DNA of 64,000 bases from Bryobacterales bacterium (GTDB lineage: Bacteria; Acidobacteriota; Terriglobia; Bryobacterales; UBA6623). The stretch covers positions 5,817,132-5,881,131 of the forward strand of contig OZ241997.1 of NCBI GenBank assembly GCA_965204435.1, given 5' to 3'. The notes beneath the pieces are model-generated. The model saw nothing but the letters and a program-made list of their open reading frames with translations. It did not search any database and was not told where the DNA came from. A program made the translations under genes and the position numbers. How positions within the stretch are numbered: the first letter of the stretch is position 1; every line of letters begins with the position of its first letter. Positions 1 through 64,000 of this stretch are shown piece after piece.

Positions 1-293
1 GAGCGCTGGCGGCAGGGTTGGTGGAAGAGCAGGCGGTCGAGGCGCAGGCTGCGGGCGAGGCCGAGCAGGGCGGAGACGGCGCCGTGCTGGCGCGCGCGCC
101 CGGCCTGGACGGGCGCGTGGGGGCTGCCGAGAGGGAGTTGGCGGTCGAGGGCGGCCTTGAGCAGGTCGATGAGGGGCTGGGGCAGAGCGGAGAGATTGGC
201 GAGGGTGCGTTTGTGGACCTTGCCGTCGCGCCAGTAGGATTCGCGCAAGAGGTGGCAGGGGGACTTGCGGGCGAAGGAGGAGGTGATGTGCAT
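1..293 (-). CDS. DDE transposase, N-terminal part (3' end outside window)
   Basis: ATG on the complement at 293-291. It translates to MHITSSFARKSPCHLLRESYWRDGKVHKRTLANLSALP, one substitution from the 590-aa ORF at 30935. Confidence 0.85.
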   Translation of the reverse strand, partial: MHITSSFARKSPCHLLRESYWRDGKVHKRTLANLSALPQPLIDLLKAALDRQLPLGSPHAPVQAGRARQHGAVSALLGLARSLRLDRLLFHQPCRQR

Positions 294-389
294 TGTATGA
301 CTAGGAACCGGCAGGTTCTAACCTGTAATAATGATAGCAAAAAAATGGATTAATGACAACTGGTGCAAGTCCTATTGTATGACTAGGAA
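292..389. repeat. IS-internal 16-bp direct repeat pair (ATTGTATGACTAGGAA at 292-307 and 374-389)
   Basis: Exact 16-mer occurs twice, 82 bp apart. The same pair with the same spacing is in copy 2. Confidence 0.8.
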
Positions 390-766
390 AAACAGTTTTT
401 GAGGGGCCATTCTGGGGGCATTGGGAGGGATAGCCAGTAGTGCTCGGAGGCTAAGCTATTGAATGCGAAGAGGTTAGGTGCCGGGCCTCAGGCACGCAAA
501 GGCCCATAGCACAAAAAGTGGTCGGGGTAAGTTGGGCTTAGCGCTTGCGTTCCTCGACAGGGAACACGCTGTCCGGGCCGGTCGTGACTCAATCCCCCAA
601 AGTGATCTGTCGGTTTCACCCCCAGCTCCCCCGCTAGCTTGGGACAGGTGCCGGGTGAGCCAACGTCGGGTCCGAAGGCGAACGTGTTGTTGCCGTGCCA
701 GACAGAACTTCGGCTGGCAGCCGAGACCCGCTGCTCAAGTGTCCACCGTCCCGATGGGGCGCAGCG

Positions 767-1714
767 TTACTCGGCGAGCTCGCGAAATCGGCCCATGGCT
801 GCCTCGGCGTCACCCTGTCGGCCGAGGCGTCGGTAGACCGAGACCAGGCTGTACTGGACGCTCGCATCGAGCGGCGCCAGCTGCGCGGCGCTCTCCAGCG
901 CTTCCGCTGCGAGGCGGAGCTTGTTCGCCTTCGCGTACACGATGCCCAGTTCCCGTTGGGCGGGGGCGTGGCCGCGGTCCGCGGCCAACGCGGCGGCGAG
1001 CGCAGTCTCAGCCGCCTCCAAGTCGCCGAGGTCGTGTAACAGGCTGCCTAGGTGATAGTGCGGCCAAGCAGACACCGTGAGCTCTTCGCGGTTTAGCGAA
1101 ATCGCCCGCTCCAAGGCCGTGATCGCGGCGCTAGGCCGGCCTAGCCCCTCAAGGCACTGCCCGCGCAGATCGTGCGCCGCCGCCAGTTCAGGCGTGCTTT
1201 CGAGGATCTGATCCAGCTGTGACAGTGCTGCGGAAAACTGCCCTTGGTCGTAGTGAACCTGAGCTAGGGATAGCCTGTAGCGGTCCGAGTCCCCTTGCTG
1301 CGCGACCAGCCGATCCAGTTCCGCTCGGGCCCAGTGTCGTCGCTCTAGGCGAATAAACGAACCGGCAAGTAGGAATCGCGCCTCGGGCTCCAGCGGCGCA
1401 AGCGCGTCGGATCTCTTCAGGGCCGAGGCAGCCGAGAAGTAGCGCCCCGCTTGGTAGTGCGCGATGCCTAGAGCACGCAGCAGGGTTGCGGGCTGCGGAC
1501 TGCTGCTGGCCGCCTTGAAGAGGATGTCCTCGACAGCTGGCCACTGTTCGGCAGCGATGGCGGCCCGCAGTCGCTCGGCGGTGGCGGGCTGCAGGCCGAG
1601 TTCCTCGGTCCGCAGCGACACTGCGTTCTCAACCCCGAGAGCGCGCGGAGCGAATTGTAGTGCAACTGCAGCCACGGCTAGCGGGCCGACCAACAAACGT
1701 ACTCGTCCGTTCAA
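767..1714 (-). CDS. TPR-repeat protein, secreted
   Basis: 315-aa ORF. TTG start with AAGGGAGG 8 nt upstream. Signal-like N-terminus LLVGPLAVAAVALQFAP. Repeated A/L/Y-rich helical units of roughly 34 aa. Confidence 0.75.
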   Translation of the reverse strand: MNGRVRLLVGPLAVAAVALQFAPRALGVENAVSLRTEELGLQPATAERLRAAIAAEQWPAVEDILFKAASSSPQPATLLRALGIAHYQAGRYFSAASALKRSDALAPLEPEARFLLAGSFIRLERRHWARAELDRLVAQQGDSDRYRLSLAQVHYDQGQFSAALSQLDQILESTPELAAAHDLRGQCLEGLGRPSAAITALERAISLNREELTVSAWPHYHLGSLLHDLGDLEAAETALAAALAADRGHAPAQRELGIVYAKANKLRLAAEALESAAQLAPLDASVQYSLVSVYRRLGRQGDAEAAMGRFRELAE

Positions 1715-1718
1715 GTGG

Positions 1719-2420
1719 CTAGCCTCCCTTGCAGTCCGGGGGCAGGGCCGGATTGATCCGGCGCAATCGTGTGCAAGCCGTTGCTGCGCCCGCCGCGTCG
1801 CCGGTCGATTCCAAGAGCAGGATGAGAGGTTCGTAGGGGCTCACGAACCAGGGGTCGGCTTGCACGCTCCGCTGAAACGCCTGTAGCGCACTGGATGCAT
1901 CGCCAAGTGCCAGCTGCAGCCTGCCAATCTCGAACCAAGCCTGTGCGTATCCAGGGTGCGCTTGGGTCGCGCTCTGAAGATGTGCGAGAGCCTTGTCGAT
2001 CTCTCCGCTTGATCCGCGTTCCAGTTCCCTCACTGCCGCGTGGAAGTGTCTTGTCGCGTCGGCAGGAGCGGCGAGGTGCGACACGCTGATGCTCTCGCCG
2101 TGGTGCTTGCCCAAGCGGTGCAGGACAACCCCAGGAATGAGCGGATCCACCGGGAGCTCGGCCAACTCAACGCTGGCCGTCCTGTAGCCCCGTGCGGTGA
2201 CGGTCGCCGAGCAGCCTAGCAGGTCGGAGAGACTTGAGAACTCGAACCAGCCCTCCGGATCTACGCCCACCTCGGACTGTGCCGCGGCGCCGCAGCGCAA
2301 GGCCACTTGCGTGGACCCCGGCAGGGGCATGCCGTCGTCTGTGACGATGCGCCCCCGCACGGAGCCGCTAAGCGCCGACGCGGCCGCGAGGCCCAGCAGC
2401 ACCACTAGCTTCGCGCCCAT
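1719..2420 (-). CDS. Secreted protein with carboxypeptidase-regulatory-like N-domain and TPR-like C-terminus
   Basis: The track ORF runs to 2717 but that extension overlaps the divergent gene. The internal ATG at 2420 gives signal peptide MGAKLVVLLGLAAASALSG followed by GRIVTDDGMPLPG. It lies 4 nt upstream of the next TPR gene. Confidence 0.65.
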   Translation of the reverse strand: MGAKLVVLLGLAAASALSGSVRGRIVTDDGMPLPGSTQVALRCGAAAQSEVGVDPEGWFEFSSLSDLLGCSATVTARGYRTASVELAELPVDPLIPGVVLHRLGKHHGESISVSHLAAPADATRHFHAAVRELERGSSGEIDKALAHLQSATQAHPGYAQAWFEIGRLQLALGDASSALQAFQRSVQADPWFVSPYEPLILLLESTGDAAGAATACTRLRRINPALPPDCKGG

Positions 2421-2445
2421 GCGGCACCATGATACTGGGGTGTCG

Positions 2446-4140
2446 ATGCTGCCGGTGCGGATCATGGCCTGCCTGCTGGCTCTAGCCACTGGTACGGCAG
2501 TGGCGCAGCGATTCGAGGATGCCCTCGCGCGCACTGGAATCGATTTCGTGCACGCCCCGTCGAAGACACCGCGCAAGTACCTGCCGGAGACCATGGGTGG
2601 CGGAGTCGCCCTGTTAGACGCCGATCTTGACGGGCGCTTGGACGTATTCTTCGTCAATGGTGCCGGCCTCTCGTTCCCGCACGCCGAAGGTGTCGAACCG
2701 GACAAGTCCGATCCCAACTATTGGAATCGCCTCTACATCAACCGCGGCGACTGGCGCTTTGAAGATGTCACCGAGACCTACGCGCTGCAGGGGCGAGGCT
2801 ACGGCATGGGTGCGGCTGTGGGCGACTATGACAACGATGGCGACCCTGACCTATTGGTGACGAGTTTGGGCACCGGGGACTCGCCGGCGGCCCAGCTCTA
2901 CCGCAATGACGCCGGGCGCCGCTTTGTTGAGGTCACGCGGGAGGCGGGTATTGATGTACAGGGCTGGGCCACCAGCGCGGGGTTTTTCGACGCCGACAAC
3001 GATGGGGACTTGGACCTGCTGATCCTGCGCTACATGCGGTGGAGATTTGATGTCGACCATCGCTGCGGCATGGAAGCCAGCCACGGCCGCTCGTACTGTC
3101 ACCCGGATCTGTTCCCGCCCGAATCGAACGTGCTCTACCGCAACAACGGGGATGGCACCTTCAGCGATGCGAGTGTTTCCTCGGGCATCGCCGACCATGC
3201 CGGCAAGGGCCTGGGGCTCGCCTTCGCGGACTACGACCTAGATGGCTGGACGGACGTCGCCATTGCGAATGACTCGCACCGGCAGTTCTTGTTCCGCAAT
3301 CTTGGGAATGGCAAGTTTTCCGAAGAGGCGCTCATAGCGGGCACCGCCTTTGACGACCACGGCGCGGAATTCGCCGGCATGGGCATCCTGTTTGAGGATC
3401 TGGATGACGACAGCCTTGCAGACTTGGTCGTTACGACGCTCTCGCAGGAGCGCTATGCGCTCTTCTTTAATGCCGGCGGCGGCTTGTTCGACTACTCCAC
3501 GGGGCGCTCAGGGCTCGGGAGCGCGACCCAGCTGTTCGCGGGTTGGGGTCTCGCTGCATTTGATGCAGATGCAGACGGACGGCGCGAGATCTTCTTCGCC
3601 AACGGACATGTGATGGACAACATCGAGCAGTCCCAGCCACACATCAGCTACCTGCAGCCGCCGCTGCTGTTTAGACTCGACGGCCGCGCTCTGACGGATG
3701 CGTCCGACTCGGCAGGGGCGTTGTTTTCGACCGCATGGGCGAGTCGAGGCGCTGCTGTCGGGGACTTGGACGACAACGGCTTGCCGGACCTAGTCGTGTC
3801 GAACCTCGGCGGCGTGCCGTACGTTGCGCGAAACGTGTCTAGCGGAGGCAACGGCTGGATCGGGGTGCGACTCGAAGGCTGCGCGAGCAACCGCGACGGT
3901 CTTGGTGCCAGTGTCATGCTGGAGGGCGACGACGGCCGGGCCCAGCGCCGGACGGTGACGCGTAGCGGCAGTTACTTGGCTGCTCGGGATCCCCGAGTGT
4001 TCTTCGGAACCGGCCCGCGGCAGGCGGTGGGAAGCCTCACTGTGACTTGGCCGAGCGGAGCTGTGTCGACATTCGAGGACGTGCGAGCCAATGAGGTCAA
4101 CGTGATCCAAGAGACGCCCGGCTGCAATCTGGACCTCTGA
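2446..4140 (+). CDS. CRTAC1-family protein (FG-GAP/VCBS repeats plus ASPIC/UnbV C-terminal domain)
   Basis: Multiple DxDxDG repeats (DADLDGRLD, DYDNDGDPD, DADNDGDLD, DYDLDGWTD, DLDDNGLPD). C-terminal NGWIGVRLEG...RSGSYLAARDPRVFFGTG. Start set at ATG 2446, giving signal-like MLPVRIMACLLALATGTAVA. Confidence 0.85.
   Translation: MLPVRIMACLLALATGTAVAQRFEDALARTGIDFVHAPSKTPRKYLPETMGGGVALLDADLDGRLDVFFVNGAGLSFPHAEGVEPDKSDPNYWNRLYINRGDWRFEDVTETYALQGRGYGMGAAVGDYDNDGDPDLLVTSLGTGDSPAAQLYRNDAGRRFVEVTREAGIDVQGWATSAGFFDADNDGDLDLLILRYMRWRFDVDHRCGMEASHGRSYCHPDLFPPESNVLYRNNGDGTFSDASVSSGIADHAGKGLGLAFADYDLDGWTDVAIANDSHRQFLFRNLGNGKFSEEALIAGTAFDDHGAEFAGMGILFEDLDDDSLADLVVTTLSQERYALFFNAGGGLFDYSTGRSGLGSATQLFAGWGLAAFDADADGRREIFFANGHVMDNIEQSQPHISYLQPPLLFRLDGRALTDASDSAGALFSTAWASRGAAVGDLDDNGLPDLVVSNLGGVPYVARNVSSGGNGWIGVRLEGCASNRDGLGASVMLEGDDGRAQRRTVTRSGSYLAARDPRVFFGTGPRQAVGSLTVTWPSGAVSTFEDVRANEVNVIQETPGCNLDL
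3946..4140 (+). repeat. Left copy of a ~195-bp imperfect direct repeat (functional 3' end of the CRTAC1/ASPIC gene)
   Basis: Aligns by eye at about 80% identity with 6737-6932. The first ~57 nt differ at 2 positions plus one 1-nt indel. Confidence 0.8.
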
Positions 4141-4173
4141 TGAGTGCAGACCATGCTCGTTTGCGCGCAGGCT

Positions 4174-4220
4174 ATGCACAGGTCGGCCAGACGTGGTTCG
4201 CGTGGGGCCGACCTGTGCAT
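4174..4220 (+). terminator. Strong hairpin 34 nt after the ASPIC stop (15-bp perfect stem, 17-nt loop)
   Basis: ATGCACAGGTCGGCC at 4174-4188 is the exact reverse complement of GGCCGACCTGTGCAT at 4206-4220. There is no U-tract, so intrinsic-terminator function is inferred only. Confidence 0.45.
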
Positions 4221-4501
4221 CTTGAGCGTCCCTAGGAACTGTGCGTCGTCCAAGCTAATCCGCTTTCCCAATCATTGCGTAACGGTGGAATCTGGCACGC
4301 GAAATCGACATGGAGACCAAGTTGGTGTACCTGACGCTCTCTAACGGCGTTGTCTGTACTGCCAAGTGCGTCGGCGATCAAGGTTACGTCACGCTGCCTC
4401 TTGGGGAAGACAGGCTCCCTCGATCGGCAGCTTCGGAAGCGATTATTACTACGAGCCGCACCGGATCTTGCCGGCGATCGGTGCCGGGGTGGCAGTGTCT
4501 C

Positions 4502-5473
4502 TCAGGACAATCCCCTGTGACGGCGTACGTTGAGGGCCTTCCATTTGAGAAGCGGCTGGGCCTGGATCCGTTGTTGTAGGGTGGTGTTGGCGGTCAAGAG
4601 CGCCCCGTCGATTTCCCCTCGGTCCAACAGCAGATCTAGAAATGCGAGTTCGGCGTCGGTGAACGGCAGAACATTGGACAGCGCCCGCCTGCATTCTTCA
4701 ACGAGCCGCGCACCGTACTCCGCCAATGCCTCCTGATCTCGCGGTGGGCGGATGCGAAGGGTGGGTCCGAGTTGCCTCACCAGCTCCACGCTGTCGAAGT
4801 CTACATCGTCGGCCGAGACGGTCCGCCAGTCTCTGCGGTTCATACCCCCGTAGACAACGAAAGCAGTGCGGAGCCGTTCCCGCTGCAATTCGAACGCATC
4901 AAAGATGCGATGGCAGTCGAACAGGTCTCTTGCTTGCTGGCGCGAGAGTAGAGCAGAGAGCTTGCCGGCCACGAGCTCATGCAGGTCGAGAATGGGAACA
5001 CGCTTGGCTTGAAGATCCCCGAGCGGGTACGAATCGGCGTGGTGAATCTCCCAGAGCGGCTGCCGGTACATGAAATTGAAGTCCACCTCAATCTTCGCGG
5101 GCTGCCCGGCAAAGTTCGGGTAGCTGAGGCGCCACTTTCCGCCGGCGTGTTCGGCCGGCACTCTCCGGACAGCGAACCCTTCACGGGAAAAGACCGCTTG
5201 GGCCGCTTCCTCGATCCTAAGGCGGTCCGCCAGCATGTCCTCACGCCCTAGTGCACCGATGTAGTTGAGATCGATGTCTACTGACAACCTCGGGAGGTTG
5301 AGGACGAACAGGTTCAAGGCGGTGCCTCCCTTCAATACCCACTTCCCCCTCAGCGACGGGTGTGAGTTCAGGACGTTCAGAAGATGCGCTAGATGGAGAA
5401 CCTTCTCTACCGTACCCTCGTCGAACCCGTCGGGTCTGGCGATACTGCGGATTTCCGCCAGGGGGAATCTCAC
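4502..5473 (-). CDS. abiEii: AbiEii/AbiGii-family nucleotidyltransferase toxin (type IV TA / abortive infection)
   Basis: 323 aa. Contains KGGTALNLF and LSVDIDLNY motifs typical of DUF1814/AbiEii. The start overlaps the upstream antitoxin stop by 4 nt. Confidence 0.85.
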   Translation of the reverse strand: MRFPLAEIRSIARPDGFDEGTVEKVLHLAHLLNVLNSHPSLRGKWVLKGGTALNLFVLNLPRLSVDIDLNYIGALGREDMLADRLRIEEAAQAVFSREGFAVRRVPAEHAGGKWRLSYPNFAGQPAKIEVDFNFMYRQPLWEIHHADSYPLGDLQAKRVPILDLHELVAGKLSALLSRQQARDLFDCHRIFDAFELQRERLRTAFVVYGGMNRRDWRTVSADDVDFDSVELVRQLGPTLRIRPPRDQEALAEYGARLVEECRRALSNVLPFTDAELAFLDLLLDRGEIDGALLTANTTLQQRIQAQPLLKWKALNVRRHRGLS

Positions 5474-6309
5474 AGCGTTTCCCCCCAGGACCGATCTAGG
5501 ATTTCGGCCGGGATCATGAGGTTCCAGTCCTTGACCCAGCGGCAGCCTTTGGGTCGGCCGCGTGTCAGGTAGTGTGGCCGGCGCGGACAGAGTTCGCGCA
5601 GCGCCTCGAGGTGTGCCTCCTCCACCATCAACGGCTTGCGCTGCTGCTCCAGGAAGAATCCCACCTTGGCGGCGGTAGTCGCATTCCCCAGCAGTCGGGT
5701 GTAGGCGATGACCTGATCGAGGTCAAAAAACTCCACAGACTCCAGAGACCGCCAGATCTCCTCCCAGCCTCCGGACAACTCCGGCCGGTCCAGCACATCT
5801 ACCAGAGTGCGCTCGTGGTTAGTCACCCGTAGTGCGACGCCAGAGCGATCATGGCGGGTGACCCCGAACATCGCCTCGCCCTTCGCCAAGAGCGGCAATG
5901 GTGTGGGAGCGCCCCGGAACTCGTGCGACTGGAAGGTGAGCGGGAGCGACCTGCCCGCCGAGACATATACCAGCTGCCAATGGGCCGAGTAGGCCCTGCC
6001 GTGGAATTCCAAGGCCGTGTGATAGGCCAGCACGGAGTCCTCGGTCATCTTGGCCGCCACCAAGTACGGATCAACCGTCATGGAGGCCGCGTCCATGCCC
6101 CAGGGCACGGTCGTATATAGACCGCGACGCACTCGGAGGATGCGGCGCTGCTTGCGGTGATAGGCCAGCAGAGAGTTGCGTGTGTTCGTGTTGCGTGATC
6201 CCCGATCGTGCAGATAACGGTCCAACTCGTCTACCGTAAATACAGGGTGCCGTTCCAAGAAGCGATTGAGCCTGACGGGACCGTTCGTTTGATGATCGGT
6301 CGACATCAC
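5470..6309 (-). CDS. abiEi: AbiEi-family antitoxin / transcriptional regulator
   Basis: 279 aa with an N-terminal wHTH-like segment (FTVDELDRYL) and a C-terminal AbiEi_4-like region (LDRPELSGGWEEIWRSLE). It lies directly upstream of abiEii. Start is GTG 6309 or ATG 6306. Confidence 0.85.
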   Translation of the reverse strand: MMSTDHQTNGPVRLNRFLERHPVFTVDELDRYLHDRGSRNTNTRNSLLAYHRKQRRILRVRRGLYTTVPWGMDAASMTVDPYLVAAKMTEDSVLAYHTALEFHGRAYSAHWQLVYVSAGRSLPLTFQSHEFRGAPTPLPLLAKGEAMFGVTRHDRSGVALRVTNHERTLVDVLDRPELSGGWEEIWRSLESVEFFDLDQVIAYTRLLGNATTAAKVGFFLEQQRKPLMVEEAHLEALRELCPRRPHYLTRGRPKGCRWVKDWNLMIPAEILDRSWGETL

Positions 6310-6316
6310 ACTAGTT

Positions 6317-6345
6317 AATTTAGTTGTTTCCAGTTAATTTGTCAA
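6317..6345 (-). promoter_or_regulatory. Sigma70-like promoter of abiEi-abiEii (TTGACA-17 nt-TAAATT) embedded in short repeats
   Basis: On the minus strand, TTGACA is at 6345-6340 and TAAATT at 6322-6317. It ends about 8 nt before the start codon. AAATTAACT occurs twice, and GTCAAA...TTTGAC form an inverted repeat just upstream. Confidence 0.4.
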
Positions 6346-6415
6346 AAAAGGATTTGACGAAACGTCGAAATACTAGGCAGATTGCTCTGAGTCTCTGACC
6401 TGAAACACCATCATC

Positions 6416-6735
6416 CTATTGTTCCGTGGGCTGACGTTCTACGTAGCTGAGCGCTGCGCGAGCAAGCAAACTGGACCGGGTTTCGCCTTCTCGCGCCGCC
6501 GCCGCGCCCACGATTGCCAGAACGTGCGCTGGACCGTGATGTTGATCCGCCTCGTCTTGCTCTAGCTTGGAGGCATCGACATTCACGAGCGCCCAGATGC
6601 CACCCTTGTAATGCTCGCTCGCTCAGTGCGTTTCGAGCGATTCCCTTGCGGGTCTGGATTCTCCCTCCATCAACAGTCCCTCCAGATGGCAGGAGATGGC
6701 CTCGTGAGTAGATTCGACGGCTTCCTCAAGCGTAT
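6416..6735 (-). pseudogene. hicB: hicB antitoxin remnant (5'-truncated, in-frame TGA)
   Basis: Translates to GDTLEEAVESTHEAISCHLEGLLMEGESRPARESLETH*ASEHYKGGIWALVNVDASKLE...AAAAREGETRSSLLARAALSYVERQ. This matches the HicB N-domain end plus the RHH tail. The N-terminus is cut at the junction with the ASPIC fragment, and the in-frame stop is at 6623-6625. Confidence 0.7.
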
Positions 6736-6736
6736 C

Positions 6737-6932
6737 GCCGGGCGGTGACGCGTAGCGGAAGTTACTTGGCTGCTCGGGACCCCGAGTGTTCTTCGGAACT
6801 GGCCAGCGGCGGGTGCCGGAAAGCCTGACCGTGACCTGGCCGAGCGAAGCGGTGTCGAGGTGCGGGGATCTGCAAGCCAACGCGGTGAACGTGATCTCAG
6901 AGACGCCCGGCTGTAACCCGGTTCCCCGCTGA
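6737..6932 (+). pseudogene. Decayed duplicate of the CRTAC1/ASPIC gene 3' end (right copy of the direct repeat)
   Basis: About 80% identical by eye to 3946-4140. A 1-nt deletion (gggacccc versus gggatcccc) shifts the frame. After the shift it reads PRVFFGTGQRRVPESLTVTWPSEAVS...NVISETPGCNPVPR*. Confidence 0.8.
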
Positions 6933-7033
6933 GTCCCCCTTGCTCTGTTGCGGCCGCTAAGGATTCGCTTGCGCCGAGCCGCGGCCAGCTTGGTAGACTC
7001 TGTTTCGCTTCGCTGATCGCGAGTTGAACCGTA

Positions 7034-8476
7034 ATGCGGTTGATTGTCCGATGCGCCATCGTCGCTGGGCTTCTCGCCGGCCTGCTCCCGGCTGCTTCTC
7101 CTCCGCCAAACGTGATCGTGGTTCTGGTGGACGACTTGGGCTGGATGGACTTGGGTTGCCAGGGCTCGGACTTCTATCGCACCCCGAACATCGACCGCTT
7201 GGCTGCAACGGGCATGCGGTTTACCGATGGTTACGCCTCGTGTGCGGTCTGTTCGCCCACGCGGGCTGCCTTGATGACCGGACGGTCGCCGGCCAGACTT
7301 GGCATCACCGACTGGATCCGTGCTGAGTTCCAACTCAGCGCGCGCCAGTGGCCTAACGTCCGGGACAGATTCGGCTACCACCGCACGGGCACCGCCGATC
7401 GTGAATTGCTCACTCCCGTGAACGAGTTGCAGCTGCCGCACAGCGAGATCACGCTGGCTGAGCTGCTCAAGCCGGTCGGGTACGCCAGCGCCTTCATCGG
7501 GAAGTGGCACCTGGGAGGACGGGGTCACTTGCCGGTCGACCAGGGCTTCGACGAGAACTATGGCGGATGGGACTATGGACAGCCGCCGTCGTACTTCGAC
7601 CCGTTCGTGGAGCTTCCTCGGTTGCCGATGGGCATCCCTACGCTCGCGCCGCGGCAGCCCGGAGAGTATCTGACGGATCGTGAGGCAGACGAGGCCGTCG
7701 CGTTCATCGAGCGCAACAAGGACCGGCCGTTCCTGCTGTATTTGTCGCACTACGCGGTGCATACGCCGATTCAGGCCAAAGAGGACTTGATTGAGGAATA
7801 CGAGCGTCGCCGGGATGGCCAAGGGCAGGACGATGCTGTCTACGCGGCCATGGTGCATAGCGTGGATGACGCCATGGGGAGGTTGCTCGAGACTCTCGAC
7901 CGGACCGGCCTCACTGATCGCACGTTGATCGTGTTCACAGGCGACAACGGCGGGCTTGACCGTCAGGGCCGCCCGACCGAGAACGCTCCGTTGCGCAGCG
8001 GCAAGGGATACGCCTACGAAGGTGGGCTGCGAACGCCTTGGATCGTGCGCTGGCCGGGTGTCACAGAGGCCGGAGCGGTCTCTCCGGAGCCGGTTGCCAG
8101 CATTGATTTATTGCCCACGATTGCCGCAGCTGTCGGAACCAGGCCGCCCGCCGACCGGGAGATCGATGGCATTGACCTAGGCCCGGCCCTGCGGGGCGGC
8201 AAACTCCCTGAGCGGGCGCTCTTGTGGCACTTCCCGCACTACCGGCACGGCCCGGGCCACGATCCGTACTCAGTAGTGCGCAAGGGAGACTGGAAGCTGA
8301 TCCGCTTCTACGATCCGGCCAAGACCGAACTCTACAATCTTGCCGACGACCTCGGCGAAGCCAACGATCTGGCAGCCTCGGAACAGGATCGGGCCGACCA
8401 GCTCTCAGCCCTATTGGACGAGGGTCTCAAAGCCGTCCGCGCACGAATGCCGATCGCGACGCAACAGGCCCCGTGA
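7034..8476 (+). CDS. Sulfatase (Cys-type, arylsulfatase A family)
   Basis: 480 aa. Signal peptide, PNVIVVLVDDLG, and the CSPTRAALMTGR formylglycine signature. Confidence 0.9.
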   Translation: MRLIVRCAIVAGLLAGLLPAASPPPNVIVVLVDDLGWMDLGCQGSDFYRTPNIDRLAATGMRFTDGYASCAVCSPTRAALMTGRSPARLGITDWIRAEFQLSARQWPNVRDRFGYHRTGTADRELLTPVNELQLPHSEITLAELLKPVGYASAFIGKWHLGGRGHLPVDQGFDENYGGWDYGQPPSYFDPFVELPRLPMGIPTLAPRQPGEYLTDREADEAVAFIERNKDRPFLLYLSHYAVHTPIQAKEDLIEEYERRRDGQGQDDAVYAAMVHSVDDAMGRLLETLDRTGLTDRTLIVFTGDNGGLDRQGRPTENAPLRSGKGYAYEGGLRTPWIVRWPGVTEAGAVSPEPVASIDLLPTIAAAVGTRPPADREIDGIDLGPALRGGKLPERALLWHFPHYRHGPGHDPYSVVRKGDWKLIRFYDPAKTELYNLADDLGEANDLAASEQDRADQLSALLDEGLKAVRARMPIATQQAP

Positions 8477-8477
8477 T

Positions 8478-9857
8478 TCAGATGCCCTCGGTTTGTCCGA
8501 GCAATTCGAGGAAACGGCCGGTCGATGCGATGCCCATGTGAAAATTCCGTAGGCTGAACTTCTCGTTGGGCGCGTGTAGCGCGTCATCAGGCAGTCCGTA
8601 GCCCATCAGTGCAGTCGGTATGCCCAAGTGCTCCTGGAAGTCGCCCACCACGGGGATGGACCCGCCGGAGCGGATGAACACTGTCTCGCTCCCCCACACC
8701 TCTCCCAGCGCTCGGGCAGCGGTCGTAATGGCCGGGTGATCCGTCGGAGCGAGTGTGGCCGGGGCCGTGTGGATCAGGCGCACCTTGACCTCGATGCCCG
8801 CCGGGGCGTTTGCGGCGGCGAAGTCTTGCATGAGACCCAGGATCTCTTCCGGATTCTGGTCGGGGACCAGCCTCGCGCTGACCTTGGCCGTTGCGCTGGC
8901 AGGGATCACCGTCTTGGCGCCCGGTCCCATGAATCCCCCCGGAATGCCGTGAACCTCGAACGTAGGCCTTGCGCCGACGCGCTCGAATACGCTGTAGCCG
9001 GGCTCGCCGGTAAGCGTCGAAGCGCCGACCTCCGTGCGCCTGTAGCTGTCTTCGTCGAACGGGATGCGGTCCCAGCTGGCCTTCTCTGCTGCCGAAGGCG
9101 CTTGAACCCGGTCATAGAAGCCCGGAATCAGCACGCGGCCGCTTGCGTCCTTGCACTTGGCCAGCAGCTCGACGAGTCCGAAGACGGCGTTTGGAGCGAC
9201 CCCGCCGAAGAGGCCCGAGTGCAGGTCGCTCTCGGCACCCTTGGCGAGCCACTCGGTATAGACCATGCCGCGCAGACCCGTGCAGATGGTCGGGGTTTCC
9301 GGCGCATACATCGCCGTGTCGGAGACCAGGGCCGCGTCTGCGGCCAGCCGTTCTTTGTTGGAAGCGACGTAATTGGCTATCACTTCGCCCCCGACCTCTT
9401 CTTCGCCCTCGATCAAGAACTTCACGTTGACCGGGAGCTCCCCGTGAGCCTGACGAAGCGCTTCCAGCGCCTTGATGTTGGCCAAGACCTGGCCTTTGTC
9501 GTCGGAGGCGCCACGAGCATACACTTGGCCGTTGCGCACCGTGGGTTCGAACGGGGGCGAGTCCCACTCATCCAACGGGTCGACCGGCTGGACGTCGTAG
9601 TGGCCGTATAGCAGGATGGTGGGCTTGCCCGTGGCGCCAAGCCATTCGCCGTACACCAGAGGGTGCCCGCTGCCCTCGATCAATTCCACCGATTCGAGGC
9701 CCGCTTGACAGAGTTGCTGCTTGGCGAATTCGGCGGCCCGAGCAATGTCGGGCTTGTGCTCAGGCAGGGTGCTGATACTGGGGATGCGAACGAAATCGAA
9801 CAGCTCGTCCTCAAAGCGCGAGCGTTGCCGATCCGCGAAGTCTGAGAAGGATGGCAT
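8478..9857 (-). CDS. M20-family dipeptidase
   Basis: 459 aa. Contains LYGHYDVQPVDP and ARGASDDKG motifs of M20 metallopeptidases. Confidence 0.85.
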   Translation of the reverse strand: MPSFSDFADRQRSRFEDELFDFVRIPSISTLPEHKPDIARAAEFAKQQLCQAGLESVELIEGSGHPLVYGEWLGATGKPTILLYGHYDVQPVDPLDEWDSPPFEPTVRNGQVYARGASDDKGQVLANIKALEALRQAHGELPVNVKFLIEGEEEVGGEVIANYVASNKERLAADAALVSDTAMYAPETPTICTGLRGMVYTEWLAKGAESDLHSGLFGGVAPNAVFGLVELLAKCKDASGRVLIPGFYDRVQAPSAAEKASWDRIPFDEDSYRRTEVGASTLTGEPGYSVFERVGARPTFEVHGIPGGFMGPGAKTVIPASATAKVSARLVPDQNPEEILGLMQDFAAANAPAGIEVKVRLIHTAPATLAPTDHPAITTAARALGEVWGSETVFIRSGGSIPVVGDFQEHLGIPTALMGYGLPDDALHAPNEKFSLRNFHMGIASTGRFLELLGQTEGI

Positions 9858-10071
9858 GAATCCTCAGGATACCGGTCGTTCCGATTCAAGCCGCGTTCGA
9901 CGGGGCTCGGGCTGCGCAGTTTTGGTGTACCCAGGGCTGCCGATCTCCGCTTGACCAGCTTCATCGCTCCATAGACCGCTCAATTCGGCCCGTGCTAAGT
10001 GAAGGCCTTCTCGAAGAGAGGCGGCACGGTGCCGCTCCCGGCGGGCGTGCCAAGATGGGATTCGTACCTGC

Positions 10072-11145
10072 ATGAAGACCGCCATCATTGGCTTGCCCCA
10101 AGTCGGCAAGACATCGCTGTTCAAGATTCTTACCGGCGTTGCGGCAGAGAGCAGGGTCGGAGCCACCAAGGTCCAGCTTGGGATTGCAAGGGTGCCGGAC
10201 GCGCGGCTTGACGCCTTAGCCGAGACTTTCGCGCCTCGCAAGGTCACGCCCGCCACGGTGGAATACGCCGACATGCCGGGGCTCTCGCGAGAGACGCTGC
10301 GCGAGCCGAGCTACATCGGCAGCCTGCGCACGGTCGATGCTTTCGCCCATGTCCTGCGGCTGTTCGACGATGACACCGTGATGCATGTCGAGGGCAGTCT
10401 GGACCCATTGCGCGATTGGGCCAACATCGACCTCGAACTCGTGTTGAATGATCTACAGGTGGTGGAAAACCGCCTCGCGCGTTTGGCCAAGGATCTCAAG
10501 CGGGGGAGAGATGCGAACCTGCAGGCCGAACACGACCTGCTACAGCAGTGCCGCGCATGGCTGGAACAGGAACAGCCGCTCCGCCAAATGGAACTAGGCG
10601 CCGATCAGGCCAAGCTCCTAAAGGGCTTTCAGTTCCTGTCCGAGAAGCCGATGCTGCTCGTGCTCAATATCGGCGAGGAGCGGACGGACGAAATGGAGCG
10701 ATTGCAAGCCCGGTACGAGGCCGAGCTTGTTCAGGGGCGCAAGAACCTGGCGCTCTCTACCGTTTGCGGCAGTGTCGAATCGGAGCTGGTGGATCTTGAC
10801 GAGGACGACCGCCAAGAGTATCTCGAAAGCTACGGGCTTGCGAGTTCGGGCATCGAGCGTCTCGTGGCGGCGACCTACGATCTGCTGGGGCTGATGTCGT
10901 TTCTCACGGCCGGAGAAACCGAGTGTCGCGCTTGGACCATTCGGCGGGGGGCCACGGCCGTCTTGGCCGCGGGCACGGTCCATACCGACTTCGCCAAGCG
11001 CTTCATACGGGCCGAGACGATCCAGTGGGACGGTCTCGTCTCGCACGGCGGCTATACCAAGGCCAAGGAAAGCGGCGAGTTACGCCTTGAGGGCAAGGAC
11101 TACGTCGTCCAAGACGGGGACGTTCTGGTGTTCCGGCACGGTTGA
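10072..11145 (+). CDS. ychF: YchF-like P-loop GTPase/ATPase (DUF933 C-terminus)
   Basis: 357 aa. Has a G1 motif GLPQVGKTSLF and a C-terminal TGS/DUF933-like FLTAGETECRAWTIRRG...TVHTDFAKRFIRAE. Confidence 0.75.
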   Translation: MKTAIIGLPQVGKTSLFKILTGVAAESRVGATKVQLGIARVPDARLDALAETFAPRKVTPATVEYADMPGLSRETLREPSYIGSLRTVDAFAHVLRLFDDDTVMHVEGSLDPLRDWANIDLELVLNDLQVVENRLARLAKDLKRGRDANLQAEHDLLQQCRAWLEQEQPLRQMELGADQAKLLKGFQFLSEKPMLLVLNIGEERTDEMERLQARYEAELVQGRKNLALSTVCGSVESELVDLDEDDRQEYLESYGLASSGIERLVAATYDLLGLMSFLTAGETECRAWTIRRGATAVLAAGTVHTDFAKRFIRAETIQWDGLVSHGGYTKAKESGELRLEGKDYVVQDGDVLVFRHG

Positions 11146-11166
11146 CACGGTCGTCAACCGCGCCGC

Positions 11167-11685
11167 TCAGCGCGGGTCGCGGACGAAACCGTCCCGATTC
11201 GGCATGACGACCTGAGGCAGGCTCTCGCGATCCAAGACATCGTCCTCGCCCACCAACCCGTTCAAGTACAGGACGTACGCGGTCACGGCGTAGACTTGGT
11301 CGGCGGTCAACGTCCCAGGCTCTTCGAACGGCATAGCGCGGCGCGTGTAGTCGAACAATGTTGTAGCGTACGGCCAGTAGCTGCCAACCGTCTTGACCGG
11401 CGGAGTCTCCTTGAGCTGTTCAGGATTGCCTATCAGTGCGGCATGGTCGCCACCCACGCCCTCTTCGCCGTGGCATTCCTTGCAGCGCACTTCATAAACC
11501 TGTGCGCCGTCCTTTGCGGTGCCGCTGCCCTCAGGCAGCTCGTGCCCTTCCGGGCCAATCGTCACATCCCAAGCGGCAACTTCTTCCGCACTGGCCGGGC
11601 GTCCCACTCCGTAGGACTGGGCTGAGACCACAGCCGCTCCCAGGCCGAGCAGAATCGAAACCGACAGCAAACTAGGCTTCAGCAT
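11167..11685 (-). CDS. Monoheme c-type cytochrome, SoxD/SorB-like partner of the molybdoenzyme
   Basis: 172 aa with a signal peptide and a single CKECHG heme-binding motif. Its start overlaps the upstream gene end by 14 nt. Confidence 0.75.
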   Translation of the reverse strand: MLKPSLLSVSILLGLGAAVVSAQSYGVGRPASAEEVAAWDVTIGPEGHELPEGSGTAKDGAQVYEVRCKECHGEEGVGGDHAALIGNPEQLKETPPVKTVGSYWPYATTLFDYTRRAMPFEEPGTLTADQVYAVTAYVLYLNGLVGEDDVLDRESLPQVVMPNRDGFVRDPR

Positions 11686-12895
11686 TGGTCACGCTCCCAT
11701 CGGCGGCGATCCGCCAGCCCTTGATCCGATTGCAGTGGTAGGCGGATTTCCGGCCGCGCTCTTCGATCAGCTCCGCCCGCCCGGGTTGCAGGTAGCCGGA
11801 TTCGTCGCGGCAGCGCGACAGCAGCACGGTCTCGCTTCCATCCCATTCCCACGGCAGCCGAAAGCGCGTGAACGCCTTCGAATAGACCGGAGTCTGCAGT
11901 TCCGCTTCAGTCCAGGTCTGACCGCCGTCGGTGGAGACTTCCGCCTGGGTGATCTTGCCCCGTCCCGACCAAGCCAGCCCGGAGATCTCCAAGAATCCCG
12001 GTCCGTCGATCGCGTGTCCGCCCGAGGGCGCTGTAATGACCGACTTGGCGTCCATCTCGAACGTAAAGATCCAAGCGGTGCCGTCTTCCATCAGCTCGGT
12101 GTACTTGGATGTCTCGTCCTTGACGTACTGCGGCCCAGCGGTCAATTTGATGCGTCGGAGCCACTTGACGTTGGTGTTGCCCTCCCAGCCCGGCAGGATC
12201 AGCCGCATCGGATAACCCTGCTCTGGACGGATCGCCTCTCCGTTCTGTCCATAGGCGACGATGCCGTCTTCCAGCGCCTTTTCGAGGGTGGCGCTGCGTT
12301 GCATCAGGCAGGCATCGGCACCTTCTGCGAGAATCCATTTCGCTTCCGCTTGAATGCCGGCTTCTTCAAGCAGGGTTCGCAGCGGGACGCCCGTCCATTC
12401 GCTGCAGCTGGCTAGGCCATGACTGAGTTGAACTGTTGGAGCCCCGGCCGGGCTCCATTCTCCGCCGCTATTCCCGGAACACTCGACAAAGTGGACCCTC
12501 GAGACTGACGGCAGCCGCTTGATGTCTTCAACGGTAAATGCCATCGGACGGTCCACCAGCCCGTGGACGAGCAGCTTGTGCGTCGCCGGGTCAATTTCCG
12601 GCACGCCCGCATGGTGGCGTTCGAAGTGCAATGCCGAAGGCGTGATGATGCCGTAGGTCTGATCCAGCGGCGTCCTTGACGATGCCGCCTCGGGAGTCTG
12701 GCTTTCGCGCACTCCCCGCGCGGCCTTCTCGTACGGGCTGCGCTGCCCGTAGCGCCTCACGGGCGTACCCAGAGACGATGGTTGGTCCGGCTCCGCCGGT
12801 GCCTGGGCCTCGGGTGCGCTGCAGGCGGTCCACGCCGCGCCCGCGAGCGCGCCGGTGCCGAGAAACGACCTACGGGTTGCGTCTCGTGGTTTCAT
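11672..12895 (-). CDS. Sulfite-oxidase-family molybdopterin oxidoreductase (SoxC/SorA-type)
   Basis: TAT signal MKPRDATRRSFLGTGALAGA from ATG 12895. Contains ITPSALHFERHHAGVPEIDP...FVECSGNSGGEW, typical of SoxC/SorA. Confidence 0.85.
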   Translation of the reverse strand: MKPRDATRRSFLGTGALAGAAWTACSAPEAQAPAEPDQPSSLGTPVRRYGQRSPYEKAARGVRESQTPEAASSRTPLDQTYGIITPSALHFERHHAGVPEIDPATHKLLVHGLVDRPMAFTVEDIKRLPSVSRVHFVECSGNSGGEWSPAGAPTVQLSHGLASCSEWTGVPLRTLLEEAGIQAEAKWILAEGADACLMQRSATLEKALEDGIVAYGQNGEAIRPEQGYPMRLILPGWEGNTNVKWLRRIKLTAGPQYVKDETSKYTELMEDGTAWIFTFEMDAKSVITAPSGGHAIDGPGFLEISGLAWSGRGKITQAEVSTDGGQTWTEAELQTPVYSKAFTRFRLPWEWDGSETVLLSRCRDESGYLQPGRAELIEERGRKSAYHCNRIKGWRIAADGSVTNAEA

Positions 12896-13094
12896 GAGTG
12901 GCTTGATTCTAGCGCGGGTGACTCGCGAGTGCCGGTCTGGCCACGTCAGAGCCAGCGTCATTGCAAGCGGGCGCAGGCCTGAATGGGGTTCGAGTTGAGA
13001 GCATGTCAAAGTCTGCGCTGATCACCCTGGATTCGGGCCGTTGATTGGAGTTGCCCGTCGTTTCGACTCCTGATCAGCGCTCGGTGTCTGTAAG

Positions 13095-16007
13095 ATGGAC
13101 TTGGCAATGTGCCGTCCTGGCAATCTTGGTGCGGGGCTCGCCGTCGTGGCGGCGTGGTGCGTTGCCTTTAGCGCCCAAGGCTCAGACTTCGAGTCAAGCG
13201 TACTCCCTATCTTGGAGCGGCGGTGCGTGGCTTGTCATGGCGAACAGCCGCAAGGCGGGCTCAAGCTCGACACCCAGCGACACATCTTGGAAGGAGGGCA
13301 ATCGGGGGCCGCGGTGGTGCCCGGATATCCGGATCGCAGCTTGCTGCTGGCCAAGGTGGTCTCAGGGCAAATGCCAATGGGGGGTGAGAAACTGCCCGAG
13401 TCAGAGATCGACACGATCCGCCAATGGATAGATGAGGCTGGCCGGTCTGCGGCGGTCACGGCGGAGTTGCGCACGGCTGAATCCCATGTGCTGCCGATCT
13501 TCCAGATGCGTTGTCAAGTCTGCCATGGCAAGCGAAAACAGGAAGGTGGCTTGGACCTGCGCACGATGGCCTCGCGCCTGAAAGGCGGTGAGTCCGGGCC
13601 CGCCCTAGTGCCTGGCAAGCCGGAGGAAAGTCTCTTGCTGCAGCGCATCGAGCGTGGCGAGATGCCCCCGCCGGAAATGCTCTTCGAGAACCATGTCAAG
13701 ACGCCGACCGACGCTGAGGTTGCTTTATTGCGGAAATGGATCGCCGAAGGAGCGCTGCCGTCTGAGAATGACGAACCCGTCGCGGACCACCCGCTAAGCG
13801 CTGAGGAACTCTCTCACTGGGCGTTTCAGACTCCGGTGCGGCCAGAGCCGCCGGAAGTGCAGAACGCTGCTAGGGTGCGCAATCCGATCGACGCCTTCAT
13901 TTTGCAAGAGCTTGAAGCCAAGGGTCTCGCCCTGTCGTCTGAAGCCAGCCCTAGAGCCCTGCTGCGCCGCGCCTATCTGGACCTGACGGGCATGCCGCCG
14001 ACGCTCGAACAAATTCGCGCCTTTGCCGACGAATCGGGGCCCGGCGCATACGAGCGGCTGGTCGACCAGCTGCTTGATTCACAGGAATATGGAGAGCGCT
14101 GGGCGCAGGTCTGGCTGGATTTGGCGGGCTATGCCGATTCGGAGGGCGTGATCGACGAGGACAGGCTGCGGTTGCACGCTTGGCGCTACCGCGACTACGT
14201 GATTCGTGCCCTCAACAGCGACAAGCCCTACGATCGCTTCCTGATCGAGCAGTTGGCAGGCGACGAGATAATTGACTACGCGAGCCTTGAAAGCGTTACC
14301 CAAGAGCATGTCGACACGCTCGCCGCCACGGGCTTTTTGCGCATGACTCCAGACGGCACTTACGGCTCCGCCACTGGATCAATCGCCGAGCGCTTCACTG
14401 TGGTTGCGGATGAGATCGAGGTGCTGAGTTCCGCGGTCATGGGAGTCACCGTAGGGTGTGCCCGCTGTCACGATCACAAGTACGACCCACTCTCCCAGCG
14501 GGAGTACTACAGCCTTGGGGCGGTGTTTCAGTCGGCGCTCGACCCGTATGACTGGTTGGATCCCACCGAGCGTTTCCTTGAAGTCGGCCTGGCTTCCGAG
14601 CAAGAGGCCGCTGCCGCCGCGAATGCTCCGCTAGAGGCTGAGATCGAGCAGTTGCAAGCCGAGTTCGATGCATTGGTGACGCCGTTCTTCGAACGTGAAC
14701 TTGAGCGGCGGTTGGCTGAGTTGCCAGCGGATCTGCGAGAGGGCTTGAGGGAAGTGGCGAACACTCCGCGCAAGATGCGGACCGCCGCTCAGAAGAGGCT
14801 TGCCGGCGAGCACAGAGACTTGCTACAGATTCCCAATGCCGATGGCGAATGGCACCAGATCGCCGAGGCCTTTCCGGAACTGAAGGACACCGCCGGGCCG
14901 GTCAACACCAAGATCAAGGAACTGAAGGACCAGCTAATCCCTACGCCGAAGATTCGGGCCGTGTTTGACATGGGAGGCGAGCCATCGCGCACCTACCTGC
15001 TGCAGCGTGGTGATGCGCAGGCAATCGGGGAGCGCGTTGCGCCCGCTGTGCCGCGTATGCTCGCGGCTCGCACCGCGCCGCTAAATCCCGCGCCTACCAG
15101 GGCGGGCACCAGCGGGAACCGCCTGGCATTCGCGCGCTGGCTCACCGACCCCGAGCATCCTCTGACCTCGCGGGTAATGGTCAACCGCATCTGGCTCGGC
15201 CACTTCGGACGGGGCATCGTCTCCACGCCCTCGAACTTCGGCCTTACCGGGGCGACCCCCTCGCATCCCGAGTTGCTGGATTGGCTGGCGACTGAATTCG
15301 TACGCCGGGGGTGGAGCATCAAGGCCATGCATCGGCTAATCATGACATCCGCCACGTATCGGCAGACGTCCCGAGTTTCCGAGGAATCTGCCTCTGCTGA
15401 TCCTGAGAACCTCCTTCTGTCACGCATGCCATTGCGGCGTATGGATGCCGAATCCTTGCACGATTCGATCCTGCGTACGACCGGCAGATTGGATGCGAAA
15501 CGCTTCGGGCGTCCGGTCAAGGTCACCAAGAAAGAGAATGGCGAGATCGTTCCCGAGGCAACTGAAGATGGTTGGCGGCGGGCTGTCTATGTGCTGCGGA
15601 AACGGCGCACGCCGGTCACCTTGCTAGAGGTGTTCGACGCACCGAAGCCGGCGCCGAACTGCACTGAGCGACGAGAGTCCAACGTTGCGCCGCAAGCGCT
15701 CCAGATGATGAACGGTGAGGCGGCCCTCGAACACGCCAGGTTCTTAGCGGGTCGACTGATTGACGAGCACCCTGGCGATCGTGCGTCACAGGTTTCGGAA
15801 GCGTACGAGCGCATCTTGTCGCGACCGCCCACCGATGCCGAAACCGATCTGGCGATGAAGGACTTAGAATCCTTGGACCAGCACTGGGTAGCCCACCTTG
15901 AGACGACAAAGCATCCCGGCCCTCGCCGCGAGGCGGCGCGCTGGATGGCCTTGGGTTCGTTCGCCCACGCCCTGCTGAACTCGGCAGAATTCCTGTACAT
16001 CGATTGA
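13095..16007 (+). CDS. PSCyt/DUF1549/DUF1553 protein (Planctomycete-type cytochrome c domains)
   Basis: 970 aa. Two N-terminal CxxCH motifs (CVACHG, CQVCHG), a CARCHDHKYDP motif, and a DUF1553-like C-terminus. Confidence 0.85.
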   Translation: MDLAMCRPGNLGAGLAVVAAWCVAFSAQGSDFESSVLPILERRCVACHGEQPQGGLKLDTQRHILEGGQSGAAVVPGYPDRSLLLAKVVSGQMPMGGEKLPESEIDTIRQWIDEAGRSAAVTAELRTAESHVLPIFQMRCQVCHGKRKQEGGLDLRTMASRLKGGESGPALVPGKPEESLLLQRIERGEMPPPEMLFENHVKTPTDAEVALLRKWIAEGALPSENDEPVADHPLSAEELSHWAFQTPVRPEPPEVQNAARVRNPIDAFILQELEAKGLALSSEASPRALLRRAYLDLTGMPPTLEQIRAFADESGPGAYERLVDQLLDSQEYGERWAQVWLDLAGYADSEGVIDEDRLRLHAWRYRDYVIRALNSDKPYDRFLIEQLAGDEIIDYASLESVTQEHVDTLAATGFLRMTPDGTYGSATGSIAERFTVVADEIEVLSSAVMGVTVGCARCHDHKYDPLSQREYYSLGAVFQSALDPYDWLDPTERFLEVGLASEQEAAAAANAPLEAEIEQLQAEFDALVTPFFERELERRLAELPADLREGLREVANTPRKMRTAAQKRLAGEHRDLLQIPNADGEWHQIAEAFPELKDTAGPVNTKIKELKDQLIPTPKIRAVFDMGGEPSRTYLLQRGDAQAIGERVAPAVPRMLAARTAPLNPAPTRAGTSGNRLAFARWLTDPEHPLTSRVMVNRIWLGHFGRGIVSTPSNFGLTGATPSHPELLDWLATEFVRRGWSIKAMHRLIMTSATYRQTSRVSEESASADPENLLLSRMPLRRMDAESLHDSILRTTGRLDAKRFGRPVKVTKKENGEIVPEATEDGWRRAVYVLRKRRTPVTLLEVFDAPKPAPNCTERRESNVAPQALQMMNGEAALEHARFLAGRLIDEHPGDRASQVSEAYERILSRPPTDAETDLAMKDLESLDQHWVAHLETTKHPGPRREAARWMALGSFAHALLNSAEFLYID

Positions 16008-16015
16008 GAACTGCC

Positions 16016-17434
16016 ATGCAACGCCCCTCTCGTCGCGACTTCTTCTCTCGCATCGGCGATGGCCTCCACGGGGCAGCGTTGGCATCGCTGCTAAGCAGTG
16101 ACCTCTTGGCCAGCGACGGACGTGCCACCTACGATCAGAAGCCGCGACAGCCGCATTTCGCGCCCAAGGCGAAGTCAGTCATTCACCTATTCATGAACGG
16201 TGGGCCGAGCCAGGTCGACCTGTTTGACCACAAGCCGGAACTGGAGAAACATGCTGGAGCCGCGGCTCCGCGCGATATCGCCAACCAACTCGAATTTACC
16301 GACGAAGTAGGCACGTTGATGCCTTCCCCGTACGGCTTCAGCCGACACGGCCAGTGTGGCATGGAGATTTCGGATCTCTTGCCGGGTCTCGGCAGCGTCG
16401 CGGATGACATCACGCTAGTCCGCTCGATGTACGGCGAGCATTTCAACCACGAACCGTCGTTGTACCTGATGCATTCCGGACGCACCCTGCCGGGGCGGCC
16501 CGCCTTGGGGGCTTGGGCAGTCTATGGGCTGGGAACCGAGAACCAAAACCTGCCGGGCTATATCGTTCTCGACGACCCGCTCGGCTATCCGATCAACGAT
16601 CTTCAGAATTGGCAGTCCGGATGGCTCCCGCAGGTCTACCAAGGCACGAAATTCCGTGCGGAAGGGCCACCGGTCTTGAACCTGCGGCGGGAGCAGGAGT
16701 TGCCTAGCCCGCTGATGGAAGCCGAGCGGGCGCTGGTGCGCCGACTGAACCTGGCCCATCGGGACGCTAGGCCGCTGCAGCCGCAACTAGATGCGCGCAT
16801 CGAAAGCTACGAACTGGCGGCCCGCATGCAGATGGCTGCGACCGACGTTGCTGATCTATCGTCCGAGAGCGAGGCGACGAAAGAGATGTACGGAATGAAC
16901 GACGAGCGGACGCGGGCCTACGGAGCGCGTCTGCTACTGGCGCGGCGCATGGTCGAGCGAGGCGTGCGCTTCGTGCAGGTTTTCATTGAGTACCAGATCT
17001 GGGACAACCACCTGAATCTAGATCGCGAGCTCGGCTATGCGTGCGCCAAGACCGACAAGCCAGTTGCGGCGCTGATCAAGGATCTGAAACAGCGCGGCCT
17101 GCTGGACTCCACCCTAGTGATCTGGGGCGGGGAATTTGGCCGCATGCCGGTGGCACAGGTCGGTCAGGCGGGCACTACTGGGCGTGACCATGGCCCGGCT
17201 GGCTTTAGCATTTGGATGGCCGGCGGGGGTGTCAAGGGCGGACATGTCCACGGTGCCACCGATGAGATCGGGCACAAGGCCGTCGAAGATCGCGTCAGCG
17301 TGCATGATTTCCACGCGACGATGCTGCACCTGCTGGGTCTCGACCCTGAGAAATTGGTCTTCAACGTCCATGGCCTCGAAGAGCGCCTCATCGGCCAGTA
17401 TCCGGCTCGCGTGGTCAAAGAGATTTTGGCCTAG
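16016..17434 (+). CDS. DUF1501 protein (TAT-exported, sulfatase-fold)
   Basis: MQRPSRRDFFSRIG twin-arginine signal and GGEFGRMP...GRDHGP. The alternative TTG start at 16004 overlaps the upstream stop. Confidence 0.85.
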   Translation: MQRPSRRDFFSRIGDGLHGAALASLLSSDLLASDGRATYDQKPRQPHFAPKAKSVIHLFMNGGPSQVDLFDHKPELEKHAGAAAPRDIANQLEFTDEVGTLMPSPYGFSRHGQCGMEISDLLPGLGSVADDITLVRSMYGEHFNHEPSLYLMHSGRTLPGRPALGAWAVYGLGTENQNLPGYIVLDDPLGYPINDLQNWQSGWLPQVYQGTKFRAEGPPVLNLRREQELPSPLMEAERALVRRLNLAHRDARPLQPQLDARIESYELAARMQMAATDVADLSSESEATKEMYGMNDERTRAYGARLLLARRMVERGVRFVQVFIEYQIWDNHLNLDRELGYACAKTDKPVAALIKDLKQRGLLDSTLVIWGGEFGRMPVAQVGQAGTTGRDHGPAGFSIWMAGGGVKGGHVHGATDEIGHKAVEDRVSVHDFHATMLHLLGLDPEKLVFNVHGLEERLIGQYPARVVKEILA

Positions 17435-17884
17435 CGGCCCTGTTCTCAGTGCGAGAATGTCAAGCTGAAGCTACGGGTTGCCGGGTGACCGAACGGCGAG
17501 ATCTCCTTGGGTCCCCACTGTGCCCCTCTGCCTCCCTGCTCAGCCTTCGGAGCAAACTTGTCGAGGGCTGCTACCACTTCGGTGAATAGTGTTCGCCGAA
17601 TACTGGCCTGTGCTACGTGGCCCGCGCGACTGCGCTTCTGACTTAGAGAGTGAGAATTAAAGCAACCGGCACTGATGGGGTACTCCTGCCTTCGCCGCGC
17701 TCTTCGGTTAGGGAAACGCTCGGTTGAGAGTCCAACTCACTCTCGCATCACCCAGCGTGGGAACTACGCTTGCAAGATTCGGCTTTCGAGTGAGCAAATG
17801 CGACGCTTGGGCAGCTTGTGGAGCCCAGCCGAGGGCCTTGATTCGGAGCCCACGACGATCTAACCGGGTCTGTATCCTTGTGTT

Positions 17885-19351
17885 GTGATTCGACGCGAAT
17901 TCCTCCAGTCCTCTCTTGCCGCCGCTAGCTCCACGCTTCTTCCGAGCTGTAGCGATTCCGGGCCAGAGCACGGGGCGGCCAAGCGACCGAATGTCGTTTT
18001 CATCCTCACCGATGACCAGCGCTGGGACTGCCTCTCGGCAGCTGGGCATCCGTTCCTAAAGACGCCCAATCTCGACCGGCTCGCCAACGAGGGTGTGAGG
18101 TTTGCCAACGCGTTCGTCACCACCTCGCTCTGTTCCCCTTCGCGGGCCAGCTTCCTTTCAGGACTCTACGCGCACTCGCACGGTGTGATGAACAACTTCA
18201 CCGAGTACCCCGCTGACTTGGCGAGTTTCCCCGTCGCCCTGCAGGATGCCGGCTACGAGACCGCCTATATCGGCAAGTGGCACATGGGCGAGGACAACGA
18301 CGAGAAGCGCCCTGGCTTCGACTACTGGATGAGCCACAAGGGCCAGGGCCAATACTGGGACACCACCTTCAACGTCAATGGCGAGCGTGGTGAGGTCAAG
18401 GGCTACTACTCGAACGTCGTCACGGACTTCGCCGTCGACTGGCTCGAACAGGAGCACGAAGAGCCGTTTCTTCTGTGTCTCGGCCACAAAGCGCCACACG
18501 GCGTCTGGATTCCCGATACGCCCTACGAGCATGTCTACGACGACCTTGAAGTGACCGAGCCCGAGACCGGGCGCCTACTCGAACCGCTGCCTGACTGGGT
18601 CGGCGAGCGCATCGAGACGTGGCACGGAATCGATGGCAACCTCTACGGGCTGGAGGACTTCGGCAAGTTTATCCGCAACTACCATGCGACGATCCTCTCG
18701 GTTGATGACTCGGTCGGCCGCATCTATGACGCACTCGAGCGGACGGGCAAACTCGATGAGACGCTGATCGTATTTGCCGGCGACAATGGATTCCTGCTGG
18801 GCGAACACGCCTCGATCGATAAGCGCACCATGTGGGAGGAGTCGATCCGCGTGCCGCTGCTGGTGCGCTATCCTCCACTGATCGATCAGCCGCGCGTCAT
18901 CGAGCAGCAAGTGCTGAACCTAGACGTCGCGCCTTCGATTGTCGACATCTGCGGGCTACCGCCGCTTGGCGACATCCACGGTCGCAGCTTCAAGCAACTC
19001 GTCAGCACGGGTGAAGATCCGGGTTGGCGCAAGAGTTGGCTTTACGAGTACAACTTCGAGACCCAGTTCCCGTACACGCCGAACGTGCGCGGCGTTCGCA
19101 CAGACGAGTGGAAGTACGTCCACTACCCCAACGGCGAAGGCCGACCCGAAACCCACAAGGCCGAACTTTATCGCGTTGCTGACGATCCGCTCGAGAAGCG
19201 CAACCTCATTGACGACCTGGTGCATGCCGACAAGCTGGCCGAGCTCCAGGCTGAGCTTGAAAGGCTCAAGCGGGAGACCGGTGCGGTTCCGGATGAGATG
19301 CCTGCCGACCCGGAACTGCGGATGGAACTGCCCGACAAGGACATTCGCTAG
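17885..19351 (+). CDS. Sulfatase (Cys-type)
   Basis: 488 aa. RREFL signal with lipobox-like LLPSCS. Contains PNVVFILTDDQR and CSPSRASFLSG. Confidence 0.9.
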   Translation: MIRREFLQSSLAAASSTLLPSCSDSGPEHGAAKRPNVVFILTDDQRWDCLSAAGHPFLKTPNLDRLANEGVRFANAFVTTSLCSPSRASFLSGLYAHSHGVMNNFTEYPADLASFPVALQDAGYETAYIGKWHMGEDNDEKRPGFDYWMSHKGQGQYWDTTFNVNGERGEVKGYYSNVVTDFAVDWLEQEHEEPFLLCLGHKAPHGVWIPDTPYEHVYDDLEVTEPETGRLLEPLPDWVGERIETWHGIDGNLYGLEDFGKFIRNYHATILSVDDSVGRIYDALERTGKLDETLIVFAGDNGFLLGEHASIDKRTMWEESIRVPLLVRYPPLIDQPRVIEQQVLNLDVAPSIVDICGLPPLGDIHGRSFKQLVSTGEDPGWRKSWLYEYNFETQFPYTPNVRGVRTDEWKYVHYPNGEGRPETHKAELYRVADDPLEKRNLIDDLVHADKLAELQAELERLKRETGAVPDEMPADPELRMELPDKDIR

Positions 19352-19645
19352 CCCCAACGGCCCCGAACCAGCCTATGGCCAAGCTCAGTCTTGGGCTGCG
19401 TGATCGAACTGAGGCAACTCTCCAGATTTCAATCATTTAAGCGATTTCGACAAGCTTCGGCTTGGTTCGCTCTTGGACGGTATCACGGCGTTTTCGTCGG
19501 GTCGCTACTGGCTAGGTTGACACCTTCGGCATACTGCCGACAGCCTCTTTGGGTTCGGTCGACCACCGTGCTGGGCGCGTTTGGAACCCAGGCAACTCAA
19601 ACACGCGCTCGTGTGGTGGTATCAGATGTCAAGAGTCTCTTTGCC

Positions 19646-19879
19646 TCAGGAATCTTCGGCTTGCGAATGCACTCGGTCCAGTTCGTCGAGCACCGCCAAT
19701 CCGTGCTCGACTTTGCCGCGGGCCGCTCGCAACCGGAAACGCATCTCGGTATCGTGCTCGGTCGACGCACGGACGGAGAGTTCCCCCATCAGTTCGCTTA
19801 CGCTCACACCGCGTTGAGCGGCCATCGCCGCCAAGCGATCTCGATGGGCATCGGGTACCCGGATCGTCAATGTTGCCAT
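19646..19879 (-). CDS. hicB: Small RHH antitoxin of the short HicB-family type
   Basis: 77 aa: MATLTIRVPDAHRDRLAAMAAQRGVSVSELMGELS...TEMRFRLRAARG. GAAGGAGGAGG lies 7 nt upstream of the ATG. It sits directly downstream of the hicA pseudogene. Confidence 0.8.
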   Translation of the reverse strand: MATLTIRVPDAHRDRLAAMAAQRGVSVSELMGELSVRASTEHDTEMRFRLRAARGKVEHGLAVLDELDRVHSQAEDS

Positions 19880-19944
19880 GTCAGTCCTCCTCCTTCAGCC
19901 AGTTGCCAAGCGAACCGATCCATTTGCAAGCCGGTTGCTCGATG

Positions 19945-20136
19945 CTACGATCCGATCGGTGGTACCGACAGCCGACGGCAGATCTTGCGGACCAGTGGGC
20001 TTGGGATCTCTGTATGGCGAGGTACAGCTTCAATTACCCCTGTTCCTGGATTCGACCAAAGCGAGTGAGATGCACCTTCGCGCTTGAGATAGCAGCCATG
20101 TTTGCGCAGGTGTCACAGCAGGCCGACGCGCTTCAT
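19945..20136 (-). pseudogene. hicA: hicA toxin with an opal stop at codon 8
   Basis: My own minus-strand translation is MKRVGLL*HLRKHGCYLKREGASHSLWSNPGTGVIEAVPRHTEIPSPLVRKICRRLSVPPIGS*. This is clear HicA-family sequence. The TGA is at 20115-20113, and I see no in-frame start after it. The gene is absent from the ORF track. Confidence 0.8.
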
Positions 20137-20348
20137 TGCACGACGATCGTGTCACGCTCGGCGTCGGCCGGTAATCCGCGAAGGCCTTCTTCGCGTCGGT
20201 CCTCAAGAACCAACGCGATGGCTTGCGCAAGACTCTCTCTCGCTTCGTCCTTCGTCCGTCCCTGCCCGTTAGCGCCTGGGATTTCGGGGCAGTACGCGAT
20301 GATCCATTGCTCGTCACGCTCGAAGATTGCTGTGAATTCGTTTTGCAT
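20133..20348 (-). CDS. hicB: Short HicB-family antitoxin (UPF0150 fold only)
   Basis: 71 aa from the internal ATG at 20348: MQNEFTAIFERDEQWIIAYCPEIPGANGQGRTKDEARESLAQAIALVLEDRREEG. Its stop overlaps the hicA start (ATGA at 20136-20133). Confidence 0.85.
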   Translation of the reverse strand: MQNEFTAIFERDEQWIIAYCPEIPGANGQGRTKDEARESLAQAIALVLEDRREEGLRGLPADAERDTIVVQ

Positions 20349-20558
20349 CGCCGGAAATCGGCATTCTACCAGCGAATCTCGCCTCGAAGTTCCAATCGGC
20401 CATAGCGGGGTTCTGTCAATAGATGGGCGACTAGTTCGAGAGTAGTCGCAACTGGAACGGCGTTGAGAGACGGAGGGCGAACAGCGAGGCTGATTCCGGA
20501 GGCGTCGCGTCGTCTGTTCCACCTGCCGGCAGTCGCCACCGATCAATGCCGCCGGCAA
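20349..20558 (-). pseudogene. Possible degenerate hicA, in frame with and directly upstream of the UPF0150 hicB
   Basis: The 70 codons upstream keep a HicA skeleton (RQV..RRL...VSQRRSSCDYSRTSRPSID..LWPIGTSRRDSLVECRF, compared with R.V..LL...V..RGSHRQFKHP..KPSDDLAPGTLNSILKQAGL). The GSH motif is lost and no stop precedes the hicB ATG. Confidence 0.35.
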
Positions 20559-20730
20559 GGCGCGTCGACGAGCGTCGGGCGGCGACAGCCGAATCGAGCG
20601 ATGGATTCAGACATTCCAGCGCCGCCACCCCGACGCCATGAAGTGGGCCGATACGTGCTAAATTCTGGGTGGCCCCGGGGCTTGCGGGGCGACTTGAAGA
20701 CCGGCCAGCGCGCTCTGCGCCAACACAACC

Positions 20731-22323
20731 ATGAAGACTTCCCTTACTCACACGCTCGTCACAGTCACGCTCGCTGCCTTCGTCGCCTCCTGCACGTCGG
20801 ATGTGACACCCGCAACCAAGGAGATCGCACTCGCTGAGCTGCGTGACAAGATTGCCGGCGGCTGGGCCGGTCAGATGGTCGGCGTGACCTTCGGCGCACC
20901 TACGGAGTTTCGCTACCTAGAGGAGATCATCGCCGAGGAAGACCTGCCGCAATGGGATCCGGACATGGTGGAGAACGCGCTTCGCCAAGACGATCTCTAC
21001 GTTGACATGACGTTTGCGCAGGTGCTGGACGACAAGGGGCTGGACGCGACCACAGAAGACTTCGGTGCCATGTTCCGGGATGCGAAATACCGTCTCTGGC
21101 ATGCCAACTTGGCTGCCCGCAGGGCGCTCAAGCGCGGCGTGCCGGCCACGCTCAGCGGCACGCCGAAATACAACGCGCACGCGAATGACATCGACTTCCA
21201 GATCGAGGCTGATTTTGTGGGGTTGATGTGCCCCGGCCTGCCCCAAGCGTCCAACGACCTTTGTGATCGGGCCGGTCGCGTCATGAATTACGGGGACGGG
21301 ATCTACGGCGGCATGTTCGTCAGTTGCATGTACGCGGCGGCCTTCTTCGAAAGTGACCCAGAACGATTGGTCGAGGCCGGGCTGGCCTGCCTTCCGCCCG
21401 AAAGCCCGTACGCAATGACGATCGCGGATGTGCTCGCCTGGTCGAACGAGCATCCCGACGACTGGATCGAGGTTTGGGGTCTGATCGAGGACAAGTGGAA
21501 CGACCGCGAGCCCTGTCCAATCGGTGCCACCCAGCCTTTCAACATCGACGCCAAGATCAACGGGGCCTACGTGGCGCTGGGCATGCTGTATGGCGAGGGC
21601 GATTTCGGCAAGACAATGACCATCTCGACCCGTTGCGGGCAGGATTCTGACTGCAACCCGGCCAGCGCCCTCGGCATTCTTGGCGTGGTCTTGGGCTACG
21701 AGGCTATTCCGGACGCGTACAAGAGCGGCATCGAGAATATGGCCGATGAAAAGTTCAGCTATACCAACTATTCGTTCCGCACGATCGTGGATAGCACCTA
21801 CGACCGCGCCATCTCCATGGCAGAGCGCCACGGAGGGCGCGTCGACGGCGACCGGCTGGTGATCGCTGTCCAAGACGCCATCCCAGCCGCGCTTGACATC
21901 TGGGACGACTATGGGTCGCCGGTCGAACGCATCGCGGTTACCGATTCACGTTGGTCTTGGAAGGGAGAGTGGATCGAGTCCACGACGAGAAGGCGCTCGG
22001 CGTACACCGTCAAGACCAGTTCGCAAGAAGGGTCCGAAGCGCTGATCGAGTTTGAGGGCACTGGCGCGATCATCACGGCATCCTTCGTGCCCACTGGCGG
22101 CCAAGCCGATGTCTACCTCGATGGCGAATTCTCTCGTACCGTCGATGCTTATCCGGATGAGGACTCGTTCAAGCGCTCTGACGCGCTGTGGCACGACTAC
22201 TACCTTGAGGACGGCAAGCACACGTTGCGAGTCGTCGTGCGGGGCGAGCCCTACCACGGCTCAGCGGGCTCCGAGATCCAACTGCTTGATTTAGTGGTGT
22301 TCCGCGGAGCTCGGCAGCTTTAG
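20731..22323 (+). CDS. ADP-ribosylglycohydrolase-family lipoprotein
   Basis: 530 aa. Lipobox LAAFVASCTS. Contains GGWAGQMVGVTFGAPTEF, GDGIYGGMF and RCGQDSDCNPASALGILG motifs. Confidence 0.8.
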   Translation: MKTSLTHTLVTVTLAAFVASCTSDVTPATKEIALAELRDKIAGGWAGQMVGVTFGAPTEFRYLEEIIAEEDLPQWDPDMVENALRQDDLYVDMTFAQVLDDKGLDATTEDFGAMFRDAKYRLWHANLAARRALKRGVPATLSGTPKYNAHANDIDFQIEADFVGLMCPGLPQASNDLCDRAGRVMNYGDGIYGGMFVSCMYAAAFFESDPERLVEAGLACLPPESPYAMTIADVLAWSNEHPDDWIEVWGLIEDKWNDREPCPIGATQPFNIDAKINGAYVALGMLYGEGDFGKTMTISTRCGQDSDCNPASALGILGVVLGYEAIPDAYKSGIENMADEKFSYTNYSFRTIVDSTYDRAISMAERHGGRVDGDRLVIAVQDAIPAALDIWDDYGSPVERIAVTDSRWSWKGEWIESTTRRRSAYTVKTSSQEGSEALIEFEGTGAIITASFVPTGGQADVYLDGEFSRTVDAYPDEDSFKRSDALWHDYYLEDGKHTLRVVVRGEPYHGSAGSEIQLLDLVVFRGARQL

Positions 22324-22767
22324 CCTGGAGCGGCGACATTCAGGCCTAGCGGTACTGCCTCGGTGAGTGCCTCGCGGGAAGTCTCATCTGCGGTTGCTCC
22401 GCTTCGGAAGCGTGGTCTTGCCGGCCTGGCGGGGGCTCCAAAGGAAGAAGGTCTCGGTCCCAGCAGCGGGCAGATTCAAGGGACGGTTGAACCTCAAGTC
22501 CAAAATTTCATGAAATAATGCATTGCAACTCCCAAATTCCTCGCTTTCGGAGCGGCCAATGGCCGCGCAAATCGCCGAATTCTCGTAAACCTACCTAGCA
22601 TCAGGCATGCCGCTATTCGGCCGATACAGCACTGGCTAGTGGCACTGCCCTCAGCTCAGCCGTCGCTTCGCGTCAGGCGGGATGGTGCGCTCGTATAGGC
22701 ATGGCCCTGCAGGCCGACAGCCATGGTGGTGAGCTCTCGAACGATCCCATCGGCTACAATCGCCGCG

Positions 22768-25023
22768 ATGCCGCCGATCGATCGCAGAAGGTTTCTCCAG
22801 CAAACCGCGGCCGGGGTCGCGGCCGCGAACGCCGGCTGGGCGAGTTCGGCAGCGAGTGGGATTCCACCCCATGCGGAAATCTCCGTGCCCGGGGTGCATG
22901 CCTATGCACAGCGCAGTCTGGACGCGGGAGCGAGTGTCGACTTGCGGGTCAGCAGCGACACGCCCTATGAATTGACGGTCGGCCGGGCCGGCGCCGAGGA
23001 GACCATCGCCAGGCTGCGGGAGCCGCGTCCGTCAATGCAACCGATTCACGTGGGTTCGTACGCTCACGTGGAGGGTGGCTTGGCTGGAAGGACATTTGAT
23101 GCGCTGACGATCGAGGTCTGGATCCGCAGCTGGTCGGCCGAACGCAGGCAGGGTATCGTCACTGCCTGTGATGGCGACCGGGGCATTGGATTGTTCGTGT
23201 CCGCGGGGGCGTGGGTCGAGTTTCTGCTCGGGGATCGGAACATCGCGCACGTGCCTCTGCATCGACGCCGCTGGCGCCACGTCGTGTTGGCTTGGGATGG
23301 AGCGTTGACGAGCCTGTACGTCGATGGCCTGTTCCAAGGCAGCTGGAAGCAGCCTGAGGCCATTGTGGCCGTGGAAGCGCCACTGCGTCTTGGAGCGTCC
23401 GGAGATAGCGGCCGGGCGGCCGAGTTCCTTGATGGCGACATCGCGATGCCGGCGATTTACAGCAGGGCGCTGTCGTCTCGGGAAGCAATGGAGCGTTTCA
23501 GATCCGGCGGGCTCGAGCCCCCCGCCAGGGATGTGCTGGCCTGCTGGCCTCTTGATGAAGAGCGCGGCGACAGGATTCGCGATATCGGCGGCGACGGTCT
23601 CCATGGAGTGATCATCAATCGCGCCACTTGGATGATCGGAGGGCCGTCGTTCGATGCTGGCTCGGTGCCGCGCTACGGCGACTACCGCCCAGCGAGCGAT
23701 CCGAAGCGCGGGCACGGACTCCGATTCGCCTCGGACGATCTCTATGACTGCCGCTGGGAGCCGAGCCACAGCGTCAATATCCCCGCAAGCGCCAAGCCGG
23801 GAGTTTATGTCGGCCGGTTCGCCTTCCGCCGCGAGGGCAAGCCGCTCCGCTACGATGTCGCGTTCTTGGTGCGCCGCTCACCCGCTCGTCCCAAGGCACC
23901 GATCCTTGTGATTTGCTCGACCAATACTTGGCAGGCCTACAGCGCGACGCCGTTCGCGGTGAACTCCTTGGAGCCGTTCTGGGAGACGACCGGCCAGGAT
24001 AACGCCCACCCGGGCGCGCCGGCCTATTGCTGCTACCGCAATCACGCGCAGGGGCAGCCGACGTACGCCGTCGGGATGAGACTGCCGTGGCCGGTAGCGG
24101 GGCCGGAGGTGATCTTCAGCCAGCGGGATCTCAACTACAGCCACCTCATGCGCGGCGAGCTCTTCGCCCATCGCTGGCTGGAGCAGAACGGCTATGAGTT
24201 TGACGTGGCCAGCGATCACGATCTGCATCTCGACCCCGATCAACTCCGGGGCTACAGGGTCGTAGTGATCAACGGTCACAGCGAGTACTGGTCCGAGGAG
24301 TCCTATCGGGCTGTGGACCACTTCCTACATTCGGGCGGCGCAGCGATTGTCATGAGCGGCAACACGATGTTCTGGAGGGTGTCCTACGATGCGGACGGCT
24401 CTGCGATGGAGTGCCGCAAGCACGGCATCGACATCGGGGGCAGGGAGGGTGCCGACATCGGAGAGATCTTCCACAGCCACGACGGCCGCCGCGGCAGCTT
24501 GATGCGATTCTGCGGCTTGCCCGCTTGGAAGGTGCTGGGCTTGGAGTGTATTGGCTGGTGGCCGATTACCGAGGCTCACTTCGGGGCCTACCAAGTGGTC
24601 CGTCCCGACCACTTCCTCTTCCACGAACCGGAGCCGGTCGGGCTGCAGGCGGGAGAGATGTTCGGGCAGGCCCCGGACGGGAAGCCGCCCCGCGTAGGCG
24701 GTCACGAGTCCGACGTGCGACCAAGCCTGATCCAGGCAATCACTCGACAGAACCCAGCCGGCGCGTCGGTGCCCGACGATCCGGAGGGCATCGTGCCCTT
24801 GGCGCAGATCGTGGATCGCGAGCGCAGGGGAATCGACTACTTCGGGCGCTGGGAACCGCTCGAGCACGGCGTGTACGCCGAAATGACATATTGGGAGCGG
24901 CCACAGGGCGGAAAAGTGTTTCACACCGGCTGCATCGCCGGGGGCTGGGCGCTGTCAGCCGATTCCAAGATGCAGGCGCTGATGAGAAACGCACTGCACC
25001 ACTTCGGAGTGAAGCGCGCCTAG
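22768..25023 (+). CDS. TAT-exported LamG-domain protein with N,N-dimethylformamidase-large-subunit-like C-terminal region
   Basis: MPPIDRRRFLQQTAAGVAAANAG signal from ATG 22768 (the track starts at 22723). LamG-like LTIEVWIRSW...LYVDG. C-terminal VVINGHSEYWSEESYRAVDHFLHSGGAAIVMSGNTMFWRV. Confidence 0.7.
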   Translation: MPPIDRRRFLQQTAAGVAAANAGWASSAASGIPPHAEISVPGVHAYAQRSLDAGASVDLRVSSDTPYELTVGRAGAEETIARLREPRPSMQPIHVGSYAHVEGGLAGRTFDALTIEVWIRSWSAERRQGIVTACDGDRGIGLFVSAGAWVEFLLGDRNIAHVPLHRRRWRHVVLAWDGALTSLYVDGLFQGSWKQPEAIVAVEAPLRLGASGDSGRAAEFLDGDIAMPAIYSRALSSREAMERFRSGGLEPPARDVLACWPLDEERGDRIRDIGGDGLHGVIINRATWMIGGPSFDAGSVPRYGDYRPASDPKRGHGLRFASDDLYDCRWEPSHSVNIPASAKPGVYVGRFAFRREGKPLRYDVAFLVRRSPARPKAPILVICSTNTWQAYSATPFAVNSLEPFWETTGQDNAHPGAPAYCCYRNHAQGQPTYAVGMRLPWPVAGPEVIFSQRDLNYSHLMRGELFAHRWLEQNGYEFDVASDHDLHLDPDQLRGYRVVVINGHSEYWSEESYRAVDHFLHSGGAAIVMSGNTMFWRVSYDADGSAMECRKHGIDIGGREGADIGEIFHSHDGRRGSLMRFCGLPAWKVLGLECIGWWPITEAHFGAYQVVRPDHFLFHEPEPVGLQAGEMFGQAPDGKPPRVGGHESDVRPSLIQAITRQNPAGASVPDDPEGIVPLAQIVDRERRGIDYFGRWEPLEHGVYAEMTYWERPQGGKVFHTGCIAGGWALSADSKMQALMRNALHHFGVKRA

Positions 25024-25126
25024 CAAGATGCTTGGCCTGAGACCGCGCTCACTGCTTGCGCCTCAACCTCGACGCATTGGCGGCACAGATCGAGGCGCTG
25101 CCCTACCTCTAGCCATGACCGCCAGC

Positions 25127-25441
25127 CTACGCAGCCGCAGCCAGCCGCTTGCGGGCTTGCGCCAGATCGTAGCGCGCTTGACGCCATAGCCACGATTCCG
25201 CGCTGCCCCATCCCACGGACTCCAATCGGACGGCCATGTCCGGCGAGATCGCGCAATGACCGTGGATCACGCGGGACAGTGTCTTGCGATCCACGCCGAG
25301 CCGCTCAGCAGCCGTGCTCACGCTCGCCGCTCCGCCATGCGGCGCCGCTTCCGGTCCGATGCAGGCGTCCGCGATGGCCGCACCCGGATGCTGCGGATTC
25401 AGCCGCTGCCACGCATCCTCTCGCGCTTCGATCTCTCCCAT
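25127..25441 (-). CDS. higA: HigA-family HTH antitoxin
   Basis: 104 aa: HPGAAIADA...AAERLGVDRKTLSRVIHGHCAISPDMAVRLESVGWGSAESWLWRQARYDLAQAR. Confidence 0.85.
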   Translation of the reverse strand: MGEIEAREDAWQRLNPQHPGAAIADACIGPEAAPHGGAASVSTAAERLGVDRKTLSRVIHGHCAISPDMAVRLESVGWGSAESWLWRQARYDLAQARKRLAAAA

Positions 25442-25453
25442 GAGGCCCTCCTG

Positions 25454-25580
25454 TCGGTGGCGGTAGTCTGACTTCAGCTCACGGCGGGCTCTCGCAGGTG
25501 GCGAGCCACATCCCGCCAGAGACTCATGTTGGCAGGTGCGGGCTGCTGTTTGCGAGCCCGGGGAAAGGCTGGCCCGGGCT
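25454..25580 (-). pseudogene. higB: higB toxin remnant (frameshifted, stop lost, N-terminus missing)
   Basis: Minus-strand frames give VSGGMWLATCE (compare VSGNWRITFE) and then, after a 1-nt shift, ...SDYRH (compare EDYH*). These are followed by CGA where TGA is expected, then AGGAGG and the higA ATG. Only ~230 nt separate higA from the next gene. Confidence 0.45.
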
Positions 25581-25673
25581 CGCGTGCACGCTCGCCCCGG
25601 AAAGGCGGGCCGGTGATACAGTGGATTGCGACGGATGCGGGAGCGGCGAACACATGGTCAGCCAGGCCACCGC

Positions 25674-28600
25674 ATGCCGGTCTTGGTGTTGGCGATCGTC
25701 GGTGCCGTCTGGCCGGCTACGGCCGAGGTCGACTTCGGCGAGCAGGTCTTCCCGATTCTGCAACGGTCTTGCCTCGGCTGCCACGGGCCGGACCAGCAAC
25801 TTCGCGGTTTACGGCTCGATGCGAGAGCGTCCGTTGTGGGCGCCTCCGCGCCGCGCTCCATAGTGGTGCCAGGAAGCGCCCAAGACAGCGAGCTGTACCG
25901 GCGAATTGCCGGTCTCAGTGATGGCCCGCGCATGCCGATGGGCGGCACCCTCTCTGCCGTTGAGATCGACACGATTCGCCAGTGGATCGAGGCCGGAGCG
26001 GACTGGCCGGAGGGCGCTGGGGCGGAGGAAGTCAGACAGCACTGGGCGTTCGTAGCTCCCGAGCGCCCGCTGCCGCCGGGCGATCGGTCTCTCCACCCGA
26101 TTGACGCGTTCGTTCGAGCTGGGCTCGCTGACGCTGGCTTGGAACCTATGCCGCGAGCGAGCGACGCTGCCCTCCTTCGGCGCGTTAGTTTGGACCTGAC
26201 AGGCCTGCCCCCGGCTGTGGAGGAGTTGGAAGAGTTCCAAGAGGAACCGGACTTCGGGGCACTGGTCGGGCGCTTGTTGGCCTCCCCTCACTACGGGGAA
26301 CGCTGGGGCCGCCTCTGGTTGGATGCCGCCCGGTACGCCGATTCCGATGGCTACGAAAAGGACATGCCGCGCCAGGTGTGGTTCTACCGCGATTGGGTCG
26401 TGGACGCGCTGAACCGGGATCTTCCGTATGACCGCTTCGTGGTCGAGCAGATTGCTGGCGACTTGCTCCCGGGAGGGACCCAGCAGCAGCTTATTGCAAC
26501 CGGCTACCTGCGCAACTCCATGGTCAACGAGGAGGGCGGGACAGACCCCGAACAGTTCCGCATGGAGGCGCTATTCGACCGCATGGATGCCATCGGCAAG
26601 GGCATTTTGGGCCTCACCATCCAATGTGCGCAGTGCCATTCGCATAAATACGACCCTCTCACGCACGACGAGTACTACCGCCTGTTTGCGTTCCTCAACA
26701 ATGCCGACGAGGCCAAGGTGGCGGTCTACACTGCCGAGGATGCTCAAGTTCGCGAGGCGGTGATCGACGAGATCCGTGCCATCGAAGACGAACTGATGGC
26801 ATCCAATCCCGACTGGCAGTCACGCATGGCCTCGTGGGAGCGGGAAGTGCGCGGCAACCAGCCGCAGTGGAAAGTGCTGCATCCCGAGGTGGTCGACCTT
26901 TCCACGGGGGGCCAGCGCTACCTGCTGCAGAGCGATGGCTCGCTGCTGGCACAGGGTTACGCACCGACCGAGCATGTGGCCGAGTTCGCCGCGCAAACGA
27001 GCCTGCCAGACATCACAGCCGTCCGGCTCGAGGTACTGACCGACCCCAATCTCCCGCTCGGCGGGCCAGGACGGTCTGTGTACGGCACCGGCGCCCTAAG
27101 CGAGTTCCGGTTGCGGGCCGCGCCCGCGGACGACCCGACCTCGCAGCAAGACGTCTGGATCCGGACCTCCAGCGCGGACATCGACTTGCCCGAGCGCAGC
27201 TTGGACCCGAAAGTCTTCCCTCACAAGGAGGGCTCGGAACGCTTCACCGGACCGATCCACTTCGCCTACGACGACTGCGTCGACACGGCTTGGGAACTCT
27301 TTGCCGGGCATGGCCGCAGCAACCAGCCGCGCAAGGCTGTCTTTGTCTTTGACCGGCCGATCAGGCACAGTTCCGGCACGCTGCTGACGTTCTTTCTGGA
27401 TCAGAGCCACGGAGGGTACGACAGCAACGTTGGCCAAAACAACAATCTCGGCCGGATCCGCCTCTCGGTGACCAACGCCGACGATCCGGTGGCGGATCCG
27501 CTGCCCGCACGAGTCCGCGCCATCGTGGAGCAGGGTCGCGATGGCCGCACGCCCCAAGAGGACAGGGAGGTGTTCAGCTTCTGGCGGACCACAGTTCCGG
27601 CTTGGGCCGGTGCGAACGAGCGCATCGAGCAGGCTTGGGGGCGCTACCCGCAAGGCAACACGCAACTAGTCCTTCAGCGGCGTTCGGAACCGCGCCAGAC
27701 CCACCTGCTGCAGCGCGGAGATTTCCTAGAGCCAGCGCATGAGGTCAAGCCGGGCGTGCCCGAGTTCCTCCATGCCTTGGGCGCAAGCGGCCGCCCTCCC
27801 CGCCTAGCGTTCGCCGAGTGGCTCGTCGACCGCGGCGCTCCCACAACAGCCAGAGTCATCGTGAACCGTATTTGGCAGGCGTACTTCGGCACTGGCTTGG
27901 TCGCAACCGCCGAGGATTTCGGGATGCAAGGGGATTTGCCGTCGCATCCAGAGCTGCTCGACTGGCTGGCGGTGGAGCTGATGGACAGCGGTTGGAGCTT
28001 GAAACACATCCACCGCTTGATCGTGACCTCCGGGACGTATCAGCAGGCGTCGCGCCTGACTGATCAGGCCAGCGCCGTCGATCCGGACAACCGCTTGCTT
28101 TCGCGCGGCCCGCGAGTGCGGGCCGACGCGGAGATCGTTCGGGACATCGCGCTAGCCGCGAGCGGCCTGCTGAGCCATCAGGTCGGCGGCCCACCGGTGC
28201 ACCCGCCTGCCCCGGAGTTGCTGTTCAAGCCACCCATCAGCTTCTCCGAAAAACCGTGGCCCGCCGCGGCGGGAGAGGACCGCTACCGGCGGGCGCTCTA
28301 TACGTTCCAGTACATTTCGGCACCATATCCGGCCTTCGAAGTCTTCGACGCGCCCAACGGGTCCACCGCCTGTGTGAGGCGCGGCCGCTCGAACACCCCG
28401 TTGCAGGCGCTCACTACCCTGAACGAGGAGCTTTTCATGGCAGCCGCGCGCGCACTGGCGAGGCGAACCGTCGCGGCGGCAACGGACGAGCGGGAGCGAC
28501 TCGACCACGCCTTCCGTTCGTGCTTGTCTAGGGAGGTCCGATCCGATGAAGCAGAGCTCCTGCTGGAGTTGCTGCGAAAGACGCGGGAGCAGCTCGCTGC

Positions 28601-28730
28601 CGGCCTCCTGGATGCGCGCGAACTGACCGCCGCCGATTCCGACGAGGGTCCCAGCCCGGATGATGAGGCAGCGTGGACGGTGTTGGCGAGGGCGCTGCTC
28701 AATCTCGACGAGACCATTACGAAGCAATGA
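25674..28730 (+). CDS. PSCyt/DUF1549/DUF1553 protein
   Basis: Start set at ATG 25674 (MPVLVLAIVGAVWPATA). Contains CLGCHG, a CAQCHSHKYDP motif and a DUF1553-like C-terminus. Confidence 0.85.
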   Translation: MPVLVLAIVGAVWPATAEVDFGEQVFPILQRSCLGCHGPDQQLRGLRLDARASVVGASAPRSIVVPGSAQDSELYRRIAGLSDGPRMPMGGTLSAVEIDTIRQWIEAGADWPEGAGAEEVRQHWAFVAPERPLPPGDRSLHPIDAFVRAGLADAGLEPMPRASDAALLRRVSLDLTGLPPAVEELEEFQEEPDFGALVGRLLASPHYGERWGRLWLDAARYADSDGYEKDMPRQVWFYRDWVVDALNRDLPYDRFVVEQIAGDLLPGGTQQQLIATGYLRNSMVNEEGGTDPEQFRMEALFDRMDAIGKGILGLTIQCAQCHSHKYDPLTHDEYYRLFAFLNNADEAKVAVYTAEDAQVREAVIDEIRAIEDELMASNPDWQSRMASWEREVRGNQPQWKVLHPEVVDLSTGGQRYLLQSDGSLLAQGYAPTEHVAEFAAQTSLPDITAVRLEVLTDPNLPLGGPGRSVYGTGALSEFRLRAAPADDPTSQQDVWIRTSSADIDLPERSLDPKVFPHKEGSERFTGPIHFAYDDCVDTAWELFAGHGRSNQPRKAVFVFDRPIRHSSGTLLTFFLDQSHGGYDSNVGQNNNLGRIRLSVTNADDPVADPLPARVRAIVEQGRDGRTPQEDREVFSFWRTTVPAWAGANERIEQAWGRYPQGNTQLVLQRRSEPRQTHLLQRGDFLEPAHEVKPGVPEFLHALGASGRPPRLAFAEWLVDRGAPTTARVIVNRIWQAYFGTGLVATAEDFGMQGDLPSHPELLDWLAVELMDSGWSLKHIHRLIVTSGTYQQASRLTDQASAVDPDNRLLSRGPRVRADAEIVRDIALAASGLLSHQVGGPPVHPPAPELLFKPPISFSEKPWPAAAGEDRYRRALYTFQYISAPYPAFEVFDAPNGSTACVRRGRSNTPLQALTTLNEELFMAAARALARRTVAAATDERERLDHAFRSCLSREVRSDEAELLLELLRKTREQLAAGLLDARELTAADSDEGPSPDDEAAWTVLARALLNLDETITKQ

Positions 28731-30127
28731 CTGCACCTGACACGGCAAACCCGATCGCCCGCCGCTGGTTTCTCGAGCGCTGCGGATTCGGGCTGGGCAC
28801 GGCGGCACTGGCGCACCTGTTGCGCGGCGACTCGCGCGCGGCGACCCGCCTGCCGCACTTCGCGCCCAAGGCCAAGAATGTCATCTTTCTCTTCCAAGCG
28901 GGTGGGCCGAGCCATCTAGAGCTCTTCGACTACAAGCCGGAGCTGGCAAAGTTCGACGGCACGCTCCCGCCCCCGGATCTGCTCGAGGGCTACCGGGCGG
29001 CGTTCATTGATCCGAATTCCAAGCTCCTAGGCCCGAAGTACAAGTTTCGGAGGGCAGGGCAGAGTGGTTTCGAGATCTCCGAACTCCTGCCGCATATGGC
29101 GACCGTGGTCGATGATGTCGCCTTTGTCCGTTCGACCGTCACGGACGCATTCAATCACGCACCGGCGCAGCTTCTCATGAGCACCGGCGCCCAGCAGTTC
29201 GGCAGACCCAGCATGGGAGCTTGGGTGACCTACGGACTTGGCAGCGAGTCAGAGGACCTGCCGGGCTTCATCGTTCTGAACTCGTCGGACTCGGGGCCAA
29301 GCGCGGGTACTGCTCTGTGGGGCGCGGGCTTCCTGCCCACGGTGCACCAAGGCGTGCCGTTCCGCTCCGGCGGGGAACCGGTCTTGTTCCTTTCCAACCC
29401 GCTGGGAATCACCGACCGTGTCCAACGCGACACTCTCGATGCGATCAACGGGATGAACCGCATCCAGCTCGAACGAATGGGGGATCCGGAGATCCAGACC
29501 CGCATTCGGTCATTCGAACTCGCGTTTCGCATGCAGAGCGCCGCTCCAGCCCTGATGGACATCAGCAACGAGGCCCCCGAGACGCTGGAGCTGTACGGGG
29601 CCGAGCCGGGCAAGGCCTCGTTTGCCAACAACTGCCTGCTGGCCCGACGGCTGGTGGAGCAGGGGGTGCGGTTCGTGCAGCTCTACCACGAGGCTTGGGA
29701 CCACCATGCCAACTTGACCAAGGGAATCCAGCAAGTCGCCAAGGATGTCGACCAAGGCTCGGCAGCGTTGATCAAGGATCTCAAGCGGCGCGGCTTGCTG
29801 GATGAGACCTTGGTTCTGTGGGGCGGGGAGTTCGGGCGAACGCCCATGACCCAGGACACCAATGGGATTGGCGACGGGCGCGATCACCATCCGGGCGCCT
29901 TCACAACGTGGATGGCCGGAGCCGGGATCCGCCGAGGCGTTACCTTGGGGCGGACTGACGAACTAGGCTTCCGCACGGTCGAGGACAAGGTTCACGTCCA
30001 CGACCTGCACGCGACCGTGCTGCACCTGCTTGGCTTCGACCACACCAAGCTAACCTACCGCTTCCAAGGTCGTGACTTCCGGCTGACGGACGTGAGTGGA
30101 GAGGTGGTCGAGAAACTGCTGGTGTGA
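28727..30127 (+). CDS. DUF1501 protein (TAT-exported, sulfatase-fold)
   Basis: ATG 28727 overlaps the upstream TGA (ATGA). ARRWFLERCGFGLGTAALA signal and GGEFGRTP...GRDHHP. Confidence 0.85.
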   Translation: MTAPDTANPIARRWFLERCGFGLGTAALAHLLRGDSRAATRLPHFAPKAKNVIFLFQAGGPSHLELFDYKPELAKFDGTLPPPDLLEGYRAAFIDPNSKLLGPKYKFRRAGQSGFEISELLPHMATVVDDVAFVRSTVTDAFNHAPAQLLMSTGAQQFGRPSMGAWVTYGLGSESEDLPGFIVLNSSDSGPSAGTALWGAGFLPTVHQGVPFRSGGEPVLFLSNPLGITDRVQRDTLDAINGMNRIQLERMGDPEIQTRIRSFELAFRMQSAAPALMDISNEAPETLELYGAEPGKASFANNCLLARRLVEQGVRFVQLYHEAWDHHANLTKGIQQVAKDVDQGSAALIKDLKRRGLLDETLVLWGGEFGRTPMTQDTNGIGDGRDHHPGAFTTWMAGAGIRRGVTLGRTDELGFRTVEDKVHVHDLHATVLHLLGFDHTKLTYRFQGRDFRLTDVSGEVVEKLLV

Positions 30128-30211
30128 GTTGCTGTAGGGCACTCTTGCGACACGGCCCGTCGGTCCGGCACGAAGGTAAGCACCGACGAGTTCTTCAGAC
30201 GACTGGGTGCC
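29993..30211. repeat. Left copy of the duplicated convergent junction (intact DUF1501 3' end plus decayed SMP-30 3' end)
   Basis: Colinear with 30561-30691 plus 32867-32945. An ungapped stretch of 88 nt across the DUF1501 stop has 67 matches by hand count. Confidence 0.75.
30132..30211 (-). pseudogene. Remnant of an SMP-30/gluconolactonase gene 3' end
   Basis: The minus strand reads VLTFVPDRRAVSQECPTA, against MLPFLPAQGPCRESAS* for the intact gene at 32891. The DNA block GGGCCGTGTCGC is identical. The stop codon is replaced by CAG. Confidence 0.5.
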
Positions 30212-30253
30212 GCTCATCGCCCGCAATCCCTCGAAGCGGCATGGCGCCCCGTT

Positions 30254-30484
30254 CTATTCGCCCCACGATGCTGCGGCCTCCCATCCTGTCAGGTCGCTTT
30301 CCACGTGCGGGGCGCGTTCGTATCCCAATCGGTCTTGCTCCTCCAGTCTCACTATGTGAAGACGTCGCAGGTGTTCCTTCAGAGCGTCTCGGATCAGAGC
30401 GGAGCGGTTCGTGCCAGCCCGACTAGCGGCTTCGTCAGCTCTAGCGAGAAGGTCGGCGTCGAGAACTACTTGGACTGTCTTCAC
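30254..30484 (-). CDS. CopG/RHH-family antitoxin-like protein with no adjacent toxin
   Basis: MKTVQVVLDADLLARADEAASRAGTNRSALIRDALKEHLRRL...EEQDRLGYERAP...WEAAASW from GTG 30484 (the track starts at 30505). This is the pattern seen in MazF/PemK-partner antitoxins. Confidence 0.75.
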   Translation of the reverse strand: MKTVQVVLDADLLARADEAASRAGTNRSALIRDALKEHLRRLHIVRLEEQDRLGYERAPHVESDLTGWEAAASWGE

Positions 30485-30560
30485 AACCTGCAAAATAGTC
30501 CACACCCAACGCTATAACTTGCTTGTAGGTATTCATGGGGTCATCGATCCATAGCTGCTA

Positions 30561-30691
30561 CACGTCTCTCAGCCGCTCCGCGCTGCAGAAGCAACGTGCT
30601 TGGCAAGGGTGTCCTAGCGACGCCAAGTTGACCTACCGCTTCTAGGGACGCGACTGCCGGCTGCCGGGTGTCGGTGGGTCGTTGTTCTAGA
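30561..30691 (+). pseudogene. Decayed DUF1501 3' end fragment, split by the IS (continues at 32867-32890)
   Basis: About 73-76% identical, ungapped, to 30043-30127. Contains an in-frame TAG and indels further upstream. Confidence 0.75.
30686..30691. repeat. Target-site duplication TCTAGA (left)
   Basis: The same hexamer directly flanks both IS termini. The paralogous uninterrupted site at 30108-30113 reads TCGAGA. Confidence 0.75.
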
Positions 30692-30838
30692 CCCAACTTA
30701 CCCCGACCACTTTTTGCGCTATGGGCCTTTGCGTGCCTGAGGCCCGGCACCTAACCTCTTCGCATTCAATAGCTTAGCCTCCGAGCACTACTGGCTATCC
30801 CTCCCAATGCGCCCAAAATGACCCCTCGAAAACCGTTT

Positions 30839-30936
30839 TTCCTAGTCATACAATATGACTTGCAGCAGTTGTCATTGATCCATTTATCTGCTATCATTGT
30901 TGCCAGTTAGAACCTGCTGGTTCCTAGTCATACAAT
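30839..30936. repeat. IS-internal 16-bp direct repeat pair TTCCTAGTCATACAAT (30839-30854 and 30921-30936)
   Basis: Exact repeat 82 bp apart. Each copy contains TACAAT. The second overlaps the transposase ATG at 30935. Confidence 0.8.
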
Positions 30937-32707
30937 GCACATCACCTCCTCTTTCGCCCGCAAGTCCCCCTGCCACCTCTTGCGCGAATCCTACTGGCGC
31001 AACGGCAAGGTCCACAAACGCACTCTCGCCAATCTCTCCGCTCTCCCCCAGCCCCTCATCGACCTGCTCAAGGCCGCCCTCGACCGCCAACTCCCTCTCG
31101 GCAGCCCCCACGCGCCCGTCCAGGCCGGGCGCGCGCGCCAGCACGGCGCCGTCTCCGCCCTGCTCGGCCTCGCCCGCAGCCTGCGCCTCGACCGCCTGCT
31201 CTTCCACCAACCCTGCCGCCAGCGCTCGCTGGCCCTCGCCCTGATCCTCGCCCGCCTGCTCAAGCCCGGCGCCAAGCTGCGCCTGGAACGCGAACTCGGC
31301 CCCGCCGGCCAAACCACCCTCGCCCACCTGCTCGACATCCGCAACGCACCCGTGGACGAACTCTACGACGCCATGGACTGGCTGCTCAAGCGCCAGCCCG
31401 CCATCGAGCGCAAGCTCGCCAAACTCCACCTCCGGCAAGGCGGCCTGGCCTTGTACGACCTCTCCTCCAGCTACGTCGAGGGCTCCTGCTGCCCGCTGGC
31501 CAAACGCGGCTACTCGCGCGACCATCGCTCCGACCGCCCCCAGATCACCTACGGCCTGCTGTGCAATCAGGACGGCTGCCCGATCGCGGTCGAGGCCTTC
31601 GCCGGCAACACCGCCGACCCCAGCACGCTCAGCAGCCAAGTCAACAAGTTGCGGCAACGCTTCGGCTTGCAACGGCTGGCCCTGGTCGGCGACCGCGGCA
31701 TGCTGGCCCAGACGCGCATCGCGGGCGAGCTGCAGCCAGCCGAGCTGGACTGGATCACGGCCCTGCGCCACGACAGCATTCGCAAGCTGGCTGCCGAGGG
31801 GCACTTCCAGCCCTCGCTGTTTGACACGCACGGCTTGGCCAGCATCACCGCGCCGGACTTCCCCGACGAGCGCCTGCTGGTGTGCTACAACCCGCTGGTG
31901 GCCGCCGAGCGGCGGCGCAAGCGCGCCGACTTGCTGGCCAGCACCGAGGCCGACCTGGCCGGGATGGCCAGCGCCTACGCGGCCGGCAAGATCGACCGCG
32001 ACGAGTTCAACCGGCGCTTGGGCACGCTGCGCAGGCGCAAGATGGGCAAGCACTTGCAGTGGTGCTTCGACGAGCACACGGAGGCCTTCAGCTCGACGCG
32101 CGACGAGGAGTCGATCGCGGCCGAGGCGCGCCTGGACGGCTTCTACGTGGTGCGCACCAGCCTGGCGGAGCAGGATCTGGACGATGCCGGGGTGGTGCGC
32201 GCCTACAAGAGCCTGGCGCGGGTGGAGCGGGCTTTCCGCTCACTCAAGACGAGCGGGCTGCGGGTGCGCCCGATCTTCCACTGGAAAGAGACGCGGGTGC
32301 GGGCGCACCTGCTGGTGTGCATGCTGGCGTACTACGTGGAATGGCACCTGCGGCGCCAGCTGGCGCCGCTGTTGTTCAGCGAGGAAGGCGAGCCCCAGCA
32401 TGCGGGCGGGCCGGTCGGGCCAGTGCAGCGCAGTGAGGCTGCCAAGCGTAAGGATCGCACGCGCCGGACGGCTGATGGGAGCCTGCCGGTGCAGAGCCTG
32501 GCAGACCTGTTGGCGGGGCTGGGCACGCTCAGCGCAGTGGAGTTGAAATACGCACAGGTGCCCGGCTATGCGGTGCCCACGCTGAGCGAGCTGGAGCCGT
32601 TACACGAGCGCGTGTTCGAGCTCCTGGGCTTCCAGCCCCACCCGGCACCGGCGCTGAGCGAGCCACCAGACAACCCAGGCAATGCGCCGCCCAAGACGCC
32701 AACCTAG
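30935..32707 (+). CDS. IS1634-family (IS4 superfamily) DDE transposase
   Basis: 590 aa. N-terminal YWRNGKVHKRTLANLS is typical of IS1634-type transposases. LYDLSSSY and LVGDRGM are candidate DD residues, and YKSLARVERAFRSLK is the Y-R-E-K-type motif. Confidence 0.85.
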   Translation: MHITSSFARKSPCHLLRESYWRNGKVHKRTLANLSALPQPLIDLLKAALDRQLPLGSPHAPVQAGRARQHGAVSALLGLARSLRLDRLLFHQPCRQRSLALALILARLLKPGAKLRLERELGPAGQTTLAHLLDIRNAPVDELYDAMDWLLKRQPAIERKLAKLHLRQGGLALYDLSSSYVEGSCCPLAKRGYSRDHRSDRPQITYGLLCNQDGCPIAVEAFAGNTADPSTLSSQVNKLRQRFGLQRLALVGDRGMLAQTRIAGELQPAELDWITALRHDSIRKLAAEGHFQPSLFDTHGLASITAPDFPDERLLVCYNPLVAAERRRKRADLLASTEADLAGMASAYAAGKIDRDEFNRRLGTLRRRKMGKHLQWCFDEHTEAFSSTRDEESIAAEARLDGFYVVRTSLAEQDLDDAGVVRAYKSLARVERAFRSLKTSGLRVRPIFHWKETRVRAHLLVCMLAYYVEWHLRRQLAPLLFSEEGEPQHAGGPVGPVQRSEAAKRKDRTRRTADGSLPVQSLADLLAGLGTLSAVELKYAQVPGYAVPTLSELEPLHERVFELLGFQPHPAPALSEPPDNPGNAPPKTPT

Positions 32708-32866
32708 TCACCAACGGCCTGTTCGAAATGCGGCTGTTCCGCCCAATGGCGTACGCAGCAGGGACTCGACGAAATCACCTAAGTGACTGATCCATCGCGA
32801 GGTACATCAGCCCAAGGTTGGAGCTTACGATGGCGTACAGCCATAAACTAGTTGGGGTAAGTTGGG

Positions 32867-32872
32867 TCTAGA
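32867..32872. repeat. Target-site duplication TCTAGA (right)
   Basis: See the left copy at 30686-30691. Confidence 0.75.
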
Positions 32873-32890
32873 AACTGCCGGCGTGAGCTG

Positions 32891-33754
32891 CTACGAGGCG
32901 CTTTCGCGACACGGCCCTTGGGCAGGCAGAAACGGAAGCATCGGCTCAAGCGGATGCTCTACCGCACCGATGTGCCAGCCACCAAGGTTCGCGAAGTAGA
33001 TCTCGTCTTTGCGCAGGGCGACGTTGGTCGGCCGGTTCATCCATTCTGCTAACGGGTCTCGATACAGCACTTCGAATCGGTCGTCAGTTCGGATCACGCC
33101 AATTTGGTCAGGAGAGTAGTAGGCAACATAGATATTGCCTTCGGTGTCTAGGGCGACTCCGTCGGGTACGGTACCAGACTCCAAGGGAATCTGGCGTACC
33201 GGTTCCATGCTCGCCACTTGCGGGCCATCGATTCGAAACGCGAGGATGCTGGGAGCGGTGCTCTCGACCACGTAGAGCAGCGAGTTGCCATGGTCGACGA
33301 AGACACCGTTGGTGAACCGGAACGGCCCGGGGTGTGCGCAGAGCGTCTCGCCTTCTGGAGTTATGGCGAATAGCCGACCGCTATGTCGCGTGGGATGGTA
33401 CGTGCCCGACTCGCTGAAGAACAGATTGCCCTTTGCGTCGAACGCACAGTCGTTCGGGTTGTCGAATTGACCCGTCGAAATCGCTTCGACGCCGCCGTTC
33501 GGTTCGATCCGCAAGACTTCGTTGCGACCTGCGTCGCAGGCGTAGACGGCACCAGCTTGGTCAGAGCACAGTCCGAGGACAAAGCCTCCGGTCTGCGCTG
33601 TAGCCTCGAACGAACCAGTCGTCGGATCAATGCGGTAGATTGCTCCCGCCTCGCTACCGCACACCAGCGAGCCGTCGGCTGCAAAGCACAGGCCCTCGGG
33701 GTGGTCCAAGCCGGCACACACGAATCGGACGATCTCAGGGGAAGCGGGTGTCAT
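32891..33754 (-). CDS. SMP-30/gluconolactonase/LRE-family beta-propeller (putative sugar lactonase)
   Basis: 287 aa. Repeated propeller blades with PEGLCFAADGSL, NDCAFDAKGNLFF, TNGVFVD and PDGVALDTEGNIYVA. Confidence 0.85.
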   Translation of the reverse strand: MTPASPEIVRFVCAGLDHPEGLCFAADGSLVCGSEAGAIYRIDPTTGSFEATAQTGGFVLGLCSDQAGAVYACDAGRNEVLRIEPNGGVEAISTGQFDNPNDCAFDAKGNLFFSESGTYHPTRHSGRLFAITPEGETLCAHPGPFRFTNGVFVDHGNSLLYVVESTAPSILAFRIDGPQVASMEPVRQIPLESGTVPDGVALDTEGNIYVAYYSPDQIGVIRTDDRFEVLYRDPLAEWMNRPTNVALRKDEIYFANLGGWHIGAVEHPLEPMLPFLPAQGPCRESAS

Positions 33755-34031
33755 GGGCCGGGAAGCGACGTTCGTTCCAGCATATCGCTGCGTGATCAGG
33801 CCGAACCGTCCGATAATCTCGAGCGAACGGCCACGATCCTCCTCGGTCGTGCGCCGCAGAAACGAGGTGTGCTCTCCCCATAGGACCGGAGCTAAGCGGA
33901 ATCACAACACGAATCTGCCCGAGTACAGACATCTGCTAGTCTTCAGCGGTCGCACGATCCGTGTTCTGGGGTAGTTGTTGGAGTTGGTTGCGAGATTCCG
34001 AGCCTAGTAATGTTTATGATGGATTATGAAT

Positions 34032-34060
34032 TTGACTAAATTTATAATTTGCAGTAAATT
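34032..34060 (+). promoter_or_regulatory. Sigma70-like promoter of the ATPase gene (TTGACT-17 nt-TAAATT) in an AT-rich tract with tandem short repeats
   Basis: TTGACT at 34032-34037 and TAAATT at 34055-34060. TAAATTTAT occurs at 34037 and 34055. TTTAGTGG occurs at 34064 and 34073. Confidence 0.4.
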
Positions 34061-34093
34061 TATTTTAGTGGCTTTAGTGGGGTAAGTTTCAAA

Positions 34094-35299
34094 ATGACGA
34101 CATTCTCAAACCCCTTTCGCCCTGGCGCGGGTCACACGCCGCCCTATCTGGCTGGGAGAGAAACGGAGCGCAATGAGTTTCTAAGACTACTCAATCAACA
34201 GACAGTCTTGGAGAACATGGTTCTGACCGGGCTTCGAGGAGTGGGCAAGACAGTCCTGCTCGACTCGCTCAAGCCATTGGCAACGAGTCGAGGCTGGATA
34301 TGGGTCGGAGCTGATCTCTCCGAGTCCGCTAGCTTGAGCGAGCATAACTTGGCAACTCGCGTCTGTGCAGACCTGGCTCTGGTCACATCAAACATAGTCG
34401 TGGCCACGGAGGAGGTTAGGAGGGCAGGATTCTCTGCCGAGCGGGAAGAAATCCCTCGCACACTCGGATTCCGAGATTTGATGGATACCTACGAAAGAGT
34501 TCCCGGCTTGTCTCTCGACAAGATCAAGGGCGTACTTGGCGTTGCGTGGCGCGCTGTTTCCAGCATGCCGAACGTGCGTGGGATCGTCTTCGCCTACGAC
34601 GAAGCGCAGAACCTCGCGGACAGATCAGCTAATGAGCAGTATCCCTTGTCGTTGCTGCTTGATTCCTTTCAATCCCTGCAGCGGCAGGGATTTCCCATGA
34701 TGCTCGTTCTGACTGGTCTTCCGACCCTATTCCCCAAGCTAGTCGAGGCGAGAACATTCTCCGAGAGGATGTTCAGAGTTGTGTTCCTTGACCGCCTTTC
34801 CGAGAGCGAGAGCACGGAAGCAGTCCGCAGACCCATCGACGATGCAGAGTGTCCTGTCCGACTTGAAGGTGGCTCCGTGAGCAAGATCGTCAAGATGTCT
34901 GGAGGCTACCCGTACTTCATCCAGTTCATCTGCAAAGAGGTGTACGACGCATTTATTCAACGCCATGATCGAGGGGAAGATGCCTCCGTTCCGACTGCAG
35001 AGATTCAGCACAAGCTAGACACGGACTTCTTTTCAGGGCGATGGGAACGAGCGACTGATCGGCAGAGAGCACTGCTGTCTGTGATTTCTCGCCTTGAGAA
35101 CTGCGAAGAAGAGTTCACGGTCCAACAGGTGGTTGAAGAATCGCAACGGTCGTTGGAGAGACCGTTCGGCGGCAGCCAGGTCAGTCAGATGATGGTCGCC
35201 CTAGCATCCCAGGGGCTGGTGTACAAGAATCGGCACGGGAGGTACTCCTTTTCAGTGCCTCTATTGGGTCAATTCATCCGCAGGCAGATGCACGGTTAG
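34094..35299 (+). CDS. P-loop ATPase (AAA_16/archaeal-ATPase-like) with C-terminal winged-helix-like domain; function unknown
   Basis: 401 aa. NPFRPGAGHTPPYLAGRETE, then Walker A GLRGVGKT and Walker-B-like IVFAYDEAQNL. The C-terminal FTVQQVVEE...LASQGLVYKNRHGRYSF looks like a wHTH. G+C is lower than in the neighbouring genes. Confidence 0.75.
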   Translation: MTTFSNPFRPGAGHTPPYLAGRETERNEFLRLLNQQTVLENMVLTGLRGVGKTVLLDSLKPLATSRGWIWVGADLSESASLSEHNLATRVCADLALVTSNIVVATEEVRRAGFSAEREEIPRTLGFRDLMDTYERVPGLSLDKIKGVLGVAWRAVSSMPNVRGIVFAYDEAQNLADRSANEQYPLSLLLDSFQSLQRQGFPMMLVLTGLPTLFPKLVEARTFSERMFRVVFLDRLSESESTEAVRRPIDDAECPVRLEGGSVSKIVKMSGGYPYFIQFICKEVYDAFIQRHDRGEDASVPTAEIQHKLDTDFFSGRWERATDRQRALLSVISRLENCEEEFTVQQVVEESQRSLERPFGGSQVSQMMVALASQGLVYKNRHGRYSFSVPLLGQFIRRQMHG

Positions 35300-35692
35300 A
35301 ACCGATTTGGCTGTCGGCTCCCAGCAATACGGACCGGGCTCTTCGTACCGCCTTCCAGCAGTACAGGTGACTTCGCCGCAAGATGTCTGGTTGTCGCCGG
35401 GATTGTGCCAGAGCGTTTGGAGGGATCGAAACCGCAGCGTTTGCGGCGCTCGACGGAATTCTCTTCAGCGTCCGGCGGGCTCGAGTTACTGATCGGCTTG
35501 CGGGGCCGGAGCTCTCTTGGGCACCTGCTTTCTCAAATCGACGAGATCAAGGCACGGCGCAACGGACGGCACGCTGGTGCGCTTTTCCGCGCAGCCGGGC
35601 ACTACGACCATCGCCAGCACAAGTGAGAATCGGCTCGTGGGCTGTTTCAGAGCGTATTCGTGGTTCGCTGGACCGATTCTCTCTCTAGAGTT

Positions 35693-37471
35693 CTACGGCG
35701 CCGGATCCGCGAGGATTTGGTTGTAGGTGCGTTGCCGCATGGGTATCGCTTCGAGCTGGGGCAGTGCGCCGTTCTTTTCCGCCTCGATCCACCACAAGTC
35801 CTGCAGTTCCTTGAGCTTCTCCGGGTGTTGGGTAGCTAGGTCGGTCGTCTCTGTGAAGTCCGCCTCAACGTTGTAGAGCTCCCAATGGTCGGACTCAAAA
35901 TCCGTCCCCGGGGTATGGAACGCTACCGCCTTCCAGCCCCTGTGGTAGATTCCTCGGCTGCCCCACAGCTCGAAGAACTGCGTGTCGCGTGGAGCTGGAG
36001 CCGCCGGATCCTCGAACGCCGCCCTCATGCTTCCGCCGTGCATGGGCATCTGGCAGACGCCATCGAAGGCTTGCGGTGCCTCGATTCCGAGATAGTCGAG
36101 CACGGTTGGAGTGATGTCGATGACGTCGACGAACTGCTCGCGCAATCCGGGTCTGCGAATTCGATCGGGCCACGAGACGATCATCGGCGTGCGCACTCCG
36201 CCGTTGAACGGCCACAGCTTGTAGTACTTGAACGGCGCGCTGGAGGCCATCGCCCAGGGCCGGGGATAGAGCGGCTGCGTGCCGGGGCCGCCCAGTTCGT
36301 CCAGCCGTTCGTGCATCTCCTGCACGGTTGTGGGATCGCCGTACGAACGTGCGAAATTCCCTTTCACGCCAGCTTCCGGCGCGCCGCCATTGTCCGAGAT
36401 CAGGACGATCAGGGTGTTGTCGAACTGGCCGTTCTCCCCCAGAAACGAGATCAGCCGGCCGATCTGCTCGTCGGTGTGCTCGGTGAACCCCGCGTAGGCT
36501 TCCATGAACCGTGCGTAGACTCTGCGCTCGGTCTCGCTAAGGTCGCTCCAAGCCGGGTCGCCCGGATTGCGCGGAGGAAGCCTGGCTCCCGACGGAATGA
36601 TGCCGAGCTCCAACTGCCGGCGATAGCGCCTCTCCCTGACCGCGTCCCACCCGTCGTCGAACGCGCCTTCGTAGCGCTTGATATAGCGCTTGGGTACTTG
36701 GATCGGCGCGTGCGTGGCCCCGAACGCCAGGAGCAGGAAGAAGGGTTTCTCGCTGTCCGATTCGAGATTTCCCGACAGCATCGCGATCGCCTGATCCACG
36801 ATGTCTTCCGAGAAATGGTAGTCCGTCCGCTCGGGCGCCGGAACTGCGTGGTTGTCCACCACAAGGTCGGGCTGATACTGGTCGGTCCAGCCGGAGAGGA
36901 ACCCATGGAAACGGTCGAAGCCTTTCTGCAGCGGCCAGTGCGTGCGGTCCCCTGCCGGCGTCATGTCTTCGCGCGGTACCAAGTGCCACTTCCCGGCCGC
37001 GAAGGCGCTATAGCCGTGGCGGCCCAGGATCTGTGCGATGTTCGCTGCCGATGCTGGCACCCGCCCGCGCGTATGGGGGTATCCTTGGTCCCCGCCCGGG
37101 AGCTCCTTCATCCCGACCGAATGCGCGTTGCGGCCTGTCAGCAGCGAGGCCCTCGTCGGAGAACACACGGCCTTCGACTGGAAGTTGTTGAATAGCAGGC
37201 CCCCTTTGGCGAGCGAATCGATATTGGGTGTCGAGACCGAGGAGCCATAGCAGCCCAAGTCTCCGAAACCGGTGTCGTCGAGGACGATGTACACCACATT
37301 CGGACTGCCCGCGGGAGGCCGTGCCGGCTGCAGCGGGGAGGGTGTGGAATCTTCGGCTGTGCGCCCGATGACACCCTCGAATCTCGGTTCCGGAGCTGTT
37401 TCGCAGGTCTCTTGGGCGTAGGCCCCTACCGCGACAGTCCAGAGGAGGGGAATGGCTACGAGCTGTTTCAC
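35693..37471 (-). CDS. Sulfatase (Cys-type arylsulfatase)
   Basis: GTG 37471 overlaps the upstream TGA (GTGA). Signal VKQLVAIPLLWTVAVGAYA. Contains PNVVYIVLDDTG and CSPTRASLLTGR. Confidence 0.9.
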   Translation of the reverse strand: MKQLVAIPLLWTVAVGAYAQETCETAPEPRFEGVIGRTAEDSTPSPLQPARPPAGSPNVVYIVLDDTGFGDLGCYGSSVSTPNIDSLAKGGLLFNNFQSKAVCSPTRASLLTGRNAHSVGMKELPGGDQGYPHTRGRVPASAANIAQILGRHGYSAFAAGKWHLVPREDMTPAGDRTHWPLQKGFDRFHGFLSGWTDQYQPDLVVDNHAVPAPERTDYHFSEDIVDQAIAMLSGNLESDSEKPFFLLLAFGATHAPIQVPKRYIKRYEGAFDDGWDAVRERRYRRQLELGIIPSGARLPPRNPGDPAWSDLSETERRVYARFMEAYAGFTEHTDEQIGRLISFLGENGQFDNTLIVLISDNGGAPEAGVKGNFARSYGDPTTVQEMHERLDELGGPGTQPLYPRPWAMASSAPFKYYKLWPFNGGVRTPMIVSWPDRIRRPGLREQFVDVIDITPTVLDYLGIEAPQAFDGVCQMPMHGGSMRAAFEDPAAPAPRDTQFFELWGSRGIYHRGWKAVAFHTPGTDFESDHWELYNVEADFTETTDLATQHPEKLKELQDLWWIEAEKNGALPQLEAIPMRQRTYNQILADPAP

Positions 37472-38394
37472 GATTCGTTCGCAGTGTTTGTATTTCCGAA
37501 CAACGACATCACGCGGTCGATGAGATAGTCCGCGTAACGATCCGTGTGCGGATCGAGCGTCAATGTGGTCTGCCGGACGGTGTCGCACTCGATGAGCCCG
37601 CGACGCACGAGGAGCCTCTTCTCCATCTGCAGCAGCAGCTCCATGTTCTGCAGGCTGTAGGCCAGGTAGGGCAGCACCGCTTGGAACCGATCCATGGCAC
37701 CGTCGCGGTTGCCCCCGATCGCGAGATCGTAGACTTGCTGGAGTATGTCGGCGACGCCCAGCGCCGGCATGGCCCCGCAGATTCCAGCGTCGATGCCCTC
37801 TAGCAGGTACATGCCTCCCCAGCCTTCGAGGACTTGCACGCCGCCATCTGTCGCCTCTAGGATTTCGGCCACTCTCGGTGCCATCAGCGGCTGTTCCAGC
37901 TTGAGGTAGCAGAAGTTTGGGAAGTCCGAGTGCAGGCGCTTCGCCGTTTCAGGCGAGATCGTCGGACCGCCCGGGTTGAAGTCCTGCACTAGTACCGAGA
38001 GGGATGTCGCGCCTGCCACATCGGCCACAAACTTGTACACGTCTTCCTCGGAAATGTCGAACATTCTCGGCACGGCCACTGAGATGACGTCGGCGCCTCT
38101 TTCTTCATTGGCGCTTGCGATCGTCGCAGCATGGATGCCGGCAAAGTGGTTCGACTGCGCGATGACTTGGATTTCTCCGTCCGCGGCATCGACTGCGGTG
38201 CCGACCACCATTTCCCGCTCCAACTCGGTCAGCTTGTAGAACTCGCTCGCGTACGCTGGCAGGCAGACGGCGCTGAAACCGCTGATCGCACAGAATCGAA
38301 CGAGTCGCTCCAGCGACGCGAGGTCGAGCTGCTCCTCTCTGTCGAACGGTGTCGGCAGGACAGGGACGATGCCTGTGATCTGGGCGGTCTTCAT
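37468..38394 (-). CDS. DapA/N-acetylneuraminate-lyase-family aldolase (putative 2-keto-3-deoxy sugar-acid aldolase)
   Basis: ATG 38394 overlaps the upstream TGA (ATGA). MKTAQITGIVPVLPTPFDREEQLDLASLERLV is typical of the DHDPS family. Confidence 0.8.
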   Translation of the reverse strand: MKTAQITGIVPVLPTPFDREEQLDLASLERLVRFCAISGFSAVCLPAYASEFYKLTELEREMVVGTAVDAADGEIQVIAQSNHFAGIHAATIASANEERGADVISVAVPRMFDISEEDVYKFVADVAGATSLSVLVQDFNPGGPTISPETAKRLHSDFPNFCYLKLEQPLMAPRVAEILEATDGGVQVLEGWGGMYLLEGIDAGICGAMPALGVADILQQVYDLAIGGNRDGAMDRFQAVLPYLAYSLQNMELLLQMEKRLLVRRGLIECDTVRQTTLTLDPHTDRYADYLIDRVMSLFGNTNTANES

Positions 38395-39161
38395 TTTGGT
38401 GCCGATGCTGCTCCGACGACACACCCGCCGTCGCAGGTGATGGTTGTGCCAGTGACGTAGTTCGAGGCGTCCGAGACCAAGAATCCGACGATGTCGGCCA
38501 CATCCGATGCCTGCTGGATCTTGCCCAACGGGATCAGGCTCATGAACTCCTCGCGAAATTCCGGAAAGTCTCTCAGCTCGCGCGCGGTCAAGCCTGCCTC
38601 AACGATTCCCGGCGCTATCGCGTTCACGGTGATTCCGTGCGGGGCCAGCTCCAAAGCGGCACAGCGCGCGAGCATCCATACTCCTGCCTTGGAAACGCAG
38701 TACGGGGCGATCAGCTTGTAGGGGACATCCTGCACCCATGATCCCGTGAAGATGACCTTGCCCTTATGGCCGTCGGCTACCCACCGCTTGGTCACTTCCT
38801 GGGTGACATGGAAGTAGCCGTTGAGGTTGACTTCCATGTGCTGGTTCCATTGCTCGACCGTGTACTCGAGGAACGGCACGTTCATCGAGATGCCTGCGTT
38901 GCACATGCACACGTCCAAGCGACCAAATTCCGCCCACACAGCTTCCAGTGCAGCCTGCACAGCCGCCCGGTCGGCCACGTCGACCTGCAAGTACAGCACG
39001 CGGGCGCCCTTGCTGCGAAGGGCGTCGACCCGCTGGGCGTTCGGCTTGATGTCCAGCAGGGCAACGTTCATGCCCATGGCGACCATCTTTTCGGCAGAGG
39101 CGTATCCCAAGTCGCCGATTCCGCCCGTGATCAATCCCACTTTCCGCTCTTGTTGCGCCAT
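38391..39161 (-). CDS. SDR-family oxidoreductase
   Basis: ATG 39161 with GGAGAGAA upstream. Contains GLITGGIGDLG, NAG and a YCVSK catalytic motif. Confidence 0.85.
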   Translation of the reverse strand: MAQQERKVGLITGGIGDLGYASAEKMVAMGMNVALLDIKPNAQRVDALRSKGARVLYLQVDVADRAAVQAALEAVWAEFGRLDVCMCNAGISMNVPFLEYTVEQWNQHMEVNLNGYFHVTQEVTKRWVADGHKGKVIFTGSWVQDVPYKLIAPYCVSKAGVWMLARCAALELAPHGITVNAIAPGIVEAGLTARELRDFPEFREEFMSLIPLGKIQQASDVADIVGFLVSDASNYVTGTTITCDGGCVVGAASAPK

Positions 39162-39169
39162 TTCTCTCC

Positions 39170-40681
39170 TCACCCCGACTGCTCTCCAGTCAGTTCCACA
39201 TCGATATCCTGTCCGTCCTCGCTGCCCAAGATGCTCGCCACTTCGTATGGCCACAGGTGGCGGTCGAAGCTCTCTGCGGCTTGCCGTTTCGGCCAGCCCG
39301 AGAGGGTGGTCCGGCGCGGGCGGTCGAGCAAGTAGTTCGCATAGATCTGGCGGGCGTGTTCCCGGTGCGGGGCCACCGCCTCGGCACTATAGCGGTACTT
39401 CTCCAGACGCTCCGGATCCAAGCGCAGCCCATGCCCGGGTTGCGGGGACAGCCTCAGGTGTCCGCCGTTCCAGTCAAACTGTCCGCCCGCGATCACGTCG
39501 TCGCTTACGTGAATCGTCTCGTTGTCGATCGGATGACAGGTGCGCGGCGTGCGGCCCATGTAAATCCCTACCCGCTCCGGCTCCTGCAGGAACGTGGCCG
39601 CCATCGCGCCCCGGAATGCCAGTTGCGTGCAGAGTTCAAAATTGCTGTGCAGGGCGAGATGCAGTCCCATGAACTTCGCCAGTTGCGCAAAGCGCCATAG
39701 CCCCCAGGGCCCGAGGTTGATGTCCGGCACCGACACGTCCGCCCCCTCGTAGCGCTCAAGCATGTACCAATCGGGCTCCCATCGGTTGGCCATCGGGCCG
39801 GCGCCAGGCGGGTGGATGATCGGCGGCCACCAATGGCACGACAGCGGCGTGCGCAATTCGCCGCGCAGAGCCGTCATCCGCCTGTAGTAGTACTCGGCCT
39901 GATAGCTGCCCTTGGAGGTGTCGCGCTGCGGCGGGCGCTCCGACCGCGGGTAGAAGCGCTGGGGCAGCAACGAGTGCACGGGCTGCTCTGCGTACTCCAG
40001 GTGACAGTCCTCGACGGCATGCAGGATGCGCCTAGCCTCTTGGTAGTTCCATGTGCCGTGAGCGTCGATGCGGATTGCGGTGTCCGGGCCGACGGCATCG
40101 CGAATCCTGTGGATCAGCTCGATGTGATCTTCGGGCTGGTATGCGGTCATCGAGACCTTGACAGCCGGGAATCCCTCGCGAGCCCGCTCGGCCGCGAATT
40201 CCGGCCACGTCTCGTACGTGATCGCGTCGTTGCCCTCCCGGTCGGCGAACCGTTGCCAGGTGTAGGCTGCCATGGGAACTCGATCTGGCGGCGTGAAATC
40301 GGCCTCGAACAGCTCGGCCCAAAGCTGGTGCAGGGGCTTGCCCAGCACCTGCCCCACCAGATCCCACCAAGCCATGAACAGCGGCTCCTCGAGTTCCGTG
40401 TCCAGCAGGTTCCGGCCCGGCTGTCCTTGCAGTCGCGCGACACAATCCCGGGCGTTGCTGTCGAGGTCAACCGACCACTCTCCCGTGCCTACCAGACCCT
40501 GCTTGGTCCGCAATTCGACGAATGCCCACGACACTGCTGGTAACGCCTGCCAGCCGGGCGTGTACACGCCCACCATCGGGATAAGAACCTTGTGAACCGT
40601 GGCTTCGCCAAGCGTCAGCCGGTGTGGTGCCAACAGATCTGCCAGCTTTTCTCGGAACAACCCGATCCGACGCTTGAGCAT
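39170..40681 (-). CDS. Enolase-superfamily (mandelate racemase/muconate lactonizing enzyme-like) dehydratase
   Basis: Contains FPAVKVSM...IRIDAHGTWNYQEARRILHAVEDCHLEYAEQPV. The start is uncertain: ATG 40681, while the track extends to 40813. Confidence 0.75.
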   Translation of the reverse strand: MLKRRIGLFREKLADLLAPHRLTLGEATVHKVLIPMVGVYTPGWQALPAVSWAFVELRTKQGLVGTGEWSVDLDSNARDCVARLQGQPGRNLLDTELEEPLFMAWWDLVGQVLGKPLHQLWAELFEADFTPPDRVPMAAYTWQRFADREGNDAITYETWPEFAAERAREGFPAVKVSMTAYQPEDHIELIHRIRDAVGPDTAIRIDAHGTWNYQEARRILHAVEDCHLEYAEQPVHSLLPQRFYPRSERPPQRDTSKGSYQAEYYYRRMTALRGELRTPLSCHWWPPIIHPPGAGPMANRWEPDWYMLERYEGADVSVPDINLGPWGLWRFAQLAKFMGLHLALHSNFELCTQLAFRGAMAATFLQEPERVGIYMGRTPRTCHPIDNETIHVSDDVIAGGQFDWNGGHLRLSPQPGHGLRLDPERLEKYRYSAEAVAPHREHARQIYANYLLDRPRRTTLSGWPKRQAAESFDRHLWPYEVASILGSEDGQDIDVELTGEQSG

Positions 40682-41079
40682 GGCGTCGAATTCGCGGACA
40701 TCGTCAATGCAAAGCAACACGTTTCGGCCGATCCGCGGCGGCCTAGGTGCCAATCCGCGCCAAGGATTATTCGCTCGCTCCGTCGGACGGCCGTCCGCAG
40801 AACTGCGATCCAATGGCGCCTAGAATACTACAGTTCGCTTAGGCCCCGAGTGAACCCGTTCTGGTCCACTGTCGGCAGCCGGGGCCTGACCTCGATTGAG
40901 AAAGAGACCAGCCACATGCCGCGCATTGACAGGCTCGACGCCCTCGGCCTCCTAGTCGCATATCCGTCAATCTGGTGAGCGCCCCTGCGGAGTTTCTCAC
41001 GCGGGCGGGGAGCGAAGCCGTTTGCTCTGCCTCTGAGATTCTCGACCACGGTTGGAACCTGCCGGCAAGCCGTGCTTGG

Positions 41080-41105
41080 CAAGGTAGCAACCGGTTGCTA
41101 CCTTG
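41080..41105. promoter_or_regulatory. 26-bp perfect palindrome, putative operator of the Phd-VapC module
   Basis: CAAGGTAGCAACC|GGTTGCTACCTTG, with every position checked for complementarity. It ends 6 nt before the antitoxin ATG at 41112. Confidence 0.55.
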
Positions 41106-41111
41106 AATCGC

Positions 41112-41414
41112 ATGAGAGCGGTCGGGATCAAGGTGCTCAAGAGTCGGCTCAGCGAGTACATGCGACTGGCAGCGGCCGGGGAGACCATTCTGGTTACCGA
41201 CCGTGATCGGGTCGTGGCGGAAATAGGCCCACCTCGGGAATCAAAGAGCCCCGTCTTGGGGGATGCGGTGCTGGCCGAAGCGGTGCGCAAGGGTTGGTTG
41301 ACACCTCCGGCCGTGCGTCTAGACGGCCCTCCACCTAGGCCGAAGCCGGTTCTGCCGCTACAAGAAATGCTCGCGGACCTAGAGGTCGACCGAAGCGACC
41401 GGTCAAAGTCGTAG
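41112..41414 (+). CDS. Phd/YefM-type antitoxin
   Basis: MRAVGIKVLKSRLSEYMRLAAAGETILVTDRDRVVAEIGPP. It lies directly upstream of a PIN gene. Confidence 0.8.
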   Translation: MRAVGIKVLKSRLSEYMRLAAAGETILVTDRDRVVAEIGPPRESKSPVLGDAVLAEAVRKGWLTPPAVRLDGPPPRPKPVLPLQEMLADLEVDRSDRSKS

Positions 41415-41422
41415 ACACGGCC

Positions 41423-41797
41423 GTGGCCCTTGCGCATCTCCTCGCGGAGGACCGCCGCCCGCCGCCCGCACTCTGGGAAGGGACCCTCGTCGCCAGCCGA
41501 TTGATCGAGTACGAGATTTGGACTCGGCTACACGCGTACAAGCTATCGGAGTCCCACGGCGAAGCAGCCCACGGAATCATCGAGCGCATCGCGTTGGTGG
41601 AGTTGGCTCCTCCAGTAGTTGAGCGGGCCTTGGACGAGTTCCCTTGTCCTGTGCGCACCCTCGACGCTCTGCATCTGGCGACGTTCGACTTTCTGTGGCG
41701 CCAAGGACAGCCGATCAAGCTTGCGAGCTACGACCACCGGATGGTCGCCGCAGCCCGTGCCATGGGAATGCCCTTGCTGGACATGCGAGCTAGTTGA
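41423..41797 (+). CDS. vapC: PIN-domain VapC toxin, probably N-terminally disabled (no start codon upstream of the catalytic Asp)
   Basis: Homology begins at 41402 (VKVVDTAVALAHLL...). The first in-frame start is GTG 41423, after the VVDT Asp. The remaining acidic residues (IEYE, TLDALHLA, SYDHR) are present. Confidence 0.7.
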   Translation: MALAHLLAEDRRPPPALWEGTLVASRLIEYEIWTRLHAYKLSESHGEAAHGIIERIALVELAPPVVERALDEFPCPVRTLDALHLATFDFLWRQGQPIKLASYDHRMVAAARAMGMPLLDMRAS

Positions 41798-41956
41798 TGG
41801 TCGGGACCGCCGCTGCCGGAATCGCTGCCCCGACCGATGGCAGCGCAAGGCCGCTGACCTTCGGGTTCTGTCACAAGCCGCTTCTTGGTGCTCGCGAGCC
41901 AGGCCCCAAGTGCTAGCGGAACACTCGGGCGCTTCTGCGCCGGCGCCTCGCGGAGC

Positions 41957-43522
41957 TTACCAGTAGACGATGTAGAGCGTCACGAACATACCCACCGTGA
42001 GTGCCCACCACAGGCTCACGCGGCGGTAGATCGGATAGCCGCTAGCCACGAGCGCCCCTGGAAGCCGCGATACCGCCCGCGACCAGATGACGCGGTCCAC
42101 CGACTTGGAGTCTGGCGGCGGAGTTGCCAGGCTGAGCAGCGCCATGCAAGCGAGGGACGCGACGTATACGATTCCCGCGATGTTGAACGCGTTCATCTCC
42201 ACTCCGGCAATGCGCAGCCAGTACGGCAGCACGAACATCGGAAAGCACAGCCCTAGGGTCCAAGCCGCCGCGGTTGCCGTTGCGCGCCGCCAGAAGACGG
42301 CCAGCAGGAAAATCGCCATGATGGGCGCGGCGATCAGGAACCAGCACTCCTGGAAATACGAAAAAATGTTGCCGAAGCTCATCACGACCGGAGCCCACAA
42401 CGCCCCCACGACCAGGATCGCGACCCCTGACCACCGTCCGAAACGGATCAGTGCGGCCTCAGACGCGTGTCGCCGGTAGAGTCCCTTGTACAGGTCCACG
42501 GTGAGGATCGTGGCGCTGGAATTGATCAGGGCTTGGATGGTCGACATGATTGCGCCGCATAGGCCGGCCAGAATCAAGCCCCGCAGCCCGGTCGGGATCA
42601 CCGTCTTGATCAGGAATGGCAGCGCCTCGTCCCCGGCGGCGAGATCGGGCCGCAGCGCGTAGGCAACCATGCCGGGGAAGATGTACGCCAGCGCGGTGAA
42701 TACGCCCAAGAAGCAGGCCAGGACGATGCCCATGCGGGCGTGCCATTCGTTCTTCGCGCCGAGCGAGTTCTGGTTGATGTACTGGTTGGTGCAGAAGTAC
42801 CACGGCCCGGTTGAGAGGGCCAGCACTACCATGGCCGTCCATGGCAGTTCGGGGTCGGAGGCGGGCAAGATGAGATGGGCGCGCTCGCCTGTGCCCACGA
42901 CCGCTTGCCAACCGCCCGGGACTTCGGTCAGGCCGAGGAAGAACACTAGCAGTCCGCCGGCGATGAGCAGGGCTGACTGGAAGACTTGCGTCCAGGCTAC
43001 GGAACTCATGCCGCCGTAGACGGTCAACGTGCCCGAGAGGATCGCAAGCCCCCAAATGCCCGCCTGCAGCGGGATTCCCAGCATCTGCTCCAGCAAGTAG
43101 GCGCCCGAGAAGATCACGCCGGCAAGGTTGATGAATACGTAGCTGATCACGCTGATCACGGCGTACATCCGGCGCACTGTCACGCTGTAGCGCAGTTCGA
43201 GGAACTCCGGCATCGTAACCACGCGGTTGCGCAGATACACCGGGAGGAAGACGCCGATCAGCAGGCTGTAGCCCACGAAATTGAGCCATTCCCAGTTGGC
43301 GACGGCCATGCCGTGCGTGTAGGCGTAGCCCACCACGCCGACCAGTTGTTCGGTGCTCAGCGATGCTCCGATGGTCGAGAATCCGATGACCGCCCACGAA
43401 AGCGTTCCCGATGTCAGGAAGAAATCGCGGGAAGACTCCTTCTTGCGACGACCCGCCCAGAACCCGATCGCCAGGGCCGCGACAAAGTAGGCCCCGAATA
43501 TCGATAAGTCCAACGAGCCCAT
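41957..43522 (-). CDS. Sodium:solute symporter (SSS family)
   Basis: 521 aa, polytopic and hydrophobic. Contains SSS-type motifs such as FFLTSGTLSWAVIGFSTIGASLSTEQLVG. Confidence 0.85.
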   Translation of the reverse strand: MGSLDLSIFGAYFVAALAIGFWAGRRKKESSRDFFLTSGTLSWAVIGFSTIGASLSTEQLVGVVGYAYTHGMAVANWEWLNFVGYSLLIGVFLPVYLRNRVVTMPEFLELRYSVTVRRMYAVISVISYVFINLAGVIFSGAYLLEQMLGIPLQAGIWGLAILSGTLTVYGGMSSVAWTQVFQSALLIAGGLLVFFLGLTEVPGGWQAVVGTGERAHLILPASDPELPWTAMVVLALSTGPWYFCTNQYINQNSLGAKNEWHARMGIVLACFLGVFTALAYIFPGMVAYALRPDLAAGDEALPFLIKTVIPTGLRGLILAGLCGAIMSTIQALINSSATILTVDLYKGLYRRHASEAALIRFGRWSGVAILVVGALWAPVVMSFGNIFSYFQECWFLIAAPIMAIFLLAVFWRRATATAAAWTLGLCFPMFVLPYWLRIAGVEMNAFNIAGIVYVASLACMALLSLATPPPDSKSVDRVIWSRAVSRLPGALVASGYPIYRRVSLWWALTVGMFVTLYIVYW

Positions 43523-43576
43523 AGCGTCGCCTGCTGGTAGCGGTAATCCCTTTCTTGCGGACGCTCCGGACTCGGT

Positions 43577-46306
43577 CTACGCCTGCGGCGTGAAACGGAG
43601 CGTCACGATTTCCCAAGGGCGGATTTGGAACGACGCTTGGTCGCCGTCGTGCCTGATGCTGGGAGATGCCAGCGGCTTGCCGTTGAAGTCCACCGCTTGA
43701 CACGAAGACGCCCGCATCGGCAGGTGGACCTTGACAGTGCCGTTGCGGCCGACAGCGTCGTAGAGGCGGATCTCGTACCCTCCGTCGCGGTAGAGCCAGC
43801 TGGAAGCGGCGATGCTGTCCGGTGTCGCCGACAGCAGGCTCTTGCTCAGCGGCAGGTCCGCTCCCGCGCGGCTATAGACGAGCCGCGACGAGCAGGCATG
43901 GGTGCGCTCGGCCGCCCGCTGCGGCACTCGCGCAGTGCGCCAGTCGCCTCCGTGAGGAACCAGCGAATAGCGGAAGCTGTGCTCGCCTTGGCCCGTGAAA
44001 TAAGGATTTGCGAACAGGTTCTCCATTTCGCCCCGTGGATCAATCGTCATCATCAGGATGTGCTCGAGCGAACGCTTCTCCGGGTGGAACAGCCAGCCCC
44101 GCTTGCCCTCGGCGCCTAGCACTGCCAGGCCCTTGCCGGCTGCGCTGTAGTCGACCCAGTGGTGCGCGAAGAACACGTTCCTGCGCAGCAACTCCTCGTT
44201 CGGGTCCGTGCCGTCCCCCCAGGGCTCGCCCGACAGGTCTCGCGGTTCGGCCCCGAACGGGATCCCCGCCGTTGGAATGGCATCGAAGTCAAACAGCGCA
44301 TTGGCCGCGAAGTAGCCGGAGCCTCCGACACTGTCGATGTCGCAAGCGAAGTCGATCTGTTCCCGGTTGTGGTCCAGCGATACGGTCAGCTCGACCGAGT
44401 GGTCGCCAATGTGACCGGTCATCTTGGCCGAACTGCGCAGGGGGCCGTGTTCTACAAGCCGCCATCGAGCGCCTTGGATGTGTTCCTCGCCGGTCACCGG
44501 TCCGCCGTGCCACGGCCAGGGATCTTCGTTCTTGTAGAACACAACGTTTCCAGCCCGTCGATACGTGCTGCCGCGCCGCTTGTCGTGTATCGCCCGCACT
44601 CCGCCCGCGTCCAGCTCGACCCGGGCGAACTCGCTCTCCACGGCGCTCAAGGGCTCGTCTGGATAGCTCGGCTCCTCGTCCCCGTCCACCCGCACGACGC
44701 GCAAGGTCGTGTATCCCAGGGCGGGCACCGTGATGTCGGCCAGCAGCCAGGCTTCCTTGTAGGTGTTCTTGGCGCCGGGGGGAAGGTGTTCGCTGGAGTT
44801 GTTGAAGTGGCGCACCCGCAGCAACTGGTGGGGCCGCTCGGCCCCATCGGCGTCGACCAGCTTGAGCTTCGTGAACCTCGGTTCGGCAAAGACTGCCTTG
44901 ATCTCGACGGGTCCTTGGCGCTCCCAGGCCAGCGGATTGAACACAGCGATCGTCTGTGTTTCGCCGTCTGTCTTGATGCGACGTGTCAGGTGGCGCATCG
45001 CCTCCTTGCGAAGCCTGTCGGCTTGGAAGGTCACGTTCCGCCCCACTTCGATGGCGTCCGGCATGTCCTCATCGCCGACGTAGAGACCGTCGTGGGGGTA
45101 CAGCGTGAGCGCTTCGTGCCACAGGTCCTCCATCTTGGCCTCGGGGTAGGCCGCGCCCACTTGGGCCGCGAGGGCGCTGTAAGTCTCCGCCTCGACGAGC
45201 TCGTTGTTCACGCGGTCGCGCCAGTTGTCCAGGCCGTGGCTGCCGCACTGCCCGTACCAGAACGGCCAGCCAACGGGATCGACCGGTCCGCTGAAGCGCG
45301 GGATCGCCGAGCGCGCCTTCTCGAGTTCGGCGAAATACTCTGTGGGCGTTACAAAGCGTAGCGGCGTCGACTCGCGCTGCTGCCACGCTTTGACGAACCC
45401 AGGCATGTCAAGCGTGGGCTCTCCATCTGCGGCAGCGTTGTAGGTCGGCAGGGAAAGCGGCAGCGTGTGGTCGAGGCCGACTGGCACCCAGATGATCTTG
45501 GTTTCGCTGGCCGGCATCAGGAAGCGCAGCGCCGAATCGTACAGCGCCCGGACCGCGCCTTCCCAGTCATCTTCGTAAGCATTCAGCTCGTCCAGGTAGC
45601 CGCCCGGACCCTTGCCCATGCCCCAACCGCCGGCCAGCCAGCCGTACGGGCCGTAAGTCAGGGTCACCTCGCTGCCGTCAAGACCTTCCCAGATGAACTC
45701 CCGCTTGTAACCCTTGCGGTCCAGCGCCCAGATGGGCCGCGTGAACCGGTAGTAGTCGTAGCCGGCCTTGCGCAGGATTTGCGGCATCTGCGTGTGGCCA
45801 GGATGGATGTCGATAAAGGAGGCGACGTCGAGCTTGGCGTCCGGAAACTCACGCTCGAAAAACTTCCGGCCCAGCGTCATGTTGCGGATCACCGCCTCGG
45901 GCTCGTTGAACGGGTTGTCGTTGTTGACGACGGTGCCCGCCGAGATTCCTACGCGGCCTTCTTGGGAGAAGCGCTTCAACTCGGCGTAGACATCCGGTTT
46001 GAGCTCGGCCGTGCGATCAATACGCTCCAGCTTGGCGTCGATGAACCACTTGAAGTTCTCGTCACGCTGCATGATCTCCACCGCTCGCTCGTCGATTAGC
46101 GCCGCGCGTGCCCAGTGCCAAGCCTCCGAAGCGAACCAGGAAAAGTCGTTGTGACTGTAGGGAACAAGCAAGATCTTTGCGCCGGCTATCTTTTCCCGAA
46201 CCTCCTCATAGGAGGTGGACTCCGGGTCGCCCACCTGGGCCGCAGCTTGCGCCACCGCTCCGAGCAGGGCCATCATGCCGAGGAACTCGCGTCGGTCAAC
46301 CGCCAT
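43577..46306 (-). CDS. GH38-like glycoside hydrolase (alpha-mannosidase family), TAT-exported
   Basis: MAVDRREFLGMMALLGA from ATG 46306. Contains LLVPYSHNDFSW (the GH38 HxDxxW-type motif) and FIDIHPGHTQMPQILRKAGYDYYRFTR. Confidence 0.75.
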   Translation of the reverse strand: MAVDRREFLGMMALLGAVAQAAAQVGDPESTSYEEVREKIAGAKILLVPYSHNDFSWFASEAWHWARAALIDERAVEIMQRDENFKWFIDAKLERIDRTAELKPDVYAELKRFSQEGRVGISAGTVVNNDNPFNEPEAVIRNMTLGRKFFEREFPDAKLDVASFIDIHPGHTQMPQILRKAGYDYYRFTRPIWALDRKGYKREFIWEGLDGSEVTLTYGPYGWLAGGWGMGKGPGGYLDELNAYEDDWEGAVRALYDSALRFLMPASETKIIWVPVGLDHTLPLSLPTYNAAADGEPTLDMPGFVKAWQQRESTPLRFVTPTEYFAELEKARSAIPRFSGPVDPVGWPFWYGQCGSHGLDNWRDRVNNELVEAETYSALAAQVGAAYPEAKMEDLWHEALTLYPHDGLYVGDEDMPDAIEVGRNVTFQADRLRKEAMRHLTRRIKTDGETQTIAVFNPLAWERQGPVEIKAVFAEPRFTKLKLVDADGAERPHQLLRVRHFNNSSEHLPPGAKNTYKEAWLLADITVPALGYTTLRVVRVDGDEEPSYPDEPLSAVESEFARVELDAGGVRAIHDKRRGSTYRRAGNVVFYKNEDPWPWHGGPVTGEEHIQGARWRLVEHGPLRSSAKMTGHIGDHSVELTVSLDHNREQIDFACDIDSVGGSGYFAANALFDFDAIPTAGIPFGAEPRDLSGEPWGDGTDPNEELLRRNVFFAHHWVDYSAAGKGLAVLGAEGKRGWLFHPEKRSLEHILMMTIDPRGEMENLFANPYFTGQGEHSFRYSLVPHGGDWRTARVPQRAAERTHACSSRLVYSRAGADLPLSKSLLSATPDSIAASSWLYRDGGYEIRLYDAVGRNGTVKVHLPMRASSCQAVDFNGKPLASPSIRHDGDQASFQIRPWEIVTLRFTPQA

Positions 46307-46686
46307 ACGCAACAGACTACACCAGCGCGGCGGCGGCTTCGTTGCGTGACCGGACTGCACCCGAGTGCGGTTGGCTAGCAGCCAAGATCACTCGCCCCGG
46401 GGCGGACCATGCTCTGGTCGCTCCAATGAGGGTACGTCCGAGCCCCTCGGCTGGAGCCCGTTGGGCGCTCTCGAAGCCGCGCTGGTGTGTCCTGTTCTGT
46501 TCCGCTCGCGATCGCTTCGGGAACCTGCATGGAGTAGTCGCACGCTGCGTCGTCCTGCAGTGCCGGTCGCGACCTCTCGTGGCCAAGTGGCAGGGCCACT
46601 TGTGCACCGAGGATGTTGAGAGGGCAGGATGAGGGTTGCAAGAAACATGCTCTAGATGCGGATTACCGTGCGTGAAATGCGTAATT

Positions 46687-46699
46687 CTGTAAAATACAG
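46687..46699. promoter_or_regulatory. Short palindrome CTGTAAAATACAG just upstream of the second Phd-VapC module
   Basis: 5-bp arms with a 3-nt spacer, ending 4 nt before ATG 46704. Operator role is a guess. Confidence 0.25.
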
Positions 46700-46703
46700 A
46701 CTT

Positions 46704-46973
46704 ATGGAGCATACGATTCAGGCCACCGAGCTTGCCCGCAACCTCGGGGATGTCCTGTCCAAGGTGCGCTATCGCCGAGACTCGTTTGTCATCAAGCGGA
46801 ACGGAAGGCCAGTGGCGCGAGTCGTGCCGGTTGAGCCACACGCTGACGAAGCCACTCTTGGAGAAGCGCTCGCCGCGTGGTGCGATGGTGCCTCGGGCGA
46901 TCGCGAGTTCGCCGATGACCTCGACGCCGTCAACGCATCTGACAAGCCCCCGACGGATCGATGGGAGTCGTAG
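46704..46973 (+). CDS. Phd/YefM-type antitoxin
   Basis: [43 protein letters not shown] from ATG 46704 (the track starts at 46656). Confidence 0.8.
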
Positions 46974-47392
46974 TCGATACGAGTGCGCTCGTGGCCGCCG
47001 AGCGTGGTCGCGAAACCCAGTCAGCTGGTGCTCAATTGACGTGGAGCGATCTGCTTGGACACCTAGCCAACGAGAGCGCCGTGCTGCCGGCCGTCGTGTA
47101 CGCGGAACTGCTTGCCGGGGTGCATCTCGCCAGCAGCGACCGACAAGCGACGCTCCGTCGGGCTCGAGTTGACGCCCTCACAGCACGCGTGCCGATCATC
47201 GAATTCAATGCTGCCATCGCCCGCCACTGGGCGCGGGTGTTCGCCGAACTTCGCCGCTCTGGCGAAGCCATTCCGGCGAACGACCTTGCCATTGCCGCGA
47301 CGGCTTTGCATCTGGACTTCGCGGTGTTGGTGGGACCCTCTGGCGAACGGCACTTCCGACGAGTCGCGGGTCTTGAGGTGGAGCAGCTGTAG
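46961..47392 (+). CDS. vapC: PIN-domain VapC toxin (apparently intact)
   Basis: [14 protein letters not shown]...VYAELLAG...[12 protein letters not shown]. Overlaps the antitoxin by 13 nt. Confidence 0.85.
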
Positions 47393-47563
47393 GTTCCGCC
47401 TATCCGCGATGGCACCCGTCGGGGGACTGCGCCGAAGGGTGCCTGCCTGCGCGTAAGGCTTGGATCGCGAATTGCAGGATACGCTGCTGATGGCGAGCCT
47501 GAGGCTGGTCGCGGGCGACTCAAGTCCTTGCGAGCCGCACATCGGCAAGGGGCAGCCCGGTCT

Positions 47564-49084
47564 CTACAAGTGGGGCAATTCGTCCCGCACTTCAAGCCAT
47601 GGTGTTGCGCGATGCCAATCGACCAGCGTGTCTCGCAGCCGCGCGGCTCCTGGAAACTGCTCGGCACGGGACGCGAGATTGTCGAGCTCGTACGGATCGG
47701 ATCGCAGATCGTGGAAGGCCGCGCGGTCGTTGCGAATCGTCTTATCGTCTTCCTCGACTTCAATCGCGTACTTATGCGACGGCGTGCGGATGCCCATCAT
47801 GGAATAGGGCATCGCATACGAAACCCCTTGGTAGCCCGCTGCCTCGACGAAGGCGTAGTCGCGCTCCAGCGACGCGCGCTCGGCACTGAGTACCGGCGTC
47901 AGGCTCTGTCCCTGCATGTGGGGCGGAATAGGCAAGCCGCACGCTTCGAGGATTGTTGGGGCGATGTCGATGTTCGATGCGACTTGGCGCGTATTGACGG
48001 ATGGGCCGAAGCCGTTCGGATAGCGGTAGATCATCGGCACGCGAATCGCTTCCTCGTACAGGCGATCCTTGTTGAAGGTGCCGTGGTTTCCGAGTAGCTC
48101 TCCGTGATCCGCCGAGAGCACGATGATCGTGTTGTCGGCGATTCCGTTCTCTTCCAACGCTGCCAGCAGCTCGCCGATCAGATCGTCGGTACAGGTGACC
48201 GCGGCGCAGTAGTGCGCGATCAGATCGCGCAGGTCGAAGCCCTCCGGCAGAGCGTCGCCGGGGGCATCCGGCGCGCCGCCGCGCGTACGCCAGAAATAGT
48301 CCCACTTGGTGTAGACCTTGAACCACCAGTCGTCGCGGAAGAGGTTGCCGTCTTGGTCGTAGACGTTGTCTCGCAGCAGCACCTCCTCCCGGCTGTACAT
48401 GCGGTCGTAGCGCTCTGGCAGGTTGCCCGGGCCGATGGGCATGTGCGGCGGCGAAACCCAGTAGTTCAAGAAGAACGGGCGATCCCTGTTGGCACGGATG
48501 TACTCGCGCGCCTTGTCGCTCGCTGCTTGCGGCATGAACGATTCGACAACGGACTCAGTCCCGGTATCGGTGGAGAGCTTGGCCCCATCGCGAACCGCCT
48601 CGCGCATCGCCCGCCCATAGTAGCGATGGGGGATCTCGACCGGGTAGTAGGCATAGTCGAATCCCAGCAGGAACGGATCCACGTGCGCATGCCACTTTCC
48701 CACGTGCCCGGTGTTGTAGCCGGCCGCGGACAGGATTTCGGGTAACGTGGGGTCCAGTAGCCGGGTGCGGGTTGTTCCGATCGAGCCGACGTTGCGGATA
48801 GAGCCCGCGCAGGTCCTTGCGTATTGACCGCTGAGCACGTTGCCCCGGGCTGGAGAGCAGACCGGGCTGTTGGTGACTCCGACTTCGAACCGGCATCCCT
48901 GCGCCGCCAGGCGATCCATGTGCGGCGTGCGGACTATCGGATTGCCATAGCAGCCGATTTCGAACGGCCGCAGCTGATCCGTGAGGCACACCACCACGTT
49001 GGGCGGGCGAGTTTCGCCCGAGCATCCAGCCATGAATGCGGCGGCGCCAAGCGCCGAGCTGGACGTGAATTCGCGACGGTTCAC
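47564..49084 (-). CDS. Sulfatase (Cys-type)
   Basis: 506 aa. GTG start, RREF signal with lipobox FMAGCSG. Contains PNVVVCLTDQLR and CSPARGNVLSGQ. Confidence 0.9.
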   Translation of the reverse strand: MNRREFTSSSALGAAAFMAGCSGETRPPNVVVCLTDQLRPFEIGCYGNPIVRTPHMDRLAAQGCRFEVGVTNSPVCSPARGNVLSGQYARTCAGSIRNVGSIGTTRTRLLDPTLPEILSAAGYNTGHVGKWHAHVDPFLLGFDYAYYPVEIPHRYYGRAMREAVRDGAKLSTDTGTESVVESFMPQAASDKAREYIRANRDRPFFLNYWVSPPHMPIGPGNLPERYDRMYSREEVLLRDNVYDQDGNLFRDDWWFKVYTKWDYFWRTRGGAPDAPGDALPEGFDLRDLIAHYCAAVTCTDDLIGELLAALEENGIADNTIIVLSADHGELLGNHGTFNKDRLYEEAIRVPMIYRYPNGFGPSVNTRQVASNIDIAPTILEACGLPIPPHMQGQSLTPVLSAERASLERDYAFVEAAGYQGVSYAMPYSMMGIRTPSHKYAIEVEEDDKTIRNDRAAFHDLRSDPYELDNLASRAEQFPGAARLRDTLVDWHRATPWLEVRDELPHL

Positions 49085-49319
49085 GTTCTGGATTGTGCAA
49101 ATCGCGGCAGAATCGAGCCGACAGACCCGTGAGCTGGGAGTTTGGCAGGCACTTGCGCTTCAGTCTACTCGGAGCCGGTCGGAAGGACGCAGGCGCGGGC
49201 CAGGTTGAGCTGCCTCGCGAACCAAGCACTCGGTAGGTCCTGAGCGGCAAAGCCTATGGTGCCGAGCAGGGGCAGCTGCCCGACCCATCTCTGTGCTCGG
49301 CAATCCACGCCTCACCCGT

Positions 49320-50093
49320 CTAGCGTCGTCTTGACCGATGCAGGTGCTCGATCGCGGCCGAGGTCAGCTTGCTCAGTCTGACCCTCTGCTGGCCTAGCTC
49401 GTCGAAGTTATCCGGCGCGAGCCATTGTTCGTAGGCTGCCTTCAACGAGGGCCATTCCTCGGCGATCATTGCGAACCATGCGGTGTCGCGGGTTCGGTTG
49501 CGAACGATTGCGGCGCGGCGAAAGGTTCCCTCATATGTCAGGCCGAATCGGCGCGCGGCCATGCGCGACCGAGCGTTCAGCGCATCGCACTTCCACTCCA
49601 AGCGTCGGTATCCAAGAGTCTGCATGGCGTAGAAGACAAACAGGTACATCGCATCGGTCGCGACTCGCGTGCTCGCAATCCGCGGGCCCCAGTAGATGTG
49701 GCCGATCTCGATGGACTGATGAGCAGGATTGATCCTCATCAGCGATTGCCGGCCTTCAACTCGGTTGGTGGAGCGATCGATCACCGCGAAAAAGAGGGGG
49801 TCCGTAGACGCGGCTGCGCCGGCAAGCCAGGCATCGAATTCTCCGAGCGAGGCTGGTGCCGGCTCGGGCAAGTAGCGAAAGCGCGCGGCCCGATCCGGTG
49901 GGCTTGAGGCGGCGAATAGGTCGTCCCGGTGAGTGTCGGGGTCGAGAGGTTCGAGGCGCGCATACCGCCCTCGGAGCACGACCCGTTCAGGCATACCGGC
50001 AGGCCGTGGGTTGGCAACTCTTGGACCGATCGGCAGTTCCGAAGTGGGATCGATTTCCTGCGGTATCGGTGCCGCGTGAGTTTCTTGGTCCAT
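49320..50093 (-). CDS. GNAT-family N-acetyltransferase (RimJ/RimL-like)
   Basis: From ATG 50093. Contains LRGRYARLEPLDPDTH...IEIGHIYWGPRI...GYRRLEWKCDALNARSRMAARRFGLTYEGTFR. Confidence 0.8.
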   Translation of the reverse strand: MDQETHAAPIPQEIDPTSELPIGPRVANPRPAGMPERVVLRGRYARLEPLDPDTHRDDLFAASSPPDRAARFRYLPEPAPASLGEFDAWLAGAAASTDPLFFAVIDRSTNRVEGRQSLMRINPAHQSIEIGHIYWGPRIASTRVATDAMYLFVFYAMQTLGYRRLEWKCDALNARSRMAARRFGLTYEGTFRRAAIVRNRTRDTAWFAMIAEEWPSLKAAYEQWLAPDNFDELGQQRVRLSKLTSAAIEHLHRSRRR

Positions 50094-50243
50094 AAGCAGG
50101 AGACAGGGAATCAATGAGCGATCATATCGCCGGGTCGGCTTTCCCGACCGGGCACGCCGACACGCCGCGCCGATCGCGTGCACATCGAGCAGCCGCTGCA
50201 GTTTCGTGTTGTACGGGTAGCACTCGCGACCTAGCCATGAAGA

Positions 50244-51656
50244 TCATTGCTTTGAGACTTGCCGTGATTGGTCCAAGACGATCGTCAGCACTCGTGCTGT
50301 CTCCGCGTCGTCGGGATTATCCCGCAGGATCGCCTCGAGTTCCTCAATGCCCTCGTCCCAGCGATTTAGGCGACACAAGACCAGGGCGTAGTTGCGACGT
50401 GCTGTGACGTTGAGCGGTTCAAATTCCAAGACCTTCTGGTAGGTGGCTAGTGCCGTCGCGTAATCGCCGCTTTCTTCTAGGCGAACCGCCTCGCCGTGCA
50501 GGCGAGCCGTCTCGAGCTCGTGCTCGCGAGCGCGATCAGCGACCGCGATCAGGGCGGACAGCTTCGTGCGATAGACCTCTGACTCTGCAAGCCGTCCGGC
50601 GCTGTGCAGGGCCCGGGTCAAGTTGTACAGGATGGCCTGGTCTTCTGGGCTGAGCTCGTGCGCGCGCAGCAGGTGGTCGGCGGCTCCCCCGGCGTCGCGG
50701 CGACGGAGCAGCTCGAGTGCCGCTTGGTAGTGCGCGGCCGAATCTTCTGGAAGCAGCTCGACTGCCTGCATTATCAGCGGATAGGCCTCTGCGTCACGCT
50801 GGAGGCGCTTGAGCGTCACGCCCAGAGCGAGGTGGGCCTCGCCGTTGGAAGGGTTGCCCTCCATGGACTTCCGAAACTCCTCCGCAGCCTCCTCTAGTTG
50901 CTCTCGCTCGGCATGCATCTTTCCCTTGAGCATGTGGAGATGTGCCCTCTGCGGGCCGTCGCTCTCGAGATTCACCGCTGTCGTAATGTGGCGCAGCGCG
51001 CGCTGAAATTCTCCCTTGCCTGCTGAGATGATCGCGATGTTCAGGTGGGCCGCCCCTAGGTGCGGATCCAGCTTGACCGCTCGTTCGAACACCTGCAGCG
51101 CCGCGTCTTGCTCACCCAGTTTCGCCAGTGCCATTCCGGCTGAAGCGTGGATTTGCGCGTCATCGGGGCTCAGTTCCAGAGCGCGCAGCAGAGCTTGGAT
51201 CGAGTCCCCCCGCTGCGGTACCAGGGACAGTGCAGCCCCTAGGAGCAAATGGGCCTCGGCGTTGTCGGGATTCGCGCGAGTGATCCCTTTCAAGAGCGAC
51301 ACCGCTTCGCTCAGATTGCCGTCTTCGATCATCGCCGCCGCCTCATCGGTGCGGGACGGGGCGGAGCTACCGGGCGCTTGGGCCGGGCCGTGGGAGGGCC
51401 CGGCGACCAGAGCGAGCGCAACAGCGCCCGCTAGCAATAGCCTGCGGCTGGACGAAACGGGCGGCGAGCCGGTTGCCGACTGAGATGTGCGCAGATCGGC
51501 GCTCGAGGCCCGCCCAAGTTGTGCGGTGACCCCACTTGGCGCCGCACGCGCCGACGCTGTTGAGCCAATCTGCGACGATCCCGGCTGTTGAGGCAAAGCT
51601 TTGGCGAGCGGCCTGATGGAACCTAGCCTAGGCCCCACGGGGAGCCTTGGTCGCAC
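50244..51656 (-). CDS. TPR-repeat protein (start uncertain)
   Basis: 470-aa ORF with about 9 TPR-like units (AEAHLLLGAAL, AAHLNIAIISAGKGEF, and others). The N-terminal ~100 aa are low-complexity, so the true start may be internal. Confidence 0.7.
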   Translation of the reverse strand: MRPRLPVGPRLGSIRPLAKALPQQPGSSQIGSTASARAAPSGVTAQLGRASSADLRTSQSATGSPPVSSSRRLLLAGAVALALVAGPSHGPAQAPGSSAPSRTDEAAAMIEDGNLSEAVSLLKGITRANPDNAEAHLLLGAALSLVPQRGDSIQALLRALELSPDDAQIHASAGMALAKLGEQDAALQVFERAVKLDPHLGAAHLNIAIISAGKGEFQRALRHITTAVNLESDGPQRAHLHMLKGKMHAEREQLEEAAEEFRKSMEGNPSNGEAHLALGVTLKRLQRDAEAYPLIMQAVELLPEDSAAHYQAALELLRRRDAGGAADHLLRAHELSPEDQAILYNLTRALHSAGRLAESEVYRTKLSALIAVADRAREHELETARLHGEAVRLEESGDYATALATYQKVLEFEPLNVTARRNYALVLCRLNRWDEGIEELEAILRDNPDDAETARVLTIVLDQSRQVSKQ

Positions 51657-51705
51657 GGATCTAGGCCACCTCGGGGGCGTGCTGTTGGCTCCATCGAACC
51701 ACGGG

Positions 51706-54700
51706 TCAGAATATTATCTTCAACCCGAACTGCACTTGGCGCATGGGCACGATCGTGTTGACAATCCTGCCCATGGTGGGCGAGAGCACCGTGGTGTCCG
51801 GCGGGCCGTAATTGGCCAGATTGAGGACATTGAAGAACTCCGAGCGCACCTCCACCCAACGACTGTCGCCCCAAGCGAAGCGTTTGAAGAGCGAGAAGTC
51901 CAGATAGGTCACAGTCTCGGTGTACACCAGTCCGCGCCCGGCGTTGCCGAAACTGCCGAAGGCGGGCGGTTCGAAAGCGTCCGTGTTGAACCATCTGGCT
52001 GAGCTGCGCGAGCCCGCGTTGGGGTCTCCGACCAGATTTGGCCGCATGTAGCTCCACCAAGCGACAGTATTGCCGATGTTGGCTACGTCGCCGCTGACCA
52101 CCATGTTGACCGGCTGGCCGCTCCGGGTCTGGAACAGGCTATTGGCGTGCCAGTTTCCCAGCACCCATGCGGCGGGACCCCTGTTGAATATCCGCTTACC
52201 TTTGCCGGCAGGCAGTTCCCAAACCGAAGACACCGACAGGAAGTGTGGGACGTTGTAGCCTGCGACTCCCTTGTTGTTTTCCAAGTTGTAGAAGTCCTGC
52301 ACGTACGAGCTACCGCCCGGGCCGTTCTCGGCGGTAAAGAAGCCGCTCGCCCCGTTGTCGATGGCGCGCGACCAAGTGTAGGACGCGAGCAGCGAAAAGC
52401 CGCCCGAGAACCGTTTGTCGGCCTTGAACTCAAGGCCGTGGTAGCTGGACCGCCCGCGGTCGTCACCCCAGAACAACGTGGGATAGTGAGGCTGCGGTTT
52501 GCTCGCAGCTACTTGTTCCGCAGTGCCTGTACTGGGAGCTGCCGTGTTGCCAAGCCCTGTGATCTGGAGGCGTCGGCTGATGCTCCCCACGTAGGCCCCG
52601 GACAGCACGAGATTCTGGCTGACTTGCTGTTGCAATTCGACGTTCCACTGATGGCCGATGGGATTCTTGTTTTCGCGGTCGACGCACCAGCACGTATCGC
52701 CCCACGGATTCGGGCCCGGTAGCGGGCTCCCCAGCTTGTTGCGAAGGTCGTCGATGAATTGGACTGGCTCCCCGACGGCGTTCGCGGGCTGGAAGAAACC
52801 ATCGTTATTGGGCCACCCGCCTGAGCCTTGCCAAGATTGGTTGACCCCCGTTAGCTGGTCAAACACGATGCCGTAGCCAACCCGCAGAACTGACTTAGGA
52901 TTCATGCTCCAAGCCAAGCCGAATCGGGGCTGCCAGTTGTCCCAGACGGGGATCGGGCCGATGCTCGTGTGATCAGCGAGTCGGATCTTGTCGCCGTGCA
53001 GCACGTCCTGCAGGCCGTCACCCGGAATGCATGGCGCGATTCCTGCTTGATTGCAGGGCGGAGGCATGGACTCGAGGCCCAGCAGGAATTCCCCCGTGTG
53101 AAGGTCTTGGTAGTTCTTGAACCGGCCGGTGGAGGATTCAACGTCAGGCCACATCAAGTGGTCGAAACGAAGGCCAATATTCAGCGTGAGGTTGGGCCTT
53201 ATCCTCCACTCGTCCTGTACGTAGGCTCCGAAGGTCTGGTATCCGAAGAAAATCGATGAGGGCAGTCCGCCTGACACCTGGGACGGGACTCCGAGCAGGG
53301 CCGTGGCGACTGGATCACCCGTCGATCCCACCTCGCCTGGCCGGAGGCCTTGCGTGGGCACCTCGGTGAAGTTGAAGCTGATCCCACCTGTGGCGTTGGG
53401 AGTCAGGGTGTGGCGCAGAGTCTGCGCTCCGAATTTGAGGGTGTGGTTCCCTCGAATCCAGCTTAGGTTCCCGGTGTAGTGATACTGCTCGTAGTGGAAC
53501 TCCAGCGGCCCTTCCATCCTTCGCAGTGCCCCCACGTCGCCACCTGCAAAGCCGCCGCTGCCGATGGCAATCGAAGGAATCGCACGTACGCCCTCAAGGT
53601 TGCCGAAGCCGGCTGCTAGGGCCGGGCCGTCACCGACTTCATCATCTGGAATCGTGCCCTGCCGGTAGGGCTCCTTGGCGTAGCCGAAGCTGTGATCCAT
53701 GATCACGGTCGGAGAGAAGCTATGAAACCAGCCGCCGCCGTAGTTGACGAACGGGAACTCGCCGACCTCATTGATCAGCTGAGTTGACGGGGTCAGCTGT
53801 GCGCCATTGATCTTGCTGTATCGAACCCAAGCCCGGTCCAGCTCGCTGAACTGGTGGTCGAAGCGGACTTGGAAGTTGTCTGCATTGTTGGTTGCCGCAT
53901 CTTGGTTGATCACGTTGAATTGCGGATCGCCCTGCAGGTTCGGCTTGTCGTAATAGCCCCTCAGGTAGGTTTGCATTGTTTGGTTCAGGCGCGAAGACGG
54001 GATCACGTTGCCGGGAAACTGGTCACGGATCAATCCCCCGGTATCGGGATCCATCCGGGTTGTGAGCGGGTCGAAAATGTTCATGCCGGTGGGCCAGTTG
54101 GAGAGGTCCCCGCCCAGCTGAGCATCCGTCGGCACGTAATAGCGGTTCGACCGTGGATTGCTGAAGCGCCAGCCTTCGTAGGCAAAGTGGAAGAATGTCT
54201 TGTTCTTTATGATCGGTCCGCCAACGGCCGCTCCGAACTGGTTCTGGCGGAACGCCGCGGGCTTCACGTTGAACTCATCCGTGAAAGGATCGCGCGCGTT
54301 GAGGGCGTCATTGCGGACGAACTCCCACAGCGAGCCGTGAAACTCATTGGTGCCGGTCTTGGAGATGACATTGATGATGCCCCCGAGCACACCGCCAAAT
54401 TCGGCCTTGTCGTTGTGCGACTGGACTTTGAACTCTTCGATGGCGTCGATGATCGGCGGGATGACGTACATGTTGCCGATGTAATTCGTATTGTTGACAC
54501 CGTCTAGGAGGTGGATGTTCATGCGATTCCACTGCCCGTGGATGGAGGGGTTGGAGAATGACGCTCCCGGAACCCCGACGTTGGCAAGGTCGTGGCTGCC
54601 AATGCCGCTGCTCTGGGCAGTGCTAATGGGAGTTGCGCCCGGCGTGAGCGTGAGAAGCTGCGTGAAGTTCCTGCCGTTCAAGGGCAGGTCCTCTACCTGC

Positions 54701-55134
54701 TTGACGCCAATCACCGTGCCCAGCTCGGACGTGGACTGCTGGAGCTGCTCGGCTTGCGCCATCACCTCGATCGTTTCCGTCACGTTGCCTACTTCGAGGG
54801 AGATATTCTGCGTGACGGTCTGGTTGACGCCCACGTTGAAGGTTGGCAACACGGCCGTCTTGAAGCCGGTTTGTTCGGAGACGAGAGTGTAGTTGCCTGG
54901 CTGCACATTGACGAACACGAAGAAGCCGCTGGCGTTCGCCGCGGTGGTTACCTCCACTCCGGTCCCCACGTTGGAAAGGGTGACCGACGTGCCCGGCACA
55001 ACCGCCCCGGTCGTATCGGTAATCGTCCCGTTCACGCCCCCTGTCGTGCTCTGTCCGAACGCGGCGGCGGCAACGATGACGCAGACCGCCAGCAACTGCG
55101 CAGCTCGGCGGGCAAGATGGGGAATCTGAAACAT
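51706..55134 (-). CDS. TonB-dependent receptor with N-terminal carboxypeptidase-regulatory-like domain
   Basis: 1142 aa. Signal peptide, then GTITDTTGAVVPGTSVTLSNVGTG...FFVFVNVQPGNYTL and a plug (LPLNGRNFTQLLTLTPG). C-terminal beta-barrel ending in F. Confidence 0.9.
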   Translation of the reverse strand: MFQIPHLARRAAQLLAVCVIVAAAAFGQSTTGGVNGTITDTTGAVVPGTSVTLSNVGTGVEVTTAANASGFFVFVNVQPGNYTLVSEQTGFKTAVLPTFNVGVNQTVTQNISLEVGNVTETIEVMAQAEQLQQSTSELGTVIGVKQVEDLPLNGRNFTQLLTLTPGATPISTAQSSGIGSHDLANVGVPGASFSNPSIHGQWNRMNIHLLDGVNNTNYIGNMYVIPPIIDAIEEFKVQSHNDKAEFGGVLGGIINVISKTGTNEFHGSLWEFVRNDALNARDPFTDEFNVKPAAFRQNQFGAAVGGPIIKNKTFFHFAYEGWRFSNPRSNRYYVPTDAQLGGDLSNWPTGMNIFDPLTTRMDPDTGGLIRDQFPGNVIPSSRLNQTMQTYLRGYYDKPNLQGDPQFNVINQDAATNNADNFQVRFDHQFSELDRAWVRYSKINGAQLTPSTQLINEVGEFPFVNYGGGWFHSFSPTVIMDHSFGYAKEPYRQGTIPDDEVGDGPALAAGFGNLEGVRAIPSIAIGSGGFAGGDVGALRRMEGPLEFHYEQYHYTGNLSWIRGNHTLKFGAQTLRHTLTPNATGGISFNFTEVPTQGLRPGEVGSTGDPVATALLGVPSQVSGGLPSSIFFGYQTFGAYVQDEWRIRPNLTLNIGLRFDHLMWPDVESSTGRFKNYQDLHTGEFLLGLESMPPPCNQAGIAPCIPGDGLQDVLHGDKIRLADHTSIGPIPVWDNWQPRFGLAWSMNPKSVLRVGYGIVFDQLTGVNQSWQGSGGWPNNDGFFQPANAVGEPVQFIDDLRNKLGSPLPGPNPWGDTCWCVDRENKNPIGHQWNVELQQQVSQNLVLSGAYVGSISRRLQITGLGNTAAPSTGTAEQVAASKPQPHYPTLFWGDDRGRSSYHGLEFKADKRFSGGFSLLASYTWSRAIDNGASGFFTAENGPGGSSYVQDFYNLENNKGVAGYNVPHFLSVSSVWELPAGKGKRIFNRGPAAWVLGNWHANSLFQTRSGQPVNMVVSGDVANIGNTVAWWSYMRPNLVGDPNAGSRSSARWFNTDAFEPPAFGSFGNAGRGLVYTETVTYLDFSLFKRFAWGDSRWVEVRSEFFNVLNLANYGPPDTTVLSPTMGRIVNTIVPMRQVQFGLKIIF

Positions 55135-55228
55135 GGTCTGGCTCCTAGTCGGCGGGCAGCGTGTGAATCAGGACTGCCCCCGTCAACCAGCCGATCCGCA
55201 CCAGTGCCGATGTCGGCGGGCCGCCCCG

Positions 55229-55258
55229 ATTCTACACGAGCAGGTATGTGGTGTCCAA
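55229..55258 (-). promoter_or_regulatory. Candidate promoter for the TonB-dependent receptor (TTGGAC-18 nt-TG-n-TAGAAT)
   Basis: On the minus strand, TTGGAC is at 55258-55253 and the extended -10 TGTAGAAT is at 55236-55229, about 95 nt upstream of the ATG. Confidence 0.3.
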
Positions 55259-55308
55259 CGCTGGGCCGCGGAGGCCAGCTGTGTCCTGCGGCCTGCGCCA
55301 AGGCAGAC

Positions 55309-57846
55309 TCACACGCGCGTGACGAACTCCACTAGGTTGAGCAGTACGCTCGCCACGGCGGCCCACACCGCATCGTCCCCTACAGACTGAGACGTTTCGG
55401 CTTCCACGTTGAAGATCTGTCGTTGCCTCTCGTGGTACGCAGCCAGCCTTTGCAACTCGGCGGCGCTGGGTTCCCGCGCCACGCACAGTCGAAACGCATA
55501 GCTGAGGCGCTGATCCAGCGTTGGCCCGCCCTCGCGTTGGATCCGTTCTCCCAAGTGCACGGCCGCTTCTTCGAAGACCGGGTCGTTCAGCAGCGTGAGG
55601 GCTTGCAGCGGGGTGGTCGAGCGGTCCCGCCGGCAGACGACTTGGACATTGTCGGGCGCGTCGAACGTTTCCAGCTGCGGGTACGGCAGCGTGCGCTGGC
55701 GAAAGATATACAAGCCTCGCCTGAAGTTGTCCGCGCCCTCGCTCTGCGGCCACTTCACGAAGTTTCCGAAGCCGATTTCGGTAGCCCCTTCGGGCAGGTA
55801 CGGCCGCACGCTGGTCCCGCCGATTCGGCGGTCGAGCAATCCTGCCGCGGCAAAAGCCGAGTCTCGGATAGTCTCGGCAGGTAGCCGGATGCGCGACTGG
55901 CGCGCGAGCAGCCGGTTGGCCGGATCGATTTCCGAGAGATCGGGGCGGACATCGGAGGACTGCCGATAGGTCGCGGACATTACGATCAGGCGGATCACGG
56001 CCTTCGTGTCCCAGCCGTTCTCCATGAATTCCACCGCCAGCCAGTCGAGCAGCTCGGGATGGCTGGGAGCCTCTCCACGCGTTCCGAAGTCGTCCGAGGT
56101 CGAGACTAGGCCCGTTCCGAAGTAGCGCTGCCAGAGCCGGTTGACCGTGACCCGCGCCGTGAGGGGGTTGTCGCCAGATACCAACCACTCGGCCAGCGCG
56201 AGGCGGTCGCGCTTGCCGGCTGGCAACGGCGGCAGGGTGGACGGCGCGGACGGGTCTACCCGAATCCCGGGGTTGCGGTAGTCTCCGCGAACCAAGATCC
56301 GAGTATCGGGCGGGTCCGGGTTCTCGGCCATCGTGTAGGCCTGGGTGAGGGCAGGGTATCGCTCCTGCAATGCCTTGAATTCCCGCTTCAGCTCGGCGAA
56401 GTCGAGGTCTTCAAAGCCCTCCGGCGTTTGAAAGTCATATCCCCCTACAACATTCCCTACGAAATACGCGGACAATCGGTCGTTTTGCTTGGCGGTGCGT
56501 AGTTCGGGTGCCGTGCGGACCGTCTCGGCCCCGCCGTCCAGCTCGAACTCGAGCAGGTCCCACAGGATCTTCCAGATCGGCTCCAGGCTTGTGCCAGAGT
56601 CGGTCGCAGCTGCGAGGATGCGACGTTCCCAGTAGTCCTGCAGCTCCGGGACCCGGTACCGCTCGAACAGCTCCGCCCGCCGCCTCTCGAACTCGGGACG
56701 GCGCGCCAGGTATGCTCGACGCTCCCCTGGCAGCGGGGCGTCGATGTCGCGCTCGATGGCGGTGTTGAAGAATGCGTACAGGCTGTAGAAGTCCTTTTGG
56801 CTGATCGGGTCGAACTTGTGATCGTGACATCGGGCGCAGCCGGCCGTCAGGCCCAGCCAGACTGTCGCGGCAGTGCTGGTCCGCTCAACAACACGCTCCA
56901 CCCGGTCCATCTCGAGGGGGAAGCCGCCCTCTCGGTTGTGGAGGGCGTTGCGGTGGAATCCGGTTGCGACGACTTGGCCGCGGTCTGCGCCCGGGATCAG
57001 ATCCCCGGCCACTTGCTCGACTGTGAACCGGTCGAACCCGAGGTTGCGGTTGAACGCATCGATCACCCAGTGTCGCCAGCGCCACGCGTACGGACGGATG
57101 TAATCGGCCTGATAGCCATCGCTCTCGGCGAAGCGCGCTTGGTCCAGCCAGTGCAGGGCCTGCATCTCGCCGCTGTGCGGGGATGCCAGCAGGCGCTCGA
57201 CGGCCTGCTTGTAGTGAATCTCTCCGCTGGAGAACGCAGCGATTTCGCCGGGGCTTGGGGGGATCCCGGTCAGATCCAAGCTCAGACGTCGCAGCAGGAC
57301 GGCCGGGGGCGCTTCCGGTGAAGCTTCCAGACCCGCGGATTCCAGCTTGGCCGCGATGAACGAATCGATCGGATTCCGCACCCACCCCGCGGCCCGCGTC
57401 GTTGGGATCTTCGGCCGGACCGGCGGTACGAAAGACCAATGCGCCGCGTCTGGGCTGGGTCCTGTTCCCGATGCGCGGGAATCCGGCCACAGCGCCCCCT
57501 GATCGATCCAAGCCGCGATACGGTTGATCTGTTCGGCAGGGAGGCGCTCGCCGTCGAACGGCATTACCGGGCCGTCCGAAGCGGGCCGGCTGAGCATCTG
57601 AACAAGTCGGCTGCCGGCACCGTCACCGGCCTTGATCGCCGGACCCGAAGAGCCGCCGCGCATTGCAGCGGCGGCATGGTCGAGGCGCAAGCCCCCTGAC
57701 TGGCTGGCCGGTCCGTGGCACGCGATGCAGCGCTGGCGGAAGATCGGCTCGATGTCAGCGCGAAAATCGATCTGGGCCGTCTGTGCTGCGAGCTGTGGAA
57801 TCCAGAGGCTGGCTAGCAGCAGGGACAGACGGAAGGGCGTCGCCAC
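55309..57846 (-). CDS. PSCyt/DUF1549/DUF1553 protein (no adjacent DUF1501)
   Basis: 845 aa. GTG start, signal peptide, CIACHG, CARCHDHKFDP and a DUF1553-like C-terminus. Confidence 0.85.
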   Translation of the reverse strand: MATPFRLSLLLASLWIPQLAAQTAQIDFRADIEPIFRQRCIACHGPASQSGGLRLDHAAAAMRGGSSGPAIKAGDGAGSRLVQMLSRPASDGPVMPFDGERLPAEQINRIAAWIDQGALWPDSRASGTGPSPDAAHWSFVPPVRPKIPTTRAAGWVRNPIDSFIAAKLESAGLEASPEAPPAVLLRRLSLDLTGIPPSPGEIAAFSSGEIHYKQAVERLLASPHSGEMQALHWLDQARFAESDGYQADYIRPYAWRWRHWVIDAFNRNLGFDRFTVEQVAGDLIPGADRGQVVATGFHRNALHNREGGFPLEMDRVERVVERTSTAATVWLGLTAGCARCHDHKFDPISQKDFYSLYAFFNTAIERDIDAPLPGERRAYLARRPEFERRRAELFERYRVPELQDYWERRILAAATDSGTSLEPIWKILWDLLEFELDGGAETVRTAPELRTAKQNDRLSAYFVGNVVGGYDFQTPEGFEDLDFAELKREFKALQERYPALTQAYTMAENPDPPDTRILVRGDYRNPGIRVDPSAPSTLPPLPAGKRDRLALAEWLVSGDNPLTARVTVNRLWQRYFGTGLVSTSDDFGTRGEAPSHPELLDWLAVEFMENGWDTKAVIRLIVMSATYRQSSDVRPDLSEIDPANRLLARQSRIRLPAETIRDSAFAAAGLLDRRIGGTSVRPYLPEGATEIGFGNFVKWPQSEGADNFRRGLYIFRQRTLPYPQLETFDAPDNVQVVCRRDRSTTPLQALTLLNDPVFEEAAVHLGERIQREGGPTLDQRLSYAFRLCVAREPSAAELQRLAAYHERQRQIFNVEAETSQSVGDDAVWAAVASVLLNLVEFVTRV

Positions 57847-58016
57847 GAAGAAGGCCTCGCAGCCAAAATATCAGACTTCGCCCGCCCAGGTCTGTTCGAA
57901 GCGATTCGGCCGCGCGCCAGACGCCCGGCCGCGTAAGCGATAGCGATGTGCTGCTGGCACGCGGAGAGTCTGAGCGCACCGTTAGCGCGGCGTCTACAAT
58001 ACGCTGGAAGTACAAG

Positions 58017-59843
58017 ATGAAGTGCCCGATTCTGCTCCAGACACCTCTGAAGATCGGCTTGGCTATGCTGGTCTCAACCGTGACCATCGCCGCCGGCACG
58101 CGACCGTATGTCATGGGCACGCGAGGCGTCGTCGTTTCGGGCCACCACCAAGCCAGCGATGCCGGCCTCGACATGCTCAAGGCCGGCGGCAACGCTGTCG
58201 ATGCGGGAGTCGCCACGGTGTTCGCGCAGGCGGTCACGGAATTCGATCGCTTCGGACTTGGCGGTGAAGTCCCGATCCTGATCCACAACGCTGCCGATGG
58301 CCGCGTGGTCGCCGTGAACGGGCAGGGCCAAGCACCCCGCAAGGCGACGCTGGAATGGTTCCGCGCCAACGGCATCGCGGCCATTCCCGGGGATTGCTTC
58401 CTGCCGGCTCCAGTGCCGGCCGTCGTAGGCTCGCTGATCGCAGCGCTGCGCGAATTCGGCACGATGAGCCTGGGAGAGGTGCTGGGCCCGGCCATTCGTC
58501 TCGCAGACGAGGGGTTCGCGGTTTTTCCGAGCTATTTGGACAACTTGCGCAGGGTCCAAGGCCGCATGCGGGCAGAGTGGCCGACCTCCGCGCGGATCTT
58601 CCTCCCCGGCGGGGATCTGCCCAGCGTCGGGGACCTGCTGGTGCAGAAAGACCTGGCCCGCACGCTTCAGCGGCTGGTCGAAGCCGAGCGGCAGGCCTCG
58701 GCCGCCGGCCGGGATGCGGGCCTGCAGGCCGCTCACGACCTGTTCTATAGCGGCGACCTCGCCGCGGAAATCGTTCAGTTTCAGAAAGATTTCCGGTGTA
58801 CCGACGCCAACGGCTTCACGTCTTCCGGCCTCTTGGAAGTCGAGGACTTCGCGGCGTTCCGCCCGGTGATCGAAGAGCCCGCCCGCACCTCGTATCGCGG
58901 CGTGGACGTATACAAGGTGGGCTTCTGGTCCCAGGGGCCCGTCCTGCTCCAGACGCTGAACCTGCTGGAAGCCTATGACCTGCGCTCGCTGGGGCACAAT
59001 AGCGCGCCGTACCTGCACTTGCTGGCAGAAGCCATGAAGCTGGCCTTCGCCGACCGCGAGTGGTACTACGCCGATCCTGACTTCGTCGGAGTCCCCGAAC
59101 ACGGCCTGCTCTCGAAGGAGTACGCAGCGCATCGGCGCGAGCTCATCGACTTGGAGGCGCCTTCGCTGAAGTTGCAGCCGGGCAATCCGTACCCGTTCCA
59201 CAACGAGCAGCTCGCGCACGCCGCCGTGCCCGATTCCGTCCCGTTTCGGCCCGACCCGCCAGGTACGACTGGCACTCGCGTGGCGGACGCGCAGGGCAAC
59301 GTGTTCTCGGCGACGCCGAGTGGCGGCTGGTTTACGGCGTCGCCGATTATCGAGGGCCTCGGCTTCGTGCTCGGCACGCGCGGCCAGAGCTTCGTCTTGT
59401 CCCAGGAACAGGCGAACAGTCTGCAGCCGGGCAAGCGCCCGCGCACTACTCTCACGCCCACCTTGGCGATGAAGGATGGCCAGCCCTTCATGGCCTGGGG
59501 CACGCCAGGCGGTGACGCCCAGGACCAGGTCAACCTCCAGTTCCTCCTCAACGTGCTGGAGTTCGGAATGGACATCCAAACGGCGCTGGACGCGCCCCTG
59601 ATCCAGATCCTGGACTTCCCCCCGTCGTTCTTCCCCCGGCAGACGCAACCCGGCGTCATGCGTGTCGAGTCGCGCATGGCGCAGTCCACGGTGGATGCTC
59701 TCACTGCCATGGGGCACACTGTTCTCGACGCCGGGCCATGGTCAATCGGCGACGCCACGGCCCTGATGCTGGATCGTCAGCGCGGGGTGCTTTACGGGGC
59801 GGCCGGGCCGCGCCGCGACAAATCGTACGCTCTGGCTTGGTAG
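58017..59843 (+). CDS. ggt: Gamma-glutamyltransferase-family protein
   Basis: From ATG 58017 (MKCPILLQ...). Contains VVVSGHHQASDAGLDMLKAGGNAVDAGVA and a later PPGTTG...GNVFSATPSGGW autoprocessing region. Confidence 0.8.
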   Translation: MKCPILLQTPLKIGLAMLVSTVTIAAGTRPYVMGTRGVVVSGHHQASDAGLDMLKAGGNAVDAGVATVFAQAVTEFDRFGLGGEVPILIHNAADGRVVAVNGQGQAPRKATLEWFRANGIAAIPGDCFLPAPVPAVVGSLIAALREFGTMSLGEVLGPAIRLADEGFAVFPSYLDNLRRVQGRMRAEWPTSARIFLPGGDLPSVGDLLVQKDLARTLQRLVEAERQASAAGRDAGLQAAHDLFYSGDLAAEIVQFQKDFRCTDANGFTSSGLLEVEDFAAFRPVIEEPARTSYRGVDVYKVGFWSQGPVLLQTLNLLEAYDLRSLGHNSAPYLHLLAEAMKLAFADREWYYADPDFVGVPEHGLLSKEYAAHRRELIDLEAPSLKLQPGNPYPFHNEQLAHAAVPDSVPFRPDPPGTTGTRVADAQGNVFSATPSGGWFTASPIIEGLGFVLGTRGQSFVLSQEQANSLQPGKRPRTTLTPTLAMKDGQPFMAWGTPGGDAQDQVNLQFLLNVLEFGMDIQTALDAPLIQILDFPPSFFPRQTQPGVMRVESRMAQSTVDALTAMGHTVLDAGPWSIGDATALMLDRQRGVLYGAAGPRRDKSYALAW

Positions 59844-59950
59844 CGCCCGCGGGCCGCCGCGCCGGGCCTCGTCCGGCGCTATATGGCGGTGCTACGATGG
59901 GACTTCCGCAGCTTGCCGAGGTGCTGTCTTAGGCTGCGGAATCCCCCTGG

Positions 59951-61663
59951 ATGCGCTGGAACAGCCTCTTTATTCCGACGTTGCGCGATGCCCCGTCCGA
60001 CGCCGAGGTCGTGAGCCACAAGCTGCTCTTGCGTGCGGGCTACGTGCGCCAGCTCTCGGCCGGGCTGTACTGCTACCTGTACCTCGCCCAGCGGAGCCTG
60101 CGCAAGATTGAGCGCATCATTCGGGAGGAGATGGACGCCATCGGGGCACAGGAGATCTATACGCCGGAACTTCATCCGGCAGAGATTTGGAAAGAGAGCG
60201 GGCGCTGGGACGCGATCGGCGACGACATGTTCCGGCTCAAGGACCGCTTCGGCCGGGAGCACTGCTTGGGGATGACCGAGGAGGAGGTCGTCACCTTCAT
60301 CGCCCGCGGCGAACTGCGCAGCTACAAGCAACTGCCGCAGATCTGGTATCAGATCCAGGCGAAGTTTCGCGACGAGCCGAGGCCCAAGGCGGGCCTGATG
60401 CGCGTGAGGCGCTTCACCATGAAGGACTCATACACGTTCGACATGGACAGCGCTGGCCTTGACGCCGCGTACCAGCGCCACTACGTTGCCTACTGCCGCA
60501 TCTTCGACCGCTGCGGCTTGGAGTACCTGCCCGTCGACGCGCATTCCGGCGCGATGGGGGGCAGCGAGTCGTGTGAGTTCATGGTGCCGTCCCCCGCTGG
60601 CGAGGATTGGCTGATCGAGTGCCCCGCGTCTGGCTATCGCGCCAATTTGGAGAAAGCGGTCACCCTGTCGCGGCCGCCTTCCGTGCCGGACCCGGAAGGC
60701 GACGCCTCGCCCGAAGAGTTCGCCACACCGGGCAAGAAGACGATCGAAGAAGTGTCCGGGTTTGACGGGCTGCCCGCGTCGTCGCATATCAAGGCGTTGG
60801 TGATGGTCGCTCAGGGAAAGCCCCTGATGGCGTTGTTGCGCGGCGACCACCAGCTCAGCGAGACAAAGCTCGCAGCCGAGGCGCAGGATCCAGACGTCCG
60901 GCCTGCCCATCCCGCGGAAATCGAACAGTGGCTCGGGGCCGAAGCGGGCTTCATTGGCCCGGTCGGTGCGGGCGATATCGCACTGCTCGCCGACAAGGCT
61001 CTGGAGGGGCGCCGCAACCTGATCGCTGGTGCCAACAAGGCCGACACGCACTTGCGAAACGTCACGCCCGGGCGCGATTTCCCGGCGCGGTACGCGGATC
61101 TGCGCGAAGCCGAGGACGGCGACATCGATGTGGCCTCGGGCCAGCCTGTGAGGCGGCGCAAGGCCATCGAAGTCGGACATATCTTCAAACTGGGCTACAA
61201 GTACTCCGAGTCCATGGGCCTTTCCGTCCTGGACGAGAACGGCAAGGCCGTCACCCCGATCATGGGCTCGTACGGCATCGGCGTCGAGCGCGTCCTAACC
61301 GGCGCGATCGAGCAGAACCATGACGATGCCGGGATGGCCCTGCCGGTCTCGATCGCCCCGTTCGAGGCAGTCATCACGCCGGTCAACCTCAAGAACGAGG
61401 ACCAGCGGCGGGCGGCGGAGACGCTCTATGCCGAACTGCGCGAGGCTGGCGTCGACGTCCTTCTGGACGACCGGGCCGAGCGCGCCGGCGTCAAGTTCAA
61501 GGACGCTGAGCTGATCGGGATCCCGTTTCGGATCACGGTGGGGCGAAACATTGCCGATGGATCGGTGGAATTGACCGAGCGCAGCACGGGACGCTCCGAG
61601 AATGTTAATCTCGAAGAGATAGCGAAACTGCTGGTTGGCCGGATCAGCGAGGCGGTGGCCTAG
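59951..61663 (+). CDS. proS: Prolyl-tRNA synthetase
   Basis: 570 aa: MRWNSLFIPTLRDAPSDAEVVSHKLLLRAGYVRQLSAGLY...RFTMKDSYTFD...GHIFKLGYKYS. Confidence 0.95.
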   Translation: MRWNSLFIPTLRDAPSDAEVVSHKLLLRAGYVRQLSAGLYCYLYLAQRSLRKIERIIREEMDAIGAQEIYTPELHPAEIWKESGRWDAIGDDMFRLKDRFGREHCLGMTEEEVVTFIARGELRSYKQLPQIWYQIQAKFRDEPRPKAGLMRVRRFTMKDSYTFDMDSAGLDAAYQRHYVAYCRIFDRCGLEYLPVDAHSGAMGGSESCEFMVPSPAGEDWLIECPASGYRANLEKAVTLSRPPSVPDPEGDASPEEFATPGKKTIEEVSGFDGLPASSHIKALVMVAQGKPLMALLRGDHQLSETKLAAEAQDPDVRPAHPAEIEQWLGAEAGFIGPVGAGDIALLADKALEGRRNLIAGANKADTHLRNVTPGRDFPARYADLREAEDGDIDVASGQPVRRRKAIEVGHIFKLGYKYSESMGLSVLDENGKAVTPIMGSYGIGVERVLTGAIEQNHDDAGMALPVSIAPFEAVITPVNLKNEDQRRAAETLYAELREAGVDVLLDDRAERAGVKFKDAELIGIPFRITVGRNIADGSVELTERSTGRSENVNLEEIAKLLVGRISEAVA

Positions 61664-61815
61664 CGCCGGCAGGCGGGCACGGGCGCGAAACGGACGCAGC
61701 TGGAGTTGCGTCAAGACGTTAAAGCGCCGCCCGTTTCCGAAGGCGCTGGCCGGGCCGTGCAGCCAACCGCAGTCGCTTGAGCCAGAGAATCGCCTCTCGT
61801 CGGGTGCACCGCAGC

Positions 61816-64000
61816 ATGACCACTGCGAAGAAGGGCCATCCGGGACCGAGCGGGGCCCGGCATCGAGGGGCCAAGGTGCGCTTTCGCCTCGGCTTCCTCA
61901 ACCGGCTCGCCCGATTCGTGCGGACTCCGCTCGGAACTGTGTTGCTGGGCGTGTGCCTGGTCGCCGGCGTGGTCGGCGGCGTTGTGTACAACCATTTCTA
62001 CTGGAAGTACAGCGCGATCATTGACTTGCGCCTAGATGGCGGCGCGTTTGACCGGACTGCCCGCTTCTTGGCCACGCCTCGCACGATTTCTGTCGGCGAC
62101 CCGGGGGCCGTGGCGGCAATCGCTCGCAACCTGCGAGCCGCCGGCTACACGCGCGATACGGACAACCGCGTCGGCTGGTACGAACTCGGCGACGGCCACA
62201 TCGAGATCCAACCCGGCCCCCTGTCGCACTTCACACCCGACCCCGCCCGCATCTCTGTCGAAGATTCCCGCATCGCCGAGATTGTCCTGACAGAGACCGG
62301 CGAGGAGTTGGAGGCCTACCAGATCGAGCCCGAGCTGATCACGAACCAGTTCGACCAAGAGCGCTCCAAGCGTCGGCTGTTCAAGTTCAGCGACTATCCC
62401 CAGCACCTGATCGATGCGGTCATTGCGATCGAGGACCACCGGTTCTACTCGCACCACGGCATCGACTTCATCCGCACCACCGGAGCGGCGATCGAGGGCC
62501 TGAGGGAGTGGAAGCGGCCCAGGGGAACGTCAACGCTGAGCCAGCAACTCGCCCGCAACTTCTTCCTCACGAGGGAAACGACGGTGAAGCGCAAGCTTGC
62601 CGAGGCCATGATCGCCATCCAACTCGAGGGTCGGCTGACCAAGGAGCAGATCTTCGAGAACTACTCGAACCAAGTCTTCATGGGACGGCAGGGCAGCTTC
62701 AACGTGCACGGCTTCGGGGAGGCCGCGCGGGGCTTCTTCGACAAGGACGTGCGCGATGTGACCCTGCCCGAGGCGGCCCTGATGGCCGGCTTGCCCCAAG
62801 GGCCCAGCTACCTCAACCCGTACCGCTACCCCGAGCGGGCCAAATTCAGGCGCAACCAGGTGCTGTCGGCAATGCTGCGCGAGGGCTTCATCGACGACGC
62901 GACTTTCGAAGAGGCCTCGGCCGCGGAGATCGAGCTGTCGCGCGGGCACATGGAGTCGCGCGACGCGCCGTACTACATCGACTTGGTCAACAAGAGCCTC
63001 ACAGGCCATTTCGAGACGGACGATCTCGTCACGAAGAACTACTGGGTGTACACCACGCTGGACAAGCGCCTGCAGGAATTTGCGGTCGAAGCCGTCCGCG
63101 ACGGCATGAAGCTCGTGGATGAACGTATCGCCCGGCAGCGCCGCTACCGCGACCAGGAGCCCCCGCGCGCGCAGGTCGCGCTCGTCGCGATGGACCCCCG
63201 CACGGGCGAAATCAAGGCGGTTGTGGGCGGCCGGGACTACGGCGGCAGCCAGCTCAACCGCGCGCTGGCAAGGCGTCAGCCGGGTTCGGTCTTCAAGCCG
63301 TTCGTGTTCGCGGCCGCGCTTGACACAGTCTTGGACCGCGAGCGCCGGCTGACCATCGACCGCGGCTACGGCCACGCGCTGCCCGAGTACGCCCGCTCGC
63401 AGTATCCGCCGCCTCCCGGCGTGCTGACGCCGAGCACCCTGGTGCTCGACGAGCCCACTTCTTTCGAGTTCAGCGAATTGCAGCCGCCCTACGAGCCGTC
63501 GAACCACCTTGACCACTACTACGGACTGATCAGCCTGCGCTACGCGCTGATGCGCTCGATCAACGTCGCGACGGTGAAAGTGGGGCAGATGGCCGGCTAC
63601 CAGCGGGTGCTAGATCTTGCCCGCCGCGCCGGAATGGGAAGCGAGTTCCTGCCGGTCCCCTCCATGTTTCTCGGCACGTACGAGGTCACGCCGGTCGAAG
63701 TCGCCGCGGCATACTCATCGTTCGCCAATGGCGGCGTGCGCGTCGAGCCCCGCTTCGTGCGCTACGTGCGCGACGATGCAGGCGGGACGCTGTACCAGAG
63801 CGAGGTCGAACAACAGCCGGTGATGGACACCCGCGTGGCCTACATGGTGACGCACATCATGCAGGATGTGATCCGGCACGGCTCGGGCATTCGGGCACGG
63901 TTTACGTACGGCATCACCGACGCTGCGGGCAAGACCGGCACCGACGATGACGGGTGGTTCGCGGGCTTCACGAATGACCTGATTTGCGTGGTGTGGGTCG
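61816..64000 (+). CDS. mrcA: Class A penicillin-binding protein (GT51 transglycosylase plus transpeptidase), 3' end outside window
   Basis: Not in the ORF track because no stop falls within the window. My translation from ATG 61816 is open to 64000. It contains EDHRFYSHHGID, RGTSTLSQQLARN, RKLAEAMIAIQLE, PGSVFKPF (SxxK), SINV (SxN) and GKTGT. Confidence 0.9.
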   Translation, partial: MTTAKKGHPGPSGARHRGAKVRFRLGFLNRLARFVRTPLGTVLLGVCLVAGVVGGVVYNHFYWKYSAIIDLRLDGGAFDRTARFLATPRTISVGDPGAVAAIARNLRAAGYTRDTDNRVGWYELGDGHIEIQPGPLSHFTPDPARISVEDSRIAEIVLTETGEELEAYQIEPELITNQFDQERSKRRLFKFSDYPQHLIDAVIAIEDHRFYSHHGIDFIRTTGAAIEGLREWKRPRGTSTLSQQLARNFFLTRETTVKRKLAEAMIAIQLEGRLTKEQIFENYSNQVFMGRQGSFNVHGFGEAARGFFDKDVRDVTLPEAALMAGLPQGPSYLNPYRYPERAKFRRNQVLSAMLREGFIDDATFEEASAAEIELSRGHMESRDAPYYIDLVNKSLTGHFETDDLVTKNYWVYTTLDKRLQEFAVEAVRDGMKLVDERIARQRRYRDQEPPRAQVALVAMDPRTGEIKAVVGGRDYGGSQLNRALARRQPGSVFKPFVFAAALDTVLDRERRLTIDRGYGHALPEYARSQYPPPPGVLTPSTLVLDEPTSFEFSELQPPYEPSNHLDHYYGLISLRYALMRSINVATVKVGQMAGYQRVLDLARRAGMGSEFLPVPSMFLGTYEVTPVEVAAAYSSFANGGVRVEPRFVRYVRDDAGGTLYQSEVEQQPVMDTRVAYMVTHIMQDVIRHGSGIRARFTYGITDAAGKTGTDDDGWFAGFTNDLICVVWV

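Follow-up and report, generated by a model that had tools for sequence, protein, structure and literature searches.

An old toxin-antitoxin insertion that probably duplicated the junction between two convergent genes in Bryobacterales

We analyze a 64,000-nucleotide stretch of DNA (hereafter, the window) from a soil acidobacterium of the Bryobacterales, in which the 3′ ends of two tail-to-tail genes, one encoding a DUF1501 protein and the other an SMP-30-like protein, occur twice. From comparison with related genomes, we consider it likely that a toxin-antitoxin (TA) cassette was inserted between these genes long ago and duplicated its target, and that deletion of the toxin and arrival of an insertion sequence (IS) followed. 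A bare MazEF cassette would thus have entered between genes that left no intergenic room, by duplicating a target of ~240 bp. Judged by its sequence, the RHH gene that now lies between the junction copies is an orphan antitoxin beside a toxin stub, and the two “pseudogene ends” around it are the scar of the insertion. The locus offers a natural series: some sites are empty and others hold the full module, the toxin is seen at different stages of decay, the cassette was cleanly lost once, and IS elements arrived later.

To our knowledge, the origin of chromosomal TA loci outside mobile elements is still poorly understood. For restriction-modification (R-M) gene complexes, insertion with long target duplication has been described (Nobusato et al. 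2000, Gene 259:99; Furuta, Abe & Kobayashi 2010, PMC2853133). We took the criteria for this mode of insertion from Furuta et al. 2010 (PMC2853133), namely complete R and M genes, an insert of <20 kb without other mobile-element genes, a repeat of >30 bp, and an empty site. The R-M mechanism was suggested to require that the restriction enzyme break DNA (Nobusato et al. 2000, Gene 259:99; PMC2853133), and a 2014 review gives insertion with long target duplication for R-M only (PMC3874152). Our literature search found no report of long target duplication for a type II TA module; among the papers it covered, the two are mentioned together only in R-M-centred ones.

The duplicated DUF1501/SMP-30 gene-end junction is real. 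Both genes have an intact copy: DUF1501 at 28673..30127 on the plus strand (Pfam PF07394, E 7e-159), with a protein 94-99% identical to orthologs in relatives, and the SMP-30/gluconolactonase-like (SGL) gene at 32891..33754 on the minus strand (PF08450, E 5e-21), with orthologs 58-98% identical across Bryobacterales. In the left copy of the junction (copy L), the functional half, which we call A, is the last ~140 bp of DUF1501 (about 29985-30127, plus strand). A 4 bp spacer, GTTG (30128..30131), separates the DUF1501 stop from the former position of the SMP-30 stop, and remnant b follows (30132..30185, minus strand), a decayed SMP-30 3′ end that has lost its stop codon and carries a 1 bp frameshift (VLTFVPD...GPCRKSA versus the intact MLPFLPAQGPCRESAS*). 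In the right copy (copy R), remnant a is a decayed DUF1501 3′ end with an in-frame TAG (30561..30691, plus strand), cut by the IS at 30691/30692 and continued at 32873..32886 (plus strand), where alignment and translation place the last codons and the conserved TGA. Its translation, DAKLTYRF*GRDCRLPGVGGSLF*KLPA*, compares with HTKLTYRFQGRDFRLTDVSGEVVEKLLV* in the intact gene. The spacer of copy R, GCTG (32887..32890), is the counterpart of GTTG in copy L and of CAGC at the empty site of lineage L007; it is followed by functional half B, the last ~85 bp of the SMP-30-like gene (minus strand, within 32891..33754). At the protein level, the two remnants are as the original prediction had described them.

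Before aligning the copies, we excised the IS (30692-32866) and one TCTAGA copy in silico. Positions 30042-30185 of copy L and 30620-30691 plus 32873-32943 of copy R are then identical at 106 of 143 bases (74%) with one 1 bp gap, giving a local alignment score of 66, against 12.1±1.3 in shuffles (maximum 20, n=200), which bears out the earlier claim that the junction occurs twice. The DUF1501 half alone scores 44 against 9.5±1.4. The SMP-30 half alone scores 22 against 8.7±1.3, and 0 of 1000 shuffles reach 22; the SMP-30 remnant in copy L, whose failure in alignment statistics had been named as a refutation, is therefore supported. Both halves were also recovered independently by a repeat search of the window (D4, D7). 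Two details needed correction: the hand count of 67 of 88 ungapped matches across the DUF1501 stop came to 65-66 of 88 on recount, depending on placement, and the right end given for copy L, 30211, overshoots, as the SMP-30 remnant ends near 30185 and 30186-30266 is a toxin stub. At more than ~100 bp from the stop, the DUF1501 remnant is alignable only with indels (ungapped identity over 29993-30158 is 61%), and relatives back an original extent of ~150 bp for this part of the repeat. The window holds another DUF1501 paralog (~16.0-17.4 kb), which we rejected as a source of remnant a, since its 3′ end is unrelated (score 10, versus 44 for the neighbouring gene).

The relatives compared, all of them Bryobacterales metagenome-assembled genomes or contigs, fall into sites with one junction and sites with two. 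A single convergent junction is present in the outgroups L012, L014, and L022, with stop codons 13 bp apart, and in the nested lineage L007, with a spacing of 4 bp; all four align with both window copies. Seven lineages are occupied (the window lineage, L005, L013, L003/4/6, L002, L008, and L001), with a remnant of the DUF1501 end beyond the SMP-30 stop and a remnant of the SMP-30 end beyond the DUF1501 stop. Homologs of remnant a are present in relatives, and those of remnant b have identical placement in six. A complete RHH-MazF module lies between the remnants in 4 of the 7 lineages, and complete RHH plus PemK/MazF genes at the locus were recorded in L001, L003/4/6, L005, and L085. The last of these had been a candidate for an independent site of the cassette; it proved to be this very locus, into which an IS21-family element has inserted ~75 bp upstream of RHH. 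At this site, none of the relatives carries DUF1501 or SMP-30 in a second, full copy, the finding that would have pointed instead to segmental duplication. Because the relatives include both empty and occupied sites, they support the inference in the original prediction of a duplicated target flanking an insertion, each copy keeping the half under selection. L007 is sister to the occupied L003 (DUF1501 dS 0.17) and nested inside the occupied clade, so the cassette was lost there secondarily and cleanly.

The state of the remnants indicates how old the duplication may be. Derived states are common to the b remnants across lineages, e.g., CAGCCAGATCGGTG, and the a remnants retain ancestral states later lost from the functional copies, e.g., G at column 33; together, these patterns argue for a single old event. 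The identity of consensus b is 77% with ingroup B but only ~40% with outgroup B; the duplicated sequence was therefore the ingroup's own junction. Jukes-Cantor (JC) distances between a and A and between b and B are 0.26-0.61, and DUF1501 dS across the clade crown is 0.82-0.89. The divergence of the copies is no greater than predicted by neutral decay since the clade crown, and they need not have differed initially. Divergence between a and A varies about four-fold, from a JC distance of ~0.13 in L008 to 0.56 in L003, and L001 and L008 have a few states common to their own a and A; gene conversion, inter-lineage recombination, or more than one insertion event could explain this. Conservation along a is also uneven, identity to A being 85% over the first 20 bp and 57% over the following 20 bp.

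These data bear on a different origin, by Campbell-type or site-specific integration. Here, a circular element carrying the TA module and an attP that mimics both gene ends would have crossed over near the stops, leaving the cassette flanked by host-A/element-b and by element-a/host-B, and its integrase and remaining parts would have been deleted later. Such an event predicts the chimeric pattern exactly and makes reciprocal decay unnecessary. The center of the repeat is the best-conserved part in several lineages and can be read as a crossover core, with 41/44 bases identical between the copies around the stops in L003 and 20/20 after the stop in L005. Some integrative elements are also known to restore the 3′ end of the gene that they target: tRNA-targeting islands, and e14 and phage 21 at icd, carry a replacement target-gene 3′ end, and there, as here, a repeat of a gene 3′ end flanks the insert, the target stays intact, and the displaced fragment decays. 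However, those elements encode a site-specific recombinase and share a short identical core, whereas no recombinase is present at our locus in any lineage, two convergent genes are preserved, and the insert measures 0.7 kb. Within the insert, we found no integrase, transposase, recombinase, or other element gene, nor a remnant of one, in eight lineages; it consists of TA genes only in every lineage, the IS elements of the window and of L085 being later lineage-specific additions. The remnants abut the cassette promoter and the cassette 3′ end. Identity between the copies is diffuse (~74% in the window), where site-specific recombination would be expected to show a short identical att core at both ends, and the high central identity is missing in the window lineage and L001. 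Finally, b matches the ingroup SMP-30 tail and not the outgroup tails, and the a-A divergence lies within in-place neutral decay, so a pre-diverged foreign arm is unneeded. We regard integration of this kind as improbable.

In our preferred reading, insertion of the cassette with duplication of its target, the clade ancestor would have had convergent DUF1501 and SMP-30-like genes with stop codons 4 bp apart. A ~0.7 kb RHH-MazF cassette with its own promoter and no mobility gene would have been inserted at this junction. The target that it duplicated would have spanned the last ~150 bp of DUF1501, the last ~85 bp of the SMP-30-like gene, and the 4 bp spacer that separates them. With one junction copy on each side of the cassette, neither gene would have lost its 3′ end, and in each copy the redundant half would have decayed. 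Comparison of the loci documents the duplication, the empty sites, and the original cargo. The duplication was most likely made in one step by host repair or replication, candidate routes being the filling-in of a break whose ends were staggered over a long distance, or a switch of template during replication such that ~240 bp were copied a second time. Only an event that left both abutting genes whole would then be retained by selection. The mechanism itself is illegible from so old and decayed an event, and indels obscure exactly where the duplication began and ended.

Two steps could also have produced this arrangement: the ~240 bp junction would first have been duplicated in tandem, a neutral change, and the TA cassette would later have entered between the copies, where it met the only DNA that the site could spare. 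A tandem duplication would be harmless, leaving both genes intact and providing a safe landing site, and the site does take other insertions (~970 bp in L008, an IS21-family element in L085, and the IS1634-family element of the window). Yet no lineage has tandem copies without a cassette, sites being either single-junction or occupied; the point of insertion would have had to coincide, or very nearly so, with the boundary between the copies; and two events are invoked where one suffices. We rate this sequence of events as highly improbable. Nor does the cassette resemble a classical transposon or MITE-like element, which would have terminal inverted repeats and a short target duplication: no terminal inverted repeats common to L001, L003, and L005 were found at its ends. 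The remnants show no conserved terminator or 3′-UTR hairpin that might account for their persistence (RNAalifold −1.5 kcal/mol, no covariation), a strong 12 bp hairpin being confined to L001. An insertion of ~1.8 kb encoding AAA_16, which adjoins the SMP-30 gene, has no flanking duplication.

The cargo can be identified from what is left of it in the window and from its relatives. The RHH (CopG-type) gene (30254..30484, minus strand; PF01402, E 1.4e-7, score 31.7 versus a cut-off of 20.5) is intact, with a conserved GTG start at 30484, although the mechanically defined ORF reaches 30505. It is 74-86% identical to same-locus RHH genes that precede MazF in relatives, with dN/dS of 0.2-0.57. The proposal that it is the antitoxin partner of a MazF is upheld by those relatives, which encode PemK/MazF (PF02452 recorded there) overlapping the RHH stop. 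The statement that one RHH gene lies between the copies with no toxin holds insofar as RHH is the sole intact gene; a 23-codon toxin stub is there as well. This 5′ stub of the lost PemK/MazF gene (30186..30266, minus strand; ORF 30195-30266, VGRIERGAMPLRGIAGDERHPVV*) starts in overlap with the RHH stop and is 65% identical over 23 aa to the start of the intact toxins of L001, L003, and L005, so that the space between the copies holds the RHH gene and the stub. Neither the stub nor a complete TA pair as cargo had been noticed in the original prediction. Since the window contains no adjacent co-oriented full PemK/MazF gene, only this stub, the module is best described as degenerate and not as a functional TA system. 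In 70 related MazEF loci, a motif, TGTGGAGTATACTG...TCCACA, precedes RHH; the cassette upstream region of the window (30485..30560, minus strand) has, by motif comparison, a degenerate copy of this operator/promoter motif, GTGTGGACTATTTTGCAGG. The palindromic character and conservation of the motif hint at a putative operator, and a scan for sigma-70 consensus promoters upstream of RHH gave no match. An RHH gene overlapping PemK/MazF, with such a motif upstream, is what other MazEF/PemIK modules have; while the module itself is ordinary, the preserved insertion scar is the unusual part.

Relative to loci with intact toxins, the window lacks ~290 bp, documenting a toxin deletion in its lineage. 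The deletion probably occurred between two imperfect 12 bp repeats (TCGGYGRTTCCC-like), of which one falls within toxin codons ~27-31 and its partner lies where remnant b begins, and it left an orphan antitoxin whose ORF is still intact. The toxin is inactivated by deletion also in L002, by a frameshift in L013, and by truncation in L008, which fits the degeneration described for chromosomal TA loci (PMC2654758), with the toxin inactivated first. Comparison of the loci shows shared end-points of the toxin deletion. The RHH alleles of the window lineage and L002 are close (dS 0.16) and their flanks distant (DUF1501 dS 0.58); we do not favour independent recurrent deletion given these values, and the toxin-deleted allele was probably shared by recombination.

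The IS1634-family element (30692..32866, plus strand) would have entered remnant a after the toxin was lost. It encodes a DDE transposase (30935-32707; NCBIfam NF033559, E 5e-93, score 313 versus a cut-off of 100), has terminal inverted repeats CCCAACTTACCCC / GGGGTAAGTTGGG (inverted repeats I5), and is flanked by a 6 bp target duplication, TCTAGA, at 30686-30691 and 32867-32872; duplications of 5-6 bp are typical of the family (PMC2266710). Two members, IS1634 and IS1549, are known to produce direct repeats of 8-514 bp (PMC2266710), a length comparable to that of the junction repeat, and this, with a family member present at the site, raises the idea that transposition of an IS1634-family element generated the long duplication as a by-product. 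But the element lies inside one long-repeat copy, in remnant a, and not between the junction copies, and has made its own ordinary 6 bp duplication. It was not found in the closest relatives, L005 and L013, nor in the other occupied relatives, all of which have the long duplication; its arrival was evidently recent, and it is not the cause of that duplication. The long duplication is also far older (JC 0.3-0.6), and the two IS copies of the window, the second of which lies at positions 1-541, are 96% identical. Position, 6 bp duplication, and absence from relatives in practice refute the element as the cause, and we assign this origin a negligible probability.

Returning to insertion with target duplication, we compared the locus with the R-M cases. 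In both, a small addiction-type pair without a mobility gene sits in a chromosome between direct repeats whose length lies in the tens to hundreds of bp (in the R-M survey, 30 to ~420 bp), the repeat is single at the empty site of related genomes, and repeats often overlap gene ends. Our locus has an insert within the size limit and free of mobile-element genes, an empty site, and a repeat that exceeds 30 bp (in the window, 143 bp can be aligned; in relatives, the ungapped stretches measure 67-114 nt; limits from PMC2853133). The complete pair is present by analogy, as toxin plus antitoxin in relatives, with a cargo class that differs from the original definition: an RHH antitoxin and a MazF RNase, i.e., a type II TA module. 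The event here is ancient, with copies ~74% identical, whereas the R-M cases are mostly young and near-identical. A MazF cargo cannot supply DNA breakage; the R-M scar was tentatively ascribed to DNA cutting, and the same scar around an RNase-type module argues for a host-driven mechanism. Neither the precedent in R-M systems nor the ancient, clade-wide nature of the event had been remarked on in the original prediction.

A cassette between repeats of ≥30 bp, with a match to those repeats at an empty site, is a signature for which genomes can be screened. Our screen covered 52-59 testable metagenome MazEF loci, most of them without a flanking repeat; such repeats occur at only ~4 of 52 other MazEF loci whose toxin belongs to this family, and no reverse-complement control was longer than 15 bp. 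In L151, a gene start is perfectly duplicated over 26 bp, the duplication ending exactly at the cassette promoter; L095 has flanking repeats of 159 bp (79.5%), L162 has a 22 bp repeat, and the L149 contig has identical 80 bp ends. L089 and L113, with a kinase N-terminus on both sides, are ambiguous, as the cassette lies between tandem paralogous kinases. That MazEF-type cassettes can enter chromosomes alone by insertion with long target duplication, recombinase-free as proposed for R-M, is on this evidence a tentative and rather doubtful generalization; if true, it would mean a general host-mediated route for addiction modules, independent of any cutting of DNA by the cargo. Beyond this locus, the RHH homologs closest to it (P0015 and P0016, 55% identical) have an uninformative context, being solitary genes that adjoin an HNH gene.

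The window carries two copies of the convergent junction between a DUF1501 gene (28673-30127, + strand) and an SMP-30/gluconolactonase-like (SGL) gene (32891-33754, - strand), and comparison with related genomes supports reading it as a decayed scar, left when MazEF inserted here long ago with a target duplication of ~240 bp; the toxin was later lost, and an IS later landed in the site. A PSD1/DUF1553 gene occupies 25626-28730 (+), an RHH gene lies between the copies (ORF 30254-30505, -), and the IS (30692-32866) separates RHH from SGL. With the IS and one TCTAGA taken out, 106 of 143 aligned bases agree between the left copy (30042-30185) and the right copy (30620-30691 plus 32873-32943), and the alignment needs a single 1 bp gap (score 66 versus 12.1±1.3 in shuffles). 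Each half is significant alone: the DUF1501 end scores 44 (9.5±1.4 in shuffles) and the SGL end 22 (8.7±1.3, equalled in 0/1000 shuffles). The original prediction that the junction occurs twice, with an SMP-30 remnant in the left copy, is thus confirmed; its hand count of 67/88 ungapped matches was close to our recount of 65-66/88.

Both copies keep the two stop positions 4 bp apart. In the DUF1501 frame, the right copy translates as DAKLTYRF*GRDCRLPGVGGSLF*KLPA* (remnant a), and the SGL remnant of the left copy (remnant b) reads VLTFVPD.../...GPCRKSA, frameshifted. The window also holds a second DUF1501 gene at ~16000-17430, whose DNA is 70-74% identical to the junction DUF1501 and whose 3' end is quite different (...ARVVKEILA*). 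This paralog was ruled out as the source of remnant a (score 10 versus 44).

The IS encodes a 590 aa transposase of the IS1634 family (NF033559, E 5e-93), has terminal inverted repeats CCCAACTTACCCC/GGGGTAAGTTGGG, and is flanked by a TCTAGA target duplication (30686-30691 and 32867-32872), the 6 bp length being typical of the family (PMC2266710). Two members of this family can make repeats of 8-514 bp (PMC2266710), and we considered the IS as the cause of the long duplication. We reject this explanation because the IS has its own 6 bp duplication, lies inside remnant a, and is missing from two close relatives, L005 and L013, whose alignments with the window reach ~95% toward DUF1501/PSD1 and 91-93% toward SGL; the IS is a recent arrival. 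A second, partial IS copy (window 1-541) lies in inverted orientation, matches 30687-31227 at 96% and is truncated by the edge of the window, with an outer flank of CTTAG versus TCTAG at the other copy.

Homologs of the RHH gene (74-86% identity) occupy this same locus in metagenome assemblies of acidobacteria, where SGL is followed by RHH, by a PemK/MazF toxin gene that overlaps the RHH stop, and then by the converging DUF1501 and PSD1 genes; this bears out the earlier assignment of the RHH protein as a MazF-partner antitoxin. Scanning the SGL protein against one genome per species yielded further loci and placed the clade in Bryobacterales. The site is occupied in the window, L005 (98% SGL identity), L013, L003/L004/L006, L002, L008, L001 and L085; L007 has a single junction with a 4 bp spacer, and L012, L014 and L022 have single junctions with a 13 bp spacer. 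Remnant b stands just before the DUF1501 stop in every occupied locus, and remnant a follows the SGL stop in every one readable there, the exception being L085, where an IS21-family insertion takes up that side. The duplicated junction therefore flanks the toxin-antitoxin cassette, and no relative compared has a second full DUF1501 or SGL gene at the site. These observations sustain the proposal of a duplicated target around an insertion. In L008, an insert of ~970 bp (4865-5832) displaces remnant a from the SMP-30 stop; it holds small ORFs, including one for a 69 aa putative membrane protein. Together with the IS21-family and IS1634-family insertions, it marks the junction as a repeated landing site. 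Remnant a of L001 includes a hairpin whose 12 bp stem is perfect and whose loop is 4 nt long (5865-5892; CTTCCGGCTGAC ATCA GTCAGCCGGAAG); it begins 13 nt past the SMP-30 stop and is not conserved in other lineages.

In distances and trees of SGL, DUF1501 and PSD1, the three loci with 13 bp spacers fall outside the occupied clade, and L007 falls inside it, sister to L003 (DUF1501 dS 0.17). This places the insertion in the ancestry of the whole clade, with a later clean loss of the cassette in L007. The single junction of L007 (4862-4872) reflects precise loss of the whole cassette with both gene ends restored, probably by recombination within the well-conserved center of the two copies; in L003, 41/44 bases around the stops are identical between copies. 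Several lines of evidence favor one old event in which the clade duplicated its own junction: b remnants have derived states common to several lineages, a remnants keep ancestral states from which the functional copies have since moved away, consensus b shows 77% identity with the ingroup SGL tail but ~40% with outgroup tails, and distances between remnants and functional ends (JC 0.26-0.61; DUF1501 dS across the crown 0.82-0.89) do not exceed what neutral decay from the time of the crown would give. Divergence of remnant a from the functional end has a roughly four-fold spread among lineages, L001 and L008 each have a few states common to their own two DUF1501 ends, and conservation is uneven along the remnants; gene conversion, inter-lineage recombination or repeated insertion could each contribute.

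The toxin has had a varied fate. Intact 107 aa toxins are present in L001, L003, L005 and L085 (dN/dS about 0.1); the gene is frameshifted in L013, truncated in L008, and deleted with identical end-points in the window and L002. The window retains VGRIERGAMPLRGIAGDERHPVV* at 30195-30266, with toxin-derived sequence on to about 30186. The deletion has fused a TCGGCGATTCCC-like site of the toxin gene with a TCGGTG.TTCCC-like site where remnant b begins. RHH alleles of three toxin-defective genomes form one group, and between the window and L002 dS is 0.16 in RHH versus 0.58 in DUF1501; homologous recombination probably carried the defective allele between genomes. The RHH ORF of the window is still intact, and RHH dN/dS, calculated on short sequences, is 0.38-0.57 in toxin-less pairs versus 0.16-0.24 where the toxin is present, a sign that constraint has been relaxed without disappearing.

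In none of the lineages examined does the insert have a recombinase or conserved terminal inverted repeats, and this speaks against both a classical transposon and an element carried by an integrase. The locus fits the "insertion with long target duplication" that genome comparisons revealed for every type of restriction-modification system (PMC2853133; reviewed in PMC3874152), in which the repeats measure 30 to ~420 bp and mobility genes are lacking (PMC2853133). The authors of that study suggested a part for DNA breakage by the restriction enzyme; MazF is an RNase and could not supply such breakage, and a host process is therefore favored, which might be the filling-in of a break with widely staggered ends or a template switch during replication, by which the target was re-copied. 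Integration of the Campbell type, by a circle with its own copy of the junction, appears improbable, and a history in two steps, first tandem duplication and then insertion, slightly more so, as each requires additional, unobserved steps. The stops were 4 bp apart, so only an event duplicating both gene ends could leave both genes intact, and selection alone may explain why this outcome survived. This insertion mode is known but rarely documented, and the locus adds a further case, in which the cargo is of a new kind; in the literature searched we found no paper linking type II TA modules with long target duplication, which is not proof of absence.

The MazF family is large (4658 hits), and of 80 metagenome MazEF loci retrieved, we screened the 52-59 with usable flanks for direct repeats bracketing the TA pair. 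Most had no flanking repeat (longest exact match 7-12 bp; at most 15 bp in reverse-complement controls). In L151, a perfect 26 bp repeat (1744-1769 and 2525-2550) corresponds to the start of an Fpg/Nei-like gene (MPELPDIA...) and stops exactly where the cassette promoter begins; here MazEF inserted 26 nt into the gene, and the duplication leaves the gene intact downstream. L095 has 159 bp repeats (79.5%), partly an element also in L098, and L162 has a 22 bp repeat. The 1447 bp metagenome contig L149 has identical 80 bp ends (1-80, 1368-1447) around a Uma2-family gene and a MazEF pair, and may represent a circle, a tandem array or a loop that identical flanking repeats produced in the assembly. 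L089 and L113, with the cassette between tandem kinase paralogs, are ambiguous. Flanking repeats at MazEF loci are an enrichment, not a rule.

Other TA genes sit near the same conserved genes at different intergenic spots: PIN (L001:4217-4603), HTH-HipA (L002:3273-4879) and HigB-like (L003:11448-12053); a repeat search reported no long flanking repeats at these three. In the more distant L023 (70% SGL identity), only DUF1501 fragments follow SMP-30 (4872-5089), then unrelated genes; DUF1501 is lost there, without duplication. A second variable spot adjoins the duplicated junction, in the interval that separates the sulfatase gene from SMP-30: in the window it holds a ~1.8 kb segment (33850-35670) with an AAA_16 ATPase gene (34094-35299) and no flanking duplication, in L013 the two genes are only ~50 bp apart, and L005 has a different 2.3 kb segment. 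Direct repeats of ~200 bp also occur at 3946-4145 and 6736-6934, 2.79 kb apart and with 79-94% identity.

Follow-up and report, generated by a model that had tools for sequence, protein, structure and literature searches.

The ATPase gene and its surroundings

Between the genes for an SGL/SMP-30 lactonase and a sulfatase, the window (the whole 64,000-nt stretch of DNA analysed here) carries a single gene for an AAA+ ATPase with a C-terminal winged helix (Table 1). As the first-pass annotation of this DNA had described, the ATPase gene is transcribed opposite to its neighbours: it lies on the + strand and both neighbours on the - strand.

Only ~34013-35303 of the window has DNA in common with copies in other phyla. 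When window 30000-40000 was searched by blastn, a locus from Binatia (L007) aligned over 34013-35287, one from Bryobacterales (L001) over 34022-35303 at 82%, and three others (L002, L003 and L088) from 34032 to ~35300. The islet is a foreign insertion, a self-contained single-gene cassette of ~1.29 kb. The first-pass annotation had drawn the foreign islet as 33755-35692; an insertion is present there, but it is narrower, and the 258 and 389 nt on its two sides are lineage-specific spacer. The 5' spacer is partly common to the closest relative, L081, has only ~35 nt in common with L082, and is absent from the other cassette loci. On the 3' side, only the first ~140 nt of 35300-35692 are common to L081, in which ~200 nt of 35304-35692 are missing. 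This downstream region had been thought to lack a convincing ORF, and its sole ORF (35383-35688, 101 aa) indeed had no Pfam match. A conserved 3' element or non-coding RNA was looked for in 35300-35692 and none was found: Rfam gave no match below E = 0.6 and the repeat search was empty.

Cross-phylum homology stops at the cassette stop codon, and the 3' flanks are unrelated between phyla. No terminator-like site was found directly after the ATPase stop codon in the window, and inspection by eye of the window flanks revealed no direct repeats, terminal inverted repeats or target duplications. Neither a recombinase nor any other gene family is shared beside the cassette among 80 loci. Lacking a shared recombinase and a conserved attC-like 3' element, the cassette does not qualify as an insertion sequence, a transposon or an integron cassette.

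Table 1. Features of the ATPase cassette and its flanks, in window coordinates.
Feature	Position	Strand	Remarks
SGL/SMP-30 lactonase, ancestral last operon gene	32891..33754	-	now cut off by insertions
Lineage-specific spacer, lactonase start codon to cassette	33755..34012		258 nt; outside mobile unit
Mobile cassette (promoter/operator, 5' UTR and ORF)	~34013..35303	+	blastn against other loci
Sigma-70-type promoter TTGACT-17-TAAATT	34032..34060	+	-35 at 34032-34037; -10 at 34055-34060
Putative operator box 1, CTAAATTTAT	34036..34045		overlaps 3' end of -35 hexamer
Putative operator box 2, GTAAATTTAT	34054..34063		exactly 18 bp from box 1; contains -10 hexamer
CDS, 401 aa, AAA+ ATPase with C-terminal winged helix	34094..35299	+	PHROG 6841, Pfam AAA_16
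N-terminal signature peptide FSNPFRPGAGHTPPYLAGRETER, residues 4-26	34103..34171	+	nearly invariant columns
Walker A, G46-LRGVGK-T53	34229..34252	+	G46, G49, G51, K52, T53 invariant
Walker B, V165-FAYD-E170	34586..34603	+	Y168, D169, E170, A171, Q172 invariant; strand E163-169 in model
GGYP (G270-P273), GxP-type motif in helical lid	34901..34912	+	G271, Y272, P273 invariant; lid helices in model
C-terminal winged helix-turn-helix, ~residues 322-401	35057..35296	+	secondary structure of model
Lineage-specific spacer 3' of cassette	35304..35692		389 nt; no conserved ORF, RNA family or repeat
Sulfatase, second lineage-specific occupant of slot	35693..~37471	-	host-like composition
DHDPS-family aldolase, upstream edge of variable slot	37468..38424	-	homology to L083

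Base composition

The lower G+C reported by the first-pass annotation was confirmed both by a windowed profile and by the rank of the gene among 35 ORFs. In 400-nt windows G+C was 0.49-0.50 at 33800-34399 and 0.54-0.57 from there to ~35400, with 0.60-0.65 on either side. The 1-kb bin 34001-35000 was the lowest of 64 bins (0.529; other bins 0.576-0.711). Compared with the 34 other non-overlapping ORFs of the window, the ATPase gene had the lowest G+C (0.554, z = -3.5), the second lowest GC3 (0.637, z = -2.0) and the second lowest synonymous-codon typicality (z = -2.1), so that it differs from the remainder of the window in both G+C and codon usage. Across hosts, the G+C of the cassette gene was below that of its flanks in 76 of 79 loci. 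This deficit could be due in part to a constrained protein sequence and not to recent arrival. In chromosomal copies of the cassette, GC3 has ameliorated up to 0.94.

The insertion slot in related genomes

Three relatives (L082, L083 and L089) have a dehydratase-SDR-aldolase-lactonase operon with neither the sulfatase nor the ATPase gene there. In L083 the aldolase-lactonase slot is empty, the two genes overlapping by 4 nt; homology between this locus and the window ends at window position 37493 and resumes at 33754. In the other two relatives the slot is occupied by toxin-antitoxin pairs, HipBA in L082 and Phd/PIN in L089. In L081 it holds the sulfatase and the ATPase, as in the window. The lactonase had been assigned to the interrupted pathway, and it is an operon member in the three relatives. 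The sulfatase had been taken for the end of the operon, which is not borne out: it is missing from the operon in all three. From the 592-aa gene call in L081, the sulfatase start was placed at 37471, where it would overlap the aldolase stop codon by 4 nt.

In the genome of L082, a 79% copy of the ATPase gene is found at another site; a second genome, in which that site has the same flanks, has an 80% copy there. This 79-80% copy of the relatives (L085-L088) is placed between cytochrome genes and Fic/UxuA, and dS between it and the window copy was 1.48. Between the window and L081, dS of the ATPase gene (0.32) was at the same level as that of the neighbouring genes (0.29-0.38), and dN/dS of the lactonase gene was 0.12. 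These comparisons show that the aldolase-lactonase slot is recombination-prone and that the cassette landed there in this lineage. Since at least the split from L081 it has been inherited vertically under purifying selection. Vertical inheritance at this position does not extend to all relatives, as L082, L083 and L089 lack the gene there. Both the composition of the gene and the slots of the relatives support the earlier proposal of a horizontally acquired lone ATPase/wHTH gene interrupting a catabolic cluster.

The ATPase protein

The protein matched Pfam AAA_16 (PF13191; 42.4 bits against a cutoff of 32.6, E = 1.3e-10, residues 19-205) and PHROG 6841 (E = 4.5e-60, residues 3-398 on profile positions 19-415 of 470). 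The two motifs quoted in the first-pass annotation, NPFRPGAGHTPPYLAGRE and GLRGVGKT, are present. The N-terminal signature FSNPFRPGAGHTPPYLAGRETER is retained even at the N-termini of plasmid homologues of ~30% identity. The GxP motif of the lid is typical of STAND and Arch_ATPase-type NTPases. In the structure model (pLDDT 80), the C-terminal wHTH suggested earlier is seen as a winged helix, with a presumed recognition helix at residues 360-372 and a predicted wing at 376-386. In a relative, P0205, the region homologous to the winged helix matches Pfam HTH_5/MarR.

The top Foldseek matches of the model were 2fna, 2qen and DNA-bound archaeal Orc1/Cdc6, and the ORC/Cdc6 and Arch_ATPase fold matches cover the full length of the ATPase. 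Other searches returned little: the protein had no match in NCBIfam, a PDB sequence search found nothing with either the single protein or the family profile, and the BFVD viral fold library gave generic AAA+ matches only. A literature search for the family, which included phrog_6841, PF13191 and PF01637, found no work on it.

No effector domain had been recognized in the first-pass annotation, and we found none: the core takes up all 401 aa, and the best relatives are without fusions. Among the 150 best representative matches, nearly all full-length relatives had 380-450 aa; only three were longer (518, 528 and 862 aa), and Pfam detected no effector domain in them. The ATPase gene has a dN/dS of 0.04-0.21, and its ATPase motifs show no variation between phyla. 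The earlier description of the protein as possibly degenerate does not fit, because the motifs are invariant and dN/dS is in this range.

With STAND NTPases the protein shares an NBD-helical-WH core, the GxP motif (GGYP, 270-273), the AAA_16 match and fold matches to the NOD of NLRs. MalT-type regulators of this class couple an ATP switch to DNA binding. Unlike STAND NTPases of the MalT/LAL and Avs/NLR-like types, the protein has neither sensor repeats (TPR, WD40 or LRR) nor an N-terminal effector domain. A degenerate STAND/Avs-type defence protein that has lost both might be proposed from the motif and the core, from the plant NLRs among the fold matches, and from relatives that touch Pfam nSTAND1 and nSTAND6. 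We regard such a remnant as very unlikely. An architecture of ~400 aa is the norm of the family (best representative matches, ~8000 clusters) and therefore not a truncation; moreover, the motifs are invariant, dN/dS is low, and no Avs or NLR model of PADLOC matched.

The promoter and a putative operator

The promoter TTGACT-17-TAAATT proposed in the first-pass annotation was confirmed at 34032-34060 as the only sigma-70-like match within 33600-35800, and it is kept in L081 and across phyla. Two putative operator boxes lie on it, with the family consensus CTAAATTTAG and a palindromic core, TAAATTTA. Paired cores over the -35 and -10 boxes were found upstream of the gene in 76 of 103 loci, but in only 2 of 7214 control windows, and the spacing was 18 bp in all 76 loci with the pair. 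Core positions are 91-100% conserved, in box 1 despite its position in the promoter spacer. Box 2 contains the -10 hexamer, and so part of its conservation reflects promoter function. The promoter-operator sequence is the same in hosts with a local flanking G+C from 37% to 73%. Beyond the promoter pair, the window held no further operator sites, matches with up to two mismatches being at chance level.

Homologues of ~30% identity have other AT-rich inverted repeats at the same upstream place. In one clade, an HIH recognition helix is paired with TATATTTA boxes; this covariation of helix and box was set aside as anecdotal, coming from a single clade. We infer that the ATPase protein represses its own promoter through the paired TAAATTTA palindromes.

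Spread among phyla and phages

The family comprises ~8000 clusters at 90% identity and is present in at least 551 species-representative genomes, which come from many phyla and many of which are apparently those of sponge symbionts. Across many phyla, the clusters are at 58-83% identity. A Nitrospinales copy and one from Gammaproteobacteria share 88% DNA identity over 1390 bp (dS 0.27). Such cross-phylum DNA identity is limited to ~1.26-1.39 kb.

Among phages, the cassette lies between modules of at least four backbones. In L092, it lies on the opposite strand between portal-side and head-protease genes. In Acinetobacter phages, temperate phages of Acinetobacter baumannii among the carriers, it lies between early/replication genes and terminase. 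It is missing from related phages with a 97% identical terminase-portal region. Two different Acinetobacter phage backbones have only positions -92 to stop+20 in common. The phage copies matched PHROG 6841 with E from 1e-72 to 1e-118 and had a G+C below that of the backbone (0.346 vs 0.40; 0.392 vs 0.417). A search for high-identity copies on sequenced plasmids and in deposited phages gave plasmid homologues of only ~30% identity and one weak phage match. The cassette has thus been shown to have passed from one bacterial phylum to another and from one phage backbone to another, and in the two phages studied in detail it is moron-like.

These observations bear on whether the gene is foreign at all. 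Low G+C arising only from the amino-acid composition of a vertically inherited gene would agree with a deficit that is seen in 76 of 79 hosts irrespective of host G+C, and with the vertical inheritance of gene and neighbours in the window and L081. We find this hardly credible: GC3 and codon usage in the window are also atypical, the slot is empty or otherwise filled in related genomes, the 88% cross-phylum identity is confined to the cassette, and phage genomes carry it. The empty-site and cross-phylum DNA comparisons already contradict it.

The neighbourhood survey for conserved partners, an all-against-all clustering of ORFs within 6 kb on each side of 81 loci (80 genome loci and the window), found no shared neighbour family or partner gene. 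The 150 genes flanking the cassette fell into 133 Pfam families, and many copies are flanked by ordinary housekeeping genes. The first-pass annotation had suggested a sensor or regulator. A dedicated one for the sugar-acid and sulfatase genes, recruited from the divergent intergenic region, would account for the wHTH, for the divergent position beside the lactonase gene, and for the fact that purifying selection has kept the gene in this place in both the window and L081. Such local regulation is nevertheless extremely unlikely because no neighbour is conserved in the 80 loci. Relatives with the same operon lack the ATPase gene, the 79% and 80% copies in the L082 genome and the same-flank genome are at another site, and the same cassette is found in phages. 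In addition, the sole conserved DNA motif lies in the promoter of the ATPase gene itself, and nowhere else in the window is there a good match to the box.

Similarity to known systems

PHROG 6841 has the same length and architecture as the window protein, with a full-length profile match. No function is given in the entry, nor does it cover the arrangement as a cassette, the operator or the broad distribution in chromosomes of different phyla. The best fold matches are the Arch_ATPase/ATPase_2 (PF01637) proteins SSO1545 (2fna) and PAB2304 (2qen), with Foldseek E of 2e-10 and 4e-10 and TM of 0.46-0.59. Both have 350 residues and, like the window protein, combine an AAA+ core with a helical lid and a winged helix in a stand-alone protein. 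Sequence identity to them is 14-16%; the window protein had no sequence match to PF01637 at E ≤ 0.01 (gathering score 33.2 bits), and its relatives scored 20-40 bits. To our knowledge, SSO1545 and PAB2304 are likewise without a known function.

Archaeal Orc1/Cdc6 proteins (2qby, 2v1u and 1fnn) matched with Foldseek E of 1e-9 to 2e-8 over ~420 columns. They resemble the cassette in joining an AAA+ module to a C-terminal winged helix, and in a gene placed beside repeated dyad boxes and an AT-rich tract. The cassette differs in that no sequence-level relationship was detected, the lid motif is of the GxP type, and the boxes are on promoter hexamers; where it is phage-borne, the ATPase gene is outside the replication module and dispensable.

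This likeness raises the possibility of a replication initiator with an adjacent origin, which would be a relic of a plasmid or phage or its minimal replicon. Among the fold matches, the best characterised are structures of archaeal Orc1/Cdc6 on origin DNA, and archaeal orc1/cdc6 genes adjoin origins with repeated dyad boxes. The AT-rich upstream tract with two repeated boxes and the distant homologues on plasmids would also be expected. We nonetheless judge this explanation unlikely. There are only two short boxes, and they lie exactly on the -35 and -10 hexamers, which is how an operator would be laid out, and not an origin with its unwinding element. Phage-borne copies are located away from the replication genes of the phage or within its structural module, and among near-identical phages the gene is dispensable. 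Chromosomal copies have persisted for long (GC3 up to 0.94), although a chromosome would be expected to tolerate a second active origin poorly.

DnaA at its own promoter and type Ia ParA/SopA combine an NTPase with an HTH or wHTH, boxes in their own promoters, and repression that depends on the nucleotide state. By analogy, the cassette would have the same layout of autorepression, with predicted binding to its boxes. Unlike the cassette protein, which is of another ATPase clade, DnaA and ParA/SopA act with known partners (oriC, or ParB/parS).

With phage morons, the phage-borne cassettes share an own promoter, insertion between genes, a G+C off that of the backbone, and presence or absence in related phages. 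They differ from the window copy, which is chromosomal with no prophage around it; in addition, no clear terminator was found, and the cassette also inserts between housekeeping genes. Nor does it have the make-up of a toxin-antitoxin module, being a single gene with no conserved neighbour.

Possible function of the cassette

The explanation that we favour, with somewhat more confidence than doubt, is that of a horizontally acquired, self-repressing cassette whose benefit is most likely in mobile-element conflict or exclusion. The winged helix would bind both TAAATTTA palindromes overlapping the -35 and -10 boxes, and the gene would thereby repress itself. As with other switches of the ORC/STAND type, its state may be set by ATP binding or hydrolysis and by oligomerization. 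In a conflict between mobile elements or in the exclusion of incoming DNA, it would be the ATPase itself that acts, bound to DNA. This role is our best guess and the least certain part of the explanation. We propose it because there is no effector or partner and because the cassette travels on phages, on plasmids and in slots of the toxin-antitoxin type.

Membership of a known defence family, as suggested in the first-pass annotation, was not supported: a search against PADLOC-DB 2.0.0 gave no significant defence match, the best being PDC-S01 (E = 0.055), restricted to the Walker A region. As to a location in defence islands, PADLOC match rates were similar for adjacent genes and for genes 4-5 kb away, with no gradient; in relatives, the window slot is occupied by toxin-antitoxin modules.

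A more specific and rather doubtful form of the explanation makes the cassette a one-protein immunity or exclusion module of a new class, without a separate effector. The protein would be held at a low level by binding to its own promoter, be switched on by ATP, and assemble on the DNA of an incoming or rival mobile element; the DNA-bound oligomer would block replication or transcription of that DNA. Needing nothing from its host, such a module could function whatever the phylum, and its spread and conservation would both be accounted for.

Alternatively, the cassette might be a purely selfish or neutral passenger, or a transcription factor of lysogenic conversion, with no role in defence or exclusion. 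Here no effector, partner, defence-family match or defence-island gradient would be expected, persistence would come from frequent transfer, and the burden on the carrier would be kept as small as possible by tight autorepression. We consider this possible but improbable. Purifying selection is strong, the ATPase motifs do not vary between phyla, and the gene has been retained long enough for its GC3 to ameliorate, all of which points to a biochemical activity under selection; nor is a host-specific regulon easily reconciled with identities of 60-80% in many phyla.

The family is among the larger uncharacterised single-gene mobile modules visible in this analysis, and near-housekeeping conservation is combined in its cassette with clear recent transfer across phyla. 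The promoter-operator pair provides a direct experimental handle, and the Acinetobacter prophages a cultivable system. If its function is exclusion or defence, the cassette would add a mechanism without an effector; if it is only a self-regulating passenger, it would be a clean example of a minimal selfish gene.

A low-G+C islet with a single gene and its own promoter

The first-pass annotation had described a lower-G+C islet, and the composition of the window bore this out. In 400-nt windows, G+C was 0.49-0.50 at 33800-34399 and 0.54-0.57 on to ~35400, against 0.60-0.65 on both sides; the 1-kb bin 34001-35000 (0.529) was the minimum among the window's 64 bins. Compared with the 34 other non-overlapping ORFs, the 401-aa ATPase ORF ranked lowest in G+C (0.554, z = -3.5) and second lowest both in GC3 (0.637, z = -2.0) and in the typicality of its synonymous codons (z = -2.1). 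As had been proposed, it is transcribed opposite to both neighbours, and its TTGACT-17-TAAATT promoter is the sole sigma-70-like site within 33600-35800. The 393 nt 3' of its stop codon, correctly noted to lack a convincing ORF, held a 101-aa ORF alone, without a Pfam match, and neither Rfam families nor repeats were found there.

In 76 of 79 loci the ATPase gene was poorer in G+C than its flanks (mean difference -6.8 points), with GC3 spanning 0.21 to 0.945; the deficit therefore partly reflects the constrained protein. The low GC3 of the window ATPase points to incomplete amelioration. Elsewhere in the window, GC3 reached its minimum (0.58) and codon use was least typical in two overlapping ORFs (225 and 298 aa) without a Pfam match, which may be another foreign or non-coding patch.

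Coordinates of features in the window and in loci of relatives
Feature	Locus	Coordinates	Strand	Remark
Overlapping ORF pair	window	19391-20445	+	
DUF1501-end repeat copies	window	30038-30185 and 32865-32937		
IS1634-family element	window	30692-32866		between DUF1501 and lactonase genes
IS1634 transposase ORF	window	30935-32707		
SGL/SMP-30 lactonase	window	32891-33754	-	
Islet of first-pass annotation	window	33755-35692		
Extra DNA relative to L083	window	33755-37492		
Stretch shared across phyla	window	34013-34032 to about 35300		
TTGACT-17-TAAATT promoter	window	34032-34060		
Box 1	window	34036-34045		
Box 2	window	34054-34063		
ATPase	window	34094-35299	+	between lactonase and sulfatase
Sulfatase	window	35693-about 37471	-	
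DUF1501-end repeat copies	L081	8314-8387 and 8826-8972		
Different lone ATPase	L082	1-1241	-	ATPase_2/PF01637
HipBA pair	L082	5284-6887		aldolase-lactonase slot
Aldolase/lactonase overlap	L083	7001-7004		4 nt, slot empty
Phd/PIN pair	L089	6035-6663		aldolase-lactonase slot
Fic-domain gene	L085/L086	8519-9580		after ATPase

Spread and limits of the mobile unit

In a scan with one genome per species, at least 551 genomes carried a relative of the ATPase. The best 80 (58-83% protein identity) came from Acidobacteriota, Binatia, Latescibacterota, Chloroflexota, Spirochaetia, Gammaproteobacteria, Rhodothermales, Nitrospinales, Planctomycetota, Gemmatimonadota, Omnitrophota and others; judging by their record titles, many belong to sponge-associated lineages (e.g. 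Hymedesmia symbiont, Ca. Poriferihabitaceae), the sponge habitat being read from these names only. In a large protein collection, the family made up about 8000 clusters, the top 120 of which all had lengths of 399-414 aa and identities of 70% or more. P0391 and P0393, 272-aa versions in the window protein's 90% cluster, lie on other contigs (up to 144 kb) and may reflect truncation or an alternative gene call.

A survey of homologue neighbourhoods for partner genes, suggested in the first-pass annotation, yielded none: no neighbouring gene was shared among the 81 loci (80 genome loci and the window), and the 150 immediately flanking genes fell into 133 Pfam families, mostly of ordinary metabolism or housekeeping. 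Cross-phylum DNA similarity was limited to one stretch of ~1.26-1.39 kb. Identity was 88% over 1390 bp (dS 0.27) between Nitrospinales L045 and gammaproteobacterial L041, 78% over 1260 bp between Binatia and Latescibacterota, and 83% over 1261 bp between Bryobacterales L001 and L081, the locus of a close relative of the host. Since similarity is confined to this stretch, the mobile unit is the promoter and the ORF, and nothing else. The proposed islet does hold a foreign unit, but its other 258 nt and 389 nt are lineage-specific spacer. Among the compared loci, neither a recombinase nor any other gene was shared beside the cassette, and no cross-phylum-conserved element was found at its 3' end; no direct repeats flanking it were seen by eye in the window.

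Two gammaproteobacterial loci, L040 (Pseudohongiella MAG) and L041 (Ca. Poriferihabitaceae MAG), were 96-98% identical in DNA around the cassette over several kilobases, with internal rearrangements and repeats, pointing either to a larger mobile region common to both or to a binning problem.

The cassette lies in a hot spot of an operon

L081 has the gene order of the window, PSCyt-DUF1501-lactonase-ATPase-sulfatase-aldolase-SDR-dehydratase, and each protein is 89-97% identical to its counterpart (ATPase, 91%). The dS between the two loci was 0.32 for the ATPase and 0.29-0.38 for its neighbours, so the ATPase has been inherited vertically since their split. In slightly more distant relatives (L082, L083 and L089), protein identity to the window is 84-87% for the lactonase and 81-95% for dehydratase, SDR, aldolase and DUF1501; all three lack both sulfatase and ATPase at this position. 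Inheritance at this site is thus shared with L081 but does not extend to all relatives. Because the slot of these three holds neither gene, the ancestral operon was dehydratase-SDR-aldolase-lactonase.

This agrees with the earlier assignment of the lactonase to the sugar-acid pathway. The sulfatase, which had been placed at the end of the operon (on the - strand it follows the MR_MLE dehydratase, SDR and DHDPS-family aldolase genes), is not an ancestral member; the expected absence of the ATPase from relatives was found, but the sulfatase was missing with it. The sulfatase is a second lineage-specific occupant of a slot that is empty in L083 and filled by toxin-antitoxin-type pairs in L082 and L089. 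The aldolase-lactonase junction is a hot spot, with sulfatase and ATPase in the window and L081. The sulfatase gene is apparently joined to the aldolase gene by a 4-nt overlap, as is the lactonase gene in L083.

Just upstream of the dehydratase operon, L082 carries a lone ATPase of 413 aa that belongs to the same superfamily but is a different protein; tblastn at E <= 1e-5 found no similarity between it and the window ATPase. On the other side of the lactonase, ~1.1 kb from the cassette, the IS1634-family element (transposase NCBIfam E 4.7e-93, GC3 0.91, the highest G+C of the window) is a recent insertion, since L081 lacks it. In the window, L081 and L083, a 75-150 bp sequence resembling the DUF1501 3' end recurs close to where the lactonase gene stops; the two window copies bracket the IS1634 insertion site.

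The genome behind L082 has a 79% identical ATPase elsewhere, between a cytochrome b/multihaem-cytochrome cluster and Fic/UxuA genes, and another genome with those flanks has an 80% identical copy there. With a dS of 1.48 from the window ATPase, we take these second-site copies to be old paralogues or the result of separate acquisitions, not orthologues. At this site, a Fic-domain gene follows the ATPase in L085 and L086 and is missing in the otherwise collinear L087 and L088; three further immediate neighbours among the 80 loci matched SoFic or Fic models.

An intact ATPase with a winged helix

The AlphaFold model (pLDDT 80, pTM 0.72; 61-sequence alignment) has a P-loop alpha/beta core with an inserted beta-hairpin, a helical lid and the C-terminal winged helix claimed from sequence; the C-terminal region of one relative matches HTH_5/MarR. 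Foldseek against the PDB ranked the stand-alone archaeal ATPases SSO1545 (2fna) and PAB2304 (2qen) first, followed by archaeal Orc1/Cdc6 bound to DNA, eukaryotic ORC/Cdc6 and plant NLRs. A replication initiator with its origin is a rival reading to be set beside these folds. By sequence, only Pfam AAA_16 passed its threshold, and relatives also touch ATPase_2, nSTAND1 and nSTAND6. The family searches proposed earlier returned AAA_16 and Arch_ATPase-type folds; no PADLOC model matched.

Walker A (G46-T53), Walker B (D169, E170), the lid motif GGYP, wing residues R380, G382 and Y384, and an N-terminal peptide of 23 residues (FSNPFRPGAGHxPPYLAGRxxER) show no or almost no variation, and the peptide persists in homologues of ~30% identity. 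A full HMMER pass over 1.84 billion representatives gave 3666 relatives. Among the best 150, nearly all of the full-length matches were 380-450 aa with a single matched stretch, one was a tandem duplication, and none had an effector fusion, in line with the claim of no recognisable effector domain. With dN/dS of 0.04-0.21 in all pairs tested, the ATPase is an intact, strongly constrained protein; together with the near-invariant motifs, this speaks against the rival of a degenerate STAND protein, raised in the first-pass annotation.

Paired palindromes in the promoter

Upstream of the gene, the consensus TTGACTAAATTTAGt-N8-cTAAATTTAg is conserved across phyla. The core TAAATTTA equals its reverse complement, and the 12 nt of ACTAAATTTAGT form a perfect palindrome. 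With at most one mismatch, CTAAATTTAG had 73 occurrences within 100 nt upstream of the start codon, against 10 in the remaining ~0.95 Mb. Paired TAAATTTA cores (at most one mismatch per core) were found upstream in 76 of 103 loci, always at a spacing of exactly 18 bp, and in 2 of 7214 control windows. Box 1 lies in the promoter spacer directly after the -35 hexamer and is 91-100% conserved; we know of no sigma-70 requirement for such a spacer sequence. The -10 hexamer falls inside box 2. Phage-borne copies retain the pair, and at this place plasmid homologues of ~30% identity (Rhodococcus, Pandoraea, Clavibacter and Azoarcus) carry other AT-rich inverted repeats.

A dimeric repressor site would have this geometry. 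Because no DNA-binding domain other than the protein's own winged helix always accompanies the boxes, we infer that the protein may repress its own promoter through them, possibly via an ATP-dependent switch. A local regulator is a rival reading of such a protein.

Carriage by phages

The window protein hit PHROG 6841, a phage protein family of unknown function, with an E-value of 4.5e-60, and IMG/VR held 18 loci with the gene at 54-62% identity. Nine of these (L096-L104) share one backbone, with the gene between early/replication genes and the terminase. L099, the one locus of this backbone compared with phages, shares 97% identity in its terminase-portal region with temperate phages of Acinetobacter baumannii, among them vB_AbaSI_1 and YMC/09/02/B1251; these deposited phages lack the ATPase gene, and other small ORFs fill the slot. 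Two different Acinetobacter phage backbones have only cassette positions -92 to stop+20 in common (85% DNA identity). In L092 the gene is on the opposite strand, with portal-side genes on one side and the head protease on the other; in L095 it lies amid replication and recombination genes, and in L094 ~4 kb downstream of a large terminase. Cassette G+C is lower than that of these backbones, which fits the classical description of phage morons.

Possible role

The comparisons show a single-gene cassette that is mobile, brings its own promoter and is under purifying selection; here it was inserted in a slot otherwise taken up by toxin-antitoxin modules. What it confers is the least certain point. 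The lack of an effector or partner, the carriage by phages and plasmids and the toxin-antitoxin-type slot suggest a part in conflicts among mobile elements or in keeping out incoming DNA. Against a defence role, PADLOC models did not match the window ATPase, the rate of matches to defence models was no higher in flanking genes than in genes at a distance of 4-5 kb, and many copies lie between housekeeping genes; a selfish or neutral passenger is a rival here.

Existing database labels are 'AAA family ATPase', 'ATP-binding protein' and PHROG 6841, and we found no published description of the family in the literature. The cassette is a variant of the ORC/STAND-type ATPase-wHTH and of the phage moron, and so is not categorically new; no earlier description was found of a cross-phylum cassette whose putative operator pair has a fixed 18-bp spacing. 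With this pair, the cassette is directly testable.
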